Positions 1 to 64,000 of a stretch of DNA of 64,000 nucleotides are shown one piece after another; the first letter of the stretch is position 1, and the number at the start of each line of letters is the position of its first letter. The notes below the pieces were generated by a model, which did not search any database, was not told the origin of the DNA, and saw only the letters and a program-made list of their open reading frames with translations. Origin of the DNA: Blasia pusilla. Its lineage: Eukaryota. The stretch is taken from positions 28,830,001 through 28,894,000 of the forward strand of contig CM114271.1 in assembly GCA_050084515.1 (NCBI GenBank), written 5' to 3'. The translations under genes and the position numbers were made by a program.

Positions 1-1722
1 TACAACGTAATGAGAACCGTATGATCTTGTCCTCTCAAGACATATAACAAGGAGTCAGAATCACATACCCTAAAACCTAATTCTTGTAGGATATATGTAA
101 TCTTGTCATACCAAGCTCTTGGAGCTTGTTTAAGCTCGTATAGAGCTTTCTTCAACCTGCATACGCAAAATGGAAACTTGGGATGCTCATATCCAGATGG
201 TTGAGTCATATATACCTCCTCGTATAGATCTCCATTCAAGAAGACATTCTTGACGTCCATGTGATGTAATCTCCACTTCTTACTTATTACAACTGCATCC
301 ATTGTTCTTGTAGTCGCCATCTTTGCAACAGGTCTAAATGTTTCCTCATAATCAATGCCATATTGTCATGCATAGCCCTTAGCCATCAATCTCACTTTGT
401 ATTTGTTAATTGTACCATCTTCAATCCATTCGACTTTACTTGCAGCTTCTTCAAAACAGTTCGACTCCTGTTCTTGAAGGGTAGTCATCATGTATGTATG
501 ATGTGTTGCAAGGAAACTTTCATTTATGAATCTATGAACTGGATGTGTAACTCGATCTACAAAGTTTTTGTTGAGAGGTAGATGCTTCTGACACCTGACT
601 CGAGCTCTAACTAGTGTCAACAGACTCAATACGTACTCTTCCCATCCATGGACTCACAGATATAACTGATGAATCTAGGATTTCTCTGAATCCTGCACTA
701 GTACTTGGGGAAGTTGAAGGCAATGTCTGTTGATTTACAGTCATATTCTCCCCCTCAATAGACGAGTTTAGAGTTGGAATAGACTCAGATGGAGCATACC
801 ATGACTTTAGCTCATCAAAGACAACATCCTGACTAATAATAAGTTTCCTAGAGGATGGAATGTAGCACTTATACCCCTTAGTTCCATCAACATAGCCAAT
901 GAAGATACATCTTTCAAACTTGGGGTCTAATTTATGACGTCTCTCAGAAGGAACATGAGCATAACAAATACAACCAAATACTTTCAAGAAGGAAAAATGA
1001 GGTTTACTTCATGTGAAGACTTCAAATGGAGTTTTATCATGAACTTTTGCTGTTGGAGTTCGGTTGATTAAGAAGACTTCATATGCTACAGCCTCTGCCC
1101 AATACACCTTAGGCATGTTCTTCTCATTCAGTATAGCTCGTGCCGCTTCAGCAATATGTCGATTCTTCCTCTCAGCCCCTCCATTTTGTTGTGGAGTATA
1201 ACGGCAAGTCACTTGACGTTGGATGCCATTCTAATGTAAATAGTCATCAAACTCTGTTGAAAGATACTCTCCTCCTCCTTCACTACACAATTTCAGAATG
1301 TGTTCTCATGTCTGCTTCTCTACTAGAACTCTGAATGTTTGGAACACTGAGAATATCTCTTACTTAGATTTCTCAAAGTATACCCATATATACCTAGAGA
1401 AGTCATCAATAAATGAAACAAAGTATTGGCAACCACTAAGGCTATGTTGTGATGCTGTCCACATATCACTGTGGATCAACTCCAATATCCTGGATGCTCT
1501 TCTATCTTGCTTTGGGAAAGGAAATCTAGCTTGTTTTCCAAATTGGAAAGCATGACATATCTCTAATGTAGCAGGGATCGCTCATTTAGGCAGTCTTATT
1601 ACTATATTAGATGATGAAAGACTCTATAATCTTTGAAGATTCATATGTCCAATTCTTTTATGTCACACATTTAGATTTGTGACTTGTTGGCCGGTTTGAC
1701 CATACATTGTTGTTTGAATCTC

Positions 1723-2970
1723 TAATGTACAAGAGTTTACTGAGTTCGATCCCCTAGATGATCATTGTTTAGTGAAAAGAGAGTTTAAAATTACAATTCT
1801 CTGGCAATAGTTGTATTTAGGTGTGAATAATTTAGATTCAATATCTTATCAACGTATTCAAATATTTCTTAGTACCAAGGTTTCTTTTCTCAATTCTCTC
1901 TAGTGGAGTTGACATCACGCTCAAGTAGATTTCCCCTCGACATCAAGAAACCTCACAGAGATCTCAACAAGGAAGTTGGCTTTTCCTACTTTCAGAACTC
2001 AATCCGTCTTGGCAGGTTACTCTCTGTCAAACAGATTTCCTACAACTCCATGTTGATTATTCCATTAATGAGAAAGGTTCGCCTGATTCACTCTTCACTT
2101 TGCAGACCCAAAAAGAATGCTCAGACATAAGTATCGCACATCAGAATGAAGAAATGAGTGCTTTACTACTCCATCAAGAATGAGAAAGCTTCAAAGTGTA
2201 TACAAGCTTGAGAGGGTACTATTGCCTTGCTCGGACCATTCCTACAGCATAAGGACTTCGTGAAAGAATGATGATGATAACTACTTTCATGCTTCTTAAA
2301 TACTCTGTGAAGTAGAAGTGTTCCAAAGATTCGAAGTGTTCTTGATGAAGCTGGTGTCTGTTCAATATTTGTAACTATCTAGATCTATGGTACTCTTTTC
2401 TTTTCCTATGATCCCTATGAATCTGCTGAGCATAAGTGTACTAACTTCCTATTTGATACAAAAAGTCGCGCCTCTTCCTAATCTAACTGTTCTGACAATG
2501 TGTCGCTTGAAATCACTTTGAGTCTTAGCTTCGCTTTGCTGCGAAGTCTGAACCTCTTTTGCTTCACTTGAGGACGGAGCTCTTTCTCCTGATTTGAAGA
2601 CAAAGCGCTCCATTCTTCGCTCTTGTTCCACTTGCTTCGTTCTTCGTGCTTTGCTAAAGAGCGAAGTACTTCTTCATCATGCTTCGTTTGAGAGCGAAGC
2701 TCTTCATTAATAAGTTCGTAATAAGGCTTCGTTGTCTTTTCCAAGCTTCGTGCTAGGTCTTGAGACTTCGTTTATGTATTTTTCTCTCCTCTAAGGCAAA
2801 TCCTTGATTATCTACCTCTCTGCCTTGTCCTTGTCACTTTAATCTCACTCATTCTTCTCGATAATAATATATAATAATAACCATAATATCAAAATCATAG
2901 TGTATATACAAGAATTCTTTGAATAAAAAAATATAAATCTTCAAAAGTACAAAATTGTGGGTATCACACA
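1723..2970. mobile_element. Probable solo LTR inserted in the copia pol
   Basis: The copia frame (..KLYVSMLEI / EIQTTMYG..HKRIGH) is split by a 1.25-kb insert flanked by a 5-bp direct repeat ATCTC (1718-1722 and 2971-2975). The insert ends are TA..(probable TG>TA) and ..CA. Confidence 0.65.
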
Positions 2971-4846
2971 ATCTCTAGCATAGAAACATATAATTTGAAC
3001 ATTCTGCCATATCTAGTTCCTTTGGCTATCGTAGTCTGGTCATCCATTGTTTCAATGAAATAAACATCTGCGTTAAACTTCACTTGATAACCCTGTTCTA
3101 CTATCTGTCCTATAGAGATCAGATTTCTTGCATTGTAGGAACATAGAGAACATTTCCAAGAGCACAAAGACCATTTGATGTTATTGGAACTTTACTGGTA
3201 TGCGTGATATGATGTTGAGTGTCGTTTCCTCTGAGCACAATTGCAGGATCTTTCACCGGCTCTAGACTACTGAATCATTTAGCTTGTGAGGTCATATGAT
3301 TTGATGCACCGGAGTCAATGTACCGATCTGTTGTTGAGTCTTTCTTGACCATTGCTCCCATATGATGAGTCATGACCAAGAGATGCTTAGTTTGTGAATG
3401 TTGTTGTTCTTGGTACTGCTCTTGGTGTTGTTGCTCCACATAGTTTTGTTGCTGTAAGGCTCGTGTTCTCATATCTGCCTTCTTCTTGAATCAAAATTTT
3501 GCATAATGACCCTTTATCCCACAATAATTGCAAGATCTAGGGATCCTCTAGTGCTGACTTAAATCCCAACGGTTTCCATCATCATCACCTTGTGATTGTG
3601 TCAAGTATTAGTTCGTAGTTGATTGAGTAAGATTATATTGAGTGTCTCTTCCTCCATATGCTTGATATCCACCATGACCACGGAAGTTTCTACCACGACC
3701 TCTGCCTCTGTTTGTTCCATAACCTGCAAATAGCAAACTTTCTTGCACACTAGACGAGCTATCGCTGCCTACTAGGCGTATCTCTTCACTTATTAAAAAA
3801 TGGACTAACTCTTGAAAGGTTGAATACTTCTCTCTTATAGAAATAGAGGTCTCAAAGGACTTGTAATTCTTTGGAAGGCCTTGAAGAGGGAACAAAGTTA
3901 GATCATCATCTTCTACTGTCACTCCAATGCCATTCAACTAATCAACAATATGTTTGATACTCAAAATATAATCATTGATGCTCTACAATCCTTTCCTCGC
4001 TTCATTCAATTGTTGTTTCAATTGAAATTTTTGGCCTTTGTAGATGTTTGGAACATCTTTTCCAATGCATCCTAGGCCTCCTTCAAAATATCAACATCTT
4101 GAATGTGACCTATCATTGGCAAACTGATCGTTATTGAAATGTAGTGGATTACTTGGCTTGCGCGTTTGTTCTAGGCGCAAACATTCAAGTCTGTTGAATC
4201 ACTTTCTAGCTTGGTCTCATCACTTGTGACAAGCTCCCATAGTGCTTGACCCATGAGAAATTATTTCATGCGAAACTTCCAGACATTGTAATTCTTCTTA
4301 TCTAGCTTCTCGCCTGTGATTGCTGTTGAGGAATATTCTATGACAAACGATTTCACTCACAAAATGTAATTTCAGGCTCTCCTACTGCTCCAATTGAAGC
4401 ATAGATCACTCCTACATAGAAATCGACCTGAAATTTGCCAAAATTGATCATTTGTATGAAAGAACTAGTCGAAATTGGCATGTAGAGAGCAAACTGCACA
4501 ACTTTTCTTCACTAATTGATCTTTCCTACACTGAAATTGCTACTGCATGGGCTGGAGTATGTCAAAATTGAGTGATTTTGGGTGCGTTGGAAAGCTCTCA
4601 ATGAGCTCTACAAGAAAACTAGAATAAGCCTTTTGCAATGGCATCGTTGTTGCAGACCCTGATGGCTAAATCGACCAGGAAAGCCCTAAAAAATGCCTCC
4701 AAAGTTTTATCACCATCAAGGCTCCACCTAAAATCTGCACCCACTGAGCTCTGAACAAAATTTCCCTCTCCCAAACTGAAATTGTGTCTTCTCTTGCCTC
4801 TCTTCTCTCCTTAAACATCAAGAATTTCAAGTGATGTTCCCCTATC

Positions 4847-4858
4847 GCTCTGATACCA
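4847..4858 (-). promoter_or_regulatory. Copia primer-binding site (tRNA-iMet)
   Basis: Minus strand reads ..CA|TGGTATCAGAGC directly after the LTR end. A TATATAA box lies on the minus strand at ~4972-4978. Confidence 0.9.
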
Positions 4859-4993
4859 TGTGGAAAACTGCTAAAGAAGCATAATTGATGGGAAACGGCT
4901 CTCATACTCACACACCACCATGAAGAAAAATTTTTTAATGAGAGAATGAGTGGAGACTGGTCCCCTTCTCAATTATATAGGGTATGTACAAGC

Positions 4994-5106
4994 AACCCTA
5001 ATCCTAATCCTAATCCTAATCCTAATCCCAATCTCAATCCTAATCCTAATCCTAATCCCAACCCTAACCCTAATCCTAATCTTAACCCTAACCCTAACTA
5101 ACCCTA
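4994..5106 (+). repeat. Telomere-like hexamer array (CCTAAT/CCCTAA)n, about 19 units
   Basis: Directly visible: aaccctaatcctaatcctaat...aaccctaaccctaa. Confidence 0.9.
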
Positions 5107-5159
5107 GTTAAGATAATCATGCTTAACTGACTAACCAAGATTAAGCTTCCCTACTTTGT

Positions 5160-6154
5160 GTGAGTACAAAATGTAGCAGTTCAGGTGTCTCATGAGCTTG
5201 ACTATAACTCAATCTTCAATACCTTTGAGGGAGAGGATGGTGTCTTTGCTTCACAACAAGCTATTTTGCCTATTTATTTGGAGTGGTGGAACTTTCCTCT
5301 ATAGTCGCATCTGCTCTCGCAGCCTTTTTGGGGAGCTGGGCGTTGGTAGCACCGATTATGGCTTCAAGGTTTCTCCAAGCAGATACACCTATCTTGATGG
5401 ATCATATCGCCCATGTAGAGGAGGGAGACTTGTTATTTCAACATCAACTGAGATCTACACAAGCTCTTCTTCCTCTTGCTACACAAGCAATTCTAAGCCC
5501 TTTTAGTCAACTAATTACGGAAGGGCTTAATCGACTTCAAGAGCATATCTCCAAGAATTTGCATCAAATGAACTTTTCCAACATTCTCTCCGAGGCATCC
5601 TCTGACGCTAATCAAGCTCGTCTACGTTCATGTGCGGGTACCACAACGGGTGCGTGGCTTACTGCAAATCCTGTTATTCTTCCATTTCATCTTCCTCGAA
5701 GTATATTCTCGATAGCTTTGTGGTTACGTCTTGGACTTCCCCATACTTCTTTCTTAGGTGTGCCAAATTGTGTATGCGGGGATCCCATTGATACCAATGA
5801 TATCCATATTTTTTGACGTGCACATGGTGGAGAACGAACGGCCACACATGATGTCATTAGAGAGGCGGTAGCATTGGTGGTTCGTACTGCAAGATACACC
5901 GTTGGGCAAGAGCAACTCTATGTCCTACCTTCAACCACACAAGCAACCTCTCGTCGAAGAGTGGATCTTGTTATGTCTCGAGGTGGATTCCGGACACTAG
6001 GTGATATGGTGCTTGCTGATCCAACACGTTCTGACTTGGTGTGTCGAGCCGCACATACCAAAGGTTTGGCGACCGAAGCAGCAACAAGAATCAAGGAGTT
6101 AAGTTACGTTGTGAGACATGCGACTGATGGATTATTCCTTTGCAATAGAAGTAT
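5160..6154 (+). mobile_element. CRE-clade-like non-LTR retrotransposon fragment (post-RT region, zinc finger and restriction-like endonuclease), left part
   Basis: Translated motifs QQAILPI, AAFLGSW, ARLRSCAG..GAWL, LRLGLP, CVCGDPID...H..(C)..GGER...HD, RRVDL, D...DPT and K...Y match the RLE C-terminus of CRE/Cnl1-like elements. Interrupted by the gypsy insertion at 6155. Confidence 0.75.
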
Positions 6155-6670
6155 TGCCACGTCTTTTAGAATAGGTCGTGGAGATATAGTAGAGCACCTT
6201 CGTGAGTAGTGGAGGACACGCTCAGTAGGTCGAGGATGACCTGATGAGGCCCCGAGAAACCTGAGAGAGCAGGTTTCCCCTTCGTTTCGACTCATTTGGA
6301 GCCATATTGAGGAACTTACTATTTTAGGTAAGTATTATTTTGAGTATATGATCGACTTTCTATTTTTGGTAAGTGATAATTGACCTCCTACATTAGGTCA
6401 AGAGCCAAGGAGGTGACTTGGGAGAATAGGTTACCATGGAGAGAGCTTGGGAGAGGGGAGGGGTATACCTCAAGGAGAGAGAGCTTGAGAGCTCATTCTC
6501 TCTTTGTTGAACCTCTTGGCATGAGGCGGCGGAACTATGGTCCCTTGCCTTGTGAGTGTAACCCAAGCCTCTCATTAGGAGAGTGGGTTTGGTTTGACAT
6601 GAGAGAGAGTGCAGACCTTTGAGAACTATGGTGTGAGATGGTGTAGAGAGAGATTGGATCTTACTTTACA
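6155..6670 (+). repeat. Terminal repeat A1 of copy 1
   Basis: Highly similar to 15979-16492; ends ..cttactttaCA. Confidence 0.9.
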
Positions 6671-7249
6671 AAGAGAGAATGAGAGAGTGAGAGAGCTTCA
6701 TAGGGGAGCTCGCTGGTCACTCGCTGTTTTTCCAGGTTGGGGACCGTGCTTCCCATTCAACGGCTCATGGGAGTGCTCACCGGAGCAAGGGCTGCTTTGA
6801 TTGTTCTTTGCATTTGCCGATTTTTCGTGTGGAAGAGTGGCGCGCGAAAACGTAGCCCAAGTTCTGATAGGGATTGATTATGGGGGCAGGTTGCCCCATG
6901 TCGGTGCTCTCGGGAGCACCATGTAGCTTGCTGATTTGTATTTTTATAGGTTTTACATTTTGGTTGGGAGAAATCAGCACGGAAGCGTTGCCCAATTTTG
7001 TGTAGGAGAAAGAGACATTGGGCATTACGACAGTCCCCGTCAATTTTTACTGGAATGTCCAATTCCAAAAAATTTGACGTTGTTGTAGATCGTAAAGCTA
7101 TGCATGTTGTGCAACAAACAATGCGCAATTTAGAGTTGCGAGTAAAAAGTTATGGTCAATATTGCAAAACTGCCATTGCTAGGCGATTTTTAGGGTTAAA
7201 TTGTTCAAACCCTAAACCAGCGGCCATGCCGGCGGCAGCCGTCGCCGCA

Positions 7250-7355
7250 CCGTCACCGATCAATGGTCAACCATCACTATGGATGGTCAACCATCACCAT
7301 CAACGGTCCGTCGTCACCATCAACGGTCTACCGTCACTGTCAACGGTCCACCGTC
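7250..7355 (+). repeat. Degenerate ~20-bp tandem repeat (ccatcaccatcaacggtcnn), about 5 units, in the gypsy 5' leader
   Basis: Directly visible. Confidence 0.7.
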
Positions 7356-8146
7356 CACCGGCCACCGTCGGCCGTTGCCGTTGCCCAGCGTTGCTCAGAG
7401 CTGCATTCGGCCGTTTTCCACCCTTTGGTTGCCATTGCCGCCATTACGAAGTGGAGGGTCTTCCACGACCATCGTTGATTCTCTGACTTGCGCCGCCACC
7501 ACGTACTTTGGTTTGGCCGCCACCGTCATCGCAGTTTCGTCATCAACCAGTGATGATAGATGACCTCCAGTTATGGTGTTTGAGTTTTGATTTCATGTTG
7601 CTATGTTGTGATTGGTAGCCTCCCGACGACGATCAAGTACCGTGCCTTGACGCCCGTAGCTGCAACGCGCCGCCGATTGCCGCGCCGTGCCGCTCGTGGC
7701 CGCACAACACCGTCGATCGCGGAGCCGCACCGTCATTGTGGAGCAGAGTGTGGGTTTATTTTTTATTGAGGAGGATATGCCACCGAGTGCCGCATCCCAC
7801 CATCGAGGGCCATGCCGTTCGTAGCTGTTTTGTGCCGCCTCCAATGCCGCACCGTTTCGCTGGAACCGCACTGTCCATCAAGGATTTTTAAGCATCGTCA
7901 GTACGGGAGGAGTATGACTTGTTGATTGGAGGAGTTGTCTCCACAACCAAGTTGGGGTCGAGATTTGCAGTTGCTGAGGAGCGACATCAACATGTGTTCA
8001 GGTTACCCGTTTTGGTCCTTTACCCTACACGTGTGAGGGATTCTGGGATTTTGGTAGTTTATTTGGGGATATTGGGTGTGTGGATGCTGAGAGCATCATT
8101 TATGTATGTGGTTTAGGGGACATAGACCTGTGTGGGATGTCTGGAG

Positions 8147-8405
8147 TTGAGGGTAGGTTGTCGATGAGATGATAGCCTGGTCGATTTGCCGCACCACGCT
8201 GCTTATTGCCGCACGTTACACGTCTCCGGGAGGGAGAGTGTAGATCGAGTGCCGCATGTTTGGGATGAGTGATTGAGGGTAGGTTGTCGATGAGATGATA
8301 GCCTGGTCAATTTGCCGCACCACCCCGCTTGTTGCCGCACGTTACACGTCTCAGGGAGGGAGAGTGTAGATCGAGTGCCGCATGTTTGGGATGAGTGATT
8401 GAGGG
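8147..8405 (+). repeat. 126-bp tandem duplication upstream of gag
   Basis: Units start at 8147 and 8273, with a partial third at 8399 (ttgaggg..). Confidence 0.9.
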
Positions 8406-11319
8406 ATTACTTGCGAGGTTGAAAGTGATCGTGTGAGATGCGTGTAGAGAAGTTTGTGCACGAGGCACGAGGGCCATCAGGGCGTCCTTTCAGGATTTTG
8501 AGAGGCAAGGTAGTGGACCCGAGAATAGCTTTGGAGGGTTTGCCCGGAGTGGTGCGAGGTTTCGAGAGTCTCCACGTGAGAGACCATCTCGATCTCCTTC
8601 TGTGTCGTCTTCAGACGAGGGGGAGTGTGTAGAAGAGTTTGTGAGCACATCGCCACACATTGTGAGTGGTCCTATTAGGTGCACGTACGAGATGGACGAT
8701 CGGGGTAGAGGACCATGTAGGTTTTCAGGTGTAGTAGGCACGATTGAGTTGCACAATTTCATAGCAGAGTTTAGGAGTTGGTGCGACTCCTAGCGGGCCA
8801 CGAACTCTAGAGAGTTCAACCCTTTTACAGCATGGAACGGTATGTTCCAACATTTAGAGGGGACGCCCATGGACAATTACCATGAGTTCTCTCAAAGATA
8901 TGCACGTGAGATCGAGGCGTGGAGGCTCTACTATGATCCACATTATGTGTCATGGATGGAGCTGTTCCCAGATGAGGAGGAGAAGTCAAGAGAGGCTACT
9001 TCCTCTTCCACTAGTGATGTTTTAGGAGGGGTCACTCGTACGGGAGCAATTGGACCGTCTCGTCGGGTTCGTCCCAAGTTCAACCCTGTGGTTGAGTTCT
9101 TTGTTGAGTTGAGGGCGAGCTACCAGGGGATACGGATGGAGAAGTTGCGGAGCATCCACGACTTCCAGAGGCGCCCGGGTGAGAGTTTGTGTGAGGCTTA
9201 CACTCGCTTCCACCGATTGATCAACGTCACTCAGGGGGTGACAGAGGCTCAGGCTATCCAGTCATGGTACGCGATGCTGGACCGGATCCTGCGGACACAG
9301 GTGCGGGAGGGGGTGCTTCTTATGAACATCTCCCCTACGTTGAGAAATGTTTTTAGGACTGCCAAGAACATTGAGCGCAACATGGCGGAGGAGAGCGTAA
9401 CCACCATGGGTTCTGGGCGAGAGCAATCACGATTGACTGCACTACCTGTGCAGTAACGTGGACTTAGAGATAGGTCAACTGTGGCACCACGAGCTCAAGG
9501 AGGATGCCGGGAGGCCGTGCCACAGAAACCTGCGCCTTCATATGCGGCTCAGCAAAAGCCGCCTTCTATTACTTGTTGGTCATGTGGTGGAGCCCATCAT
9601 CAACGCGATTGCACTTGTCAGGGTCATGGACGTGTGTCTCAGCATGGAGGAGGAGATGGTGCTGCACTAGGAGGTTATCAGTGTGACTATTGTCAGAGGT
9701 ATGGTCATACACGCGCGAGGTGTTTCACTTTACATCCTGAGTTACGTCCGGACCGAGGGCCACAGAGAGCACCACAGCGAGTAGCCGGTCCGAGTGGGCT
9801 ACAGATCGTGCACCAGGTGGTCCCGTTGGGAGACAAGGAGCTGGAGTTTCCCAATAGGGTCGTGGAGCTGCCCGTGGAGGAGGTAGAGTCCTTCCACCTA
9901 GACGCGTCGAGGGAGATGCCGGGCGTGAGGCTAGGATGGAGCAGCCAGAGATATGGAGGATCCTGGTTGGATGTGCGGGGTTGCCCACATGGAGGCCGCC
10001 GCAGTTGTGACGGGTGGAGCAGCCGCAGAGTTGGATCCACAGCAAGGGGAAGCCAAGAAATAGACTAGACTTCCTCAATCTTTCACGTTGTCCGAGGCGA
10101 TAAGGACCCCATCGATGGGTCTGGATTAGAGTTCCTGAAGATTTGGTGACGTTGTTGGTGTGCAAGCACAAAGGGCGATGGGAGAAGCGAGTGCAACGAC
10201 TCCTGTTGTTGATGCTCAGGAGGGGCATGTGTCGAGCACGTTGTTGGGGGCGGCCACCATTGTGTACCGCGCTCCTTTATTTTCTGCGTCTGATGTTATG
10301 ACGTAGGGGGGTACGCCCGCCGAGGCTTTTCGGCTGGCCGCTACGCTATGTGAGTGTGGAGTTGGAGTTCCTGCATCACGTTCAGAGGTGATTGCAGAGG
10401 AGATGATGGACCTGCCCTTGGAGTGGATACTCGGGCTGTCCACGTCAGATTCATGGTAGGCTGTGGTTGCTAGGATGGCGGAGATGCCCGCTAGACCCGC
10501 GATAGAGTGTGCCATGGCTTCTCCTGGTGTTGTGTTTTTTGGTTAACCGAGGAGAGGTCTTCCAATTGGTGAGTCCCGGAGGTAGAGCTTTTAGTCCGCA
10601 GCACATTTTGTTGGATTTAGGAGCGCAACCCTTGATGTTGGGAAAAGCGTCATTCAAAGGATTGGGCTTGACGAGAGCCGATGTGGAGCGTTGTCCATTG
10701 CGGATACAGACATCCTTGGGTGGAGCGAGTACCACATAGTATATCACCCGACAGGAGGTCGTGGTGAGGATTTGCCCGGGACATCCTACAGATGAGTCTG
10801 TGGTGCGAGCCAAGGCAATAGTGACTAATGTAGAGTCCTACGATGTCTTGGTTGGTGGAGCAGTGTTATACCCGATGGGGTTTTCCCTGGATTACTGGGC
10901 AGAGTCAACGTCCTACAGACCAGGATGGCAGTCAATGATGGATGACTTAGCTCATTACCCGTTCGATTCACATGTGCAGTGATCGAGCAACGGCCAGGAG
11001 TGATGGCGACCTTAGTAGCATTTAGCAGTGCCATTACTTTGCCTAGTGATTTGATTGAGGGACATGTCCATGCAGAAGATACTCCCGTTCCTGACATTTC
11101 TATGGAGACGAGTGTTATGGTAGTCGCATCATTCCGTGGAGGAGAGGTGCCGTTGTGGGGCTCGACTAAGGAGCTTCAACGATTGGCAGATGAGCACGTG
11201 CAAACCGCATGGAGCAAGGTGTTTGCACCGGAGCATGACGGGTCTGAGGAACCCGAGGTAGCAGGGAGTGCTACCATGATACCCTTGGATACCACACCCA
11301 TTGTGTGGTGTACCCCGGA

Positions 11320-12270
11320 GGAGGGTATTCGAGTGTTAGATCTCTTTGGAGGAATTAGCATCGCGTTAGCTGCTGTTTTGCAAGCAGGAATGCGAGTACA
11401 ATAGTACCTATATGTGGAGAGTGATGATGTTGCGAGGCGCATCTCATTACAACATGTGGCGCAGTTACGCCTACGTTTTCCTGACTTATTGTTTGCGTCC
11501 GTGATACAGGGATACCAGAGTTCCCTACCAAGGGATATTTCGTTGTTGGGGGCGCAGGACTTACAGCGGGTAGGGACCATTGATTTGGTCATTTCTGGTT
11601 GGCCATGTCAGGGCCAATCGAGTGCTGGATAAGGCAGCGGGTTGGCTGATACTCGATCCATGTTGTTTTGGGAGATGTTGAGGGTCTTATGGCAGTTGTA
11701 GGAGCACCACTCTCGTTCTCCAGCCTACATTCTGGAGAATGTGCCCATCTTAGGAGACTCCAGGTCACGGGTCGTAACGAGTGCTCATCAAGTGTGTGCC
11801 TAGATCGGCCCAACAATGTTCTTGGATGTGGCGAGTATAGGTTCTAGAGCCCATCGCCCCCGTTTATGGTGGACCAACTTGGTGCCCCATACGATGTTAT
11901 GGAGGGCGTATGCGAGAGTGGAGTGCCCCTCCCATTTGTTAGTGGATTCCATTCTGAATGCAGGTCGTCGATCACAGGCAGTGAGGCACAATGATCCACC
12001 ACCGTTGACTGTGGTGAACAGGGTAGGCAGGCCGTGGGCAGCCTTTCCCACGTTTGTGAGTTTTCCCGCTTCCTATGCATACAAGAAGGCCCGTCCTGGC
12101 TTGGTTTGGGATGACCAGGTTCAGAGGTTGGTGGAGCCCAACGCCAACGAGAGAGAGTGGGCAATGGGATTCCCCCCAGGAGTGACGGCAATCCCGTCAG
12201 TATCAGAGGCATCACGACGCCATGTCTTGGGTCAGGCGATGGACCTGAACTATTTGACATGGATCTTTAG
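11320..12270 (+). pseudogene. DNMT3-like C5-cytosine methyltransferase domain within Pol
   Basis: Motif I VLDLFGG (11333-11353), motif IV GWPCQ (PCQ 11603-11611), motif VI ENV (11735-11743), motif VIII AHRPRLWWTNL (11849-11881), motif IX ERE.AMGFP, motif X RRHVLGQAMD. Same reading frame as RT, broken only by in-frame stops. Confidence 0.9.
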
Positions 12271-15200
12271 CTTGGGAGTGGCTAAGCAACATCGGATGAG
12301 ATCGCGACAGATCACAGCGGTTGTGTTGGTGAGCCCCATGCCTACCGAGACGGTGGAGGCACTGGCTAGGGGCGAGACCCGAGGAGATCGACACACCAAG
12401 GGAGATCTAGAGAGACACCCTTGGACTTCTTGGGATGTTTTGCAGGTACGCCAGGAGATGATAGCCACAACATCGAGCGTGGTTCCGGGCACTGCATGTG
12501 GAGGAGATCAGAGTTTGCAGTTGGCTATAGGAGAGCGGTCGAGTGTTGTTGTTCGAGACGGGGTTGCACCATAGCAACCACCGATATCCGCATCGGAGAG
12601 TCCTACCGTAGTCACGATGGAGACTTGGGAGCCAAATATGGGCCCTAAGTTGATAGTAGGAGATCGGTGCCGAATACATCCGTTCCTCAGGAGTTATAGG
12701 AGCTGCTTTGCGTTTAGCATGGAGGATTTGGGTACGCTGAAGGGACCGGGGATCCGCATTGAGTTGTCGAGTGATACGCCGATCTTCCGACGACCCTACA
12801 TGTACAGTGATATGGAGAGGGCTCCGATTCAGAGTCGAAGCCAGGACTTGGTTGGAGCAGGACTAGTGGAGATGTCGCATGGGGAGTATGCATCTACCAC
12901 TGTCATGCCCGCCAAGAAGGATGGGCATGGTAATTGGACGCATAGGCGGATGTGTGGGGATTACCGATCTATCAATCGACAGACAAAGTCCGATAGGTAT
13001 GCCATGCCCACCCCTGAGGAGATCTTTGATGCGATTCGTCGTGCAAAGGTTTTCAGTTCATTGGATTTGCGAGCCAGATACCATCAGCTGCCTATCAGAT
13101 TGGAGGACAGGCACAAGACGGCATTTTGGGGCATCGATCCTCATGGGAAGGATTGTTTGTACCAATGGCGGTTCTTACCATTTGGGTTAAAGAACGCCCC
13201 GGCTGAGTTTTAGAGGGTCATGGATAGGATCTTGGCTGGTCTGGATTTTGGTAGGTGCTATATTGATGACATGGTAGACTTTAGCGCCACGATTGAGGAG
13301 CATGAGCGACATCTAAAGGAGGTGTTTGGAAGATTGCAATTACATGGGCTGAAGCTACATCCAGACAAGTGCAAGTTCTTCTACGACCAGATTGAGTATT
13401 CGGGTCATACAACCTAGGGGGCCTTGGTGTTTAGCAGACAAAAGTAGAGGCTATCTCACGCATTCCACGCCCTACAGATGTGAGCCGTGTTCACGCATTC
13501 ATGCGATTGGCGAACTTCTATCGGCGGTACGTCAAGGGATTCAGTTCGATTGCAAAGCCGTTGACCTTGCTGACCAACGTGGATCACGAGTGGCACTAGG
13601 GGGATGAGCAGGAGCGAGCATTTCAGTTGCTCAAAGATATGTTGATGTTCGCGCCCATCTTGAGGAGACCAATCAAGGGGCGTCCTTTCCAGTTGCACAC
13701 AGATTGGAGCATGTTGGGGCTTGAAGCGGTGCCCACCCAGTATGATGATGAGGGTAGAGAGTTTGTGGTGGCTTACGCTAGCCGCTCAAACAATGCTGCA
13801 AGGCAAAGTATAGCTCGTATGAGGGTGAGTGCTTGGCTGTGGTGTGGGTTGTCGCGCATTTCAGGTATTACTTATTCGGCAATCCCTTTACCATCATCAC
13901 TGATCATCAACCACTGAAGTGGTTGATGGAGTCCGACAAGCTTACACGGAAGCTTGCGAGATGGGCTCTGTTGTTGCAGGAATATGATTTTCAGGTGGTA
14001 CATAGACTTGGGAGGCTCAACCAGGATGTAGATGGGTTGAGTCGTAACCCATGCCCAAGTCAACGAGATGCAACTAGAGCTTGATGGCATGGAGAGAGTG
14101 ATGAGAAGTCAATGCAAGGATGGCACGCGTCAGCCTATTTAGGCATGTTGGCTATGGAGAGCCAGAGTATGGAGATTTCAATGGCGAGGTCTAGTGAAGA
14201 GTCCTTGGAACCCGAGGCCAGTGAGGAGACGAGAGATGGCCGAGATATTCATGATGATGGAGTAGTCTTGGAGTACCTTCGGACTGGCAGCATTGCGAGC
14301 ACCGTGGGTGCTAGAGAGCAAGATCGGATCCTGCAGCGGGCCAGACGGTTCCGTTGGGAGGGGACACATGTTTCAAGGGTTTGGGAGGATGGCAGAGTAC
14401 GCATAGTGCCGCATCCTTCGCAGAGAGCACAACTAGTGCAGCATGCCCACGAGGAGTTGGGTCACTTTGGGGTGAAGCGGACGTACAACTTGCTTCAGAT
14501 TCAGTATTGGTGGCGAGGCATGCAGACTGACGTTCAGCAGTTTATTGCGAGGTGCATGGTGTGTGATCGGATCTGAGCATCGTTCAATGCTCCGACTCCA
14601 CAGTTGCATCTATTACCGATCATGGGCTTAGGGTATAGATGGAGTTTGGATTTTGCAGGACCTTTGCCTTTGACGGAGCGTCACAGTCGTTATGTGTTGG
14701 TGATGGTTGAGCACTTCTCGAAGTGGATCGAGTTGGTTACATTGCCTGATAAAGCGAGTGAGGGAGTAGCTCATGCCTTCCTTGATAGAGTGCTGAGTCA
14801 TTATGGCGCACCGACTGAGGTGTTGACAGACCAGGGTACCGAGTTTTGCGGTGAGTTCCACGCCTTGTGTGATTAGGCATTGATCGACCATCGCATAACT
14901 TCGCGAGATCATCCTAAGGCGGATGGATTAGAGGAGAGAGTTGTGTAGACAGTGAAGAGGGGTTTACGCAAGTATGGCTTGCAGAGAGGTCACCTAGGAG
15001 ATTGGGACCTTCAGTTGCCCCGGTTGGCGATAGGATACAGATTCAGCAGGCAAGCATCCTTAGCGTCTTTTTCACCGTACTTGCTACTTTATGGCCGAGA
15101 GCTAGATTTACCTATGGCCATTCGTTGAGATGATGGTGAGGTGCTGGACCTTGATGACCCAGATGTATGGATGCGAGCATGTTCTTAGAGGGCTGAGTTG

Positions 15201-15525
15201 TTTCAGAGAGTGATGCCCATGGCGTTCGAGAACTTGGCGATTGAGGTATACGACTATTCGGGGTGGTGGTTATCGACCAACTATCCGTAGGTTTCATCAG
15301 GGAGATTATGTCTACTTGCAGCAGACGACACCGACGACGTTGGATGTGACTCCAGGGTGCATTATCCTGAGAGTGCGTGATGTTTTGCCATCCGGTGTTC
15401 TCTTGTTGGAGAGACGTGATGGTATGGTATGGAAGGACCATGTGCGTAATTGTGCGCCATGTCACCTTCCTAACATTGATGGTACAATAGATCCGAGCTT
15501 AGCAATAGTTCCTACAGGCTTGCAT

Positions 15526-15663
15526 TGTATGTTGTGTGGTTCTGCCCGTGGTGCGACCACGATGCTAGTCTGTGATGGATATTCGAGAGGTTGGCATATG
15601 GCATGTCTGATGCCACCTCTCACTAGGGTTCCTCGGAGACGATGGATGTGTCCCAAATGTACA
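15526..15663 (+). other. PHD finger at the integrase C-terminus (copy 1)
   Basis: CMLC..MLVCDG(Y)SRGWHMACLMPPL..VP...WMCPKC fits C4-H-C3 with the conserved W; the fourth Cys has decayed to Tyr here but is intact in copy 2. Confidence 0.88.
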
Positions 15664-15850
15664 TAGAGGAGATACTAGGTAGGTTTCGATTCCGAATTTT
15701 TCTGTGACATGGATGACAGGAAGGTGACTAACGATGGGGCCATATGAGCACCCGACCTTCTTGCTCTTAGCGTTTGAGAGATGTATGTCACGGTAGGTAT
15801 GGATAGATGGCTATCTAGAGTTAGAGGGGCCTAACCACCAGCTAGGGGGG

Positions 15851-15976
15851 TGATTGGAGATATTTTAGTACTTCTTGTCTCGTTGGATGTCATGAGTAAG
15901 CATGGGATCGTGCGTGTTTGTGTGTGTGTTCGGTGATAGCGATGTATGTTGTGTAGCGATGTGTATGTGCACGACA
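15851..15976 (+). repeat. Repeat B1 of copy 1, directly after the polypurine tract (AGGGGGG, 15844-15850)
   Basis: TGATTGGAG...GTGCACGACA; repeated at 16492-16602. Confidence 0.88.
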
Positions 15977-15978
15977 AC

Positions 15979-16602
15979 TGTCCCGTCTTTTAGGATAGAT
16001 CGGTGAGATGTAGTAGAGCGCCTTCGTGAGTAGTGGAGGACACACTCAGTAGGTCGCAGATGACTTGCTGAGGCCCCGAGAAACCTGAGAGAGAAGGTTT
16101 TCCCTTCATTTCGGCTGATTTGGAGCCATATTGAGGAACTTACTATTTAAGGTAAGTACCATTTTGAATATATGATCGACTTCCTATTTTTGGTAAGTAA
16201 CCCTTGACCTCCTACATCAGGTCAAGAGCCAAGGAGGTGACTTGGGAGAATAGGTTACCATGGAGAGAGCTTGAGAGAGGGGAGGGGTATACCTCAAGGA
16301 GAGAGAGCTTGAGAGTTCATTCTCTCTTTGTTGAACCTCTTGGCATGAGGCGGTGGAGTTATGGTCCCTTGTCTTGTGAGTATAACCCAAGCCTCTCATT
16401 AGGAGAGTGGGTTTGGTTTGACATGAGAGAGAGTGCAGACCTTTGAGAACTATGGTGTGAGATGGTATAGAGAGAGATTGGATCTTACTTTATTGGAGGT
16501 ATTTTCGTACTTCTTGTCTCGTTGTTTGGATGCCATGAGTTAGCATGGGATCGTGTGTGTTTGTGTGTGTGTTCCGTGACAGCGATGTGTATGTGCACGA
16601 CA
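15979..16602 (+). repeat. A2 (15979-16492) fused to B2 (16492-16602)
   Basis: A2 matches A1 and B2 matches B1. Separated from B1 by the 2-bp spacer AC. Confidence 0.9.
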
Positions 16603-17005
16603 ATATTCAGTCATTTACATGTATCTTTTGATACTTTCCTGAAAACATCTACTCATCACTCCCTCGAGAATCATCACCTTGCCCCTTCTTGTAGTCCTTC
16701 TCTCTCGGTAGTTACTACCTATTCTCGGCAATGCATCTCAGTGGCCTTACAATGTGCACAAGCCTTGGCATTGATACATCGTGCAGAGGTGGTGGGGAGT
16801 CACTCACCTCGTCGTCCATTCATGTCTAACCAACCTCTCGTGTTCTTGTCAGTTTGTTTCAGGCTATCAATCATGTATCTCGTTGAGCCGATGTTTGCGT
16901 TGGCTTGTTGCCATTTTCTTTTTGCATTCGTTTATGCATTTTTTGACTCCTCTTTTGAGTTGGTATTACCTTTCTTTGTCCTCTTTTGAGGTTTATTTTA
17001 TAATA
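16603..17005 (+). mobile_element. CRE-like non-LTR element, right part (end of the RLE domain and 3' region)
   Basis: FSHLHVSFDTFL....ISVALQCAQALALI continues the RLE domain cut at 6154. The 3' boundary is approximate. Confidence 0.7.
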
Positions 17006-17089
17006 AAGTGGATATAGAAATTTTTTACTCTTTCCATATACATGTTTAAACTTCTCATAGCATTCTCACGTACACTTTGGAATATAATA

Positions 17090-17763
17090 TCTATGTATCT
17101 GTATATATTATAAAGGGCAAACCCATATGCACGAATAATACCAAAAAATAATAAGATAATAAAACAAAATAGAAACATGCGAAAATGGGTCCAAATGTTT
17201 TCCTCGACCTTATAAGATGGGTAGAAAAATGAAATTGATGAAAAAAAAATTTCGAATTATAAAATTAGGATAAATAAAAAAATTATATTTTAATGGATCA
17301 TAAAAAGTGTATATAAAATATAATCATGAGATAAAGATCATTAAAAAAAGCATTCCTTGACTCATGGGAAGGAAAAACATATTTTATTGGAAATGGAATA
17401 GATACTTTCGAAATTTTATGGAAGGGTGGAAAAGAATGAAATTTTAAATAATCAAATTATTCTCATGTCATATTTTGGAAGGAAAATTAATTTTAATGGA
17501 AATGGGAGATGATTTCGCTAATTGAGATTAACTAAGAAGTTAAATGATCAATATCATTTTGGTGGGAAAAATAGAAAAGGAAGAATAGATATTGTTCAAA
17601 CTTTCGTAGAGGAGTGAAATTAATCAGGGGAAATGAGTTTTATTTACAAATAATTTTTTTATTCTTTTAAGATTTAAAAATATATAAATTACACTCAAAT
17701 GTTTTAATGGAAATATTCCTGGAATATTAAAAATTATTTTTTGTGCACGGTCATGCTAACTAG
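17090..17763 (+). mobile_element. AT-rich non-autonomous Helitron-like element
   Basis: 5' end A|TCTATGTATCTGTATATATTATAAA; 3' end GCACGGTCATGCTAACTAG|T (half hairpin plus CTAG); no TSD, inserted in AT. Confidence 0.55.
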
Positions 17764-17919
17764 TATCTAATATGACGGATCATTAGAAAATTATTTATCA
17801 TTGAGGTGTAGGGGATTACTTATGCTATAGGCGCATAGTGTAATTCTCCATTTGTTTTGTGATTCTTTCATATTTATTGAGCTAACACACAACCAATATA
17901 TATGCTCTTATAAGAATAA

Positions 17920-18846
17920 CTAGTTAGCATGCCGTGCTTACACATGATTTTTTTTTCCTAATTAGCATTCTTTTAAATTGTAAGAAAATGAATTTTCTAA
18001 TAATTGAAAACTCTTTTTCAATTAAAAATTCAAATATACTTTCCATTTTTGTAAATTTTAAAAGATTGATAGCATTTCACTTTTAAATAATACCTTACTC
18101 TCCTAAATAGTTTTACTCCTCCATAAAAGTTTGAACCATTTTGATTAAGTTAAAATATTTCCAAGGGGACCGTCGAGGTTACATTAGTTTGTTAGAGGGC
18201 CCCTTAAGCAAATTCCTCCCATTTCTACTCTTCCTACCAAAATAACATCCACTAACTAAATTATAAGTTAACTTTAATTAACTAAATCATTTCCCTTTTC
18301 CATTCAAATTCATTTTCCATTCCCAAAATATGGAATATGAATATTTTCAAAAATAATCATATTTTTCATTTAAAAGTTCAAATCTAAATTTTCTTTCCTT
18401 AAATCTTGGAAGAGTAATAACATTTTGCTATTCTAAGTAATTCCACTCCTCACTTAATAAATAAAAATATTCCAATCCCCTAAATAATCACACCCTTCCA
18501 TAAAAAATTTTAAATATCTACTCTTCCTCTATTAAAATTTATTTTCTTTCCCATCAAATATGACTCAAAGAATTTTAAAAAAATTGGCTATTTTTCTATT
18601 GCTTTCATTATTAGTTATTATGCACACTTAGCATCATTTGTTATGATGTAAATTATTAATCAAAATTTTTTTTTTATTCCATTCAATTTCATTCTCTATA
18701 CCCATCTACTAAGATCTAAAGAAAAAACGAAGCATATTGTTGTTTTGCCATATTTTTTACTATATTATCGTATTATGCATATGGAGTCGCTACTTATCAT
18801 ATAGATTATTTTATTGTGCATGTTGGGCCGCAAATTATTATATAGA
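17920..18846 (-). mobile_element. Related Helitron-like element, tail-to-tail with the previous one
   Basis: Minus strand reads A|TCTATATAATAA.. and ..TAAGCACGGCATGCTAACTAG|T. Confidence 0.55.
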
Positions 18847-20619
18847 TACCCATACATAGTACTTTTATAAATCAAGTGAGGCCAAGGTTACCACAAGCCC
18901 CAATATTTGATGTAAATTGTTTTAATAAGCATATTGGAATACTTCTAGCACGATTTTTCAAAGAATTTGTGTTGATGGGAAATGGAAACATGCATACAAT
19001 GAACATATAAGAGAAATGGAAGAGGAAGTCCATTTTTGCTCAATTCAAAAGTAAATAACACAATGTAAATAAATCACTAAATATATAACAATTCATGAAA
19101 ATACAAAATGACCTGTTTTGTTTGTGTGCTCATTATAGAGTTTTGAGGGAACCTAAACATGGAGGTGAAAAACTTGACATACAAGAATGTGCTATCATTG
19201 TAGTTCCTCGATTATTTGACTACTTGGAAAATTAAGGTATTTGACCTATTAACTTCAAATTTTTTTAGAATCTTTTTTTGTAAAAGTATTACATTATTAA
19301 TCCTAAGAATGCTCTACTCTGTGAACATATTTGTCATATAATTAGGATTTCTCTGATATCAAAGTTGAGACCATCATTTTTAGACTTTTTTTTCTCATAT
19401 AAGGGGACCGTTTAGATTTATGGTGCTAAATGAGAAATGGATGTTGATTATCCAACATCATGGGAGACAAAATACACTAATTTCTTATCTATACTATTAA
19501 AATCAAGAGCACGTGCTATTATAGGACAAAATTATCAACCAACATAAAATTTGTTAGAGGAAGGAGCATAACTTTACAAGGATCATGGCCTCTTGGAAGT
19601 GATCTACATTGATTTTTGGAAAGTGGGATCGAAAGGAATTGAAACATTACTCAGAAATTTTGAATTCCACTACTCCACTTCATCATGCGTAGCAAGGAAA
19701 TATTGGCTAGTTAGAAGATGGAGTAAAACTATAAAAATCTTCTAATATTAAATTAGGGATGAAAATCAAACCAAAGATAATACAAATGTTCATTTAATAG
19801 TGTGTTGGTGAGGTTAATCTTTGGACAACTTGTTTTAAGTGGGGACTCTTAGATTCATGCTCCATCAACTTTAGAGTGAGTTCACTCTACTTTTATGTGG
19901 AGATCCTAGGAGGAGTGCTAGGATCTTTTATATTACCTCTAAAAATATCCCATAAAAGGAACTTTAAGGATATACAGTTAGACTTCTAGGACAATATTTT
20001 TTTATTATTGTAGATGCCTCTTTGATTTTTGGACTCCTCTCACATTGACACCTCCCCCTTAAGCCATTAAGATTGTTCACTCTCTCACCTAATAAGATCA
20101 TTCAAAACTGATTTAAGTGGTTTAATCATTCAATTGCAAGGTAATGATGAGAAATTCAAAATTATTTATCATTTCTATTTCCATGCACCAACTAGGATTT
20201 TCTAGAGCATGAATTATCTTATCTATGTTATAAGGAGAGTACACGATTTTACAAATATTATCAAAAGATCAGATTATTGTAATTTATCAACCGTCTTTGT
20301 AAAGACTAGAAAATTGTATTCCAATTTATTTTCAAAGAATCTGATTTCTTCCCTAAACAAAAAATATCTAAATGAATTAAAATCATACTCACTTGGTGCA
20401 ACCTATGAAGGTATACTAATATATATGTGTGCAAGACATAATTAAGATTGGGCTCAAATTCAGAATATAAGGTTATCTATATTATCATCAATATTAGCGG
20501 TTAAGAAATGTAAAATAGTGTATTAACACAATACAAAAATAGTTGTCATTTTGTGTTAATTACATCTACTTATCTCAATCATGAGTTTTGTTAGGGATTA
20601 AGTTAAGATAGATACAATG

Positions 20620-20747
20620 TTCTATGTATGGACATTATGTTTCCATTTTCAAACGTCGAAATTATTTTATAATTTTTTATGAAAATTATATGGGAGGACA
20701 CCTAATTTTGGCATTTGAAAATGGAACCATAGTGTCCGTACATAGAA
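20620..20747. repeat. Inverted repeat (about 45-bp arms), foldback or MITE remnant
   Basis: ttctatgtatggacattatgtttccattttcaaacgtcgaaatta pairs with taattttggcatttgaaaatggaaccatagtgtccgtacatagaa. Confidence 0.75.
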
Positions 20748-21944
20748 AATTTAATCTCTCTTCATCCCCCCCAAATGACGTCGATAAGTAAAAATGCCAT
20801 GTCATTATGTTATTCATTCTACGAAAATAGATATTATTAATTTGATTCTATATTGATATTTCAAAATATAACCCAAGAAATGATAGAGGAAGTAAGATTG
20901 AATTTTTTTTAGAAATGAGGAAGAAAGATGGGGATAAATTTTGAATTAGTTGATCCAAATCTAAAATGATGGGAATAAGAAAATATTACTAAAGATCTAG
21001 TTCAAAGTCTACCGTGAGGTAGTTAAATAAGTTTACAAAACAAAAGTTGTTAGATACAACAACAATGGGACTCATAATAGGGACCGGAATAGAAAAGAAT
21101 TTCATGAAAAAGAATTCAAATATTTAAATTGTTTCAATGTAAAAAGGTATCATGGAAGGATGAAAACGGATATATGTCGCTGAGGATGTCTCTCCGGAAC
21201 CGTCAAAACGGATGTATCTCACTAGGGACAGCAAGAAGAACACAAACCTTGCTACCCAAGCAGTGATTGACCCGAAGGGACGTGGGCCGATTGAAACGTC
21301 ATTTCCATACAAAGAGTACGAAGTGAACTTCACGATTTTGGTCTTAGATGTGTCATGAAAACTACTACAATACGACGAAATACATGGCACCAAAATCCAC
21401 GAATCGCTTGTAGAAGATCTGATCGATGAATCACCTCATAAAAAATCAAAGCAGACCAAATGCAATTGATCATACCTCATAGGAATAAGTATTCGACATC
21501 TTAATGGAAAATTCCCTCCTCGCCTAGTCATTGCCATCGATGCCTTACGTCCTAAGGATGAGAGAGTTCTACATCTCGACAAGGTTCTCGAAATTATCCC
21601 ACAACGTGATGGGATAATTTCAAACATTTCGTACGACCTATCTACTAAGCACAACCCAATAAACTGTCGAGAGAATGCGTAACCAGCCAGCGTGCCGCCC
21701 TGGGGAGAATTTTATTTTAAAACACGTGGATACGCTAGATGGAGGAAAACAAACAGCTTGTAGGGGGCAGTAGCGGCCACCGGGTTGTTCAGATCAAAAT
21801 ACCTGCAGGCAGGGAAATATCTTGGATGCGTCTATGCACAAATTTGTACCTAAAACATCGATCAAGGCAACTTAAAGTCCATCAGTTTGCCTGTAAAACT
21901 CAAGGAAACCAGTTCCTTCTTTACCTGGACCTGTCTGGCCATAA

Positions 21945-22502
21945 TTAGATTTTTCCATTCCCCACTGCTTGATCTTGCATCTCTTCCGCTGGTCTCTGTT
22001 TTTTTTCTTCCACTGTATCCTGGAGCATCTGTGGAGCGTCTTTCAAAGAAACCTCTGCATCCACAATTTTCTCCGTTTCCAATACAGGTCCATAATAATT
22101 TACATTAGCTTTCATGCACTCTGTCAAGAAGCCAGTAACAAGAGCGCACTTTTCGACCATGACGCTGCTACCTTCTTTCTCTGCTTCATCAATACAATTT
22201 TCCCATGCACTGAAGCTCTTTCCACACGGTCCTAATTTCATAAAGACACAGAAGGGGCACTCGTCGTCTTTCTTTTCGTTTTCATGATTCTGGTCATGAT
22301 ATTCCTGGAATTGGTCCTTGTTTTTATTTTCTTGTACAGAGTCGGTCTTCTCTTCGAGTTGAAGCGTAAGATTTTCTGGCACACCCGTATCGTTTTCCTT
22401 TCCTTTCGAATTCAAGTCTTCCTCTATGACATTATTTTTGGAATATTTGACTTCCAAAGACACGCTAATATCATCATGACTTTCTTCGTCGCCTGGTTTC
22501 AT
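21945..22502 (-). CDS. GCK-domain (twin-Cys, Mia40/CHCH-like) protein
   Basis: Acidic N-terminus, then ECPFCVFMKLGPCGKSFSAWENC..KC...TGFLTECMKAN..YY. A splice acceptor just upstream (~22519) suggests a further 5' exon. Confidence 0.8.
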   Translation of the reverse strand: MKPGDEESHDDISVSLEVKYSKNNVIEEDLNSKGKENDTGVPENLTLQLEEKTDSVQENKNKDQFQEYHDQNHENEKKDDECPFCVFMKLGPCGKSFSAWENCIDEAEKEGSSVMVEKCALVTGFLTECMKANVNYYGPVLETEKIVDAEVSLKDAPQMLQDTVEEKKQRPAEEMQDQAVGNGKI

Positions 22503-25083
22503 ATTGATTATCCTTGATCTAAAGAAAAAAGTTTTTTTCAGTATCTACGAGATTGATACATGTTTATAAAACGTACCCTTAAAGGTAACTAAGGGGAGGT
22601 TCCTGCACCACCCTCTCCTTTCATCGATCCCTGCATATATCACGCAGAGAGGTCGCATACACCTTATTTCTACTTGCACATGCGAGTGAATCTGAATTTC
22701 CAGTCTTCAGTGGTGAAAAAGATCCAGCGCATGGATTTCATTTCAATCCAAAGATAACGAAAAACTGCTCGTCGATCTGGGGACATTCGCTGAAGTGCTG
22801 CATGGAGTAATTGAAGGAGGCAGCTGCCCGTCGACTTTAAGATGGTATTGATTGTACCTGTCGATAAATGTCAACAATGGTAAACCACGCAAATCCAGTC
22901 ATGCAGTTGAAATCTTGACTGGCCCGCGCCCCATTCTATCGCACACATCCTTCGCTATACACACCGCCTTAAAGATCGTGAAGTTGTCAAATTCCAATTC
23001 CTCGAAGATCTTGTTGAACCAGAAATTGACAAAGTCATTGGCAAAGTCTCGGATCCCCGATCGGACGCCGTGCAGGTGAGCGTTGAACCAACCGAATCAT
23101 ATCCATCAGCCGATTGCGGTTCTTCCGCACGCTGGTTTCGGCCGACCAACCAACTGCTCTTCCTGGACTTGTATAAACGAACTACTCGACATCATCTCCG
23201 CCAAACACAACCAAACCTCCCGGACGTGAAATGAATAGACGGATGACAGAGAAACTCGAAAACAAACGACTGCGTCCTTGCAGAGTTTCTTGCATCAATA
23301 TCGATTCGAGTCGCTCGCTCTCTCCTCCCTTCCGCTTTCCACATTAGAATTCGCACAATCACGCCACTTTCGTTCGACTTCCGTATGCACGGATGAAACG
23401 AATTTGGCAGTCAGTCACTACATAAACATATAAGCGAGGGCGAGGTACCAGACCCCGCCCAGACCGTTTTCCCCAAACGTGGACTCACCTCGGGTTAGCT
23501 TAACTAGAGCTAATCGGATGAGGCATAGGAGGGAAAGGGTCCGTCTGAGCGACCGTCCCCTTCTAGACGGTGTACGAAACACACCGTCAGTTTCATAACG
23601 GTGACCATAACAGAGATCCATTTGATTCTATGAGTTTGAATCTTGCTCCTGATGGTAGCGTCACCTCAGTTATTACATTCAAAGCGTATGGCGTTCGATC
23701 CGAGCTCAGCGTTGAAGAGATTGTGAAGAGTGTCCAGGGATTATTGTTTAATCATTATCAAACAAAACTGCTAGAAATCAAATTATCAAATGGTATAGCT
23801 ATGGTATCGATTCGTACAATTTTCATCCCGTATAAAAGCATCGCCTTCGATCCGACCTCAACGTTGACCAAATGTACTATAATCTTGTCTTTAGTCAACT
23901 TTCGGACACTCATACCCTAGGATTTCGCGAAAAGGTTCAGCAATTGTTATTCTATAATTTTCTCAGGTACCTAAGAACCCGCTAGTAATCAAACTATCAA
24001 ATGACACGGCTCCGATATCGATTCGTTAGTAGATTCATCCCGTTTGGCCTTCGATTCAAACTTGACGTTCGTAGCGCACTCTCTCATCTCGATTATTTGG
24101 AATGCTGCGACGAGTATTTCCTAGAAATTCGACTAGCGCACTCTCCAATTATTATTCCCCAATTACGCTATCACACAAATCTGCGAAAAAGGTCTCAACC
24201 TTTCCAGCATCAAATGGCATGGCTATGGCATCGTTGCTGTAAGGAATGGCTTGTCGCACAACAAGGATGGAAAGCACTCAACCAGTACACGGTTTGAGAT
24301 AAGGTCTCTAATGAAGAGGGATCTACCGTACACGCCATTGGAAGCGTCGATAACTTGAAAATATTCCATGGCGTCGTCCTGTCTTGTCGGTAAATTCCCG
24401 AGGAGTTGTCTTCTTTCTAGTGAGACCTCGCAGGCATCCCATCTACACAGCCGAGGATTTAAGGTATGTCCACATCAGTATTAGATCCAATCATTAACCA
24501 TATCTGAAGTCTTGGAACATTCGTCTATGGTGGACGAAAACTGCGTGGAAATCTCGGAAGTGTTCAGTGGGTGGGGATCTCTGGATGAGAGGTATGTGGA
24601 CCTAATTCACCATAGCGTCTTCAAAATTCGAAATCGTTTAATACAGTTGGAATCCAAGGAAACTAACTTGTAACTTCTTTCAATCTGTGAGCTGATCAGG
24701 GCGCATAAGGGCTTCCGGGATAGAATCACTATTGTCAACTGGAGGGAAGGAAATTGCGGGTCTAGGGATTATGATGGATGTTGGTTCCGTAGGTCACGAC
24801 AGGAGCTAGCGAGAATGGTACGCAGTTGAGAAGGAGCTATTTGAATGCTATGAAGCTGTCATGTGCATGACGGGATACGCAACGAAAAATGTATTAATGT
24901 GTGCAGGTGGAATCCACGATGTGTTGGTGAGAGTTGGCTTGGTCGATACTCGCCAATTTCCGAAGTGAATCCAATGATCCGCTCTTGAACTTCAGAATGA
25001 TCTACTTGTGGCGTTTATGCTGTTCAGCAGTAGTTTCACCTCGTAGAGCAGTTTGTTGGACATTGGCTCATGACGGCCTCTTC

Positions 25084-28000
25084 ATGGCGAGGTGTATCCT
25101 GCAACTACGACAGGCTTCCGTCCGGTTGTTTCCTCATGGATACAAGACTTCATCAGCCCGTTTGTCAGAACAGAGCTCACCGCTCCTAAATGCACTCGGG
25201 TATCACACAACGTCTCCAGCTGTTGGTCGTGCACAGAGCTGCAACAAGTTGCAGGGAATTTACTCGCTGTGTCCGAAGGGACTTTCCGGATTAAGAGCTA
25301 TGTCCGCGAAGAGGAAACGGACAGAGGGAGAGTCCGACTATTTCGAGCAGTGGTTGGCTGCCAATCCTTTGCCAGACATGAGCAAAGGCAAAGAATTAGA
25401 GGAAACAGATTTTGAGCAATCGGGAGAATACGACATGGGCATCGGTCACTCAAAAAAATCTGAACGAAAGACTGGCAAGAGTAGTCGAGTAGAACCTGCA
25501 GTGGGGACGAGCTTTAGAAGTGGAGACTATGATGGGAATATTTCCGGCGAAAATGTTACCAATCTCATCAGGCAGGAGGATGAACGCGGATATGAACTGA
25601 AAGTGATGAGGATTGAGAGTGATCCCGGTTATACAACACGAAAGTTTTCGTGGAGAGAAACCGCAGATGTGCTATACGAATGCTTGTGCAAGTGTGATGA
25701 CCTGATATGGGATGCTGATAGAAAGAAATTTGTGGAGGTATGTGCACAATTAGATCTGGTTTCCCGTGGGGGACTCTGTCTAGAAACTCGAAACAATGCA
25801 GTTGGACGGAATTTCCTGACTACGTCTTACTGGTTCCTGGTTTCCATTCCTCTATTCCAGAAGTCTGGTGTGTTGGCTGAACGTTATTTTTGCCCAGGTG
25901 AATCCACAATCAGGACAAATGCAGATGGAGTTCATCCCTCCATTAATTCAGCCTCCCCCTCATTCGTGTTGCACACCACGCGAGTATTGTCTCTTTCTGA
26001 GCTGGTTCATAAGTGGTTGCGGTTGTTTCTCTTTCCTTTGTTTATCGAGCTTCAATAGGCTTTAGCATTTTTTATGGACTTGGGATGCAGGTGCAGTGGT
26101 CGGATATAGACTTTTTCCCTTTTCGTCCATGTCCAGGTGATTGAGAGTTGTCTTTCTATGTATTTCGCTCCTCTGACGTTTGAATTTTCGAAATTTACGA
26201 CATTTTCAATTGAGTTCTTGCTTCTTCATCGCAATTGACCGGTCTTAAGAAGTCCAAGAGAATTTATGAGATCTCAAAGATTTTCAACTGCTTTGGGGAC
26301 TCATCAATTGACCTTCTAAGTTAGGGAGGAAATCTTAGAGGCTTAAGTCAACATGCAGTTCGTTTGTAGTGCGAAGGTGTAAGAACATTGCTGGCAGAAG
26401 ATTTTGTACTTAGTGAACTGAGGAGCGAAGTCTTTGTGTCATGCAGATACTTGGAAAGTCTTCGGGGAAGCACCGAAGGAAAAGGGAAGAAACAACTTTT
26501 AGCGCTGGTTACAAGTAGTGCAGCCTCATTAGGGATTTTCCTCGATGGCTCACTTCTGCTACATAAGGTAAGCGAGTATGTAAGTTCCAGCACGTATCCT
26601 GGTTTGACAGGAAATGGTTTATTTCTTCTCCTGGCCGACCGCTATCTCGGTTCTGCGGCATGCTGTGGATGTAAGCGTTCAATCATATTTAAACAAGCTA
26701 TGTCTTCTAAGATGGAACTTCTCTCGAAAAATCCATATTCTTTTCGAATTGGTTCTGTAAGAAGGGGAAACTTAAGTACACAAACTAAAATAGCGGCTTG
26801 CACCAGGTGATAACCGCATACACAGTGCGTGCAAAGCAAGGAAAGTCACAACTGAAGTATATCAGACAAGGTGCCCCTGGTCGAATGACTGTTGGTGGTC
26901 GTCTCAGAGCTCAAGAAACTAATCGCTTCTTCAGTCGTGTTTGCAAGGTTTGTCTCTCAATGTCATTTATCCATTTCAAATCCAATCAAAGACATCGCCT
27001 TGTTATGCCATCTCTCTGCTGCAGTTTATCGTCCATCGTGACGCTCAGGGAACCCTTCGAGCAGAATTCTTCAAAGGACTGCCTAATTTCAGTGTCAGCC
27101 TGAGATCCCTCCCTTCATGTTATACTTCACTAACTCTCTGTAGTGTGAAAACCTAAGCAGCGGCAGAAATCTCGCCGCAACATAGGAATGAGAAAACCAG
27201 AACAGATTCCGACCTTTCTCTGCTCACAGTGTACGCTGAAGTAGACGACTTCAAGAACTACTTTCACGAGATTATTTCTCTGGGAACGGGACAGAGTTTA
27301 TCCCCCTGGACCACAATAGGAGTAGGGTGAGTACTCAATCAAATTTACCTACTTAAGGAAAAATTCAATCCACCCTCTGGTAACATTCAAGAAATTAACT
27401 ACAGAAAGATCAACAACTTCACTGGAATCGCTAAGTTGGTGCCACCATAGCTCTTCTCCCGGCTCAGAAGCCTAGATTCAGAGCCCAAAGCAGCTAAGCT
27501 GATTAGAAAATACATTCTTCGTGTTTGCGAAATTGCATCTGTTTTGAAGACCTTTGTGCCTGAATTCTATAGATTGCGCTCTAACACTCTAAGAGAGAAT
27601 CTCCCACCACTCTCTCAGTAGTTTTCTCACTTCTTCTCCTTTTGCGCCTATCACAGTCACAAGTAGATTCCAAACAGGCTGGTGGCTGTGGCTATGGCTG
27701 CATTACTACAAAAGCTACTACTTTAAGAGTACAGTCTATGATCTGATTGTAGGCATCGTGCTAGCGGAATGGGAGTTGATACCCTGTAGTATGAATCTCT
27801 TTCCATATCACAAAGACTGCAACCCTGTGATTCAAAGCCATGACGACCACCGCCAAATGAGGGTCTCGCATATGAAATTTGTTTGTCCGATCACTCGACT
27901 CCACAATGGATGTCTTTCCTGATGATGTGGTGAGGCCAATAGCGGATCAAACGTAATCCAAGGCAAAGAACAGATGCCATGTTGTAACGTCCTCAAATGT

Positions 28001-28620
28001 ATCAACTCAAGCTCAACGATTTCTTCATTGCAGAAGCTGCATGAGTGGAGCAAGGAGATTCAAGACTGCGACTTATTATACTTCAGTGGCACAACGCGAG
28101 TGTGGAATGAGGTCAAAACCCCCCTGATGAAATGACCTCAGTAATAGAATAACTTTTTTCTTTGCGGAAACCTTGGTTGTTTGTGGTCACAGGAGGTCTC
28201 GTTGTGTTGCTATCCCTAGACTTCCCTTGAAGGAGTTCCAACTCCTACCGTGCTTTTGTTCAGGTGTACGCGCAGGATAACCCCAAAATGCCAGTTACAA
28301 GAGATGATGGACGCTGGTGCAAGGTCCCGTACAGCGTTCCGGAGCCACGGTTGCGAGAACTTGAACGGTATGGGGTTTTCTATTTGTCTATTTTGCTTGA
28401 GCTTCCAAAGAACTTCCTTTCATATTTATCGCCATCAGAATCTAGGTTCCATCTCCTGGACGTATCTTGTCTGTAAGGTTGGTGCCCCTCCGTGTTGTGC
28501 CCATGACGCAAGCATGTAAATGATTTGGCGGTGTTCACCGGGCGCAGAGTATTCCATGGACTATGTCACGGAGAATTGGTGTATGTGGATAGCCACGACG
28601 GTGGACAGACGTCGGTGTAG
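25084..28620 (+). CDS. Stand-alone VLRF1 (Vms1/ANKZF1-like release-factor fold), Bacteroidetes-like type, 7 exons
   Basis: Phase-consistent GT-AG exons: 25084-25737, 25898-25983, 26447-26567, 26807-26947, 28034-28111, 28264-28367, 28548-28620. The protein has LLHK-VITAYTVRAKQGKSQLKY...GGRLR..ET..FF and a C-terminal D.RW.KVPY.V..P. Alternative in-frame ATG at 24997. Confidence 0.75.
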
Positions 28621-30211
28621 AAGCCAGCCTCTTGAGAGATAGCCACAGGTTAGATTTCCTAACCTAGAGTTCGCAGTAGAAAGCAAGGTGATGGAAGATT
28701 TTCGGCCAGCTGATCGCATTGTGAGCAGGTGAAAACCTGCTGAGAAGAAAGGTGCATAAATTCGAAAAGCTACATTTTTGTTGGAGGTAACAAGAAGCGA
28801 TGAGAAATGGGGGGCCATTTACCGATCCAATGAGACGGGAGAAACGGAAAGCAGATGAAATATTGTTAGAAAAACAAGACATGGAACATATGTAACAGGA
28901 CGAGACAGTTCTCGTTTCTTCATTTTTTTAATGGAGAATCCGCGAATGGGAGTGGATTCGGGGAATCGCACGAAATGAACAGATTCTTCTCTCAGAAAGA
29001 GACAGAAGCGGGAGGCGCGGTCGGGACAAGCACATTCTCCCACATGGATAGTTACCCATGTGTCTTCGCATTTACAGTACACGTAGCGTCCTAACAAAGT
29101 CTCAATGTCTCACTTTGCCTTAATCTGGGGAATCGAGCGGGAAGACTGCGACCCGATTGCTCATTTCTTGGAGGGGTTGGTCTTCCACGCGCCAGATGAT
29201 TATTCCATAATCTATGTACTAACTGGAGGATGCAGTTTTGTGAATTCCTCTGTTCGACACTCGTGAACTTACTAATCAAGGGTCGTGCATAACACGTCCC
29301 TTCGAGTCCTAACTTGTATTTTGAACAAGCCTCACAAGTCGGAGAGTACTGAAGATTTCTGCGGACTAAAGGACGTGTGAAGCAATGTCCATGGGGTAAA
29401 ATTTTAAACTTACCATTTCAGATTTTCAATTACCGGCCAAAAACCAACCAAATACATAGACTCTACTTTGTATTAGTATCTAAATAGCTCGAATCAGGCA
29501 AATTTTACGTTCCCTTTAGTACAGATCGGAAATGTACCTGTTTTCAGAAATTACAGATTGAAAATGTACCGGTTCACATGAGAACATTGATGTGAAGTCC
29601 AGGTACTCTAGGCGGCGCAGGTTGAATTAGATTTCAATGTGACGACCGACTTCGACGGTCGTCACATTTACAAATCCGGAAGCGAGACACTGTATACGAC
29701 ACTTTTCGAATTTATGCACCTTTCGGATTTGTAAATAGACCCGGAACTGCGACGCCTGTGCATTCCGCAGTTCTGCACTACCTCCGATTAATCTCATGTT
29801 CGTTTGTCGCCCTTCTTGTCACTTGCTTGGCATGACTTTGTCCTCTCCCATGAATTCACGGATGCCCAACACAAGGAATGCGAGAAGCAAGGCAGAAGGT
29901 ACAATGCCCTACCCTCCCCATGATGATAACGCAATGTACAACGTCTTTGCAAGTGAACTTCCAGGGTTTCCATTAAAGGCTCCGAAGCGAGCTTCACAAA
30001 GTCTACAGATGAGACTAGACGTAACTAGAAAGAGATGCACTATTTGCACAATATCTCTAACCATCATCGGTGATTAGATCAGCCTTTCTGAAAATAGTCA
30101 GATTTTGTGCCACCCACAATCTGAGGGGACTGGTTGTGCGCATCACTTTGGGATTTTAGCAGTATACTTGTGCGATGGGTCTATTTACAAATCCGGAAGC
30201 GAGAGCCGGAA

Positions 30212-32967
30212 TCAACTGATGAATCTTGCCTCAAACTGAGGGTCCGATAATCTACAGGCATTTGATTTTCCCAAGAAAGAGTACCGATTGTCGGCCACAG
30301 TGTCGTATACAGTGTCTCGTAGAAACCTGCGTCCATTAGAAATCAATCAGTCTGCAAATAAGCTCCCCAATCTACCTTGGACAGTACCACGCAAGTCAAC
30401 TTCATTCTACTAAAGCTAATCTCAATTCCGAAAACTTCAAGTTCAGGCTGGGGACAAGTGAAGACAGCGTCTAATGCAACAACCTCCTCTGGCTAACGAG
30501 TGAAAGAAAGGACAAAAGGTGAGACTTCTTACAAGGGAAACACATTTGCGAAGAAAGCCAGCGGGACAAATGGAAATCCCAGATATTTGGCTGTCTGTAA
30601 GACTGCCTCTGATTTTATGTACGCCCTGCAGATCACAAGCCAAATTGTTATGGACTGGAGAGATTTCTGAGCATCTGGCCGGACTCAGGAACAGTAAACT
30701 TTGTGAAGATGGTCTGATTGCTCCTGATAGCATACTTCGAATGAGAAATTCGAAATTGAAACCAATCCTCTTCAGAAAGAAATGCTTTCCTGCTACAAAA
30801 CCTACTAGCAAGAAACGCATGTGCCATGCACCGTCTCGAAGTGGTCTTGCTCATCAAGTATCGATCTCTTCACTTTTCACTACATCTTCTAAAATGTCGT
30901 GTGGTCTACTTGAAGGTTATCCGTGCGGTCTCATTTGGAAGTGCCTTCATCCCATTTGGAATTTCCTTTCTTTTTAGAATAACGTCTAGCGAGTGAGATG
31001 GAAGATGGGTCTACACCTTCTCGGCGCTCCTCTGAATAGACATCTCCAATAAGAGAAAAACCCATGGTTCCTCACTACGTCGTACAGCATGGAGTGATGA
31101 CATACAATCCATTGCACATGGTTTGCACTGCAGAGGCTTTCAGGATGAGGCGATTGATGTCAAAATCCAGATAACAACACAGAGAGTCTTCTTGCTAAGG
31201 CTTGGCCCTACAGCTACTCCTGCTCGATTGCTCTGGGGCATGAAGGCCACATACCTGTCCTTATCAACCAGTACCACAGTTGAGATGTCTTCTGGCGAGC
31301 GACCCGATCTCAATAATAAGGATCTTCCGGCATCGCTTTGTAATGCTGCAAATCTCAGCTTCCTATGGCAATTTTCACATCACCCCAGTTGAGTATTTAG
31401 ATCCCTATATGTACACCACTACTTCTCCTGACTGTCCGTCACAATTGTGCGTAGACTTCCTATCAAATTTCCACTGCAATTAGAATTAATTCCATACAGA
31501 TGAAAACCAGTCAACTATGAAGACCCTCATTCTCGCCAGAGAGGCAAGGAACATACCCTTCTGGATCGTTGTCGAGCACAAAGTTGACGGTGCCATTGCA
31601 CATATTACAAACACCTGCTTCACATTGCCAGAAGTGCATCAGGATCTGCATCCTAAGGTGTTCACGAGGGCAGGTTTCCTGAGAAATCAATGACTCGTCA
31701 AGATTTGATGGACCCAGCATTTGCAAGTAAGTATCTCGGTGCGCAGTAAGACTTCAAAACACAAAACAATCGTGCTTGTGGGGATAATCAGGAAGTTTTC
31801 GTGTTTCTTCGATTCATTTCATCATTGTCAAAAATCTTTTATGGGGCCTCATGTGGAGTTCTGATGTCCGCAGAAGTCTTCGGGAGGGCAGTAGAGGTTC
31901 TGGTCTCGTAAGAAGAATCCCGCGCATTAAAATACGAGCATGACAATGCCGACAACGAAAAATCGATATCCAGAATTCCGGACATCGTAAAATGTAAAGG
32001 AAAATTTGAGGGACCGGAGAATATGAGCCCCAGTCTAACACAACCTTCAGATTGAGTTCCATCTCTGGACCGCATTTGCAAAGTTGGTCCAATCGTCTGC
32101 TGCTCATATTGGAGAAGGTTGCTTTCAGTGCATATAGTCTTGAGGATTAAGTGGTTGAAAAATAGGCCCAGCTGCTTCCTTCTAAACCCACATCGGGATA
32201 GACAGATGTGTAACAAGAGTGCGTTAAGACGTGGACTATAGAGATTCCAATTCTTGAAATCTGCTGAAACGTAGATCCATTTTTAAACTCCGAACCTCAC
32301 ACTTAGCCTCAGCAAAGTTCTGTCTGGATTTTCCAGTCTTGATGATCTCCGCCATCGGACAACTCTGGCTCAGCTCTCACCCGACCCGTGCTAATTGACG
32401 ACTGAGACTCTCACGGAAGAAGGACCGGAACAGCCAGAAGTTCTTGATGCTCTCCACTCAAAATCGGGGTCGATGGCGTCCGACAGACGCTCGCCACACA
32501 CCAATTTCCATGCAGGGCCATCCTTCCTTCGGTGTTGCCGGTACCGGGAGCCTTCGGTCCCACACAAGACCACAGCAGTTTCTTGGAACAGGTTGTGACA
32601 GAAAAGCTCAGCGGAAAGGGTGGAGGGGGGAGGGATTCCTCGTACCGTCGTACAGAATTATGGGGCGCGAATCCGCGGTGAAGTAGGAATTCCCCTTCGC
32701 CCTGAGCTCCTCGACAGTAGGGGCGGTGTCGGTCGAAGTCGAATTCTCCCCTTCGACACCTACAGCGCGTACGACCAAACCCTCGTTCGAATTTCCGACT
32801 CCAATTCCGCCGATCCGCGAGCTTGTGACCTGGAGACCGCCCGCGCTTTTCGCAGCAGCCACGCTGCCGTTGGGAATCCGCTGTACAGAGCGAGAATCGG
32901 CCACGCGCTTGGACAGCGCAGAAGGGGAGAACACTCGCAGTTGAGCAGCCGGGAACACGTACGCCAT
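30212..32967 (-). CDS. DCC-family (DUF393) thiol-disulfide oxidoreductase, probably plastid-targeted, 5 exons
   Basis: Exons 32967-32646, 31614-31557, 31362-31255, 30625-30533, 30326-30212 give RPIILYDGVCNMCNG.VNFV, FAALQS, YIKSEAVL, RD.VYD.VA.NRY. The N-terminus is Ser/Ala/Arg-rich and transit-peptide-like. Confidence 0.9.
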
Positions 32968-34000
32968 CTCCGCCTCGACCAATCTGTCTCCCCTATGTGC
33001 ACGAGCGGACTATGGGTCCAGTCCACGCTCGACGCGACGATGGAGACCAGCTTTCCGGATGGCCAATTGTTGCGTGATCTCAGCAACGGGAGCACAGCAT
33101 TCTTCCCGGGACTCACTCGGTGCAACCGCACCTCGAATTGCGCCGACGATCGCCTACGTTCGTCGAGTGGTCGCCGCTCGGCTCTTCCGATTCTGAAAGA
33201 GTGCTTTGCGGCCACGGGATTTCGAACATGTCGCGATGTCCGCTGTTCGTTCGTCTCGATCTTCAGGTGCTTCTTTGGCTGGAAAGTGTACACGTTCGAA
33301 GTCGATATGGATTCACGGTGTTTGTGTGGGTGGTTGCTTTTTCTCTATCTGTAAATCATGATTTTTTCGTTCTTATTATAATACTGTGTGATTACATCTC
33401 AAGAGATTCTATTTTTTAGATCTAGTGGTTTGCTGGTTGAGACTCTAAGGACTTCACCCCAAGCGCATAGGGTTGCGGAGACCATAGAAGGTCGTCGAGT
33501 TGTCGGCACCCACAACTTTTGGGCGCGAAATTGGCCCAGCGTCCTCGCAACCTTATTTACGGGAGAGCCCAAAGTAACTAGTTGTGACCAATTGTTTTCC
33601 TCCGTGGACCGTTGGATAACCATTTTGGACGCAAACACTGGGTCATCGCCACCTCTACGGGTGTCAATGGGATAAGCCCCTAAAGCTTTGGGGAGTACTC
33701 ACGGTCACACGTTATTTTCACCGCTTTCAAACATATGCCAACAAGATGTCATTCATTCATACATCGCATTCGAAAATTGAAAAAATGGTGTACCAAAATA
33801 TCTAACTTTAAAAGAAAAGTACTCCAATCTCTCCCGCAATCTCTATCTCATGTCAAACCATATTCCTATTCTTAATAAGCGATTGGGATTATTCACCGTC
33901 TCATGCCAAAAAGTTTAGCATAGTTCCATCGCCTCGTGCCAAAAGATTTGACAAGGAGACAATGAACTCCAAAACTCTCTCTGTTTGGGTATACCCGGTA

Positions 34001-34745
34001 TGTCGTGTGCTTACTCTCCTTGAGCGTAAATCTTTAGTGTTGCGGAAACGTGCGTTCAGTAGGACATACTCTCAATGTTGATCTACATCCAAACACACTC
34101 ACATTAGTCTGGTCTGGGTCAATGAGTACTCTAACTCACCGAGTTCTCGACTCGGCCTCTCATCAAGCTCAACCTTCCTAATTTCTCGCTTTACAACACA
34201 AGCAAGTCTCTTGAGACTTAGGACAAATTTTTTGGTTGGTTCAGGAACCTCAAATGGCGTTTGCACGCCTAGAGGTTCCAACTATCCAATGGACCTCCAA
34301 TGAGTCCCTAATCGAGACTCACTAAAAGGAGTCGCGGATTGGAATCCAAGTGCGGCTTTCGGAATCCACTCCCTTGGATCATGTTTGGGTTTCTAGTCCC
34401 AACACCAAACTCCCGTTCCCTTCCTTGCCCTTGAGCCGCCCTTTGGCGCCCAAAGTGAGGTTTGGGTCCCAAGAATCCTTAGAAAAACTCCTCCTTACTA
34501 GAACTTCTAGAGATCACCACCCTCCCCCTAACTTTGGGGAAAAGAAGGTCGGGCCCCTCATTTTGGCCCTCGATTCAACTTCCCATACAGTCATTTCTGG
34601 CCAATATCTTAGCTTTTTTCTTTTGTGTTTGCTTTGATCTTTAGTGCGTTGAAACCGGATTTGCATAAGCTTTCCAACGCCACCTTATTTGTCTCAAACA
34701 CATATCGAGACTAAACGTTATGGTCCAAAACACAATCAAAACCCC
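34001..34745 (-). mobile_element. LTR (3' portion) of a conventional LTR-retrotransposon family, split by copy 2
   Basis: Reverse-complement similarity to the solo LTR 38285-39252 (e.g. aatctttagtgttgcggaa.cgtgcgttcagtagg); continues at 43461. The left edge is approximate. Confidence 0.7.
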
Positions 34746-37700
34746 TATCATGACCATACGGATTATGTCGTAGAGTATAGTGTGCTAGTAGAGGCCATAC
34801 CTTATGTAGGGCTGTAGAGTCTAGGTAGAGATGCGATTTCATACATAGGGTTGGGGGTTACTCAATTGAGGGTGACTTTTCCAATAGGGCCCGCACTTAG
34901 GTTGGAGGATATAGTGTGGAGAGCACTCAAAGAACAGTTAGTTCTTTGAGTTGAGCCTGTTGCGTTGGGAGTTACCCTTGGTAGTGAGTAGAGCTCTTGG
35001 CTATGGTGGTTCCCGCAAGCTTCGACCTGGATTCTCCCATCGTGGAGTGGGTTTGGCTCGATTGTATGTGATTCTATACGTGTTTTATGACAGTAGATCT
35101 TTCACGGATTTCACTCAAGGAACTGGAGAAGATCGATGGTAGCTTCGATCGTGGATCAGTAGGATCTGGTTAGGGCTGATTGTGTACTCAGCCGTGGATG
35201 TTCGTGGCTTGTGGCCTATGTTGGAGGTGGGAATCTGGTGCGTGGTTGGTTGAAAAAGAAGCGCCTTGCTGAGAGCTTTCCAACGCGCTTTAGATCGTCG
35301 GATTTTGTCAAGGGAGTTGGAAGTCATCAAGGATTGAAGGTTCTAGTTCATGTTCGAAGGTTTTCTGATGTGGAGAGCTTGGAGTGCGGAAGCTGTGTTG
35401 AAGCTCATCCAGATCGGGTGAGAGGTTCCTATTGCTACCTGTATTGTGATCTCATGTGAAGCTATCTGCTTGAGTGTGTGGAGCGTTGCGTATTTCTGTG
35501 TGCATGAATCTCGGCGGAAGCGTTGTCGGATTTGCGATTCTGGAGGTGTGCGGAAAGCAAGTTTGTCTGATTTTTAGCTCGGAGTACAGAGCTGGGTTGT
35601 AGTTGTTTTTTGTGGAGAGATAGCTATGGTGGCCAATTGAATTTAGGTTGAAACAAATTCAATTTTGGTTGAGGATTTGTGGAGTAATTGCTGATCGAAA
35701 TTTTGCGGACTAGCTCAAGGTCTGGCTATGGTGGACAGCAGATCGGAGGGGCTGGTTGGTTGGTGATTTGTCCGTTGTTGGAGGCTTCGAGGCAACTCGT
35801 GGTAGATCGGGGCGAGTGGGCGTGAGAGCCCGAGTAAGGAGCAAGCAAGCAAGCTGCTTGCTTGGGCGTGAGGCAGTTTTTCCAAGATTTGTGAGTTGAG
35901 TGTTGCATAACTGGTCACCCATCTTTGGGCTATTCTACCTGGAAGACGCTTATCTGCTGAGTTCTTAACTATGCCAGTGTACACACTGGTGTAGCTCATT
36001 TGATGTTTTTTGGAGATGTGTTAGGCACTTTATGCATCTTGGGTTTTCGGTTGATGGACCTCTAGCGCATAGTACGGTGTAGCCTCTCCATGAAGGTGAT
36101 ATTTTCAAGGCCTGTAAGTGCGACTAGCGCGTCATCGACCAGCGGCCGAGTAGCTATTGCGTTAGAATTTTGTGGTGGATTTTGTGGATTCAAGGGGCGC
36201 CACGTTTGGTGGATTTTGTTACCTTGATTTCCATTTGCGATTGGAGGGTTGTCATTGGATTTCCTGTATTTGGATCCCCTCCATCGTTGCTTCTTGCTTG
36301 CGCGCCCATTGTTAGGGTTGACATTGATTTCCTGAGTAGTGTTACTCCTGTGTGCTACCGATAGTGAGGCTGGAGTGATGACCAGTAGACCGTGGGAGGC
36401 TTCTTGTGGCGATGATAGGTTAGGTTTCCTACACCCATAGCTAGTAAAGCTAGAATAATACAGCGACATCGACGTCACTTGGTTACTTAGTGGTGGTGAT
36501 TTGGTGGTGGTGCGGCATCGGCGTTGGTCATCACGGAGCTGTCTGTTGGTCTAGTTGGGGACCGTGGTGCGGACAATGGTGGTCTTACACGGAGTGGATT
36601 GAGGTATCGGCTACCTTTTCCACTTCCGACTGGGTGTAGGCAACCTAACGTGTCCTCCTCGTCCTCCTCTTCACTTGGTGTTCCAAACACCGAGTCTTCT
36701 ACGTTGTTATTGAGTGTTGCAGCTCCATTGATTTGGGACATGGACGGGATATATGGGGCCATGAAGGGCCCACGATGATACTCGGGTGCAGTGGGCACCA
36801 TTGAGTTTCAGGACTTCATTCAAGAGTTTGATACGTGGTGTGATATGCAGATGTTGCGGAACGCCATATTGTTTACATCCTTCTTGGCTTGGAAGGGGTT
36901 ATTTCAGCACTTGGAGGGACCACCCATGGATGATTACCATGAGTTTAGGAAGGACCATGTTGCTGAGATTGAGGCGTGGGGACAATATTGGTCTCCAGGC
37001 TATGTGTCTATCACCCATGGTGGTATTGGTAGTAGTGCTCCTACTTTGCCAACCAGCCCGACGTTGAGTGGTACGAGTACGAGCAGGAGTGGGGGTACCA
37101 ATGGAGATACCCATGGAGATTCTAGTGGAGGTACCAGTGCCCCACCATCGTTCAGCCCGGTTGCAAGTTCTTCAAGAGGTTGAAGAAGAACTATCAGGGA
37201 GTGAAGATAGAGAAGTTGAGGAGTCTTCAGGAATTTGAGCGAAAGACTGGTGAGAGTCTTCGTGAGGCATACACTCGTAAGCGACCCTTGATTTCAATTA
37301 CCCAGGGTGTGACTAAGGCTCAGGTAGTCCAGTTTTGGTATGGGATCTTGGACAGAGAGTTGCGCTGCAGGGTACGTGATGCTACTCTTATGAGTGATAA
37401 TTCACCCACATTGACCCATGTATTTGCTCTATCTGAGAAGATTGAGCTTAATATGGTGGAGGAGAGAGTGGTGACATCTGCATTCAGTAGGGATACAACT
37501 ACTACTTCTCGTGTTCAACAGTATACCTCACAGTCTCATAGTAGTGGTGGTGGTAGTAGTAGTGGGAGTCGTGGGGGGTACACACGACCTCAATCAGGTC
37601 CTAGAGGGACACTTGCGCAGAGACCATTTCCTTCAGTTGCTGCCCCGCAGCAAGGACAGTCATGTTGGACATGTGGAAGTGATCATGTTAGGAGGTTTTT

Positions 37701-40700
37701 TCCCCAAGAGGATGGGAGACGGACTTTGGAGGATGGGCTTCAGTCGGCCCCAACTCAGTGTGATCATTGCGGGAGACCATGTCATCCTCGAGAGCGTTGC
37801 TTTGATAGTAGACACGGATGCAGCATCCACTGCAGTATTGCGGATGGCAACTTCAGTGTTGGGATCTCCATTGTTTTCAACCACGGAGCTGATGGCTTTA
37901 GGAGTTGACTTAGCTCCTGTATTTCAGCTAGCAGGCACGTTGTGTGAACGTGGGGGTGTTACTGCTACACATGTTGAGGTGGATGAGGGTGTTGCAGTGG
38001 AGCGACCCTCTATGTCAGGTATAGCATTGAGTACCAGTGCTACTTGTCAGGCAGCAGCGGCGAAGATGGATGCATTACCATCCCGGCCAGCCATTGATCG
38101 TGAGAGGCTTACACCTCGTGTATGTATAATGAACAACCGGAGTGGGATATTCCGATTGGTGAGTCCTACAGGACATGTGTATAGACCAGATAGAGTCTTG
38201 TTAGACTCTGGTGCCCAACCTTTGATGTTGGGAAAGGCGGCATGTATTGGTTTGGGTATTCGGAGGTCAGAGCTTGAGCCTTACTATCGCGACCCTCATG
38301 ACCAAATGAGTGCCAAGCGGAACATTGGAACATTAGCGGGCTCACGCTAAGATGGTTTGCGCGTTGGAGTAGTCTCAAAGAGGAGACAAGAGACGAGACG
38401 CGAGCGAGGCTTCGCGATTCAGATGTTGTGGTCGCGACCAAGAAACCTAGACCAAACGCGGAATGAGACTTGAAAGAAGTCGAGTCTAGAATCCGGATTG
38501 GAACGCCACTAGCGTTTGAGAGTTTCCGACTGTATTTATAACCATAACTTTAGCGCCAAGATGCGTTTGGATTAAATAAGGGTGTGTTGGAAAGCTTATG
38601 GAAAGCCGGTTCAAATGCACTAAAGATCTATGCAAACGCATAAGCAGCGGCTGAGAAACAACCCGGAAACGACTATAAGTGGAGTCGGGTTGAGGGCCAC
38701 AATGAAGGGCCAGACCCTCCTTTTCCAAAGGGGGGCCTACTGGAGAACCCCAGAAGTACTAGTAAGGGGGAAGGTCTCCGAGAGTGCTTGGAACCCGAAC
38801 CCCACTTTGGGCGCCGCGGGGCGGCTCAAGGGCATGGAACGGAACGCAAGTTTGGGAGTTGGGTTGGAAAACCTGAACCAAGTCCATGAAGGCGATTTTA
38901 GACATCCCTCTTGGATTTCACACCGCGACTTAATTACTTGGGTCTCTGTTTGGAGCTCACACGAGGTCCGTTGAATAGTTGGGATCGCTAGGCGCGCAAG
39001 TGCCGTTTCAGATCCCTGGACTAACCAGAAAGTCTGTTCCAAGTCTTGAAGGACTTGCCATGTTTTGGAAACTAGGAATTAAGGAAGGTTGAGCTTGATG
39101 AGACGCCGAGTTGAGAACTTGGTGGGTTGGAACGCTGGTTGGCCCAGACCGGACTAACGAGAGTGCGTGTTTGGGTGCAGATCGGCGATGAGATCGTGAC
39201 CTACTGAACGCACGCTTCCGCAACACTAAAGATTGACGTTAGGGGCGCGACACTTGCCCATTCCAGATTCAAACATCACTTGGAGGAGCCAATGATAGGT
39301 CTCAATTCATGACACGAGAGAAGTTGTCTGTAGAGTTGAGACCAGATCATGCGAGTGATAGCTCCCGGTTGGGAGTATCTGCAGTGGTCACATCAGCCGA
39401 GTCGTATGATGTACTAGTTGGAGGAGCAGTATTGTACCCGATGGGTTTTCAGATGGACTACTGGACTGAGGCAAGGTCTTATCGACCTTGCATAAGACAT
39501 TTTATTGGCAGTCCGGAGATGGACGTATGAGCCAGGTTCCTGTGAGATTTATTTATGGGGCTCGACCAGGAGGGTCTTCCCCAACGGTGTTAGCATCTAT
39601 GGTTGGTTTTAGTGGAGTAGTCACTTGGCCAGGAGACTTTTTGGAGGGTAATGTTTCTGCTATGGATTCTCCTGTGCATGAGGAGGTAGAGGAGGTCCCT
39701 TGTTTTGCAACAGTGGCATCTTCATCGTTGGATGTGTCACTTTGGAGTTTAGGCGGTGCACTACGGCAAGAGGCTGATCGCCTAGTGCAGGAGGCTTGGT
39801 GTGAGGCTGTTATATATACCTCACGAGGAAGAGAAGGCTCCACAGCAGACTCCTACTTCTGGTCCAGTTGGGTTATCCCCTTTGGATACTACACCCATTG
39901 TATGGCAATATCCGCCGGAGGGCATTTGTGTGTTAGATCTCTTTGGTGGGATTAGCACTGGTTTGGTTGCAATGTTGCAGGCCGGTATTCCTGTGCGGAG
40001 ATACATGTATGTGGAGGGAGATGAGACGGCCCAAAAAATCTCATCCCAACATATTGGTCAGTTGATGCGGAGATATCCTGAGTTGTTGCCGCCATCAGCT
40101 ATTCGTGGGTACCAGCGTGCTTTGCCGTCACACATTGATAGTATCTTGGATACTGGACGACTTTCTCACGTGGTGAGGGTTATTGATCGATCACCCATGG
40201 CAGTGGTGAACCATGTGGGCCAGCCTAGGATGGCACTAACCCGATATTTGTGAGTTTTCCCTTGTCACATGCCTACAGAGAAAGTGGTCCCGAGCTTGTA
40301 TGGGATTCTCATGTGCGACAGTTGGTGGAGCCTAACATTGATGAGAGAAAGCGTGCGATGGGATTTGCTACTGGCGTGACAGGGGTTCCTTCCATTTCTG
40401 AGGCTTCACGACGTCATGTGTTGGGTTAGGCCATGGACCTGGATTTTGAGTCTCGGGATGGCCGAGCAACGTCGACTTCGGACTTTGTCTATGGATCTTC
40501 CACCCCTTATGATGAGCTCCATGGCTACCTGGACGGTAGAGATATCAGTTGGGGGCAAGGAGAATAGTATTTTGCATCCTTGGAGTAAATTGGATGCATT
40601 TTGGGGTGTCAACTCTTATGGCAAGGATTTTTTGTACTAGTGGAAATTCGTACCCTTTGGGTTGAAGAATGCATCTGCCGAGTTTCAGAGAGTGATGGAC

Positions 40701-43460
40701 AGGATCCTAGCAGGGTTGGATTTTGTTCGGTGTTACATCAATGATATCTTGATATTCAGTAACACAGTGGAGGAGCATCAGATACATTTGAAGATTGTGT
40801 TTGAGCGCTTGAAAGCTCATGGTCTACGTTTGCATCCAGGAAAGTGTAAGTTCTTCCATGAGGATGTTGAGTACTTGGGTCATGTGATCTATCCAGGTGG
40901 TTTGGGAGTTCAGCAAGCAAAGGTGGAGGCTATTGCACTTATTCCTCGTCCAGTAGATGTGAGTAGAGTTCGGGCATTCATGGGATTGGCGAACTACTAT
41001 CAGAGGTATATGAAGGGATTTAGTGCTATGGCAAAGCCTTTGAACCAATTTCTGAAATTAGATCAGGAGTGGCACTGGGAGATGATCAAGAGAGAGCTTT
41101 TGTGGAGCTGAAGGCCCAGTTGGTGACGACACCTATCTTGAGGAGACCTATCAGAGGGCGCCCATTTCAGTTACACACTGATTGGAGTAGGTTGGGACTT
41201 GGAGCGGTGTTGACACAACATGATGACGAGCACATGGAGTTTGTGGTGGCCTATGCCAGTCGTTCAAATAATGCAGCGGAGTCGCACTATAGTTCATATG
41301 AGGGAGAGTGCTTGGAAGTAGTGTGGGCTATGGCACACTTTAGGTGTTACTTGTTTGGCACACATTTTACCCTTGTTACTGATCACCAGCCGCTCAAGTG
41401 GTTGATGGAGTCTGACAAGCTTACATGGAAGCTTGCACGGTGGGCTCTTATCTTACAAGAGTATGACTTCCAGGTGGTACATAGACCTGGAGTTGCCAAC
41501 CTTGATGCTGATGGGTTGAGTAGGAACCCATGTACTAGCCAAGAGGATGCAACTTGGGCTAGATGGTATGGCGAGGTTGATGAGGAGATGGTACGAGGTT
41601 GGCATGCATTTGCCTTTTTATGTTGGTTAGGGGTGGACTCTAGTATGGAGGACCACATGACATTTTACTCTAGTCAGAGGGTAGATGGTCAGCCTTCAGA
41701 TCCTAAGGTTGGAGATGGTGGTAGGGATGAGCGTGATATTCATGATGATACGTTGGTGTTGGAGTTCCTACGGACCAATAGGATGCCAAGCATAGTGAGT
41801 GCCAAGGAGCGGGACCGTGTTCTTCAACGTGCTAAGAGGTATCGATTGGAGGGAACACATATTCTCCGTGTGTGGGAGGATGGTAGAGTACGAGTAGTGC
41901 CGCATTTGGCTCAGAGAGAGCGCATTGTGCGACATGCCCATGAGGAGTTGGGACATTTTGGGGTAAAGCGTACGTATAGCTTACTCTTTGGTCAATATTG
42001 GTGGCATGGCATGCATACTCAGGTGCAGCAGTTGGTGTCAAGTTGTATGGTTTGTGATTGGGTGAGGGCATCATTCAATGCCCCTAAACCACAATTACAC
42101 CCCTTGCCTATTATGGGGTTGGATTACCGTTGGAGTGTGGACTTTGGGGGGCCGTTACCGTTGATTGTACGACATCATCGATATGTGTTGGTGATGGTAG
42201 AGCACTTCTCCAAGTGGATTGAGTTGGTGGCATTACCTGACAAGGCAAGTGAGGGAATGGCATATGCATTTCTTGATAGAGTGCTTAGTCATTTTGGTGC
42301 ACCAACTGAAGTGCTGACCGACCAAGGTACAGAGTTTCAGGGTGAGTTTCAGGTCTTGTGTGACAAGGCATTGATTGATCATCGGATCACGTCTCGAGAT
42401 CATCTAGAGGCAGATGGTTTGGCTGAGCGTGTGGTTCAGACGGTGAAGAGGTCATTGCGTAAGTATGGCCTACAGAAGGGGCATCTTGGAGACTAGGATA
42501 TTCAGTTGCCATGGTTAGCCATGGGGTATAGATTCAGTCGCCAAGCATCCTTGGCTTCCTTCTCACCTCATTTTTTGTTATACGCCCGAGATCCAGACTT
42601 GCCAACAGCAATTCGTTGGGAGTCTAGTGAGGTGGTGAACCTTGATGACCCAGAGATGTGGATGAGAGTGTGTTCTCAGCGAGCAGAGCTCTTTCGGAGA
42701 GTTATGCCAACAGCCTTTAAGAATCTTGCCATTGCTCAACACAAAGATACGTTGCGGTATGCAACCATTCGAGGTGGAGGTTATCGACCATCGATTTGTA
42801 GGTTCCATGTGGGGGACTATGTCTATTTGCAGCAGATTGCACCGACAACGTTGGATGTGACGGCAGGCCGCACTATTTTACGAGTGCGCGAGGTGTTACC
42901 TTCTAGAGTTCTCATGTTGGAGGGTCGTGATGGAGTTTTTTGGAAGGACCATGTGCGTAATTGTGCGCCATGTCATCTTCCAAATATGGATGGTACTGCT
43001 GATCCAAGCTTAGCCATGATACGTGCTAGCTTGAGGTGTATGTTGTGTGGGTCTGCTGGTAACGCAGCCCGTATGTTGGTGTGAGATCGGTGTTCTAGGG
43101 GTTGGCACATTATGTGTTTAACTCCACGTATGGATGTTGTTCCTACTGGAAGGTGGGTTTGTCCTCGATGTACTTAGGAGAGATAGATGACTTGATCTTT
43201 GTATGATATGGATTACAGATGTGCGACTAACGATGGGGCAACCTAGCACCCGGCCTTCTGATTCGTGCACCCACGAAGGTGTATAGCATATAGTAGATGT
43301 ATAGGGCTACCTAGGAGTTAGAGGGACCTAATCGCTAATTAGGGGGGCGAGTTGTGGTACACTTGTGTTTGTGGATGCTCTCGTCTATGTTATGTATGTA
43401 TGTATGTGAGTATGGTATGTCAGCGATGTATGTTGTATGACGATGTGGATTCGCACGACA
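34746..43460 (+). mobile_element. DNMT/PHD gypsy-like element copy 2 (A..gag-pol..PPT-B only), with internal deletions
   Basis: Gag GTIEFQDFIQEF.., protease LLDSGAQ, MTase motifs I, IX and X, partial RT, RNaseH, integrase, PHD (43036-43171), PPT 43341-43347. Termini are TATCATG (decayed TGTCGTG) and ..GCACGACA; 4-bp TSD CCCC/TCCC. Confidence 0.88.
38285..39252 (+). mobile_element. Solo LTR inserted in the protease region of copy 2
   Basis: Termini TATCGCGACCC...GGGGCGCGACA; 5-bp TSD CTTAC/CTTGC. Removing it restores ..SELEP-CPFQIQTSLGG. Confidence 0.85.
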
Positions 43461-43755
43461 TCCCAAATGCTAGTTGCATTCCAATTCTGGTTCTCACCTC
43501 TTTGGCTATCAAACTTCTTAGACTTGACTCATCTCAAGTCTTGGTTCACGTTTGGTCGAGGTTTCCTAGTCGCGACCATAAACGCATGAAACATACAAAC
43601 TCTATTCGTACGTTTTGTCACTTGGACTCTTCCAAGAGACCTCTCCAAAGCCCAACCATCTATCCTAGCGTGAGCCCGCTAAAGTTCTAGTGTTCCGCTT
43701 GGCATTCGTTTGGTTATGAGGGTCGCAACACATTCCCTCTCCCAAACTCTCTCCT
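43461..43755 (-). mobile_element. 5' portion of the split LTR (43461-43730) plus its PPT (~43731-43755)
   Basis: Reverse complement of the start of the solo LTR (..gagggtcgcaaca). On the minus strand it is preceded by the purine tract ggagagagtttgggagagggaatg. Confidence 0.75.
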
Positions 43756-44004
43756 AGATAACTTGACCGTCTTTGCTCTTAACATGAAAACAAGGACCTC
43801 TTCCCAAAATGGGAAATCAACTATATTCATAATAAGAAGATACCACAAAATCGTAAATTCCTTCATATATCTCCAAATAATCCAAAACAAAAGGGAAACA
43901 TGGTCTTTCAAGTTACTCGAGGCGTAAGCGAATCATGCTAGATCTCTTTGCATTTGAAGGTGCCCTACGAATACTGGTTGATTCATCATAAAGGATGTTA
44001 CACT

Positions 44005-45585
44005 TATCGTGCGCATGTATGTTGTGCAAAATAGAAATCATTTCCAACATCCATCGGCTATCATGCACACAAGTCTAAGATCCATCTAACTATGAATCCT
44101 AACATATTCTCTACACATGAACAACTAGACAATCCCAATGTAAAATGCGACATTGATGAACTTTGCAATCAACTTTGCTTCATCCAAACATCCATTCAAC
44201 AATACACAGTACGATAATAGTAAGAGAAAGTATGCAATAAACTCTCAATGAGTGAAATCTACGATCAATCCTAACCCACTCTTCAAGAGAGAATCCAAGA
44301 TCAATATATGTAATTTGCGCTGCATCATAGATCCCAACATGGGTTCGATCCAAGGAAGATGAGATCTGAATGAGCTTCATCTGAGATATATCCTCGTGGA
44401 CACCTCCATGAGTGGTCTATATACATAGGTAGGCTCCTCCTAGCATGTCATCAATAATATGTAGTAGACAAGGTACTAACTCCCTAACAACTACACACGT
44501 GGTCTTGTCATAACACTAGCTACTACTCAACTACCAACTAGGCCTCGACCTTATAGATCCAATTAAGTGGCTCCACACAAACGATGAGAGGGTCAACCTC
44601 TTCAAGGTTGCCACTCCTCATAAAGGGAAGGATGACTTACGCTCATCGGTCACCTCCTAAGAGAAGGTCACATATGACCTCTCAAAATAAGGAAGTACAA
44701 GACCCCACTAATGCCTCGATACTATCTTGCCCTACATCTACCATGATAATTATCATATGAATACACATCGCTACCAACATACATCGGTTTTCATGCACAT
44801 GAGTCTAACATCCATCTAACTATGAATCCTAACATATCTACACATGAATAACTGGACAACCCAAATCCCCCCCTAGCTGATGGTAAGGTTCCTCTAACTC
44901 CAAATAGCCTACAAAATAAGTCTAAATATATATCATGCACCTTTTCGGTGGTAAGATCATGAGGCCGAGTGCTATGTCGCTCCATCGTTAGTCATATTCC
45001 TACAATCCATAACATGAAGAGTCATCTTGTAATCTATCTATCACACCTATGTATATTTGGGACAAAGCCAACATCCTTGAAGAACCAAGTAAAGGACGTT
45101 GAACTAGTATAGTCCTTGAACCACGCATAGTTGCATACCTCAGAGTATTGCGATGTTATACGAATCATACAATAATCAGGTTCCCAAATGCCTTATGCAT
45201 GACTCTTTGAAAGATCTCAGCCCACCGAGAACATGCTCGCACCCACATGTCTAGATTGTCAAGGTCAAGTACCTCAACTACATCTTGTCAAATAGCTGAT
45301 AGTATATCTGGCTCTCTCCCATAGAAAGGTGAAAATCTTGCTAAAGGTGCTTGCCAACTAGAGCAATAACCCATCACCAACCACAGCGATTGTAGGTCCT
45401 GATCTTCTGAGTGTCCTCTACAACCCATACGCGGAATCCTCTCTTTACCGTCTTCACAACTCTCTCTACCAAACCATTTTCCTCTAGATAATCTCAAGAA
45501 GCCGTATGATGATCTATTAGTTTTTTATCACATAAGGCTGAAACTCAGCCCTAAACTGAGTACCCAAGTCTGTCAACACCTTCGT
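44005..45585 (-). mobile_element. 3' end of a divergent family member (copy 3): integrase/PHD remnant, PPT, B1-AT-A2-B2
   Basis: Minus-strand remnants EVLTD, HRNTLRYAT, W.CPK. PPT G-run at 44867-44873; B1 44866-44751; spacer AT; A2 44748-44139; B2 44138-44005. Confidence 0.75.
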
Positions 45586-47301
45586 TGACACGCCGATCTT
45601 CCGACGACCCTATAGGTACAGTGATATGGGGAGGGCTCTGATTCAGAGTAGGAGCTAGGACTTGGTTGGAGCAGGACTAGTAGAGATATCGCATAGAGAT
45701 TATGCATCTTCCACTGTCATGCCCTCCAAGAAGGATGTACATGGCTACTCGACGGACAGACGGATGTGTGGAGATTACCGACCTATCAATCGGTAGACAA
45801 AGTCCGATAGGTATGCCCTGAGGAGATCTTTGATGCTATTAGGCATGCAAAAGTCTTCAGTTCGTTAGATCTTTGAGCCAAATACTATCAACTACCTATT
45901 TGATTGGAGGATAGACATAAGACGGCATTTTGGGGCATCGATCCTCACGAGAACGATTGCTTGTACCATTGGCGGTTCTTACCATTTGGGTTAAAGAATG
46001 CCCCGGTTGAGTTTTAGAGGGTCATGGATAGGATCTTGGCAGGTCTGGATTTTGCTAGGTGTTATATTGATGACATCGTAGTCTTTATCGCCACGATTGA
46101 GGAGCATGAACGACATCTAGAGGAGATTTTTCGACGATTGCAGTAACATGGGCTGAAGCTACATCCAGGCAAGTACAAGTTCTTCTATGACCAGATTGAG
46201 TACCTAGGTCATACCATATACCCAGGTGGTCTTGGTCTGCAGCGGACAAAGATAGAGGCTATTTCACGTATTCCATGCCCTACACATGTGAGTCAAGTTC
46301 GTGCATTCATGGGATTGGCGACCTTGTATCTACGGTACGTGATAGGTTTCAGTTAGATTGCGAACCCGCTAACCTTGCTGACCAAGGTGGATCAAGAGTG
46401 CCACTGGGAGGTTGAGCAAGAGAGAACATTTCAGTTGCTCAAGGACATATTGACGTCCGCACCCATACTGAGGAGACCGATCAGGGGCGTCCTTTCCAAT
46501 TGCATACCGGTTGGAGCATGTTGGGGCTTGGAGCCGTGCTCACCCAACATGACTATGATGGTAGACACTTGGTGGTAGCTTATGCTAGTTGCTCGAACAA
46601 TGTTGTAGAGGCAAAGTATAGCTCATATGAGGGTGAGTGCTTGGCTGTAGTGTGGGTTGTTGCACATTTTAGGTGTTATCTATTCGGAAACCCCTTTACC
46701 ATTATTGCTGATCATCAGCCACTAAAGTGGTTGATGGAGTCTGACAAGCTTACAGGAAAGCTTGCGAGGTGGGCTCTTTTGTTGCAGGAGTATGATTTCT
46801 AGGTGATGCATAGATGTGGGAAGCTCAACCAAGATGCAGATGGTTTGAGCCGTAACCCATGCCCGAGTCACCGAGATGGGACTAGAGCTCGATGGCATGG
46901 AGAGAGTGATGAGGAGTTGATGCTAGGATGGCGCACGTCAGCCTATTAAGGCTTGTTGGCTATGGAGAGCCAGATTGCTGAGACTTCGATAGCGAGGTCT
47001 GATGGAGAGTCCTTAGATCTAGAGGTCGGTGAGGAGACAACCGATGGCCGAGATATTCACGACGACGGAGTAGTCTTGGAGTACCTGCGTACTTGCAACG
47101 TCGCGAGCACAGTGGGTGCTAGAGACCGAGATCAGATCCTATAGCGAGTCAGAGAGTTTGGGTGGGAGGAGACACATGTGTTGCGAGTGTGGGAGGATGG
47201 TAGAGTACGTGTAGTGCCTCATCCTTCACAGAGAGCACGTTTGGTGCGTCATGCCCATGAGGAGTTGGGGCATTTTGGAGTAAAGCGGACATATAGCTTG
47301 T
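45586..47301 (+). pseudogene. RT-RNaseH-partial integrase fragment closely similar to copy 1
   Basis: Colinear with ~12775-14490 (TPIFRRPY.., YIDD, YSSYEGEC, HAHEELGHFG). Confidence 0.85.
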
Positions 47302-47882
47302 TGTCGTACCAATACACATCACTGCCAACATTCATCGGCTGTCATGCACACACATGTCTAAGATCCATCTAGCTATGAATCCTAACATCTCTACACATTA
47401 ACAACTTAACAACCCCAATATAAAGTTGAATACGCACTGTAAGCTCTTATGAAATCTGCAATCAAGTGTGCTTCATCCAAACATCCATACTCATGATTCA
47501 GATATACATTGGTGTAACAACAAGAGAAAGTATACACAAGGATTCCCAAAATGTGTGATCTCCTTATTGATCACTCCTAGCCCACTCTTCAAGAGAGAAT
47601 CGAGGCTCAATACATGCAAGCCGCGTTGTATCACGGATCCCAACAAGGGTATGCAATCATAAGGAGATGAGCTCCAAATGAGCCTCATCCAAGGTATATC
47701 CCCTTGGGCACCTCCATGAATGACTTGTACACATAGGTCACTACCAACCTATAGTACACACATACTAACTTCCTAACAATTACATATGTGGTCCCTTCAT
47801 GGGACCAACTACGAACTAACCCACGACCCTATAGGTCCAAGTGGAGCCATACATGGCTGGGAAGGTCAACCTCTCCAAGGCT
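47302..47882 (-). repeat. Isolated A-B terminal unit (B 47418-47302, truncated A) related to copy 3
   Basis: Direct-repeat similarity to 44005-44610. The terminus ..GGTACGACA (minus strand) truncates the integrase fragment. Confidence 0.7.
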
Positions 47883-48456
47883 TACATTCGGGCAAGAGCA
47901 ATTAAAAATTCTACATTTATTAATTGTATTTAGAAACACATGAAACCTCTTGTCGTTGAGTTAATCTACTTTTGTCATGATGTGGCATTTATTTACTAGG
48001 AGAGCTTATGCTTTAATTATGATGCTACATACTGTTATTATGGCTCGATATGTTGATTTGCACACGTAAAATATTTTGTGATCAATGCAATAACAAGAAT
48101 CGAAGAGTTAAGTCATATAGTGTAAGATTAAGGCAATAGCTTTATTCTTTCATTTTTTCATCAAAGGGCTAAGGGCATTTTGGTTTCTACAATAACTTTC
48201 TAATTGATGAAGTACGTATTTTAAACATGCCCAAATTTTAAACCCAATCTTTAAAGGTAATAAATAGGATTTCTTACTCTAACAAAGGATTAAGATCATT
48301 TCCCCTCATGGATCTTGAATTATCTATATACTAATGGGAGGATTAAGTTTTATGATATTCACTCTTATCTAACATGTGCCGACAAAAAAATTATTTTTGA
48401 CATGGTTGACCCATTTTAGTGTGGAAAAATATACGAGAACTTATTCAAAGAGATCA

Positions 48457-48459
<3 letters not shown>

Positions 48460-48542
<83 letters not shown>
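48460..48542. repeat. (AT)n microsatellite, about 41 units
   Basis: Directly visible. Confidence 0.98.
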
Positions 48543-48545
<3 letters not shown>

Positions 48546-51500
48546 AATTAAGGTTTTGGTCAATGTTTTGGAATGGATGTTGAAGTGATGTAGAGTCAAT
48601 TGATTTTTTTTCCTTTTACACATCTCACATATTCATGATCTTACTCTTTGGAACCTAATCCACATCTAAAATATCCAAATGGAGGTTGCATCTAAGTTGA
48701 TGATTAGATGTTTGTGTCACCATTATTAGGAAGATTTCCCTAACAAACATTTTATTTTTCACTTGTTAAGATTCTTATAACTATTTGAAGCTTTATTTCG
48801 AGTTATATGAATATACTCTACTCAATGGTGAAGTGTAGTTTAGGAGAATGCATCTAGAAGAAAGAGAATTCCTCTTAACAAGAAGACTGGCTGATATAAT
48901 ACCCTTATGGAGATAAGTCTTAAATTATCTATATACGTTGGACGATTGAGTTTTTTTATATCCACCCTCGAAGGGTGCAAAATTACTGAGATCGCATGTC
49001 TAGAATACGGATGTGATCCATAATATCCTATAATTCAAGGATGGAATGTTTCCTATGAGTGAGTAAATCGTTTTAATTTAAAAGAAGCCAAACATTCTAC
49101 ATTACAAGCTAATAAACACAAAAAGAAACTATTTAGTGTTGGAATGTGGAAAGGAAAATTTGAAAAATTACTTTTGGACCATATATGAGTATATCTATTC
49201 TTAAATTGAAGGATAGGGGGTTCACTTCTTAAGGAAAAATGGCTTAGAAAAGAAGTAAAGCCACTTCCCATAAAGATTACCTTATATTATGCATATTCTA
49301 TTAGAAAATGACATAAAATTGCCTCCTCCTAGAAATGATCCCTTTTGCTTCAAAAGAATATTTGACGTGATATGATATAATTAAAAAGAATTACATGGGA
49401 CACATGCCTAATTACAATTCAAAGATTATTTTAGATCAATCTTGAAATGAAAGGGAACAAGGGAGTAAAGATGTTGAAGCTTATAAATATTGCTACTAAT
49501 ATACTAGAATAAAGCCCATGCCCTACACAAATTTTCTTATTGCCCTTCTCTACACTCGGTATAAAACATCTATACTCTTATTTGAGGAGAGTCTCTCAAA
49601 TGGCAAACACTTGAATGTTCACGACGTGTCGTTTTAAGCTCAGGAATGTATGACACATGGCATCTATGTATGTCATATAAAATATTTTTTAAATAAAATA
49701 CTTTTAGAAATCGGGCGTTTAGGGTTACGGCCTTGTAGGGACTCAGCAGTGCACAGTCTCTCACGGGTCTTAAATAGTTTCTCCAATGAGAGATGCCCAT
49801 AAAGTGGCAATCAAGAATCCAAAAATATTCTACTATATATCTCTCATAGCTAGATTTGTTGTATCAACGTGGTCACATAGTAACGAACATCTTTCACACC
49901 ATCCTAGAAAGATTTTTAGTAGTTTATTTAATAATTAGAGATGCATTCATCGAAATTAAGACCACCTTAGGAGTGGAGGTAGTAGGGGATATTATACACC
50001 CATATCTATGTTATTGTGAGAGTGCCACTTTGAGTTTCAAACACTTGCTTTTTTCAATCAATAAATTCATTTATCCTCTTAGTTGAGCTTCCTTCCAATT
50101 ATGGGTTAAGTCATGAATCCCACTTTTACATTAGCCCACTATGCACACATGCCCATAAGTATTACTAGTGGGGATTCCACGCGTAATTATATATAATATT
50201 TCATTTGATCAAATGTGTAAAGTGTTCCATATTCTAGTGTATTGACCGACCAGGTGATGTCAAAAAATAGCATACAAAATACCTTTAAAAGGAAGAAAAA
50301 ACCTTTAAAACATTTTGACATAGGAAAGGAGAAAAGAAATTACTTTGAAACAACAAAATTGATAAAGCCATCATGGTAGCGGAGACATGCCTAGTGTGCC
50401 CATGAATGTAATGAAATATGTAATGTAATGTAACTGGATGACCCTTTAGGAGTCCTAAATCATATTCCAAATCTTGTTGAGTATGTAAAAAATCTCCTTA
50501 TGTTTAACACATGATTGAGAGCTTGTACACGAGGCCGAAAGTCAGGCCAAAGATTGATAATAAAAGGGCACTTTAGACAACACGATGAAAAGAATCCACT
50601 TATGACCACGAGCATGTAGAATATATCGAATGAAAGCTACTGAACTATCCAAAGGAAGCTCTCATAAGGAAATCTGCAGAGTTCAGCAGAGAATCAGTCA
50701 CAAAGAGCGCACATGGGGCATGGCACGTTTCTAAGCCGATTGTTCCGTGGACGGAATCTGTCAGCGATCCTTATTTGGTGACATGAACATCACGTAGGGT
50801 TTATGGATAGTAAGGAAACGGCGGTAATCACATGCTGTGAATAATGAATAGAGGAGGGGATCATGACGGATTGTCAGGCACTGCTCACGTTGCGAGATCA
50901 ATGAAGTGGGGAGGAGCAGCAGCAGCTCCCTCCCTCCACGAGTGTCCGTAGCTCTATGCTCCAGAGTCAATAGCACAGCTCCTCCGGACTCCGGGGGCAT
51001 AGCCTGAGGAGGATTGTGGGACCGAAGCCGCTTTCTTCCTGGACTCTCGAGTTGTCTGCCTGAGCCATTAAAGCCTGCTGGTGAAGCGGGTGAGTCGCGG
51101 GTCGGAAAGAGCGCTCTGTCTGTCAGTCTGTCTTGGAAGGCTGTCAGCAAAGGAGCGCGTGGGGCACTGCTACGAGTCGCAGTTGCGAGCTTCGTACTCC
51201 CACTTCTCTTCAGCCGATTCTCAGACGCCACCCCTGGACTATGTCACTTCACTGCCGGCATTCCATCCTCTCCAACTCTACTTTCATCGCTCTCTCTCTC
51301 TTTTCCTCGCTCTCGTTCCTCTCGTTCGCGCTAGCCGCTCGGGCTGAGTACTACCGCAACATCTTGGGGAAGCACTCGCGTTCTACTCTCGTGCGGTGCA
51401 ACACTTTCTCCCTCCGCACGAGTACCGTCCAACAACCAGGGGCTGGCGCGGTGTCTATGTTCTACGTTGCCTCTGCTCTACGAGCAATTGCCTACGTTGC

Positions 51501-51616
51501 CTCTGCAACGTAGGGCTGTCGTAGAGCTCTTACTCTACGAGCTCTACGAGAGTTCTCTCTCTCTCTCTGCGCAAGATCAAATTGCGTGTGAGTGTCTGCG
51601 TTTGTTTTCTTGAAAA

Positions 51617-53440
51617 TCAGGAAATCCCTGCGCAGGGAAGCCAACGGTTGCCTTGGATGAATCTCTCGACGCCGAAAGCATCGGCCTGGTTGGAGGTGAG
51701 CTGGTTGGACCACGGAACTCTGGAGGCGGAAACCGCTCCAGGGCCAGATGACTGGTACTCCCCGTAGAAGAGTGAATCCAACGCGAAAGTTCCATCCCAG
51801 GCAAGCCATCCCTCGGGTTGTATCACGGAGTCCAGGTAGGAGTCGATGAACACCGTCCGGGAGAACCTCTTCCACGGCCGTCCGAGATAGGACTGAAGCG
51901 ATGCCGGATTTTCGCGAAGATCCTCCATGTAATCTGGCGTGCCCGAAATGGTGCAATTCTGAAACACCAAGCCTGTGCTTTGGCCCGGATCGGTCCGACC
52001 TTGAGCCGTCAATACGCTCGTCGGAGCGTCAGCGCGACCCGATCTCACGAGCAGCTGACAACTTCGAAACAAAGCGGCCGAGTTTCCGAAAACGAAGTCG
52101 ACTGTTCCCAGAATTGTGCAGTTGGTGTAAAACTGACGTCCAGTGTGTGCGTAGAGGGTGTCCTGGTAGCCGTCGAAGACGCAATCTTCAAAAGCAGCCA
52201 AATCACCGTCCACGCGCATCGCCACAGCCTGGTGCAATTCGGGGCCGGCTGTGTTTTGGAAAGTTATTCCTCGAGCTGAGAAGCTTTTTCCAACCACGAC
52301 TGCAAGCCGAAGCCCAATATCATTGTAGTCAAAGCGAGGAGAATTAGCGCTATCCGCGTCCAAACTTTTGATCTAATCATCAAAACTGAACTTCACAAAA
52401 TGCGGGATCGCAGAGTGGATGGGATACTCACCGACAGTTGCAGTTTGATATGTGGGCACACCAGCCTCCAATGCGTTTTTGCTGGCAGTGATGATGGTCT
52501 TGTTTCCGCCCACTCCCACAAACGTGATCATTGTCTTGTTCTTATGCACACGAACTCGTTCGTTGTATATCCCTTCCTTGATATAGATTGTGTACCTGTC
52601 CGTGCCATACGTCGGAGCATTGTCGACTGCTTGCTGCACACTTGTGTAGGTTCCCGACCCGTCTTGCGCCACGGTCGCATTAGGTGTCAAAATGTCGGGA
52701 GGGGCTTGAAAAGAGCAGAGATAGTCCTGCGTAGTCCACTCCGCATTTATGGAAGGAAGGGTGACAGGCGTGGACCTTTGCTCCTGCGGGGGCTGCCACA
52801 ATGCGGAATCGGAACCGTATATCGCGAGGGAGTTCGTCAAGCTCAATGCGTTGCTGATGCGCTCCATACTCGAGTTCACCAGCGGTAGAACTGCGTCCAG
52901 CAGACCTTCTGGAGGATTCTGCACATTGGACAGCCCCGAGAAGCAGTCGTACTGGAATTGCTCCGAAGCGCTCAGCCAGGCTTGAATGTCTTCGATAGCA
53001 TAAACTAACAGGAACTCCTTAGAGTTCATGAGAGACGTGATCGCATAGTCCAGCGATTCTTCACAAACCTCAGCTGCGGCGGTGGCATTTATGTCCAAAT
53101 CCACTGAAAGCACCAAACCCTGAATCGAAGAGAGGCTCTCGGTGGAGCCAGTTAACGCCAACTCTATCGCAAGGGCAACCAACTCCGTCGAATTCAAGGT
53201 CCCGGATCGCGAATCAGCCGAAAGTAATGAATTGCAAAGATCTGGAAATCTAGTGGCTCTACAAGCCGACGCAATAGTCGGGGAGGTCGGGACGACCAAT
53301 TCGCTCGGGGAGGCCACAATTGGCGGTTCTTCTACGGAAGGTATCGGGAGCTGGATCGATCGCGAGCGCGATAGCGGATCAAAATCGGCCTCAACTGACG
53401 TATAGAAACAAGCCAGGACCAAACACACCAAAAATGCCAT
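51617..53440 (-). CDS. Pectin methylesterase with N-terminal PMEI pro-domain, 2 exons
   Basis: Signal peptide; PMEI (CRATRFPDLC..WLSA..DC); catalytic motifs VAQDGSG, GIYNE, QAVAMR, GYQDTLY, GTVDFVFG, YLGRPW. Intron 52431-52300 (GT-AG). Confidence 0.95.
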
Positions 53441-56400
53441 CTCTCTCTCTCTCTCTCGCTCTCCGTGGATTCCTATCGAACGAATTCTCCCCGAACAATA
53501 CTGCTAAACTTTCAAATGGCCTCTTCTCCCGAACGTAAGTCGGCCGCAAGTGCAGGCTAGGTCGGACATTCACCCCAATCGGAGCACGCGAGAGCCCCGA
53601 ACTCTTCAGGCTCTCATCACAATGATCACATATCTTCCCCCGGCCATTGCACCGGATCGATTTCTCTCCTTGTGTGTTCCATTCGGTCTACCAATCGCAC
53701 CGGAGGCACAATCCAACCGACTTTCCACTTCCACGTCCATTACACCTGGTACACGCGCCCGTCGATCGCACTTGAAGGAAAATGCAGAGGCGCACAAGTG
53801 TCCCTCCCTGCACGAACCGCTATCAGCAAATAATCTAAAATACGACTCCATCGGAGTCCATCCGCTTCTCACGCGCTTTGTGCACTCCAGAGATGCATCT
53901 GCAGCTTTTCCAGTCTACTTTCCGCCCGGCAGCTCGCCCTCGCCGCCAGATTTGTCTGGCCATGGATCCCCGACTAAAAGTGGAACCGTAGACGGCTCCG
54001 CAGCTAAAACGACGGTGCATTTAACTCTTCCCCAAATCCGGGGCGTGTCTGGCGTAGCGCCTCGCACGGTCGCACGGTTCTCTAACCGCAAAGATTGGGT
54101 TGCCTGACTCTGTAGTTGGAGTAAACCTAGGATGGCATATGGACCGTCAGATCCTGATCTACGCGCGACGGACACTGTCGCGGCGTCGCTTCATTGGATA
54201 AGGACCGGAACTCCGCCGTGCTTTTTGGACGGCGTCGACCACTACGCCCAAAAATCCCGGACCTAACCGGTAATTCTGGACGGCGTACGGGCCCTAATTA
54301 GACTCTCTATAACAATGGCGAGGAATCTACTTTGGCCCCGATCAAGACTCTCCGATGACGTTCGCTTGCGATGGCGGTGACCTTTTTCAAAGTAATCCAA
54401 CCCGAGAGATCGTGGAACTATGCCACGCCGCGAGCTTACGCTGACGCATATGTTGAATGTTCCCAAGAGACGGAGCGAAGAATGAAAGGAATGCATGGAT
54501 CGATTGAAGGTTCGTAGTTCGCGCACGCATTGAGAGAAGAGAGCAGGGAAACAACAGGCAACGCTGGCACGTAACTAGACGAGCTTTTGGGCTGCAGTGC
54601 AGCTGTCCACGGAGCGTGATATTATATTATACAGCACCAGCGGCCAGCCCGATCTAAATTCTAATCCGGGAGCATGGTTTCTCGGAGACTGTGCGTCATC
54701 CGGTCAATGTTTTCTGAGCACAGTTGTTCACATGATTGTAGCAGGAGGAGCTTTCTCGGGATCCAAATCGACATGCATTCGATATGTCTGCTGTTGGGAA
54801 GGCCACCTTCTTCTTTCTTTTCAGGGCCGGGTTTGGCTTGCGGATTTTTGGCCCTCTATCTCTGATGGTTTTCCATCAAGCGTTTTTATTGAAGTTTATC
54901 ATATCCCATTCGATATCTATTATGTGCAAATGTGCGGATCTTGAAAAGCGGTTGAAGCCAGCGGACGTCTCGCGAGAGCTTTTCCGCTCAAGCGACGGCT
55001 TCATGTGACTGCACCCTTTCCGCGTAGCGACAGCAAAGAGGTTCGTGTAAAGAAAACAATTAATGGTAGACCTGCAATCTATCGCATTAGCTCTCGACAT
55101 CCCATCATCATAAACTGTAGCCACTATTTATCCTCCTACCTGGATTTGATTGAGTTTTAGGTCGAAAGTAAAGGGCTGATGGAGATCGATGTACTTCCGT
55201 GAATCCACCGATCAGATTTTTCGTTCAACGGCCCGCGCTACTCCAATCTCGAAGTCAACTATCCGGTACCGCTTGCCACATCGATGTCCGTAGAAATCTT
55301 AGACCTACGAACTCATGGAGATCGTGCTATATCAGGTTTCTCATTTTCCCGTGCGATGGAGGCTCGGGAAAATCAACTACTCGAAGAGCGTACATTCGTC
55401 GCGATGGCCATCTCAGCAGCCGTCACAGCTTCGGATGAGCATGGATCCGCAGAGCTCACAAATTCAGCGTCCGCCTTCTCGGTTCGCTAAGTGGTCCACC
55501 GTCGAAAGCCATTAAAACGACTTCCAGGCTAAGCGCTACTACAAATTGGCCCTGCATTGAACGATTAATGCGCCCTCACAAGATCTCACTATCGGGAACA
55601 ACTCATAACGATGTTCCCCCCATCCCAAGTTCGTGACGAAGTCTTCATTAAACGCTGGAACCAATCCACACGAAAGTGCGGAGTTGAAATCCCATCGTGC
55701 ATAACTCCGCGTTTCGCCATTGCACAAGCTGTCGGCCTTTCGCGATTCAACGAGCCACTGTCTTGAATGACCTCTGCGATCGCCGGGTGTTCGATTTGGA
55801 TAGTACGTTCCATGGCGGGCCGCTCTTCCGAATGTGCCTCGAGCACGTGTTTGTTTATCGCGCTCGGTGCGTGATATCCATGCCAACCACAGCCGCCGCG
55901 GCCATCATGTGATCGGGTGGGCTCTTCAAAACCTTCCATTCGAGGGTCTTGTTAGCAAGTGTCGAAACCCCCACATGTAACCGGTTGCTCGTGTCGCGGC
56001 GTGATCCATGGCATGCTCTCCTTCGTCCACAATTCTTCTCCCATTAGCGCGGTGCATGCCTACTCTACAAAGAGTTTGCGTGTTTTAACTTTCATTTAGT
56101 TGGATTTGATTTATTACTAAGAATGGAATGGAAAAAAATTACGTCATTAAAGGAGGATCTTTTTAACTATGAGTTGCTATGCCCGATGCTATGTTAGTTC
56201 AGGTGAATCATTAATTACATGTGATTATGTTCAAATAGAACATTAGGTACTCTGTTTTTTCACATGGAAGAAAATAAATTATCTCTAATAGAACAAATTT
56301 TTAAATAGTTTTATTAAAGAATGATGAAGTGTCCCTTGTTTTCTTAGATTTGGGAATATTGACAAAACTTTCAACAATAATAGCTGTAGATTAAAGCTTG

Positions 56401-59400
56401 ATCTTAATTAGAAAACTTAATATGAGATGAATAACAAGAATACACCTCTTAAAAGAGATGTATTCTTCCTACCATCTCATTCTAGAAATGGCCATGCATA
56501 TCTAACATATAATAGTATCTACTTTTATGCTATGTGGAGTTCTTTGGAGATAATCCTTCCATTTTTTTCCTATTGGAGGAAGAGAGAGGGATGACCATCA
56601 TTTTCGTACCTCACATCTCGAGACCTTAAGCTTTGCAAGAAAAGTCTTGGGTTAAGTCTCAAAGACCCAAGTCATTGCGTATTCCGAAGATAGTCTAGAA
56701 GTCGCCAAGCGCCAATCAGATCGAGTTCCCCTACGTGCATACCGTCTTCCCCAAGTTGCTTGCCTATGCCGGAAGCGTATCAATTATTTCCTCAAGGTGT
56801 GTCCAAAATGATCAAACTTGAAATAGGACCAAACACACAACATGGTTAGTTCGTTGTTCATAGACTTGAGCGAGTAGGGAGGGAGAGTGTTCCCCCCCCC
56901 CCTCCAATTATAGGAACTTTGGGGTTTTTCCATGTGAATCCTATCTTCTCCATTATCCATGTCGAACCCTTAATTTTGGCCCCCAATCCATGCTTCACGA
57001 GTCGCAACTCAAAGACTTTTGCTTAACTAGTTATCCCCCAAGATGGTTTGATGAGGTTTTCTTGCATATTTTGCATTTATCAACTTCTCAAATGCATTTC
57101 AAGGCTTTGACCCACATTTTGTATGTCTCTTATAGAACGCCCCTTTCGAGTCTCGACTCTCACTCTTTGGTGTCAAATGGTTGTTTTGTTGTCCATCATG
57201 TTTTGTGACTAGTCTCATGACATCTCGTATGTCGTAACTAGTCACATTTCCTTGCTTCTTGTGCTTGACTTGGAGCTTAGTTCAAGGGTTTCACACCTTG
57301 CTTGCCTTGTCCCTATCTCCTCAAGTAGTTGTACCCATTTCTTACCTAAGGCTAGTCTAAGGCGCATGCCCATCTCGCCTAGTGTTAGTCCTACAATCGG
57401 TTCCGTAGCCATTCCTTGGCTCACGACAATCTAGTCTAGGTTCAAGCTTTAGTAGGTCACACCAAGGTCTTTCCTCTTTAGACCCACAATCATGACTCAC
57501 TTCTTGACTTCTCGCTAGCGTGACCTACAGACTTAGTTATTCATGACGCATAGGATGGATTAAGAGGTTGACTTTGGAGTCTTGAGACCAAGTTAAATCC
57601 ACTTATGTAGTCCAATTATGTATGCCAACCTTAGACCTTGATCCATCGCGTAGACATTGAGTTTCAATTACGTACTTGTACAAGGTCTATTGGGCAATTA
57701 GGATTTTTAGGTGTCTAGTGTCATTTCAAATTACAATGACCAAGACAATCAAGAAATTTTATCTTGAGTCTTCAATGACTTGCATGTATTGGGAAGTGAG
57801 GGGTTAGGTCAATATTTGACCTTTTCTAGATGTGTCAAGCTTTAAAAGTGCCTCAAGACCCCAAAATGGAGATGCAAGGTTGACCCACTTTGTTGCAAAT
57901 GTGAATATTTTTGGATGAAAATCAATAACAAGAGTATAACTTGCTAAATAAACACAAGATTTTGTGATATACAAGATCGACATTCAAGGTGTTGCCATGA
58001 ATGATGCATAAGACTCGGATTTTCTTAGTTGAGGAGAACTTTGGCTCTATTAGAAGTCATTGATTCAAAGGGCGTTGTGTTCCCCACCCTATTTTCTAAT
58101 GAAGAATCTAAATGGTCCTTATTACGATCATATGTCCATTGATTTGTATATGAATGCTAAGGATCTTTAGAATGCTCGTGTTATTAGGGAACATATTGTA
58201 GCATATAAGAGCATGCAAAATTTTTTGTGCCGGAAGAGAGAAAGAAAAAGTAATTATAGTTGAAGGCAAGGAAATAAATGGTTTGATATAGAAGTCAAGA
58301 TATGGGAGGAAGATATAATTGGTAGTGGAAGCAAGAAATCACTCACAATTTAAGGGTAGTAGAATTTTGAGAATTATTGGCATTAGGAAATACATTAGGC
58401 GTATCAGCAAAGTCTTTCAACTAAGGATTGGTTGCATAAATTCCATACCATGGTGTTGAGTATTTTTTAGCAATATACATATATCTCCCACTTTTAGCAA
58501 CCCTTGCTCTAGGTTGAGTCATATATTAAAATTGTCTATCATCTCCATTCCTCAAACATCCTTCGTTTTAGCTTAACAACCACTCAAGGTCTTTCATTGA
58601 ACTAAAATACACAAGACTTTATATGACTAACTCCATTCTTGAATCTACATGTCAATATCAAGCTACATTCACCCTTCGCCATGAGGGAATCTAACCTCTA
58701 ACATCCAAGCTCCTACCAAACCCAAGAAAGGATAAGTGTTTCCTAGGCTCAACATAAGTGTAGTAAGAAGTATTGAAGTGTACAAATAGCTACATTTCAA
58801 ATTTTAGCATAATTGAAAGTAATACTTATTACATGTTAGATATTATTGTATAGAACGCATAATATCCTATTAATTATCTTCAAGGGAATCTACTAGTCTA
58901 TGTATATTATTAATTGAGGAAGGGGAGATTATTATGTGAAGAAATTTTCTTGTCAACGAATCAACAATTTTAAAAAAATCAAATATGTTCTACTATCTCT
59001 TAGGGAAGGAAGTCTGGTGAGCCATGAACTCACATTTGGTTTTTTTATTTATGAAATACTTTATGGTTCTATCTATATTATAATTGAAAGAAGAAAGATT
59101 ATTCAATCATTATGGGAAAAATATTCTAAGAAAAATAAAACCTCATAAAGAATGATGAGATGTCACATACTATTAAGATCAGGTTTATTTCTTAAATAAT
59201 ACTCAAATTATGAAAAAAGTTGAATTTTAGTTGTAGTTCTATTACTTGATTGCTACTAGATAATTTTGAGAAATTTTGAATACGTATTATAGAAAGATTA
59301 CATTCATATTTTGATAGCATATTTTCCATGTCCTTTTCCCAATGCCTTTTACTATTATTCATATTGGAAATTAATTCAAAATATAAAAAGTCTTCAAACA

Positions 59401-59761
59401 TCAATGACTTGATATACAAGTACTACTCATTGGCTCACTAAATCCAACTTCCAAGATGGAGTAATTCTCTTGGTCAATATCTTATATGCAAAGGAGATAC
59501 AATGCATGGAGCCTAAATTAATATTTAAGAGTAATATACATGATCCAAACTATAATATCTTTATGATTCCACCTTTGTCATGTATATTCCAACCAAGGTG
59601 CCCACTTAATTAACCAAAGAGTTTGAACATACATATGGATGTCCTAATAAGAATATGGTTTCTCAAGATTCCCATACTAATCATGATACATATCTTTGTA
59701 ATATGAATGAAATTTTATTTAACTAGTAAACATGTGATGATAAGCAATTTGAATTACTTAT

Positions 59762-60850
59762 CACTAATTAGCATGCCCATGCTCGCATAAGGAAATGACT
59801 TTTTCTTTTAGTAATTTAGAAAGACTTTTTTATTTCAAAATCCAAATATAATCTCCACTTTCTTAAATTTTAAAGGATGAATACCTTTCTCCTAAATAAC
59901 TTTGTTCTTCACTTAAAATTTAAATAATATCTCATTCCCCTAAATAAATTCATCCCTTCATAAAATTTTAAATAATACTTACACCTCCCCGAGCCTCCCT
60001 CCACTTCTCCCACTAACTAAATTATTCGTTAATCTTAATAAATGAAATCATTTCCCTCTCTCATTCAAATTCATTTGCCGTTCCCAAAATATCAAATGTG
60101 AATCAATGAATAATAGGCTAGTTACCATTTTGTCTTATTATCTCACTATTTTTTCTTATTGTGTATGCCAATAATAAGATAGATAGACTAGTTAGCATGT
60201 ATGTGGGTACACACAAAAAAGAAAGATTTTTCATTTCAAAAGTCAAATATAATCTTCACTTTCTGATCTAGGGGAATTGAATAATAACACTCCACTCCCC
60301 TAAATAACTCCACCCTCCATAAAAGATTATATAGTGCCTACTCCTCTCCCTCCAATCCTCCCCCAAAATAACACTCATTAACGAAAATATTAGTTAATCT
60401 TACTTAATTAAATCATTTCCCTCTTCCATTCAAATTCAAGGAAAACATCAAATATGAATCAAGGGAAAAAAATTGTATTCATGTACTATTTTGTTGTGTT
60501 GTGCATATTGGGTGGTATTTGCCCCCATAAGATGTTTGTGCTTACGCACGAATTTTTTTAAATAATTTAGAAATCTATTTTCATTTCAAAATTCAAATAT
60601 AACTTTCACTTTCTTAAATTTTAAAAAAGTAACAGCACTCAACTTCCCTTAATAATTTTACTCCTTAACATTTAAATGATACCCCACTCCCCCATTAACT
60701 CCATCCCTCTATACAAATTTAAATAATACTTATTCCTCCTACTAACTAAATGATTAGTTAATAGTCATTATTTTCATCTTCCATTAAAATTTATTTTCCC
60801 TTCCCAAAATACAACTTTTTTTATAAAATTATTTGGATTTTATTATTTTA
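59762..60850 (-). repeat. Tandem AT-rich repeats of the same Helitron-like family as 17920-18846
   Basis: Recurring actagttagcatg ends (59763, 60187), hairpin gtgcttacgcacg (~60538-60550), and repeated cccctaaataa / aatcatttccc blocks. Confidence 0.5.
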
Positions 60851-61017
60851 TTATTTTATTTTAATATACATGTAAGATCATCAATAATAATAAAAATTTT
60901 CTTTTTAACTCCCCGAAATAAATTCCAAAGTTGATAGTGACTCCTCCAAAATAAATTCCAAATTTGACATATGCCAAAGTGTTCTATCCAAAGATGATCG
61001 TCTCCATTATAATGTAC

Positions 61018-61295
61018 TAGGGCCAGTCACTGCCGGAGTTGGGAGGCCCCCGGGAGTCGTGGCAACGGCCAATACCCGCTTGAAGAAACGGGTACCTACA
61101 CACGGTTCCCGTTTCTGGGAACGGCAATTTTTAGGGACGTCGGAAAAAAACTTTTGTTCTCGTTCGGAGGATACCAATTTTTAAATTATTGTTTATAAAA
61201 AAGTGATTCTTACTATTCAATAAAATCCACGGGACTACAAGGGGATTTCCTCCGTCCCGTATTTGTTCCCCGTCCGGAGGAAATGAATGGCCCTA
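61018..61295. mobile_element. Possible hAT-type MITE
   Basis: 12-bp TIR TAGGGCCAGTCA / TGAATGGCCCTA (1 mismatch). No clean 8-bp TSD. Confidence 0.4.
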
Positions 61296-62387
61296 CTTGT
61301 AAGAATAAGCCTTTTCTATGAACAGGTTCATATTACCTCTTATAATTAATGCTAACAATTTTTAAGTGGTATTTTAAATCAATTTGGAACAATTCTCTTG
61401 ACCCAAACGAAAAGAAGAAAACTTACAAAAATGAAAGAACAATCTCACTAGGCATGTGAAAATTCATCATTTACTTAATTATTTTATGCGAAACACCGTC
61501 GTGTTAACCGTACAAGGAGGTACGAATTTGCGTTAAACAATTCTGAGTGTCGTCCTAAGACTAGGCATCCACAATTCTGAGTGTCGTCCGTGGGCGCTCG
61601 GGTCGGCATCGATGCCGACCCGAGCGTAGGTGGATGTACCGGCTCACCGGCTACGTTACAGCCTCCACATGGGGTTCCGAAGCTGACGGGAAGCGTGAAC
61701 TGCGTCGCAGCTGGCCGCGCGAACCGTCCGTGAGTGAAGTCCGGCCGCAGCTTCGGCGGCGCAGGGCGGGCAGCGAAGCGGTGGTCTCCGGTTGCCGTAG
61801 CTGCGCGAGCCAGCCCTAGAGTTCCATCGGCGGACGCAAGGGTTTTAGGGAGCCTCGGTCCCACCGTAGCCGCCATCGGCCTCACGGCGGGCGGGTGGTC
61901 AGTCAGGCCGGCCGGGTCGAGACGGGTCTGTCGGATCGTCCTGGCCTACTCATGTCGCTCTCTTCCCTCATTCTAGCGTCGTACTTGTTTAAACCAACCG
62001 AAGACTGGAGTCTACCGGTACTGTGGAGACGGAGGAGGAGGAGGAGGAGAAGAGGAATACGACGACGACTGCTGGTGCTGCTGTGTTTCTCTCGGTGGAA
62101 ACAGAGTAGGCGTATGTCCGTCCCTCGCGATTGCTGCTGCTGCTGCTGGCGCTGCAGTGGAGTGGAGGAGATTGTCCATGAGTGTTAGCGCATCTGGCGA
62201 GGAAGGCGACTAGATCTGTGAAGCTGGCTGGCGTGGCGATCCACGCGAAGTGACAGACAGAGGGTTTTAGGACTCCGGCTGGTGCCACCGACCAGGGAGT
62301 TGCATTAGAGATATTTTATTGCGAGAGAGAGAGACAGAGAGAGAGAGAAAGAAAGAAAGAAAGAAAGAAAGAAACGGAGGGGGAGAG

Positions 62388-63495
62388 ATGGGGAAGATGG
62401 GCACGCAAGTGCCGCTGCCCCAGAATCTGAGCGAGTTTCGGGATCCGAAGTACTGGGATGCATTCTTCAAGGCGCGAGGAGGCCGCCCATTCGAGTGGTA
62501 TGGGGAGTGGAAGGACATCGCTAATATTTTGATAGCGCAGTGTGCTCTGGTGAAGAATTCGGAGGAGAAGGTTCTGATTCCCGGATGTGGGAATTCAGCT
62601 CTCTCAGCCGACATGTACGATGCTGGCTTCACCCACATCACCAATATCGATTTCTCCCGGGTTGTTATAGCTGAAATGCTGCACCAGCATGTCCGATTGC
62701 GCCCGCAGATGCGTTGGCTTGTAATGGATATGACTAAAATGCAGGTATTATACTCAAAATTTTAGTATACTTTTTTGTTGTTCCAGCGTTTTTGCTTTCC
62801 TGTTTTTGCTCTACAGTTCTGCGTACACCTGAATCATGCAGCTTTAATTGCATCATCTTTTCGGGTGAATTCTTGGAAGAAAGCGGTCGCAAATCTTTTA
62901 CTGTCCATCACAACAGGAGCAGATACTGCTGGATATTGAACGCGAATATTTCGTCTCTTTCCTATTTAGCCTTTCACATTGAATCTCTGACTGGAGTGGC
63001 CAACGCTCACTGCGTTATGAAGATGAAGTGGGTCCCCGTTCTCTGCGATGTGAAACCTTGAAAATTTTCCCGTCTCGGGATTCTTAGGCGTACGATTGTA
63101 AGGCCATTATTCAGGACTATAGACTCAGTATCTTGCACCCCGTGCGGAGTAGGTTGGTGAACTCGAATTAGTGATTAAGATAATGGACACCCCAGCTTAA
63201 TATTTCACCACCATCTGTTCACAGATTATTCTAGACTGCGCATCTTCTCGGAATAGACTTTGTATCAGATAATTGAAGGGCAGAGAAAAAAGAAAGGATT
63301 GATCCAGTCGGAATGGTTTGGATGCAGTTCCACCACAATGATTCGCAATGGTCACTGAGAGCTCGTGCGTTGTCTTTCAAATGTGTGCAGTTTTCAGATG
63401 CCTCCTTTGATGTGGTTGTGGACAAGGGAGGATTGGACGCACTTCTCGGGGAACCAGACGAAGATGATTCAGCAGGCGTGTCACTTCTTTCCGAG
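62388..63495 (+). CDS. METTL13/eEF1A-lysine methyltransferase-like gene, first two exons (probably continues beyond the window)
   Basis: Exons 62388-62744 and 63391-63495: YWDAFF..FEWYG, VLIPGCGNS, ITNIDFS, MDM..MQ-F.D.SFDVVVDKGGLDAL. Confidence 0.85.
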
Positions 63496-63555
63496 GTCTG
63501 TGCTAACACTTACCATAAACTGTCGTTCATGGGTTGGTCAGTATCCTCGAAAGAC

Positions 63556-63766
63556 TGGTGATAGTAGAGTCCCTCGCTGCATTGGTGTGGAGGGGCTCCC
63601 GATGACTTGGACTGCCGACTGGATAATTCACCTGCTCGGCCGTTGGACTTGGAAGGTTCATGAGTGGTGATAGTAGAGTCCCTCGCTGCATTGGTGTGGA
63701 GGGGCTCCCGATGACTTGGACTGCCGACTGGATAATTCACCTGCTCGGCCGTTGGACTTGGAAGGT
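63556..63766 (+). repeat. 102-bp tandem duplication (period 109) in an intron
   Basis: 63556-63657 matches 63665-63766, with spacer tcatgag. Confidence 0.9.
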
Positions 63767-64000
63767 GTAAAGTTGGGGTCCAGTCCCTGTCCTTTGGTGA
63801 TGACAATTATAAGGCAGCATCGTTTGGACTTACGGGAGGGGTGGAAAGGTTTAGGGTGGGTCTGATGTCTCAATACGCAAGGGAATACTCGAACATCACA
63901 TGGTGAATAGCACTCGAAATAACACTAGTCAGAGCCTTCCTAGATGCTTAGGACACTATGAGTGTGGTTTTCCTTCAGAGGTGGAAGGACTTATCGTTTT

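What the first reader, a model, noticed from the sequence alone, without database searches (positions are those of the whole stretch)
6155..16602. DDE-integrase gypsy element with split direct repeats (A1...B1-nn-A2-B2): signature of integration through a circle junction
Seen: the left end has only A (6155-6670). After the PPT come B1 (15851-15976), a 2-bp spacer AC, A2 (15979-16492) and B2 (16492-16602). The internal junction reads GCACGACA-ac-TGTCCCG, i.e. the two element termini abutted head-to-tail. B1 starts TG right after the PPT and A1 ends CA, so B-nn-A looks like the real LTR, and the A2/B2 joint (actttA|ttgg) looks like ligated LTR ends. The TSD is 4 bp. Established: A1-B1-A2-B2 split repeats are typical of tyrosine-recombinase retroelements (PAT/TOC1/Ngaro) that integrate circles, and IS3-family DDE transposases integrate circles through IR-spacer-IR junctions. 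Inference: this family makes 2-LTR circles and its DDE integrase cuts at the internal CA-nn-TG site. I do not know of this route being described for gypsy elements, but I could not search the literature.
Basis: partly seen in the sequence, partly recalled or inferred. Interest (0 to 1): 0.92.

Follow-up and report, generated by a model that had tools for sequence, protein, structure and literature searches.

The report
Gypsy retrotransposon with permuted, split repeats
This is a dead copy of a bryophyte jumping gene that has a retrovirus-type integrase, yet sits in the genome circularly permuted relative to its own reverse-transcription product; the whole family shares this, and it was noted once in print but never explained.

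Summary
Element E1 (6155-16602) reads A1...PPT-B1-AC-A2-B2, and a paralogous empty site confirms its ends. It is degenerate: gag, C5-DNA-methyltransferase, RT, RNase H, DDE integrase, PHD finger, no tyrosine recombinase.

It is not a one-off. Two more copies in the window and 80 related metagenome loci show the same plan.
- 0 of 14 left ends carry B.
- 17 distinct 3' ends read PPT-B-nn-A-B ("long form").
- 15 read PPT-B only ("short form").
- 7 of 8 metagenome copies with both ends visible have perfect 4-bp target duplications.

The inserted ends are TGTC...GACA. They recur abutted inside the element as a palindrome, GACA-RY-TGTC. Reverse transcription marks the other joint: a G-rich polypurine tract lies before B, and a covarying self-priming site lies right after A. 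So the cDNA LTR is B-nn-A, and inserted copies are permuted relative to it. That points to integration through circular cDNA (inferred, about 0.55).

The repeat plan is already in print for KnitGypsy-Dnmt3 of Klebsormidium (de Mendoza 2018, Fig. 4c legend), without a mechanism. Unexplained: the mirror-image long form predicted by a 2-LTR circle was never seen.

The parts
6151..6154 (+). left target-site duplication of E1 (GTAT)
   Evidence: empty-site joint 6133->16604
6155..6668 (+). A1, the left repeat of E1. It starts TGCCACG, which is the integrase-type end. It contains the self-primer segment at 6492-6506.
6669..6683 (+). inferred self-priming primer-binding site (CAAAGAGAGAATGAG). It is a perfect 15-nt complement of 6492-6506.
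   Evidence: 0 of 1000 control 18-mers reach 15 nt
8794..10068 (+). gag-like region, with a weak Retrotrans_gag hit below the Pfam cut-off. I read two CCHC-type motifs in the printed translation by eye. Stop codons are present.
11402..12400 (+). C5 cytosine DNA methyltransferase domain, broken by stops. The Pfam DNA_methylase hit covers 11534-11770.
12944..13985 (+). reverse transcriptase (RVT_1) and RNase H domains, frame-broken
14415..14915 (+). integrase: H2C2 zinc finger (14415-14570) and rve DDE core (14634-14915)
15526..15660 (+). PHD finger at the integrase C-terminus
15844..15850 (+). polypurine tract core AGGGGGG, followed by TGA and then B1
   Evidence: conserved in relatives
15851..15976 (+). 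B1 (repeat homology starts about 15853; ends GCACGACA)
15977..15978 (+). 2-nt spacer AC inside the palindrome-like joint GACA-AC-TGTC
15979..16492 (+). A2
16493..16602 (+). B2. It ends GCACGACA, which is the right integrase-type end. The A2|B2 joint lies at 16492/16493.
16603..16606 (+). right target-site duplication of E1 (ATAT)
34746..43460 (+). E2, a related copy (about 70% nt identity) in the 'short form' A-internal-PPT-B. The flanking TSD is CCCC/TCCC. It sits inside a repeat whose uninterrupted paralogue lies inverted at 38289-39238. RNase H and integrase reading frames are long and open.
44020..45581 (-). E3, the 3' part of a third relative on the minus strand: PPT, B1 (44866->44751), spacer AT, A2 (44748->44140), B2 (44139->44020)
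47302..47885 (-). E4, a truncated A joined to B (an A|B joint and a B end) on the minus strand. It abuts a plus-strand internal fragment at 45586-47300, which is 84% identical to E1 12772-14492.

Best explanation
E1 is a decayed member of a streptophyte clade of Ty3/gypsy-type retrotransposons. They encode gag, a C5 DNA methyltransferase, RT, RNase H, a DDE integrase and a PHD finger. Inserted copies are circularly permuted relative to the reverse-transcription product.

Shown:
- Copies insert with the ends 5'-TGTC...GACA-3' (A-start and B-end) and make a 4-bp target duplication.
- The same two ends lie abutted inside the element as the palindrome GACA-RY-TGTC.
- The polypurine tract sits just before B.
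- A self-complementary primer-binding site sits just after A.

Inferred, step 1 (about 0.8): RNA runs from inside A1 to inside A2. Tf1-like self-priming and the polypurine tract then give a linear cDNA with the LTR B-nn-A at both ends.

Inferred, step 2 (about 0.55): this cDNA is circularised, and the integrase nicks after each CA of the internal palindrome. That opens the circle into a normal strand-transfer substrate with recessed CA-3'OH ends and 2-nt 5' overhangs.
- A 2-LTR circle gives the long form A-int-B-nn-A|B. This form still has a downstream A and could therefore replicate.
- A 1-LTR circle, or processing of linear cDNA at the two internal sites, gives the short form A-int-B. This form lacks a 3' R and should be dead on arrival.
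For: - Domains and order. The DNMT is present in most related loci.
- Family-wide architecture: long-form 3' ends in 17 distinct loci or copies (L001, L003, L004, L013, L016, L031, L034, L040, L060, L069, L064, L073, L076, L080, L041, E1, E3).
- Left ends: 0 of 14 distinct left ends are preceded by B.
- TSDs: perfect 4 bp in 7 of 8 metagenome copies with both ends visible (TCTC, AAGG, AATC, TTTG, CATA, ATTA, TGTT). The eighth, L046, matches 3 of 4, as do E1 and E2.
- Exact insertion boundaries: fixed by empty-site paralogues for E2 and E1.
- Spacer: 2 nt throughout. It is R-Y in 15 of the 17 long-form joints (AC, AT, GC, GT); the exceptions are TC in L069, whose two same-site copies L070 and L074 read GC, and AA in L064. 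It lies in the context GACA-nn-TGTC.
- Polypurine tract: AGGGGGG lies 0-3 nt before B-start in every locus listed.
- Primer-binding site: in 10 of 13 copies the 9-16 nt right after A-end are an exact complement of a segment of A 85 to 177 nt before A-end (156-177 nt in 8 of the 10). Three different sequences are used in three lineages. At most 11 of 1000 control windows did as well.
- A|B joint: it is exactly A-end fused to B-start in all lineages. Two aberrant joints, L001 and L003, retain extra nucleotides that match the PPT-proximal CGA, as expected if heterogeneous cDNA ends are ligated.
- Expression: stranded RNA reads of the host species cover the family in sense orientation.
- Precedent: retroviral integrases are reported to cut the palindromic LTR-LTR junction of 2-LTR circles (PMC1905944, PMC1180852, PMC4372172; seen only as listing and abstract openings).
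Against: - No circle was observed. All evidence is from integrated copies.
- A 2-LTR circle holds two identical palindromes, so the mirror form A|B-nn-A-int-B should be as common as the long form. It was seen at 0 of 13 left ends, against 6 long forms with both ends known. It may be lost quickly through its 340-bp tandem A repeats, but that is untested.
- The A|B joint is uniform in 9 of 11 loci of the main subfamily. This fits inheritance of the joint as well as precise ligation.
- The spacer behaves as inherited sequence. My earlier idea that it is made anew each cycle was wrong.
- Short forms (15 distinct) could all be B1xB2 deletions of long forms.
- Every copy examined has broken reading frames.
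- TSS and poly(A) sites were not resolved. Molecule ends at 6181 and 16353 rest on only 5-8 molecules.
- 3 of 13 copies lack an exact primer-site complement.
Confidence: 0.55

Rival explanations
1. DIRS/PAT-like restoration without end ligation. The transcript runs through A2|B2, so that joint is inherited. The internal B-nn-A joint then serves as a template to rebuild the element's ends. The integrase acts on the rebuilt linear or circular full-length cDNA.
For: - The repeat plan is the same as in PAT/Ngaro elements (PMC5890265 legend; PMC7192593 passages).
- The A|B joint is uniform in 9 of 11 loci.
- Only one of the two possible permutations is ever seen, 0 of 13 mirror forms. That is natural if the whole A1..B2 order is copied.
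Against: The conserved polypurine tract and the covarying self-priming site sit exactly at B-start and A-end. Ordinary reverse transcription would therefore make B-nn-A LTRs and would never copy B2. No primer site is evident next to A-start or B-end. RNA depth falls across A2 and is low after B2, but the bins are coarse.
Confidence: 0.2
2. No circle is needed for most insertions. The integrase engages the two internal CA sites on the ordinary linear cDNA (B-nn-A)-int-(B-nn-A), discards the outer stubs and inserts the short form. Long forms arise only rarely, from end-joined cDNA (circles or head-to-tail dimers).
For: Short forms are at least as common as long forms (15 against 17 distinct 3' ends overall; 14 against 11 in the main subfamily). 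The three metagenome short forms with both ends visible keep 4-bp TSDs: L007 ATTA and L036 TGTT perfect, L046 3 of 4. No solo A|B unit was found in about 0.9 Mb of loci. This argues weakly against frequent repeat recombination.
Against: A short form lacks a downstream A, and hence a 3' R, so it cannot be the replicating form. The long form still needs an A-end to B-start joint. Retroviral-type integrases normally need the CA close to a DNA end (recalled). The sample of loci was chosen by an integrase match, so solo units are under-sampled.
Confidence: 0.15
3. E1 is a one-off rearrangement (tandem LTR, deletion or assembly error) of an ordinary gypsy element.
For: E1 is old and degenerate (A1/A2 93% identical, many stops). 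The window holds nested and rearranged relatives.
Against: The same structure, with perfect TSDs, occurs in many independent loci and in lineages only about 50% identical in protein. It is also reported in K. nitens. No ordinary copy was found, 0 of 14 left ends.
Confidence: 0.02
4. It is a tyrosine-recombinase (DIRS/PAT/Ngaro) element that only resembles gypsy.
For: Split direct repeats A1..B1-A2-B2.
Against: The rve DDE core and H2C2 zinc finger are present, with no phage-integrase hit in the ORFs scanned. TSDs are 4 bp and the ends are TG..CA.
Confidence: 0.02

Closest known systems
KnitGypsy-Dnmt3 of Klebsormidium nitens (de Mendoza et al. 2018, Nat Commun 9:1341, PMC5890265)
   Same: It is a gypsy-type pol with a C5 DNMT inside the polyprotein. 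Its repeats are arranged 'the same as that of a DIRS retrotransposon' (Fig. 4c legend; I read passages and section 9). K. nitens retrotransposon proteins are 41-49% identical to the E2 RNase H-integrase ORF.
   Different: The host here is bryophyte-like; the best hits are Calypogeia, Riccia, Marchantia and Sphagnum. The parts of the paper I read (passages matching my search terms and section 9) give no TSD, junction palindrome, PPT/PBS placement, short form or mechanism. Its supplements were not available to me and may hold more. I did not verify that the K. nitens hits are the published family.
PAT-like and Ngaro elements (DIRS order, tyrosine recombinase)
   Same: Split direct repeats A1-internal-B1-A2-B2. 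The internal joint equals the fused element ends. A circular intermediate is proposed (PMC7192593 passages).
   Different: Those elements use a tyrosine recombinase. As I recall, they make no staggered-cut target duplication. This family has a DDE integrase, TG..CA ends and 4-bp TSDs.
Tf1/Sushi group and plant Tcn1 chromoviruses (self-priming LTR elements)
   Same: The primer-binding site is complementary to the element's own 5' RNA rather than to a tRNA. This is predicted for Tcn1 of mosses and club-mosses (PMC6317226 passages).
   Different: Those elements have ordinary LTRs and a chromodomain. This family has permuted repeats, a PHD finger and a DNMT. Phylogenetic placement was not tested here.
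Cleavage of the palindromic LTR-LTR junction of 2-LTR circles by foamy-virus and HIV-1 integrase; IS3/IS911-type circle junctions
   Same: A DDE enzyme cuts abutted element ends (CA-spacer-TG) on a circle to make integration-ready ends (PMC1180852, PMC1905944, PMC4372172, listing and abstract openings only; the IS3 family is recalled).
   Different: In retroviruses the junction is made by joining the LTR ends, and this route is a side path. Here the palindrome lies inside the LTR, is inherited, and appears to be the only integration site used.

Membership tests
Ty3/gypsy (Metaviridae-type) LTR retrotransposon | pol order RT - RNase H - integrase, with a DDE (rve) core | tested here: met
   Pfam RVT_1, RT_RNaseH, Integrase_H2C2 and rve occur in that order in E1 and E2.
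Ty3/gypsy (Metaviridae-type) LTR retrotransposon | identical complete LTRs at both ends of the insertion | tested here: not met
   The left end is A only and the right end is B-nn-A-B or B. 0 of 14 left ends carry B.
Ty3/gypsy (Metaviridae-type) LTR retrotransposon | short target-site duplication (4-5 bp) and TG..CA ends | tested here: met
   7 of 8 metagenome copies have perfect 4-bp TSDs. The ends are TGTC..GACA.
Ty3/gypsy (Metaviridae-type) LTR retrotransposon | protease between gag and RT | tested here: inconclusive
   No Pfam protease hit in E1 or E2. Two related database proteins carry an aspartyl-protease-type Pfam entry (PF13650, PF13975).
KnitGypsy-Dnmt3-like (DNMT-carrying gypsy with DIRS-like repeats) | C5 DNA methyltransferase domain inside pol | tested here: met
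   Pfam DNA_methylase E 8e-10 in E1. tblastn finds the domain in most related loci. Marchantia and other proteins combine PF00145 with RT/RNase H.
KnitGypsy-Dnmt3-like (DNMT-carrying gypsy with DIRS-like repeats) | A-coding-B-A-B repeat arrangement | tested here: met
KnitGypsy-Dnmt3-like (DNMT-carrying gypsy with DIRS-like repeats) | common descent with the K. nitens family | tested here: inconclusive
   K. nitens retrotransposon proteins hit at 41-49% identity.
DIRS order (DIRS1, PAT, Ngaro) | tyrosine recombinase | tested here: not met
   No such hit in the scanned ORFs of E1, E2, L031, L036 or L069. An rve core is present instead.
DIRS order (DIRS1, PAT, Ngaro) | split direct repeats whose internal joint equals the fused termini | tested here: met
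Tf1/Sushi-type self-priming elements | PBS next to U5 that is complementary to the element's own upstream RNA | tested here: met
   10 of 13 copies show it. The complements are 15, 16 and 13 nt in three lineages with three different sequences. Controls reached the observed length in at most 11 of 1000 windows.
Tf1/Sushi-type self-priming elements | chromodomain at the integrase C-terminus; phylogenetic position | tested here: not met
   A PHD finger sits at that position instead (PF00628 in many relatives). Phylogeny was not tested.

The most novel reading that the evidence does not exclude
A whole clade of retrovirus-like elements with an ordinary DDE integrase obligatorily integrates from circular cDNA. 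The attachment site is an inherited palindrome (GACA-RY-TGTC) inside the LTR, not the LTR tips. The 'dead-end' 1-LTR and 2-LTR circles of other retroelements would be the productive intermediates here. The split repeats of tyrosine-recombinase elements would have arisen convergently for the same topological reason.
Probability: 0.45. Interest if true: 0.85.

Novelty: new member of a known kind. Interest (0 to 1): 0.68.

Why it matters
Textbook retroviral-type integration starts from the tips of a linear cDNA, and circles are treated as dead ends. Here three independent landmarks disagree with the inserted ends in every copy examined: the polypurine tract, the self-priming site and the target duplications. 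The element must therefore pass through a joined (circular or concatemeric) form and be cut at an internal site.

If confirmed, this would be a natural case of circle-junction integration by a retroviral-class integrase. It would also give the split repeats of DIRS/PAT/Ngaro elements a mechanistic parallel.

In practice, LTR-finding pipelines that expect identical terminal LTRs will mis-annotate this DNMT-carrying family. It is abundant and transcribed in the host of this window.

Tried and rejected
- No whole genome is held for the window, so a census in the host assembly was not possible.
- Earlier scan notes: nothing on this genome or this sequence. The DIRS/Ngaro notes from other genomes did not bear on this case.
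- I first read the 2-nt spacer as hypervariable and made anew each cycle. The larger sample shows only R-Y variants plus two exceptions, consistent with transitions in an inherited site, so I dropped the idea.
- The A regions of E1, E2 and E3 share no detectable nucleotide similarity, so they could not be aligned across lineages.
- Joining E1's flanks gave no continuous reading frame.
- ARAGORN found no tRNA gene in the window. I did not test the post-A sequence against a tRNA library.
- Pfam on ten ORFs of L031, L036 and L069 showed no DNMT, but tblastn with the E1 domain did find it in those loci.
- Sequencing runs: no RNA holder was listed by the index. Raw RNA reads of the same species label were laid instead. 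TSS and poly(A) sites could not be resolved from the 30-bin table. The many B1-to-B2 'joints' in short contigs are alignment ambiguity, not evidence.
- Literature searches for a described mechanism or for more reports found none. 'KnitGypsy' occurs in one paper only.
- No structure or complex prediction was run.
Full report
**1. Observation**

- A1 6160-6668 matches A2 15984-16492 at 93.3% over 509 nt. B1 15853-15945 matches B2 16492-16588 at 88.7% over 97 nt.
- The sequence reads ...AGCTAGGGGGG-TGA-[B1]...GCACGACA-AC-TGTCCCG[A2]...CTTTA|TTGGAGG[B2]...GCACGACA|ATATTC. The left end reads ...AAGTAT|TGCCACG[A1].
- The flanking tetranucleotides are GTAT and ATAT, a 3-of-4 match.
- When reads and contigs of the host species were laid on the region, 3 DNA contigs (run X2) and 14 RNA reads (4 in X22, 10 in X23) joined 6133 to 16604 across 20 letters that resemble 6134-6153. 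I read this as a paralogous empty site..GAAG-TAT-TCAG... It fixes the insertion at 6155-16602 with target GTAT.

**2. What E1 encodes**

All frames are broken. Pfam still finds the following:
- a weak gag hit;
- C5 DNA_methylase (E 8e-10);
- RVT_1 and two RNase H models;
- Integrase_H2C2 and the rve core (E 1.7e-13);
- a PHD finger after the integrase.

The order RT, RNase H, integrase is that of Ty3/gypsy. No tyrosine recombinase was seen. The closest database proteins come from liverworts (Calypogeia fissa 80%, Riccia sorocarpa 75%, Marchantia) and Sphagnum. Next come Klebsormidium nitens (41-49%) and Closterium. Many Marchantia, Calypogeia and Sphagnum proteins carry the same DNMT domain, and some are fused to RT/RNase H.

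**3. Other copies in the window**

- **E2 (34746-43460)** is about 70% identical to E1 and ends PPT-CGA-B...GCACGACA. It sits inside another repeat. An uninterrupted copy of that repeat lies inverted at 38289-39238, and alignment against it shows the insertion boundaries to the base. The left flank ends ..AAAAC-CCCC and the right flank starts TCCC-AAATGC. E2 is therefore A-internal-PPT-B with a 4-bp duplication and no A2-B2.
- **E3 (minus strand, 45581 to 44020)** reads PPT-B-AT-A-B.
- **E4** is a further truncated A|B end at 47885 to 47302.

**4. Copies elsewhere**

A profile of the RNase H-integrase region retrieved 80 metagenome loci. Several are the same site sampled twice: L003=L010, L004=L078, L016=L017, L036=L038, L041=L049, L064=L066, L069=L070=L074, L072=L073, L076=L077.

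- **Long form.** Self-comparison shows A1...B1-A2-B2 in L003, L016, L031, L064 and L069, and partly in L040. B1/B2 pairs 380-900 nt apart (380-570 nt in all but L080) lie downstream of the integrase in L001, L004, L013, L034, L041, L060, L073, L076 and L080. With E1 and E3, that makes 17 distinct long-form 3' ends. L018 and L028 are deletion derivatives that keep A|B2.
- **Short form.** Fourteen distinct loci (L002, L007, L011, L012, L019, L021, L026, L036, L042, L046, L048, L055, L059, L061) and E2 end PPT-B and then flank. Each has at least 600 nt of contig beyond the B end.
- **Left ends.** None of the 14 distinct left ends (L003, L006, L007, L009, L016, L030, L031, L036, L040, L046, L064, L069, E1, E2) has B upstream of A.
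- **Target duplications.** Of the 8 metagenome copies with both ends visible, 7 have perfect 4-bp duplications: TCTC, AAGG, AATC, TTTG and CATA in long forms, ATTA and TGTT in short forms. L046 matches 3 of 4.
- All copies examined have broken frames.
- The DNMT domain is present in most loci.

**5. The two kinds of ends**

*Integration ends.* A starts TGTCATGACC (TGCCACG or TGTCCCG in E1). B ends GCACGACA. The two are imperfect inverted repeats. Inside the element they abut with a 2-nt spacer: AC, AT, AC, GC, GC, AT, GC, GC, GT, TC (GC in the two other samples of that site), AC in E1, AT in E3, and AA, AT, AC, GT, GT in the more distant lineages. All but TC and AA are R-Y. This is what transitions from GC in the palindrome GACA-GC-TGTC would give. 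The spacer therefore behaves as inherited sequence.

*Reverse-transcription ends.*
- AGGGGGG lies 0-3 nt before the start of the B repeat in every locus listed.
- Right after the end of the A repeat, 10 of 13 copies carry 9-16 nt that are an exact complement of a segment of A, 156-177 nt before A-end in 8 copies and 85 nt in 2. The sequences differ between lineages: CAAAGAGAGAATGAG in E1, CTCAAAGAACTATGTT in L016 and AATCACCAAAAGT in L064. Control 18-mers from the same elements reached the observed length in 0 to 11 of 1000 trials.
- E2 has the same pairing with one G-U, by my reading.
- L003 and L006 lack it.
- This is the signature of Tf1-type self-priming, which has been predicted for the moss and club-moss Tcn1 clade (PMC6317226, passages).

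*The A|B joint* is exactly these two points fused. It reads CATTTTCA|GTTGTGG in 6 loci and CA|ATTGTGG in 3. It is one nucleotide longer in L001 and carries a 19-nt insertion in L003. Both aberrant joints retain bases that match the CGA next to the polypurine tract.

**6. Mechanism**

The cDNA made by ordinary reverse transcription should be (B-nn-A)-internal-(B-nn-A). The inserted copies are circular permutations of this.
- Opening a 2-LTR circle at the palindrome next to the primer site gives A-int-B-nn-A|B, the long form.
- Opening a 1-LTR circle gives A-int-B, the short form.

Nicks after the two CAs of GACA-nn-TGTC would leave recessed CA-3'OH ends with 2-nt 5' overhangs. That is the usual strand-transfer substrate, and the 4-bp duplications fit a DDE integrase. 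Retroviral integrases are reported to cut palindromic LTR-LTR junctions (listing and abstract openings only).

Only the long form keeps a downstream A, and hence a 3' R. It should be the replicating form, and short forms should be dead on arrival.

What is shown is the permutation. The circle itself is inferred.

**7. What does not fit**

- A 2-LTR circle has two identical palindromes. The mirror product A|B-nn-A-int-B should therefore be as frequent as the long form. It was seen at 0 of 13 left ends, against 6 long forms with both ends known. If both were equally likely, the chance of that split is about 0.016. Fast loss through the 340-bp tandem A repeats could explain it, but this is untested.
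- The uniform A|B joint also fits a DIRS-like scheme in which the joint is copied each cycle (PMC7192593, passages).
- Short forms could instead come from B1xB2 deletion, or from integrase acting at the two internal sites of linear cDNA.
- RNA reads show sense-strand transcription of the family. For example, depth is 87.8 against 8.9 in bin 14708-15074 of X22. Depth also falls across A2 and B2: 71-126, then 24-34, then 4.5-7.6. The bins and the A1/A2 mapping ambiguity do not place the RNA ends.

**8. Comparison and novelty**

de Mendoza et al. 2018 (PMC5890265) described KnitGypsy-Dnmt3 of K. nitens. The Fig. [quoted passage not shown]

That is the same combination found here: DNMT, gypsy pol and A-coding-B-A-B repeats. 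The parts I read (passages matching my search terms and section 9) give no TSD, junction, PPT/PBS placement or mechanism, and I could not see the supplements.

Searches for a fuller description found nothing.

E1 is therefore a new, dead member of a known but barely characterised kind. The following appear undescribed, as far as these searches reach:
- the anatomy worked out here, namely permuted ends, the inherited palindromic attachment site, self-priming, and long and short forms;
- the circle-integration reading that follows from it.

Noticed in passing
window 4997-5097: Interstitial telomere-like array, about 17 copies of a 6-nt unit (CCTAAT with CCCTAA variants), about 1 kb upstream of E1.
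   Followed up: partly
window 34025-34737, 43461-43726 and 38289-39238 (inverted): A repeat of about 950 bp of unknown kind. One copy is split by E2, and another lies inverted inside E2, which shows nested insertions. A degenerate A-B-like fragment of the E1 lineage seems to lie on the minus strand at about 33700-34000.
   Followed up: partly
window 45586-47300 with 44020-45581 and 47302-47885: A plus-strand RT-integrase fragment, 84% identical to E1, is flanked on both sides by minus-strand pieces of relatives. This is either an inversion or nested insertions. It was not resolved.
   Followed up: no
loci L057, L065/L067, L068, L071: In this more distant lineage (42-50% protein identity) most of the DNMT-like region matches on the strand opposite to the integrase, with a short same-strand piece upstream. 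The gene arrangement may differ.
   Followed up: no
window 8147-8398: Tandem duplication of a 126-nt unit (96% identical) in the region upstream of gag in E1.
   Followed up: no
window 5229-6154: E1 is inserted into another repeated, transcribed sequence with a long open frame. Empty-site copies exist in DNA contigs and RNA reads of the host species. Its family was not identified.
   Followed up: partly
window 15243 and 15550: Many RNA and DNA reads diverge from E1 at these points with one consistent sequence (agreement 0.77-1.0). Expressed relatives therefore carry sequence that E1 has lost or replaced near the PHD-finger region.
   Followed up: no
proteins P0123, P0124, P0126 and others: Marchantia polymorpha gene models annotated as hypothetical proteins or as DNA (cytosine-5)-methyltransferase look like pol fragments of this retrotransposon family. 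They may inflate DNMT gene counts.
   Followed up: no

Follow-up and report, generated by a model that had tools for sequence, protein, structure and literature searches.

The window analyzed here, a 64,000-nucleotide stretch of Blasia pusilla DNA, carries at positions 6155-16602 (+) a degenerate copy of a Ty3/gypsy element whose repeats are ordered A...B-A-B. Judged from its sequence and that of its relatives, this old copy, which contains a DNMT3-like methyltransferase domain and a PHD finger, probably represents the usual integrated form of its family, A-[primer site...PPT]-B.A|B, a form that would result when a permuted molecule is inserted via a cut at a palindrome.

Split Direct Repeats in a Gypsy Element with a DDE Integrase

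An identical long repeat at each end is absent from the element: its 5' end consists of A alone and its 3' end of B-A-B. A1 and A2 are identical at 478 of 514 positions (93.0%), and B1 and B2 at 100 of 107 aligned positions (93.5%). This likeness is far above chance, and the near-equality of the two values indicates that both repeat pairs are of equal age. The split repeats proposed in the initial annotation, with B1 and A2 abutting as GACA-AC-TGTC, are hence real. The features of the copy are:

6151..6154, +, left copy of the target-site duplication (TSD), GTAT, placed with an empty-site paralogue (joint 6133->16604)
6155..6668, +, A1, 5' terminal repeat; begins TGCCACG; no B on either side; 93.0% identical to A2 over 514 nt
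6492..6506, +, stretch inside A1, CTCATTCTCTCTTTG; exact complement of the 15 bases directly 3' of A1
6669..6683, +, stretch resembling a primer-binding site of the self-priming type, CAAAGAGAGAATGAG; lacks TGG and does not resemble the end of a tRNA
8147..8398, +, two tandem 126-bp units, 96% alike, in the leader upstream of gag
8437..10068, +, gag region, with two in-frame stops read through, plus the closing stop
11324..11885, +, DNMT3-like C5 cytosine methyltransferase in pol, interrupted by stops (PF00145, E 1e-09)
12944..13411, +, reverse transcriptase (PF00078, E 7.8e-26)
13603..13985, +, RNase H, in two frames (PF17919 and PF17917)
14415..14915, +, integrase, with the H2C2 zinc-binding domain first and the DDE core after it (PF17921, E 5.8e-17; PF00665, E 5.1e-12)
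15526..15660, +, PHD finger, C-terminal in pol (PF00628, E 3.2e-09)
15844..15852, +, polypurine tract (PPT) AGGGGGG(TG), directly 5' of B1; the AGGGGGG run itself spans 15844-15850
15853..15976, +, B1, with the 3' end GCACGACA
15973..15982, +, B/A junction GACA-AC-TGTC, derived by decay from the palindrome GACAGCTGTC
15979..16492, +, A2, from the repeat alignment to A1
16493..16602, +, B2, 3' terminal repeat, likewise ending in GCACGACA
16603..16606, +, right copy of the TSD, ATAT, placed with the empty-site paralogue

The order reverse transcriptase, RNase H, integrase (rve) is that of Ty3/gypsy pol and is present both in the window copy and in the related copy L012. The methyltransferase domain, which among solved structures is closest to DNMT3A chains (E 1.7e-09), lies inside pol between gag and the reverse transcriptase, while the gag region yielded a weak Retrotrans_gag match (PF03732, E 0.0032, below Pfam's cut-off) and zinc-knuckle-like matches. 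The matches to rve and Integrase_H2C2 substantiate the proposal of a gypsy element with a DDE integrase. A tyrosine recombinase, whose presence in family members the initial annotation had regarded as speaking against its reading, was not found: PF00589 had no match at E<=0.01 when the window copy was read in six frames, and none in L012 read in its plus frames; the Pfam lists of the relatives' polyproteins contain PF00665 and in no case PF00589. Among the matches listed, the nearest named proteins come from Marchantia polymorpha (the closest, with 53% identity), Closterium sp. and Chara braunii, and none from Klebsormidium nitens.

The window is crowded with nested and rearranged copies. A Pfam search of the flanks of the element found no family in them, and a search for paralogues of these flanks inside the window found none.

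The Layout Recurs in Independent Insertions

A second copy in the window, on the minus strand and ~70% alike, has the 3' end PPT-B1'(44866-44760)-A2'-B2'(44139-44005). With the window's own reverse transcriptase frame as query, we collected 80 related loci from metagenome contigs; the protein P0006 as query yielded no relative. The family is highly repeated in the organism represented by runs X1 and X2. None of the 80 loci holds an intact copy, the longest open frame being 957 aa, and all examined copies are degenerate, with no active master among them. The same polypurine run is found directly 5' of B in copies 2 and X of the window and in 18 of the related loci. The region of the 3' end lies inside the locus in 44 of the 80 cases, which divide as follows:

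PPT-B-A-B: 18 of 44 loci, 11 distinct insertions
PPT-B, with a single B: 15 of 44 loci, 12 distinct insertions
Other 3' ends: 3 loci with an incomplete B-A, 1 with A-B, 1 that cannot be judged and 6 without a recognised PPT-B

At the 5' side, A is visible upstream of the reverse transcriptase in 30 of the 80 loci and B in none (0/80). Ordinary A+B repeats at both ends, the other outcome that the initial annotation had regarded as speaking against its reading, were not encountered. The split-repeat layout is a family trait that recurs in independent insertions.

In a tree of 28 copies, those with a single B and those with B-A-B are intermixed (nine changes, vs 9.5 in shuffles), so that the single-B form is no separate lineage; the tree is equally compatible with an origin of this form at insertion and with one by later deletion. 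A tree of the A repeats is star-like, with no starred branch. Two further readings of the layout were discarded. Both an LTR consisting of A+B with a damaged 5' copy and a tandem made up of one full unit and one with an internal deletion are ruled out by the B-less 5' ends, the positions of the TSDs and the exact junctions in the relatives.

Target-Site Duplications Flank the Start of A and the End of B

An empty-site paralogue, found in contigs and RNA reads (four contigs of X2, five reads of X20 and 10 reads of X21), connects position 6133 to position 16604 with 20 diverged letters between them. It reads ...GGAAG|TATTCAG, compared with ...AGAAG-TAT[TGCC...GACA]A-TAT-TCAG in the window. The 4-bp TSD claimed earlier for the window copy is therefore either GTAT/ATAT, with one G>A mismatch, or a clean 3-bp TAT. 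Its length is clearer in the relatives, in which the duplications lie at the ends defined by the CA-nn-TG site: they are perfect over 4 bp in L009 (CATA/CATA), L012 (AAGG/AAGG) and L070 (AATA/AATA), and three of four bases agree in L078 (CATA/CATG). Copies with a single B are flanked by TSDs as well (L031 and L032, both TACA/TACA; L073, GGTT/AGTT, three of four bases). Comparison of the flanks of L034 gave no TSD match, and the TSD of the second window copy is blurred. In the family, the integrated element extends from TGTC at the start of A to GACA at the end of B, and the TG...CA ends of a gypsy element, with 4-bp TSDs alongside, are found at these positions.

A Palindrome at the B.A Joint and an Exact Fusion at the A|B Joint

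The internal junction of the window copy (15969-15987) reads ...GTGCACGACA-ac-TGTCCCGTC. A perfect palindrome, GACA-GC-TGTC, is found in L005, L012 and L044, and the GC spacer also in L008 and L022; the remaining spacers are transitions of GC (AC, AT, GT), with the TC of L009 as the sole exception. The ancestral form of the B.A joint is this 10-bp palindrome, GACAGCTGTC.

The other joint, A2/B2, lies at 16492/16493 in the window copy (...cttacttta|ttggagg). In six of six copies of one subfamily (L009, L012, L017, L042, L044 and L053), it reads ...TTTTCA|GTTGTGG, identical barring transitions, and is composed of the end of A1 and the start of the sequence that follows the PPT. At the A|B joint, the base immediately 5' of the primer site is fused exactly to the one immediately 3' of the PPT, as in the joint of U5 end and U3 start in a 2-LTR circle; its description as a joint of ligated LTR ends has held up in this respect.

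A PPT before B and a primer site after A imply that reverse transcription should yield an LTR composed of B+A, and this much of the suggestion that B-nn-A is the real LTR stands. The outer TG...CA ascribed to such an LTR does not: the likeness of B1 and B2 starts at (A)TTGGAG, two to three bases past the TG, that of A1 and A2 stops at ...CTTTA before the CA, and the TG...CA pair is located instead at the start of A and the end of B.

A Self-Complementary Primer-Type Site and the Transcript

The gypsy-type signals for reverse transcription are both present, the PPT (AGGGGGG) before the 3' repeat and a primer-type site after the 5' repeat, the latter self-complementary. The bases that follow A1 are exactly complementary to a stretch inside A over 15 nt in the window copy and over 16 nt in L012. 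This complementarity co-varies, with other letters, in L012, L005, L073 and L070, although shuffled controls are noisy when G-U pairs are allowed. No tRNA gene was found in the window. Such an arrangement is known from the Tf1/Sushi and plant Tcn1 gypsy elements, which self-prime (PMC6317226). Like them, the Blasia family has no tRNA-type primer site and the bases after U5 complement its own LTR; the likeness concerns the priming arrangement, and these elements, as described there, have ordinary LTRs and usually a chromodomain, in contrast to the split repeats, PHD finger and DNMT domain of the Blasia family. From this complementarity we infer that 6492..6506 is the putative 5' end of the transcript and the start of R.

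None of the listed sequencing runs that contain the stretch is recorded as RNA; in two RNA runs, chosen by species label, sense-strand reads span the entire element. Air-metagenome runs with small shares of the stretch were left aside. Read depth falls from 120.7-217.1 in the bin with B1 to 36.3-58.3 in A2 and 7.38-11.5 in B2 and the flank, and ends of RNA molecules cluster at 16349-16353 (5/10 and 6/26). No molecule in these reads starts in the 6492 region inside A; ends are found at 6181 instead (9/17 and 13/50). A transcript start at 6181 was set aside for the one implied by the complementarity of the primer site, and both starts are putative. Joints in the reads that skip ~640 letters between B1 and B2 connect homologous positions of B, and in the contigs concerned, ~100-150 letters long, copies with a single B and with B-A-B look the same.

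A Proposed Route to a Permuted Insertion

The copies collected point to an integrase that would cut at the internal palindrome. The RNA would begin inside A1 and terminate inside A2, and reverse transcription, primed in the manner of Tf1 by the RNA's own 5' end, would produce a DNA with the LTR B.A at both ends. Both ends of this DNA would then be linked to each other at A|B, as they are in a 2-LTR circle. A cut by the DDE integrase after each CA in one palindrome would leave recessed CA-3'OH ends with 2-base 5' overhangs that resemble ordinary processed ends, and the enzyme would insert the permuted molecule with a 4-bp stagger. If reverse transcription makes B+A the LTR, what is found integrated is circularly permuted, with the opening at the palindrome, which agrees with the idea of the initial annotation. 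Copies with a single B (A-...-PPT-B) may stem from the same cut on a 1-LTR circle, from cuts at both palindromes of a linear DNA, or from later deletion between the repeats.

Judged from the end structures, the 2-LTR circle is a likely intermediate and the integrase the likely enzyme of the internal cut. A simple circle would offer two identical palindromes, yet the isomer A|B.A-...-PPT-B was seen at none of the 30 visible 5' ends, so that 11 distinct B-A-B insertions stand against 0 of the other isomer. A circle model therefore requires a choice of site or a rapid collapse of the other isomer to the single-B form. The uniformity of the A|B joint (6/6) exceeds what would be expected from cellular end-joining and may point to a joint that is templated or made by reverse transcriptase. 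The stronger version of the model, in which circular or end-joined cDNA would be the obligatory integration substrate rather than a dead end and the DDE integrase, of the retroviral type, would open the 10-bp palindromic GACAGCTGTC inside the LTR to insert a permuted copy, we put forward tentatively, as somewhat short of probable.

Both of these observations could be explained without a free circle if reverse transcriptase itself, a directional polymerase, made A|B by a template switch from the end of U5 to the start of U3, giving concatemeric or terminally redundant DNA in which the integrase cuts at, or finds its ends at, the first palindrome met on either side. A joint that is exact and identical in all six copies of one subfamily, together with the occurrence of one isomer alone, would be accounted for in this way. 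On the other hand, the end of A and the start of B share no homology that could guide such a switch, the product is itself hypothetical, and the cut at the palindrome would still be required, so that only the origin of the joint would differ from the circle model. We rate this explanation as rather unlikely.

It is improbable that the family moves partly as DNA, with an integrase that would act in the manner of Ginger on TGTC...GACA and carry along the entire A...B-A-B block. The short inverted ends, the 4-bp TSDs, the uniform A|B joint and the three single-B copies that retain TSDs without a terminal repeat (L031, L032 and L073) could be read in this way. Yet the position of the PPT before B and of the primer site after A, with A|B as the fusion of the two, shows that reverse transcription shapes the ends. 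A1 and A2, moreover, form no separate position-specific clades (in L005 they are sisters, with a support of 89), and A1/A2 and B1/B2 are equally diverged, as expected if the pairs are renewed with each insertion.

Comparison with Known Systems

PAT, Ngaro and TOC1 have split direct repeats and belong to the DIRS order, in which inverted repeats combined with an internal complementary region also occur. That the Blasia family replicates and inserts as they do, by a tyrosine recombinase, is very improbable, even though the order A1-internal-B1-A2-B2 described for DIRS elements (PMC8969392; PMC5890265) is also that of our family and both termini of the element lie at the internal B1/A2 joint in either case. 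DIRS elements employ a tyrosine recombinase and are described as lacking TSDs (PMC8969392), whereas the Blasia family has a DDE integrase, 4-bp TSDs and, in the copies and Pfam lists considered above, no PF00589. A one-off origin, in which an ordinary LTR element was altered by tandem duplication, deletion or nested insertion, would suit an old and broken copy in a window rich in nested and rearranged ones, but is hardly credible given that another copy in the window and 11 distinct insertions elsewhere share the layout, with base-exact junctions, TSDs at the start of A and the end of B, and no B at any of the 30 visible 5' ends.

The integrases of PFV and HIV-1 cut 2-LTR circles at their palindromic LTR-LTR junction (PMC1180852, PMC1905944). 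As in the route proposed here, these enzymes cut an internal palindrome made of two element ends and thereby generate processed ends. In the retroviral systems described there, the U5/U3 joint of the circle forms the palindrome, whereas the Blasia family has it within its LTR (B.A); the joint of U5 and U3 (A|B) would consequently be carried along uncut and the integrated copy would be permuted, unlike that of retroviruses.

The initial annotation had suspected that nothing of this kind had been described for gypsy elements. The layout of a gypsy-DNMT element is already in print, without explanation: the legend of Fig. 4c in de Mendoza et al. (2018; PMC5890265) gives KnitGypsy-Dnmt3 of Klebsormidium nitens the repeat structure of a DIRS element, an arrangement that the legend of Fig. 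1e writes as A-coding region-B-A-B. By this published description, both elements possess the domains of gypsy elements, have a Dnmt3-type methyltransferase within pol and show an A-coding-B-A-B order. On KnitGypsy-Dnmt3, the main text of that article is silent about a TSD, a palindrome, a primer site and a route of integration, so that the suspicion of novelty fails for the layout and stands, with respect to this source, for the route.

In the copy-out-paste-in transposition of the IS3 family, a circle with abutted inverted ends and a short spacer is the substrate of the DDE enzyme. These are bacterial DNA elements without reverse transcription and their spacer derives from the donor flank, whereas that of the Blasia family is inherited (GC and its transitions).

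Implications

In teaching, split direct repeats count as a hallmark of tyrosine-recombinase retroelements. Their occurrence together with a DDE integrase and TSDs indicates that repeat layout and insertion enzyme are separable. A remark in a figure legend of 2018 becomes a concrete, testable model through three features, namely the B/A palindrome, the exact joint of U5 and U3 and the single-B copies that exist alongside, and the findings bear on the old question of whether LTR circles can be productive integration intermediates. LTR finders that expect identical ends will mis-delimit or miss an A...B-A-B family. If the stronger version of the model is true, the family would be a eukaryotic retroelement counterpart of bacterial copy-out-paste-in, and split direct repeats would have arisen independently of tyrosine recombinases.

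Split repeats and coding content of the window element

The split repeats A1...B1-nn-A2-B2 recognized at 6155-16602 by the initial annotation are present. Repeat searches and BLAST gave 93.0% identity between A1 and A2 (478/514) and 93.5% between B1 and B2 (100 of the 107 aligned positions); a 17-base internal duplication is found in B1 and is lacking from B2.

Features of the window element (a slash between sequences marks a boundary)
6155-6668: A1; left end ...AGAAGTAT/TGCCACGTC; directly 3′ of A1, CAAAGAGAGAATGAG...
8147-8398: pair of 126-bp units in tandem (96% alike), within the long leader that separates A1 from gag
15853-15976: B1; start ...AGCTAGGGGGG-TGA-TTGGAG...
15979-16492: A2; B1/A2 junction ...GTGCACGACA-AC-TGTCCCGTC...
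16493-16602: B2; A2/B2 joint ...CTTACTTTA/TTGGAGG...; right end ...GTGCACGACA/ATATTCAG

A Pfam search of the read-through frames (X at stops) matched, on the plus strand only, a weak gag, a C5 DNA methylase, RVT_1, RNase H, Integrase_H2C2 with rve, and a PHD finger; the solved structure closest to the methylase part is DNMT3A (E 1.7e-09). The integrase is indeed of the DDE type, as first annotated, since rve and H2C2 were matched; no tyrosine recombinase family was hit in any of the six frames at E<=0.01. The window copy is dead, its frames being interrupted by stops and shifts. Its closest named protein is a hypothetical protein of Marchantia polymorpha (53% identity, E 1.4e-177), followed by polyproteins of Closterium and other assemblies. 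These related polyproteins contain PF00145, RT, RNase H, H2C2 and rve, with PHD in addition in one, and PF00589 is absent from the Pfam lists of them all. The domain set of L012, a related metagenome locus, equals that of the window copy.

The layout recurs among related loci

Scanning metagenome contigs with the RT frame of the window copy yielded 80 loci (46-78% protein identity), all degenerate (longest open frame 957 aa), in each of which A and B parts were mapped with a BLAST library of such parts; loci with an identical flank were merged into distinct insertions. Thirty-six loci stop short of the 3′ end, which leaves 44 informative ones. B-A-B follows the PPT in 18 of these (11 distinct insertions), and a single B followed by flank in 15 (12 distinct insertions), counting the ambiguous L037, where B-A-B is also present further on. 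The others comprise three B-A arrangements cut short or damaged, one A-B, one unjudgeable locus and six without a recognizable PPT-B. An A part lies upstream of RT in 30 of the 80 loci and a B part, searched with the same library, in none, so that no tabulated copy has ordinary identical 5′ and 3′ LTRs or the mirror layout A-B-A...B. Copy X, a separate element of the window, and the 11 distinct B-A-B insertions rule out a one-off layout.

In a tree of 28 copies, the single-B and B-A-B forms are interspersed, with 9 changes vs 9.5 after shuffling, and their end branches are similar; due to this interspersion, single-B copies do not constitute a separate lineage. In L076 and L077, which represent the same insertion, the B/A junction is missing ~3366-3377 bases past the RT match start; B is fused to A via a shared ATGAC, a small deletion having removed the palindrome.

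Other repeats in the window
44866-44005, minus strand: copy X, PPT-B1′ (44866-44760)-A2′ (44757-44140)-B2′ (44139-44005), ~70% alike
34748-43460: second copy, A′′...PPT-B′′ without any repeat
47880-47303, minus strand: 5′-truncated A′-B′ unit
44002 to 43737 and 34018 to ~33775, minus strand: A of A-B unit W, then decayed B to ~33749
45586-47300, plus strand: RT to integrase N-terminal part of one copy
48460-48542: simple dinucleotide run of period 2, self-complementary at each shift by 2 bases
18249-18342, 60010-60103, 60375-60468: AT-rich dispersed repeat, 68-84% alike, unrelated to the element
63553-63766: tandem pair of ~105 bp, 99% alike, unrelated to the element

The terminal B2′ of copy X ends ...CACGATA at 44005; two bases (AG) separate it from the start of W, a unit of another subfamily whose A does not align with A2′; the minus strand thus reads PPT-B-A-B-AG-A-B over 44866-33749. 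The order looks as if W had been inserted at the B/A junction of a resident copy, or had recombined with that junction. The A of W is split by an inverted paralogue (34025-34737 and 43461-43726) of a 950-bp stretch (38289-39238) within the 34748-43460 copy, which is itself nested in that paralogue. The uninterrupted paralogue gives the empty site of this copy as GGAAAC/TCTC/AAACGC; its filled-site duplication is blurred (CCC / TCCC). The 45586-47300 segment is flanked by the minus-strand integrase C-terminal/PHD/PPT part of copy X (45581-44864) and by the A′-B′ unit, whose B end, GTACGACA-AC, adjoins antisense integrase sequence. The 44864-47880 arrangement is an inversion or a nested insertion.

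Element ends, target sites and joints

A sequence in which 6133 and 16604 are joined, separated by 20 diverged letters, was found in four contigs of DNA run X2 and in 5 and 10 reads of RNA runs X20 and X21, respectively. It is a paralogous empty site, ...GGAAG/TATTCAG. The filled site reads ...AGAAG-TAT[TGCC...GACA]A-TAT-TCAG, and the outer limits of the element are therefore exactly the start of A and the end of B. The 4-bp TSD annotated initially can be kept as GTAT/ATAT with one transition; otherwise, a clean 3-bp TAT is left. The flanks (5600-6154 and 16603-17200) are repetitive in the host, with word depths of 16758.7 and 14465.5 for the outermost flank bins of run X1; transcription runs across the empty site, and a Pfam search of them matched no family.

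In the relatives, A starts TGTC(A/C)... and B finishes ...CACGACA.

TSDs and B/A spacers
TSD: L009 (same insertion as L008, L022), CATA/CATA; L012, AAGG/AAGG; L070, AATA/AATA; L078, CATA/CATG
TSD, single-B copies: L031, TACA/TACA; L032, TACA/TACA; L073, GGTT/AGTT
No TSD found at the element ends: L034
Spacer GC, in the perfect 10-bp palindrome GACA-GC-TGTC: L005, L012, L044
Spacer GC: also L008, L022
Spacer AC: L017, L052, L053, window copy
Spacer AT: L042, L064, L078, copy X
Spacer GT: L070
Spacer TC: L009

All spacers other than TC are transitions of GC, which would fit deamination of the palindrome at its CAG/CTG sites. Genomic copies differ from each other mostly by C>T and G>A, an excess that would be expected of methylated-cytosine deamination; the family itself encodes a cytosine methyltransferase. 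Over 5600-17200, between the window copy and run X1, C>T was counted at 453 and G>A at 456 places, other transitions at 254-272 and each transversion at 32-68.

Six copies of one subfamily share the A/B joint ...CATTTTCA/GTTGTGG, with transitions only. Their A1 finishes ...CATTTTCA, followed by CTCAAAGAAC, and their B1 begins GTTGTGG right after AGGGGGG(C/T)GA. Since the A1 end and the B1 start compose the joint, the end of U5 and the start of U3 meet in it exactly.

Primer site and transcript

The bases immediately 3′ of A1 show perfect complementarity to a stretch within A, over 15 nt in the window copy (6669-6683 vs 6492-6506) and 16 nt in L012; L005, L073 and L070 show this complementarity in different letters. 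With G-U pairs allowed, shuffled controls were noisy, which makes the number of supporting loci uncertain. The complementarity appears to be the pattern of Tf1-type self-priming, which Neumann et al. (PMC6317226) predicted for moss and club-moss elements of the Tcn1 clade. Self-priming would put the RNA start within A, near 6492. RNA reads cover the entire window element on the sense strand, their depth falling from 120.7-217.1 in the B1 bin to 36.3-58.3 in A2 and 7.38-11.5 in B2 and flank, and RNA molecules end at 16349-16353. Together with the predicted start, this pattern suggests that U3 consists of B plus A[1-337], followed by a short R, and U5 of the rest of A; hence, the LTR would be B.A.

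A likely route of integration

We propose that an RNA spanning A1 to A2 would be reverse transcribed into B.A-...-PPT-B.A, whose ends would become joined (A/B); opening of the joined molecule at the 5′-LTR palindrome would give the integrated form A-...-PPT-B.A/B. The integrase would cut both palindrome strands after CA, leaving ends like ordinary 3′-processed ends. We infer this cut because integrated ends are TG...CA, TSDs have 4 bp, and the DDE integrase is the sole encoded nuclease. The PFV and HIV-1 integrases cleave 2-LTR circles at their palindromic junction (PMC1180852, PMC1905944). Single-B copies might stem from cutting of a 1-LTR circle, from cutting of both palindromes of linear DNA, or from deletion between repeats.

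The earlier interpretation, a 2-LTR circle cut by the DDE integrase at its internal CA-nn-TG site, is thus partly supported: the TG...CA ends, the TSDs and the exact A/B fusion agree with it, while two observations fit poorly. A 2-LTR circle has two equal palindromes, yet only one isomer occurs among the copies. The other isomer, with two long A repeats ~115 bp apart, might collapse quickly to single-B, which, we conjecture, could also explain why single-B and B-A-B copies stand at nearly 1:1. The A/B joint is very regular, which is more readily explained by a template or a polymerase than by cellular end-joining. Movement of the whole A...B-A-B block at the DNA level is argued against by the tree of A repeats, which, although poorly resolved, has no separate A1 and A2 clades and places A1 and A2 of L005 as sisters (support 89).

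Known and new aspects of the family

That such gypsy elements are undescribed holds only in part. De Mendoza et al. (2018; PMC5890265) reported KnitGypsy-Dnmt3 of Klebsormidium nitens; the legend of their Figure 4c gives it a DIRS-type repeat structure, an arrangement written in the Figure 1e legend as 'A-coding region-B-A-B', so the layout was already known. In full-text literature, KnitGypsy was met in this article only; literature on split direct repeats and Gypsy, mostly titles and abstract openings, contained no such gypsy element, and no publication on the integration route was found in the literature searched. As far as this literature goes, the palindrome, the TSDs, the exact joint, the self-priming-type site and the single-B form are new, as is the spread to relatives of a Marchantia-like protein. 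The mechanism is now open to direct test.

Follow-up and report, generated by a model that had tools for sequence, protein, structure and literature searches.

The window, by which we mean the whole stretch of 64,000 nucleotides of Blasia pusilla DNA that was analyzed, was found to contain two copies and a third fragment of one Ty3/gypsy retrotransposon family, all on the forward strand. A pectin methylesterase with a PMEI pro-region also lies within these 64 kb. The first copy is 10.3 kb in length and has a single plain pair of direct LTRs, a 509-bp repeat at 6160–6668 (5′ LTR) whose partner at 15984–16492 (3′ LTR) is 93.3% identical. The two LTRs differ at 34 sites, 25 of them transitions, which corresponds to a divergence of 6.7%. 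The LTR pair and the domain order protease, reverse transcriptase (RT), RNase H, integrase identify copy 1 as a Ty3/gypsy LTR retrotransposon. Copy 1 is old, and the edges of its LTRs showed no convincing TG..CA termini, target-site duplication, primer-binding site or polypurine tract. The ratio of observed to expected CpG is 0.65–0.75 in the element, 1.04 in the neighboring gene, and 0.47–0.64 in the flanks. We considered CpG depletion as a sign of methylation of the element and rejected it as too unspecific, the flanks being lower still.

The layout of copy 1 begins with a decayed gag containing a zinc-knuckle-like part (8707–9744), which was located by tblastn with residues 9–354 of the Marchantia protein P0125 (46% identity) and has a weak Retrotrans_gag match. 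It is followed by a protease region in frame 3 (10530–10961; residues 610–754 of P0125, 52% identity). The protease frame differs from that of the next domain, with the switch near 10934–10961. A C5 cytosine methyltransferase (DNMT) domain occupies 11255–12325 and is followed by a poorly conserved tail (12326–12571), an in-frame UAG (12572–12580, with its two following codons), and the RT at 12611–13411, which is in the DNMT frame (RVT_1, 94.4 bits, and tblastn with P0130) and has in-frame stops of its own at 13211 and 13415. Beyond it are a frame-shifted RNase H in frames 1 and 3 (13420–14084; RT_RNaseH_2, 55 bits), an integrase with an H2C2 zinc domain and an rve core (14085–14876; 64.6 bits for Integrase_H2C2 and 46.7 bits for rve), and a PHD finger at the C-terminal end of the integrase reading frame (15526–15663; PF00628, 37.1 bits). 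The PHD finger is also present in the second open reading frame of an intact relative, L021, and in the proteins P0150, P0179, P0201, P0194, and P0230.

The original prediction had placed all the major C5 methyltransferase motifs, in canonical order, between the protease and the RT, in the RT frame and broken only by in-frame stops. Our coordinates and the Pfam search agree with this. In frame 2 of the forward strand, which runs without a frameshift from 10946 to 13417 and so spans both domains, motif I (VLDLFGG) lies at 11333–11353, motif IV (GWPCQG) at 11597–11614, motif VI (ILENVP) at 11729–11746, and motif VIII (RAHRPRLWWTNL) at 11846–11881. These are followed by EREWAMGFP at 12149–12175, VLGQAMDL at 12224–12247, and then, in the same frame, the RT motif YIDD at 13259–13270. 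The suggested HMMER check with PF00145, made on a read-through translation of copy 1 with X at every stop, gave a significant DNA_methylase match (E 1.2e-9, 38.5 bits against a curated Pfam cut-off of 22). The match is not a chance one, because PF00145 and RVT_1 are both significant on one read-through and the motifs are ordered. Copy 1 thus has the ordered motifs I, IV (PC), VI (ENV), VIII (RxR), IX, and X of a C5 methyltransferase, with the catalytic Cys and Glu present. Across 20 diverse aligned DNMT rows, W116, P117, Q119, and E161 never vary, and conservation reaches 90% or more at C118 and along the AHR.R..WTN run.

Copy 1 itself is dead. Four stops in its DNMT are private to it: a TAG at 11402–11404 (R, K, or G in the other rows of alignment A1), a TAA at 11630–11632 just past the PCQ catalytic loop (R, H, or N), a TAG at 11699–11701 (Q), and a TAG at 11801–11803 (W, I, or L). 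Because of these in-frame stops copy 1 is unable to make the enzyme, and it has at least five frame changes along gag-pol in addition to its diverged LTRs. Copy 2 (36740–43084) is a more distant relative, with ~74% nucleotide identity from RT to integrase, internal deletions, and a foreign insert. It had been described as having the same domain at the same position. The position is indeed the same, but only the first and last parts of the domain are kept, in a remnant at 39816–40444 that tblastn recovers as two pieces, 39816–40184 (motif I) and 40241–40444 (after motif VIII). Approximately 130 residues with motifs IV, VI, and VIII are deleted, the open reading frame running from ...ALPSHI straight into DSILDTGR..., and copy 2 has therefore lost the catalytic core. 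The third family fragment (45586–47300) comprises RT and RNase H only and is 84% identical in nucleotides to 12772–14492.

Several comparisons support a DNMT3-like character for the domain. In a phmmer search of the PDB with the domain as a single sequence, the best matches were DNMT3A (1.8e-9), DNMT3C (1.4e-7), and DNMT3B (2e-6), followed by entry 4onj (2.5e-4), which we take to be a tobacco DRM, and by DRM2 and HhaI (both 6e-3). The profile of alignment A1 ranked the solved structures similarly (DNMT3A 89 bits, DNMT3C 84, DNMT3B 83, 4onj 55, DRM2 41, DNMT2 38, HhaI 33), and neither DNMT1 nor a chromomethylase was among the 55 PDB sequences that this profile matched at E ≤ 0.01. An AlphaFold model of the domain (pLDDT 83.6) had only DNMT3A, DNMT3B, and DNMT3C among its listed Foldseek matches, with E values from 8.8e-18 and TM scores by target of 0.75–0.81 for catalytic-domain entries. 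The motif order is non-permuted, unlike that of DRM, and aligns with DNMT3A as a collinear stretch from I to VIII and a second stretch for IX and X. The HMMER alignment with DNMT3A shows the resemblance of motif VIII to that of DNMT3 that had been pointed out from the letters alone. With the animal enzymes DNMT3A, DNMT3B, and DNMT3C the element domain shares the collinear motifs I–X, the AHRxRxxWxNL form of motif VIII, and the ER..GFP...R..LG tail. It differs from them in having PCQ in the catalytic loop (PCN in DNMT3A), a longer spacing from motif VIII to motif IX, and no adjoining PWWP or ADD domain. N-terminal of the DNMT, Pfam matched neither PWWP nor ADD, whether in the read-through of the window or in the first open reading frame of L021, which is intact. 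In favor of the DNMT3 type, the nearest Atlas structure clusters have ADD and PWWP alongside PF00145. Phage methylase clusters, at ranks 2–3 of an Atlas feature search, were treated as leads only; the rankings by profile and by fold contradict them. The domain is thus probably DNMT3-like by sequence, profile, and predicted fold, as ranked among solved structures only.

A search with the DNMT domain returned 18,861 representatives with E ≤ 1e-3. At the stricter E ≤ 1e-30 there are 559 clusters, and all 150 representatives listed are family members with at least 275 bits. We collected 154 relatives of similar length and a further 35 that are longer; Marchantia polymorpha accounts for 14 of these 35. 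The named hosts are Marchantia, Calypogeia, Riccia, Sphagnum, Closterium, Scenedesmus, and Haematococcus, and there was no Klebsormidium protein among the named matches. Judged by these proteins, the domain has relatives within the retroelement polyproteins of liverworts and Sphagnum mosses, of Closterium, and of chlorophyte algae. One relative, P0021, is labeled 'Candidatus Obscuribacterales'. We rejected it as a sign of bacterial origin, as it is on a contig of 2410 nt and its protein falls inside the clade of eukaryotic elements. The domain had been proposed to be a family trait of an element in a land plant, and both points were borne out. Fourteen annotated proteins of Marchantia polymorpha have the DNMT at this very place, as do Calypogeia, Sphagnum, and dozens of metagenome loci. 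Land-plant DNA is indicated by the nearest named relatives, which are in liverworts and Sphagnum mosses, and by the PMEI-pectin methylesterase in the window.

Two architectures were observed among the relatives. Of 346 proteins with a DNMT, 126 have the domain after RT/RNase H or directly before the integrase, 20 have it before the RT, and 200 consist of the DNMT alone; Pfam searches of eight long proteins agree with these placements. In an IQ-TREE phylogeny of 52 DNMT domains, a branch with an SH-aLRT of 98 separates the 26 rows that have the DNMT after RNase H from all others; the window falls in a clade of 10 rows with Marchantia and Calypogeia (support 100). A FastTree phylogeny of 199 rows requires a single change of architecture. 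By these trees, the window belongs to a branch with the DNMT upstream of the RT, and in the other branch the DNMT lies between RNase H and integrase. In contrast to copy 1, five relatives (L001, L002, L007, L021, and L022) have an intact DNMT open reading frame, and the first open reading frame of L021 matches PF00145 with 51.1 bits.

The substitution pattern supports constraint on the domain. When the window was compared with L001, L002, and L005, the DNMT had a dN of 0.28–0.33 with saturated synonymous sites (pS 0.73–0.83), and the RT had a dN of 0.15–0.37; in the adjoining tail, 12326–12571, dN was 0.70–0.85 and omega ~0.6, the between-lineage range of dN for this tail being 0.6–0.85. Constraint on the DNMT between lineages thus appears equal to that on the RT and unlike that on the adjoining linker. 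Omega for the DNMT was 0.10–0.17 between lineages, a value that depends on saturated dS, and 0.33–1.1 within the young family L002–L015, as would be expected for copies decaying after insertion. Since the young copies are near decay values, selection is visible only in the deep, saturated comparisons.

The stop at 12572 warrants separate consideration. On a first reading it is a fifth in-frame stop of copy 1, but it is probably programmed. This is because the homologous codon is a stop in 39 of the 39 places that span it (30 TAG and 9 TAA). Many of these places come from a small number of related metagenome series and nearly duplicate one another; the independent lineages behind them are a handful and not 39. 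The codon that follows is CAA or CAG in 38 of these places. In the window, TAG CAA CCA at 12572–12580 matches the UAG CAR YYA motif of Type I programmed readthrough, which according to passages of PMC3542737 acts also on UAA in this context. The strict CAR-YYA hexamer was observed in only six of the 39 places (the window, L001, L021, L022, L072, and L074), the remainder being 31 CAA CCC, one CAA CTC, and one TAA CCC. The window has UAG CAA CCA and other lineages have CAG TTA, CAA CTA, or CAA CCA, with UAA in some copies; compared with the signal as presented in those passages, the commonest lineage of the family mostly has CAA CCC, and the stop separates protease-DNMT from RT and not two parts of a replicase.

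L021 illustrates the layout most clearly. It has one frame from 976 to 8229 (7.2 kb) whose only stop is TAG CAG TTA, which divides it into a first open reading frame of 1359 amino acids (protease and DNMT) and a second of 1047 amino acids (RT, RNase H, integrase, and PHD). The RT is in the DNMT frame in the window and in L001, L002, L005, L007, L012, L014, and L015, and the Marchantia and Calypogeia gene models terminate at the homologous stop. Two long single open reading frames on the Closterium side, P0345 and P0348, pass from DNMT to RT without a stop; the stop is therefore not universal to the architecture with the DNMT before the RT. These single frames, and the several other TAG stops in copy 1, are what could be expected if the TAG at 12572 were simply one more lesion in a family that normally makes a single gag-pol polyprotein. 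We regard that explanation as improbable, given that the stop is conserved in all 39 places, among lineages that have reached saturation at synonymous sites, is the sole stop in 7.2 kb of L021, and ends the independent gene models of Marchantia and Calypogeia. In our view, intact relatives probably use the UAG after the DNMT as a leaky, programmed stop of the UAG-CAR-YYA type, with Gag-protease-DNMT as the predicted main product and RT-RNase H-integrase-PHD made by occasional readthrough. The DNMT would therefore belong to the Gag-protease product.

An element of this kind is already known. KnitGypsy-Dnmt3 of Klebsormidium nitens, as presented in passages of PMC5890265 (de Mendoza et al. 2018), has a DNMT3-like domain in a Ty3/gypsy polyprotein and was called an independent acquisition; its copies are methylated and silent in the host, and the Ka/Ks of its DNMT is below 0.2. 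Both elements have a non-rearranged DNMT3-like domain in the polyprotein with the catalytic residues kept. KnitGypsy-Dnmt3 has DIRS-like repeats, whereas the element described here has plain direct LTRs, a land-plant host, and relatives in liverworts, Sphagnum, Closterium, and chlorophytes. Set beside those passages, it has its DNMT between protease and RT, before the conserved UAG, and a PHD finger past the integrase. The same passages describe SymbioDIRS-Dnmt3 and SymbioLINE-Dnmt of Symbiodinium, which likewise are retrotransposons with a DNMT, the DIRS elements also with two domain orders, but which belong to other retrotransposon classes (tyrosine recombinase or LINE) and another host kingdom. 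In that paper, as far as its passages go, retrotransposon DNMTs from dinoflagellates and one charophyte were read as separate, lineage-limited acquisitions.

The EpiLTRs and DAM-LTRs, in passages of the bioRxiv preprint 10.64898/2026.05.21.726589, are also LTR elements with a methyltransferase and a chromatin reader. There, the modules are an adenine methyltransferase, a chromodomain, and, at the 3′ terminus of pol, a DNMT reported to be sister to DNMT4, in contrast to the DNMT3-like domain and PHD finger here. Chromoviruses, named in the same preprint, share with our element a histone-reader module on the integrase C-terminus, which is a chromodomain in their case and a PHD finger (PF00628) in this one. 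The preprint mentions 'streptophytes (Gypsy-DNMT3)' by citation only. We found no report of a gypsy element of land plants or bryophytes with a DNMT, of this architecture, or of the stop signal, with the proviso that the supplements of PMC5890265 may list bryophyte copies; passages of 10.1101/363937, PMC11982613, PMC12344493, and PMC11244446 hold no report of a land-plant gypsy-DNMT.

Three RNA-seq runs, chosen by species label, were compared with the window. Almost all reads were 95–99% alike to it, and only 8 of 319, 2 of 352, and 12 of 304 reads were at least 99% alike, so the reads come from related copies. The depth in the DNMT bins (11310–12371) was 0–1.2.

We consider it highly probable that the locus is best explained as a decayed DNMT3-type C5 domain that is an old, conserved part of a Ty3/gypsy family with the layout gag-protease-DNMT, UAG, RT-RNase H-integrase-PHD. 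The DNMT of intact relatives is likely to be a working de novo DNA methyltransferase, because the PCQ, ENV, and RxR catalytic motifs are kept family-wide. The likeliest substrate, on which our confidence is somewhat below even, is the element's own DNA. In intact relatives the enzyme would methylate newly reverse-transcribed cDNA or fresh insertions of its own element, and this self-imposed silencing may limit harm to the host, while the PHD finger on the integrase would read histone tails and steer integration. There is precedent for activity, and for the idea of self-methylation, in passages of PMC5890265 on retrotransposon DNMTs.

A less probable, though still tenable, possibility is that the active enzyme works with the PHD finger on host chromatin, either around integration sites or on rival transposons, and so shapes a tolerated niche or feeds the host methylome. 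The PHD finger at the integrase C-terminus throughout the family would place a histone reader at hand, the DNMT would be made in Gag-like amounts if the stop is leaky, and accidental action on the host genome was raised in the passages of PMC5890265. However, DNMT and PHD are in separate translation products and need not act together. It is also unlikely that the domain is a pseudo-enzyme whose fold is kept to bind DNA or SAM or to help particles assemble, with no methyl transfer, as GWPCQ, ENV, and AHR.R are invariant or at least 90% conserved in the 20 diverse rows, which would be unexpected for a pseudo-enzyme. Methylation of RNA in the manner of DNMT2, for example of the tRNA primer or genomic RNA, is very unlikely: the profile does match DNMT2/tRNA methyltransferase chains with 38 bits, but it gives DNMT3 chains 83–89 bits, and all Foldseek matches listed are DNMT3. 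Scarcely credible is the idea that a host DNMT3 gene was captured recently or interrupted, is confined to these copies, and evolves neutrally, which had been named as the finding that would overturn the original prediction. The two copies do show neutral decay, in the four stops of copy 1 and the deletion of copy 2, but the domain keeps its position and frame across numerous hosts and loci, 559 clusters match it at E ≤ 1e-30, and its deep constraint equals that of the RT.

Returning to self-methylation by a family-wide enzyme, a wider and quite tentative picture can be drawn. Green plants, from chlorophytes to liverworts and mosses, may harbor an old and very large Ty3/gypsy clade with its own DNMT3-type de novo methyltransferase and PHD reader. 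The enzyme would have moved before the RT in the Closterium/bryophyte branch and would then, in the bryophyte-type clade, have been put in the Gag-protease product by the leaky UAG, in capsid-like amounts. Intact members (L021 and possibly the Marchantia copies) could still be active.

The gypsy-borne DNMT3-like domain points to a broad green-lineage family that reaches land plants. The leaky-stop layout predicts that the DNMT is a major product of the element, and the PHD finger constitutes its second chromatin module. Because of family copies, bryophyte annotations count too many "DNMT3" genes, and one such copy has been filed under a bacterial MAG. In Marchantia polymorpha, which is genetically tractable, public gene models already hold the domain, unremarked, and what a transposon gains from carrying an enzyme that normally silences it is now a question that can be tested in a model plant. 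If the wider picture is true, part of the de novo methylation of transposons in land plants would be written by the transposons themselves.

Translation of copy 1, a 10.3-kb Ty3/gypsy element, was free of frameshifts from 10946 to 13417 in the + strand frame that carries both the methyltransferase motifs and reverse transcriptase (RT). In this frame were motif I (VLDLFGG, 11333-11353), motif IV (GWPCQG, 11597-11614), motif VI (ILENVP, 11729-11746), motif VIII (RAHRPRLWWTNL, 11846-11881), and a motif IX/X part (EREWAMGFP ... VLGQAMDL, 12149-12247), followed 3' of motif X by the YIDD of RT (13259-13270). With stops replaced by X, the DNMT stretch matched the Pfam profile PF00145 at 38.5 bits (E 1.2e-9; cut-off 22 bits) and RVT_1 matched the same read-through at 94.4 bits. 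The motifs and both profile matches confirm the original prediction of a C5 methyltransferase between the protease and RT of a gypsy element, and its placement in the RT frame was also correct. The domain is interrupted by four in-frame stops (11402, 11630, 11699, and 11801, + strand). Other rows of our domain alignment have ordinary residues at all four places.

Flanking the DNMT and RT were gag, a protease-like part, RNase H, integrase (H2C2 and rve), and a PHD finger (15526-15663; PF00628, 37.1 bits). The element is bounded by direct LTRs of 509 bp each (6160-6668 and 15984-16492; 93.3% identical). The two repeats carry 34 mismatches over 509 positions (25 transitions), so the insertion is old, its age in years depending on the substitution rate. 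Copy 1 is dead: at least five frame changes were found in its polyprotein between gag and integrase, and RT has stops at 13211 and 13415 (+ strand). The 2-kb leader from the 5' LTR to gag contains tandem repeats, a 20-bp unit at 7249-7355 (5.3 copies) and a 126-bp unit at 8147-8405 (2.1 copies, 96% matches).

The domain was most similar to DNMT3 enzymes. Among all solved structures, its best sequence matches were DNMT3A (1.8e-9), DNMT3C (1.4e-7), and DNMT3B (2e-6), with plant DRM entries and M.HhaI next (2.5e-4 to 6e-3). A profile built from 20 diverse family members scored DNMT3A at 89 bits, 3C at 84, and 3B at 83, ahead of DRM entries (55 and 41), DNMT2 (38), and M.HhaI (33); there was no DNMT1 or chromomethylase among the 55 solved-structure sequences that this profile found at E<=0.01. 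Since the DNMT3A alignment is collinear, the domain lacks the rearranged motif order of DRM, and the likeness of motif VIII to DNMT3, proposed earlier, is visible in it. For an AlphaFold model of the domain (X at stops, family alignment as input; pLDDT 83.6, pTM 0.86), the structural matches listed were all DNMT3A/B/C chains (E from 8.8e-18), with TM by target of 0.75-0.81 for catalytic-domain entries. By its ranking among solved structures, the METHYLTRANSFERASE in copy 1 is of a DNMT3-like kind, as judged from sequence and model. When the Calypogeia relative was used to search ESM Atlas structures, the clusters likewise combined ADD and PWWP with PF00145. Pfam detected no PWWP or ADD near the DNMT domain in the window read-through or in the intact relative L021.

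Copy 2 (about 36740-43084) is only ~74% identical to copy 1 in RT-integrase. That it has the domain at the same position, as was first proposed, holds for the position and for the motif I part and the part after motif VIII, but ~130 residues containing motifs IV, VI, and VIII are deleted, with ...ALPSHI directly joined to DSILDTGR... in the ORF. Its protease region is broken at 38350-39240 by an inverted relative (74%) of 34025-34724, which belongs to a different family of repeats that lies within or next to copy 2. A third family fragment (45586-47300) has RT and RNase H only. The window also contains, on the - strand, a probable host gene exon with a GCK domain (21945-22544; PF07802, 81 bits) and a pectin methylesterase gene with a PMEI pro-region (51617-53503; PF04043 70.9 bits, PF01095 79 and 292 bits). 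The latter consists of two contiguous ORFs in one frame with a single in-frame stop (52373-52375) between them, at Pectinesterase profile position 83, which could reflect a pseudogene, a sequencing error, or another cause.

Searches for relatives demonstrated that the domain is, as anticipated, a family trait, with members across liverworts, Sphagnum, Closterium, and chlorophyte algae. With a word-indexed search we obtained 154 relatives close to the domain in length, plus 35 that are longer (best 62-64% identical). Marchantia polymorpha accounted for 14 of the 35; other named hosts were M. paleacea, Riccia sorocarpa, Calypogeia fissa, Sphagnum fallax, S. troendelagicum, and S. tenellum. The closest named relatives of the element are from liverworts and Sphagnum, and with the pectin methylesterase gene they suggest that the host is a land plant, probably a bryophyte. 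An exhaustive profile search gave 18861 representatives at E<=1e-3, of which 559 reached E<=1e-30. The 150 listed all scored at least 275 bits, and many were proteins of 1000-3456 residues; names retrieved for a few were "pol" of Scenedesmus sp., Haematococcus lacustris, and Closterium sp.

Two architectures were distinguished with Pfam. Type A (gag-CCHC, protease, DNMT, RT, RNase H, integrase, PHD) includes the window, Marchantia, L021, P0193, and Closterium P0250; type B (RT, RNase H, DNMT, integrase, PHD) includes Scenedesmus P0230, P0150, P0179, P0201, and P0194. Among 346 domain-bearing proteins, a sample of best matches rather than a census, 126 were type B, 20 type A, and 200 had the domain alone. 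In an IQ-TREE analysis of 52 domains, the 26 type B rows together made up one of the two sides of a branch (SH-aLRT 98), and the window grouped with Marchantia and Calypogeia in a clade of 10 rows with full support. As one architecture change suffices, also in a 199-row FastTree, a single acquisition of the domain, followed by a later move within pol, is probable, in a direction that these unrooted trees do not set.

Selection was assessed between lineages, comparing the window with related loci L001, L002, and L005. The domain had dN of 0.28-0.33 and a nominal omega of 0.10-0.16 where computable, with synonymous sites saturated (pS 0.73-0.83); RT dN was 0.15-0.37 in the same pairs, and the 70-90-codon tail 3' of the domain had dN of 0.70-0.85 and omega of about 0.6. 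In 20 diverse rows W116, P117, Q119, and E161 were invariant, and catalytic C118 and the AHR.R..WTN run were at least 90% conserved. The low dN, like that of RT, and the conserved catalytic residues indicate that selection has preserved the domain over a long time and to the same degree as RT. This deep constraint rules out a recently captured domain under neutral evolution. The young L002-L015 family had omega of 0.33-1.1, as expected of copies decaying after insertion.

A fifth stop, TAG (12572-12574, + strand) followed by CAA CCA, lies about 90 codons 3' of the domain. In a survey of the window and 80 fetched loci, of which many are near-duplicates drawn from a small number of related metagenome series, the homologous codon was a stop in all 39 places with alignable surroundings (30 TAG, 9 TAA). 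The next codon was CAA or CAG in 38 of these; CAA CCC occurred in 31, and the strict hexamer (CAR YYA) in only six. The stop and the RT behind it share one frame in the window, L001, L002, L005, L007, L012, L014, and L015. Gene models P0125, P0126, and P0122 (Marchantia, Calypogeia) terminate at this stop, and P0130 and P0149 skip over it. L021 (metagenome contig, 1-9317), apparently an intact family member, with no LTRs inside the contig, has one frame (976-8229) whose sole stop is TAG CAG TTA at 5083, separating ORF1 (1359 aa; protease, DNMT) from ORF2 (1047 aa; RT, RNase H, integrase, PHD). P0021, a DNA cytosine methyltransferase filed under a Candidatus Obscuribacterales MAG (2410-nt contig), groups within the eukaryotic retrotransposon clade beside the bryophyte group, and its 90% cluster includes a 1359-aa member, equal in length to L021 ORF1; the contig is probably mis-binned eukaryotic sequence.

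The window's UAG CAA CCA fits the tobamovirus-type leaky stop, with consensus UAG CAR YYA and also effective on UAA according to the available part of PMC3542737. Because the stop is conserved in 39 of 39 places, is the only one in L021, and resembles this consensus, we read it as programmed, a predicted readthrough site. Gag-PR-DNMT would then be the main product and RT-RH-INT-PHD the readthrough product. The DNMT-before-RT architecture was also observed in proteins P0345, P0348, P0250, and P0372, which come from Closterium sp. (Zygnematophyceae) or are unnamed single ORFs of 2318-2374 aa. In these single ORFs, including P0345 and P0348 on the Closterium side, DNMT continues into RT without a stop, so relocation of the DNMT before RT seems older than the leaky stop.

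Three RNA-seq runs of one organism label, whose runs contain 27-31% of sampled window words, yielded 319, 352, and 304 reads that align to the element. Related copies, not copy 1, are transcribed at a low level, since only 8, 2, and 12 reads were at least 99% alike to copy 1 and nearly all were 95-99%. Reads piled up mostly on the LTR (6354-6707, depth 31-52) and an integrase segment (14496-14849, depth 14-21). Their first mates lie on the minus strand, and transcription is probably in sense. Depth was 0-1.2 in the DNMT bins, and expression of copy 1 or its DNMT part was not evident in these runs.

We hypothesize that the DNMT of intact relatives is an active de novo DNA methyltransferase, made within a Gag-PR-DNMT precursor from which the element's own protease would release it. 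Its most likely substrate would be cDNA or fresh insertions of the element itself, a tentative reading that follows the self-methylation idea and a yeast result for other retrotransposon DNMTs (PMC5890265, available part). The main rival, that the DNMT acts on host DNA near insertion sites, is only somewhat less likely. The PHD finger occupies the place at which chromoviruses have a chromodomain (bioRxiv 10.64898/2026.05.21.726589, available part) and may steer integration.

A known gypsy element of the same kind, carrying DNMT3, is KnitGypsy-Dnmt3 of Klebsormidium nitens, described in the available part of PMC5890265 as an independent acquisition in that lineage, and the available text of the same preprint mentions "streptophytes (Gypsy-DNMT3)" by citation. 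In article text, our literature search found no report of land-plant members of gypsy-DNMT3, of a family spread over green algae and bryophytes, of the DNMT-before-RT layout, of the conserved leaky stop, or of the PHD finger; supplements may list such copies. The family's sequences are already public and automatically annotated. Copy 1 itself is an ordinary dead copy, and the interest rests with the family.
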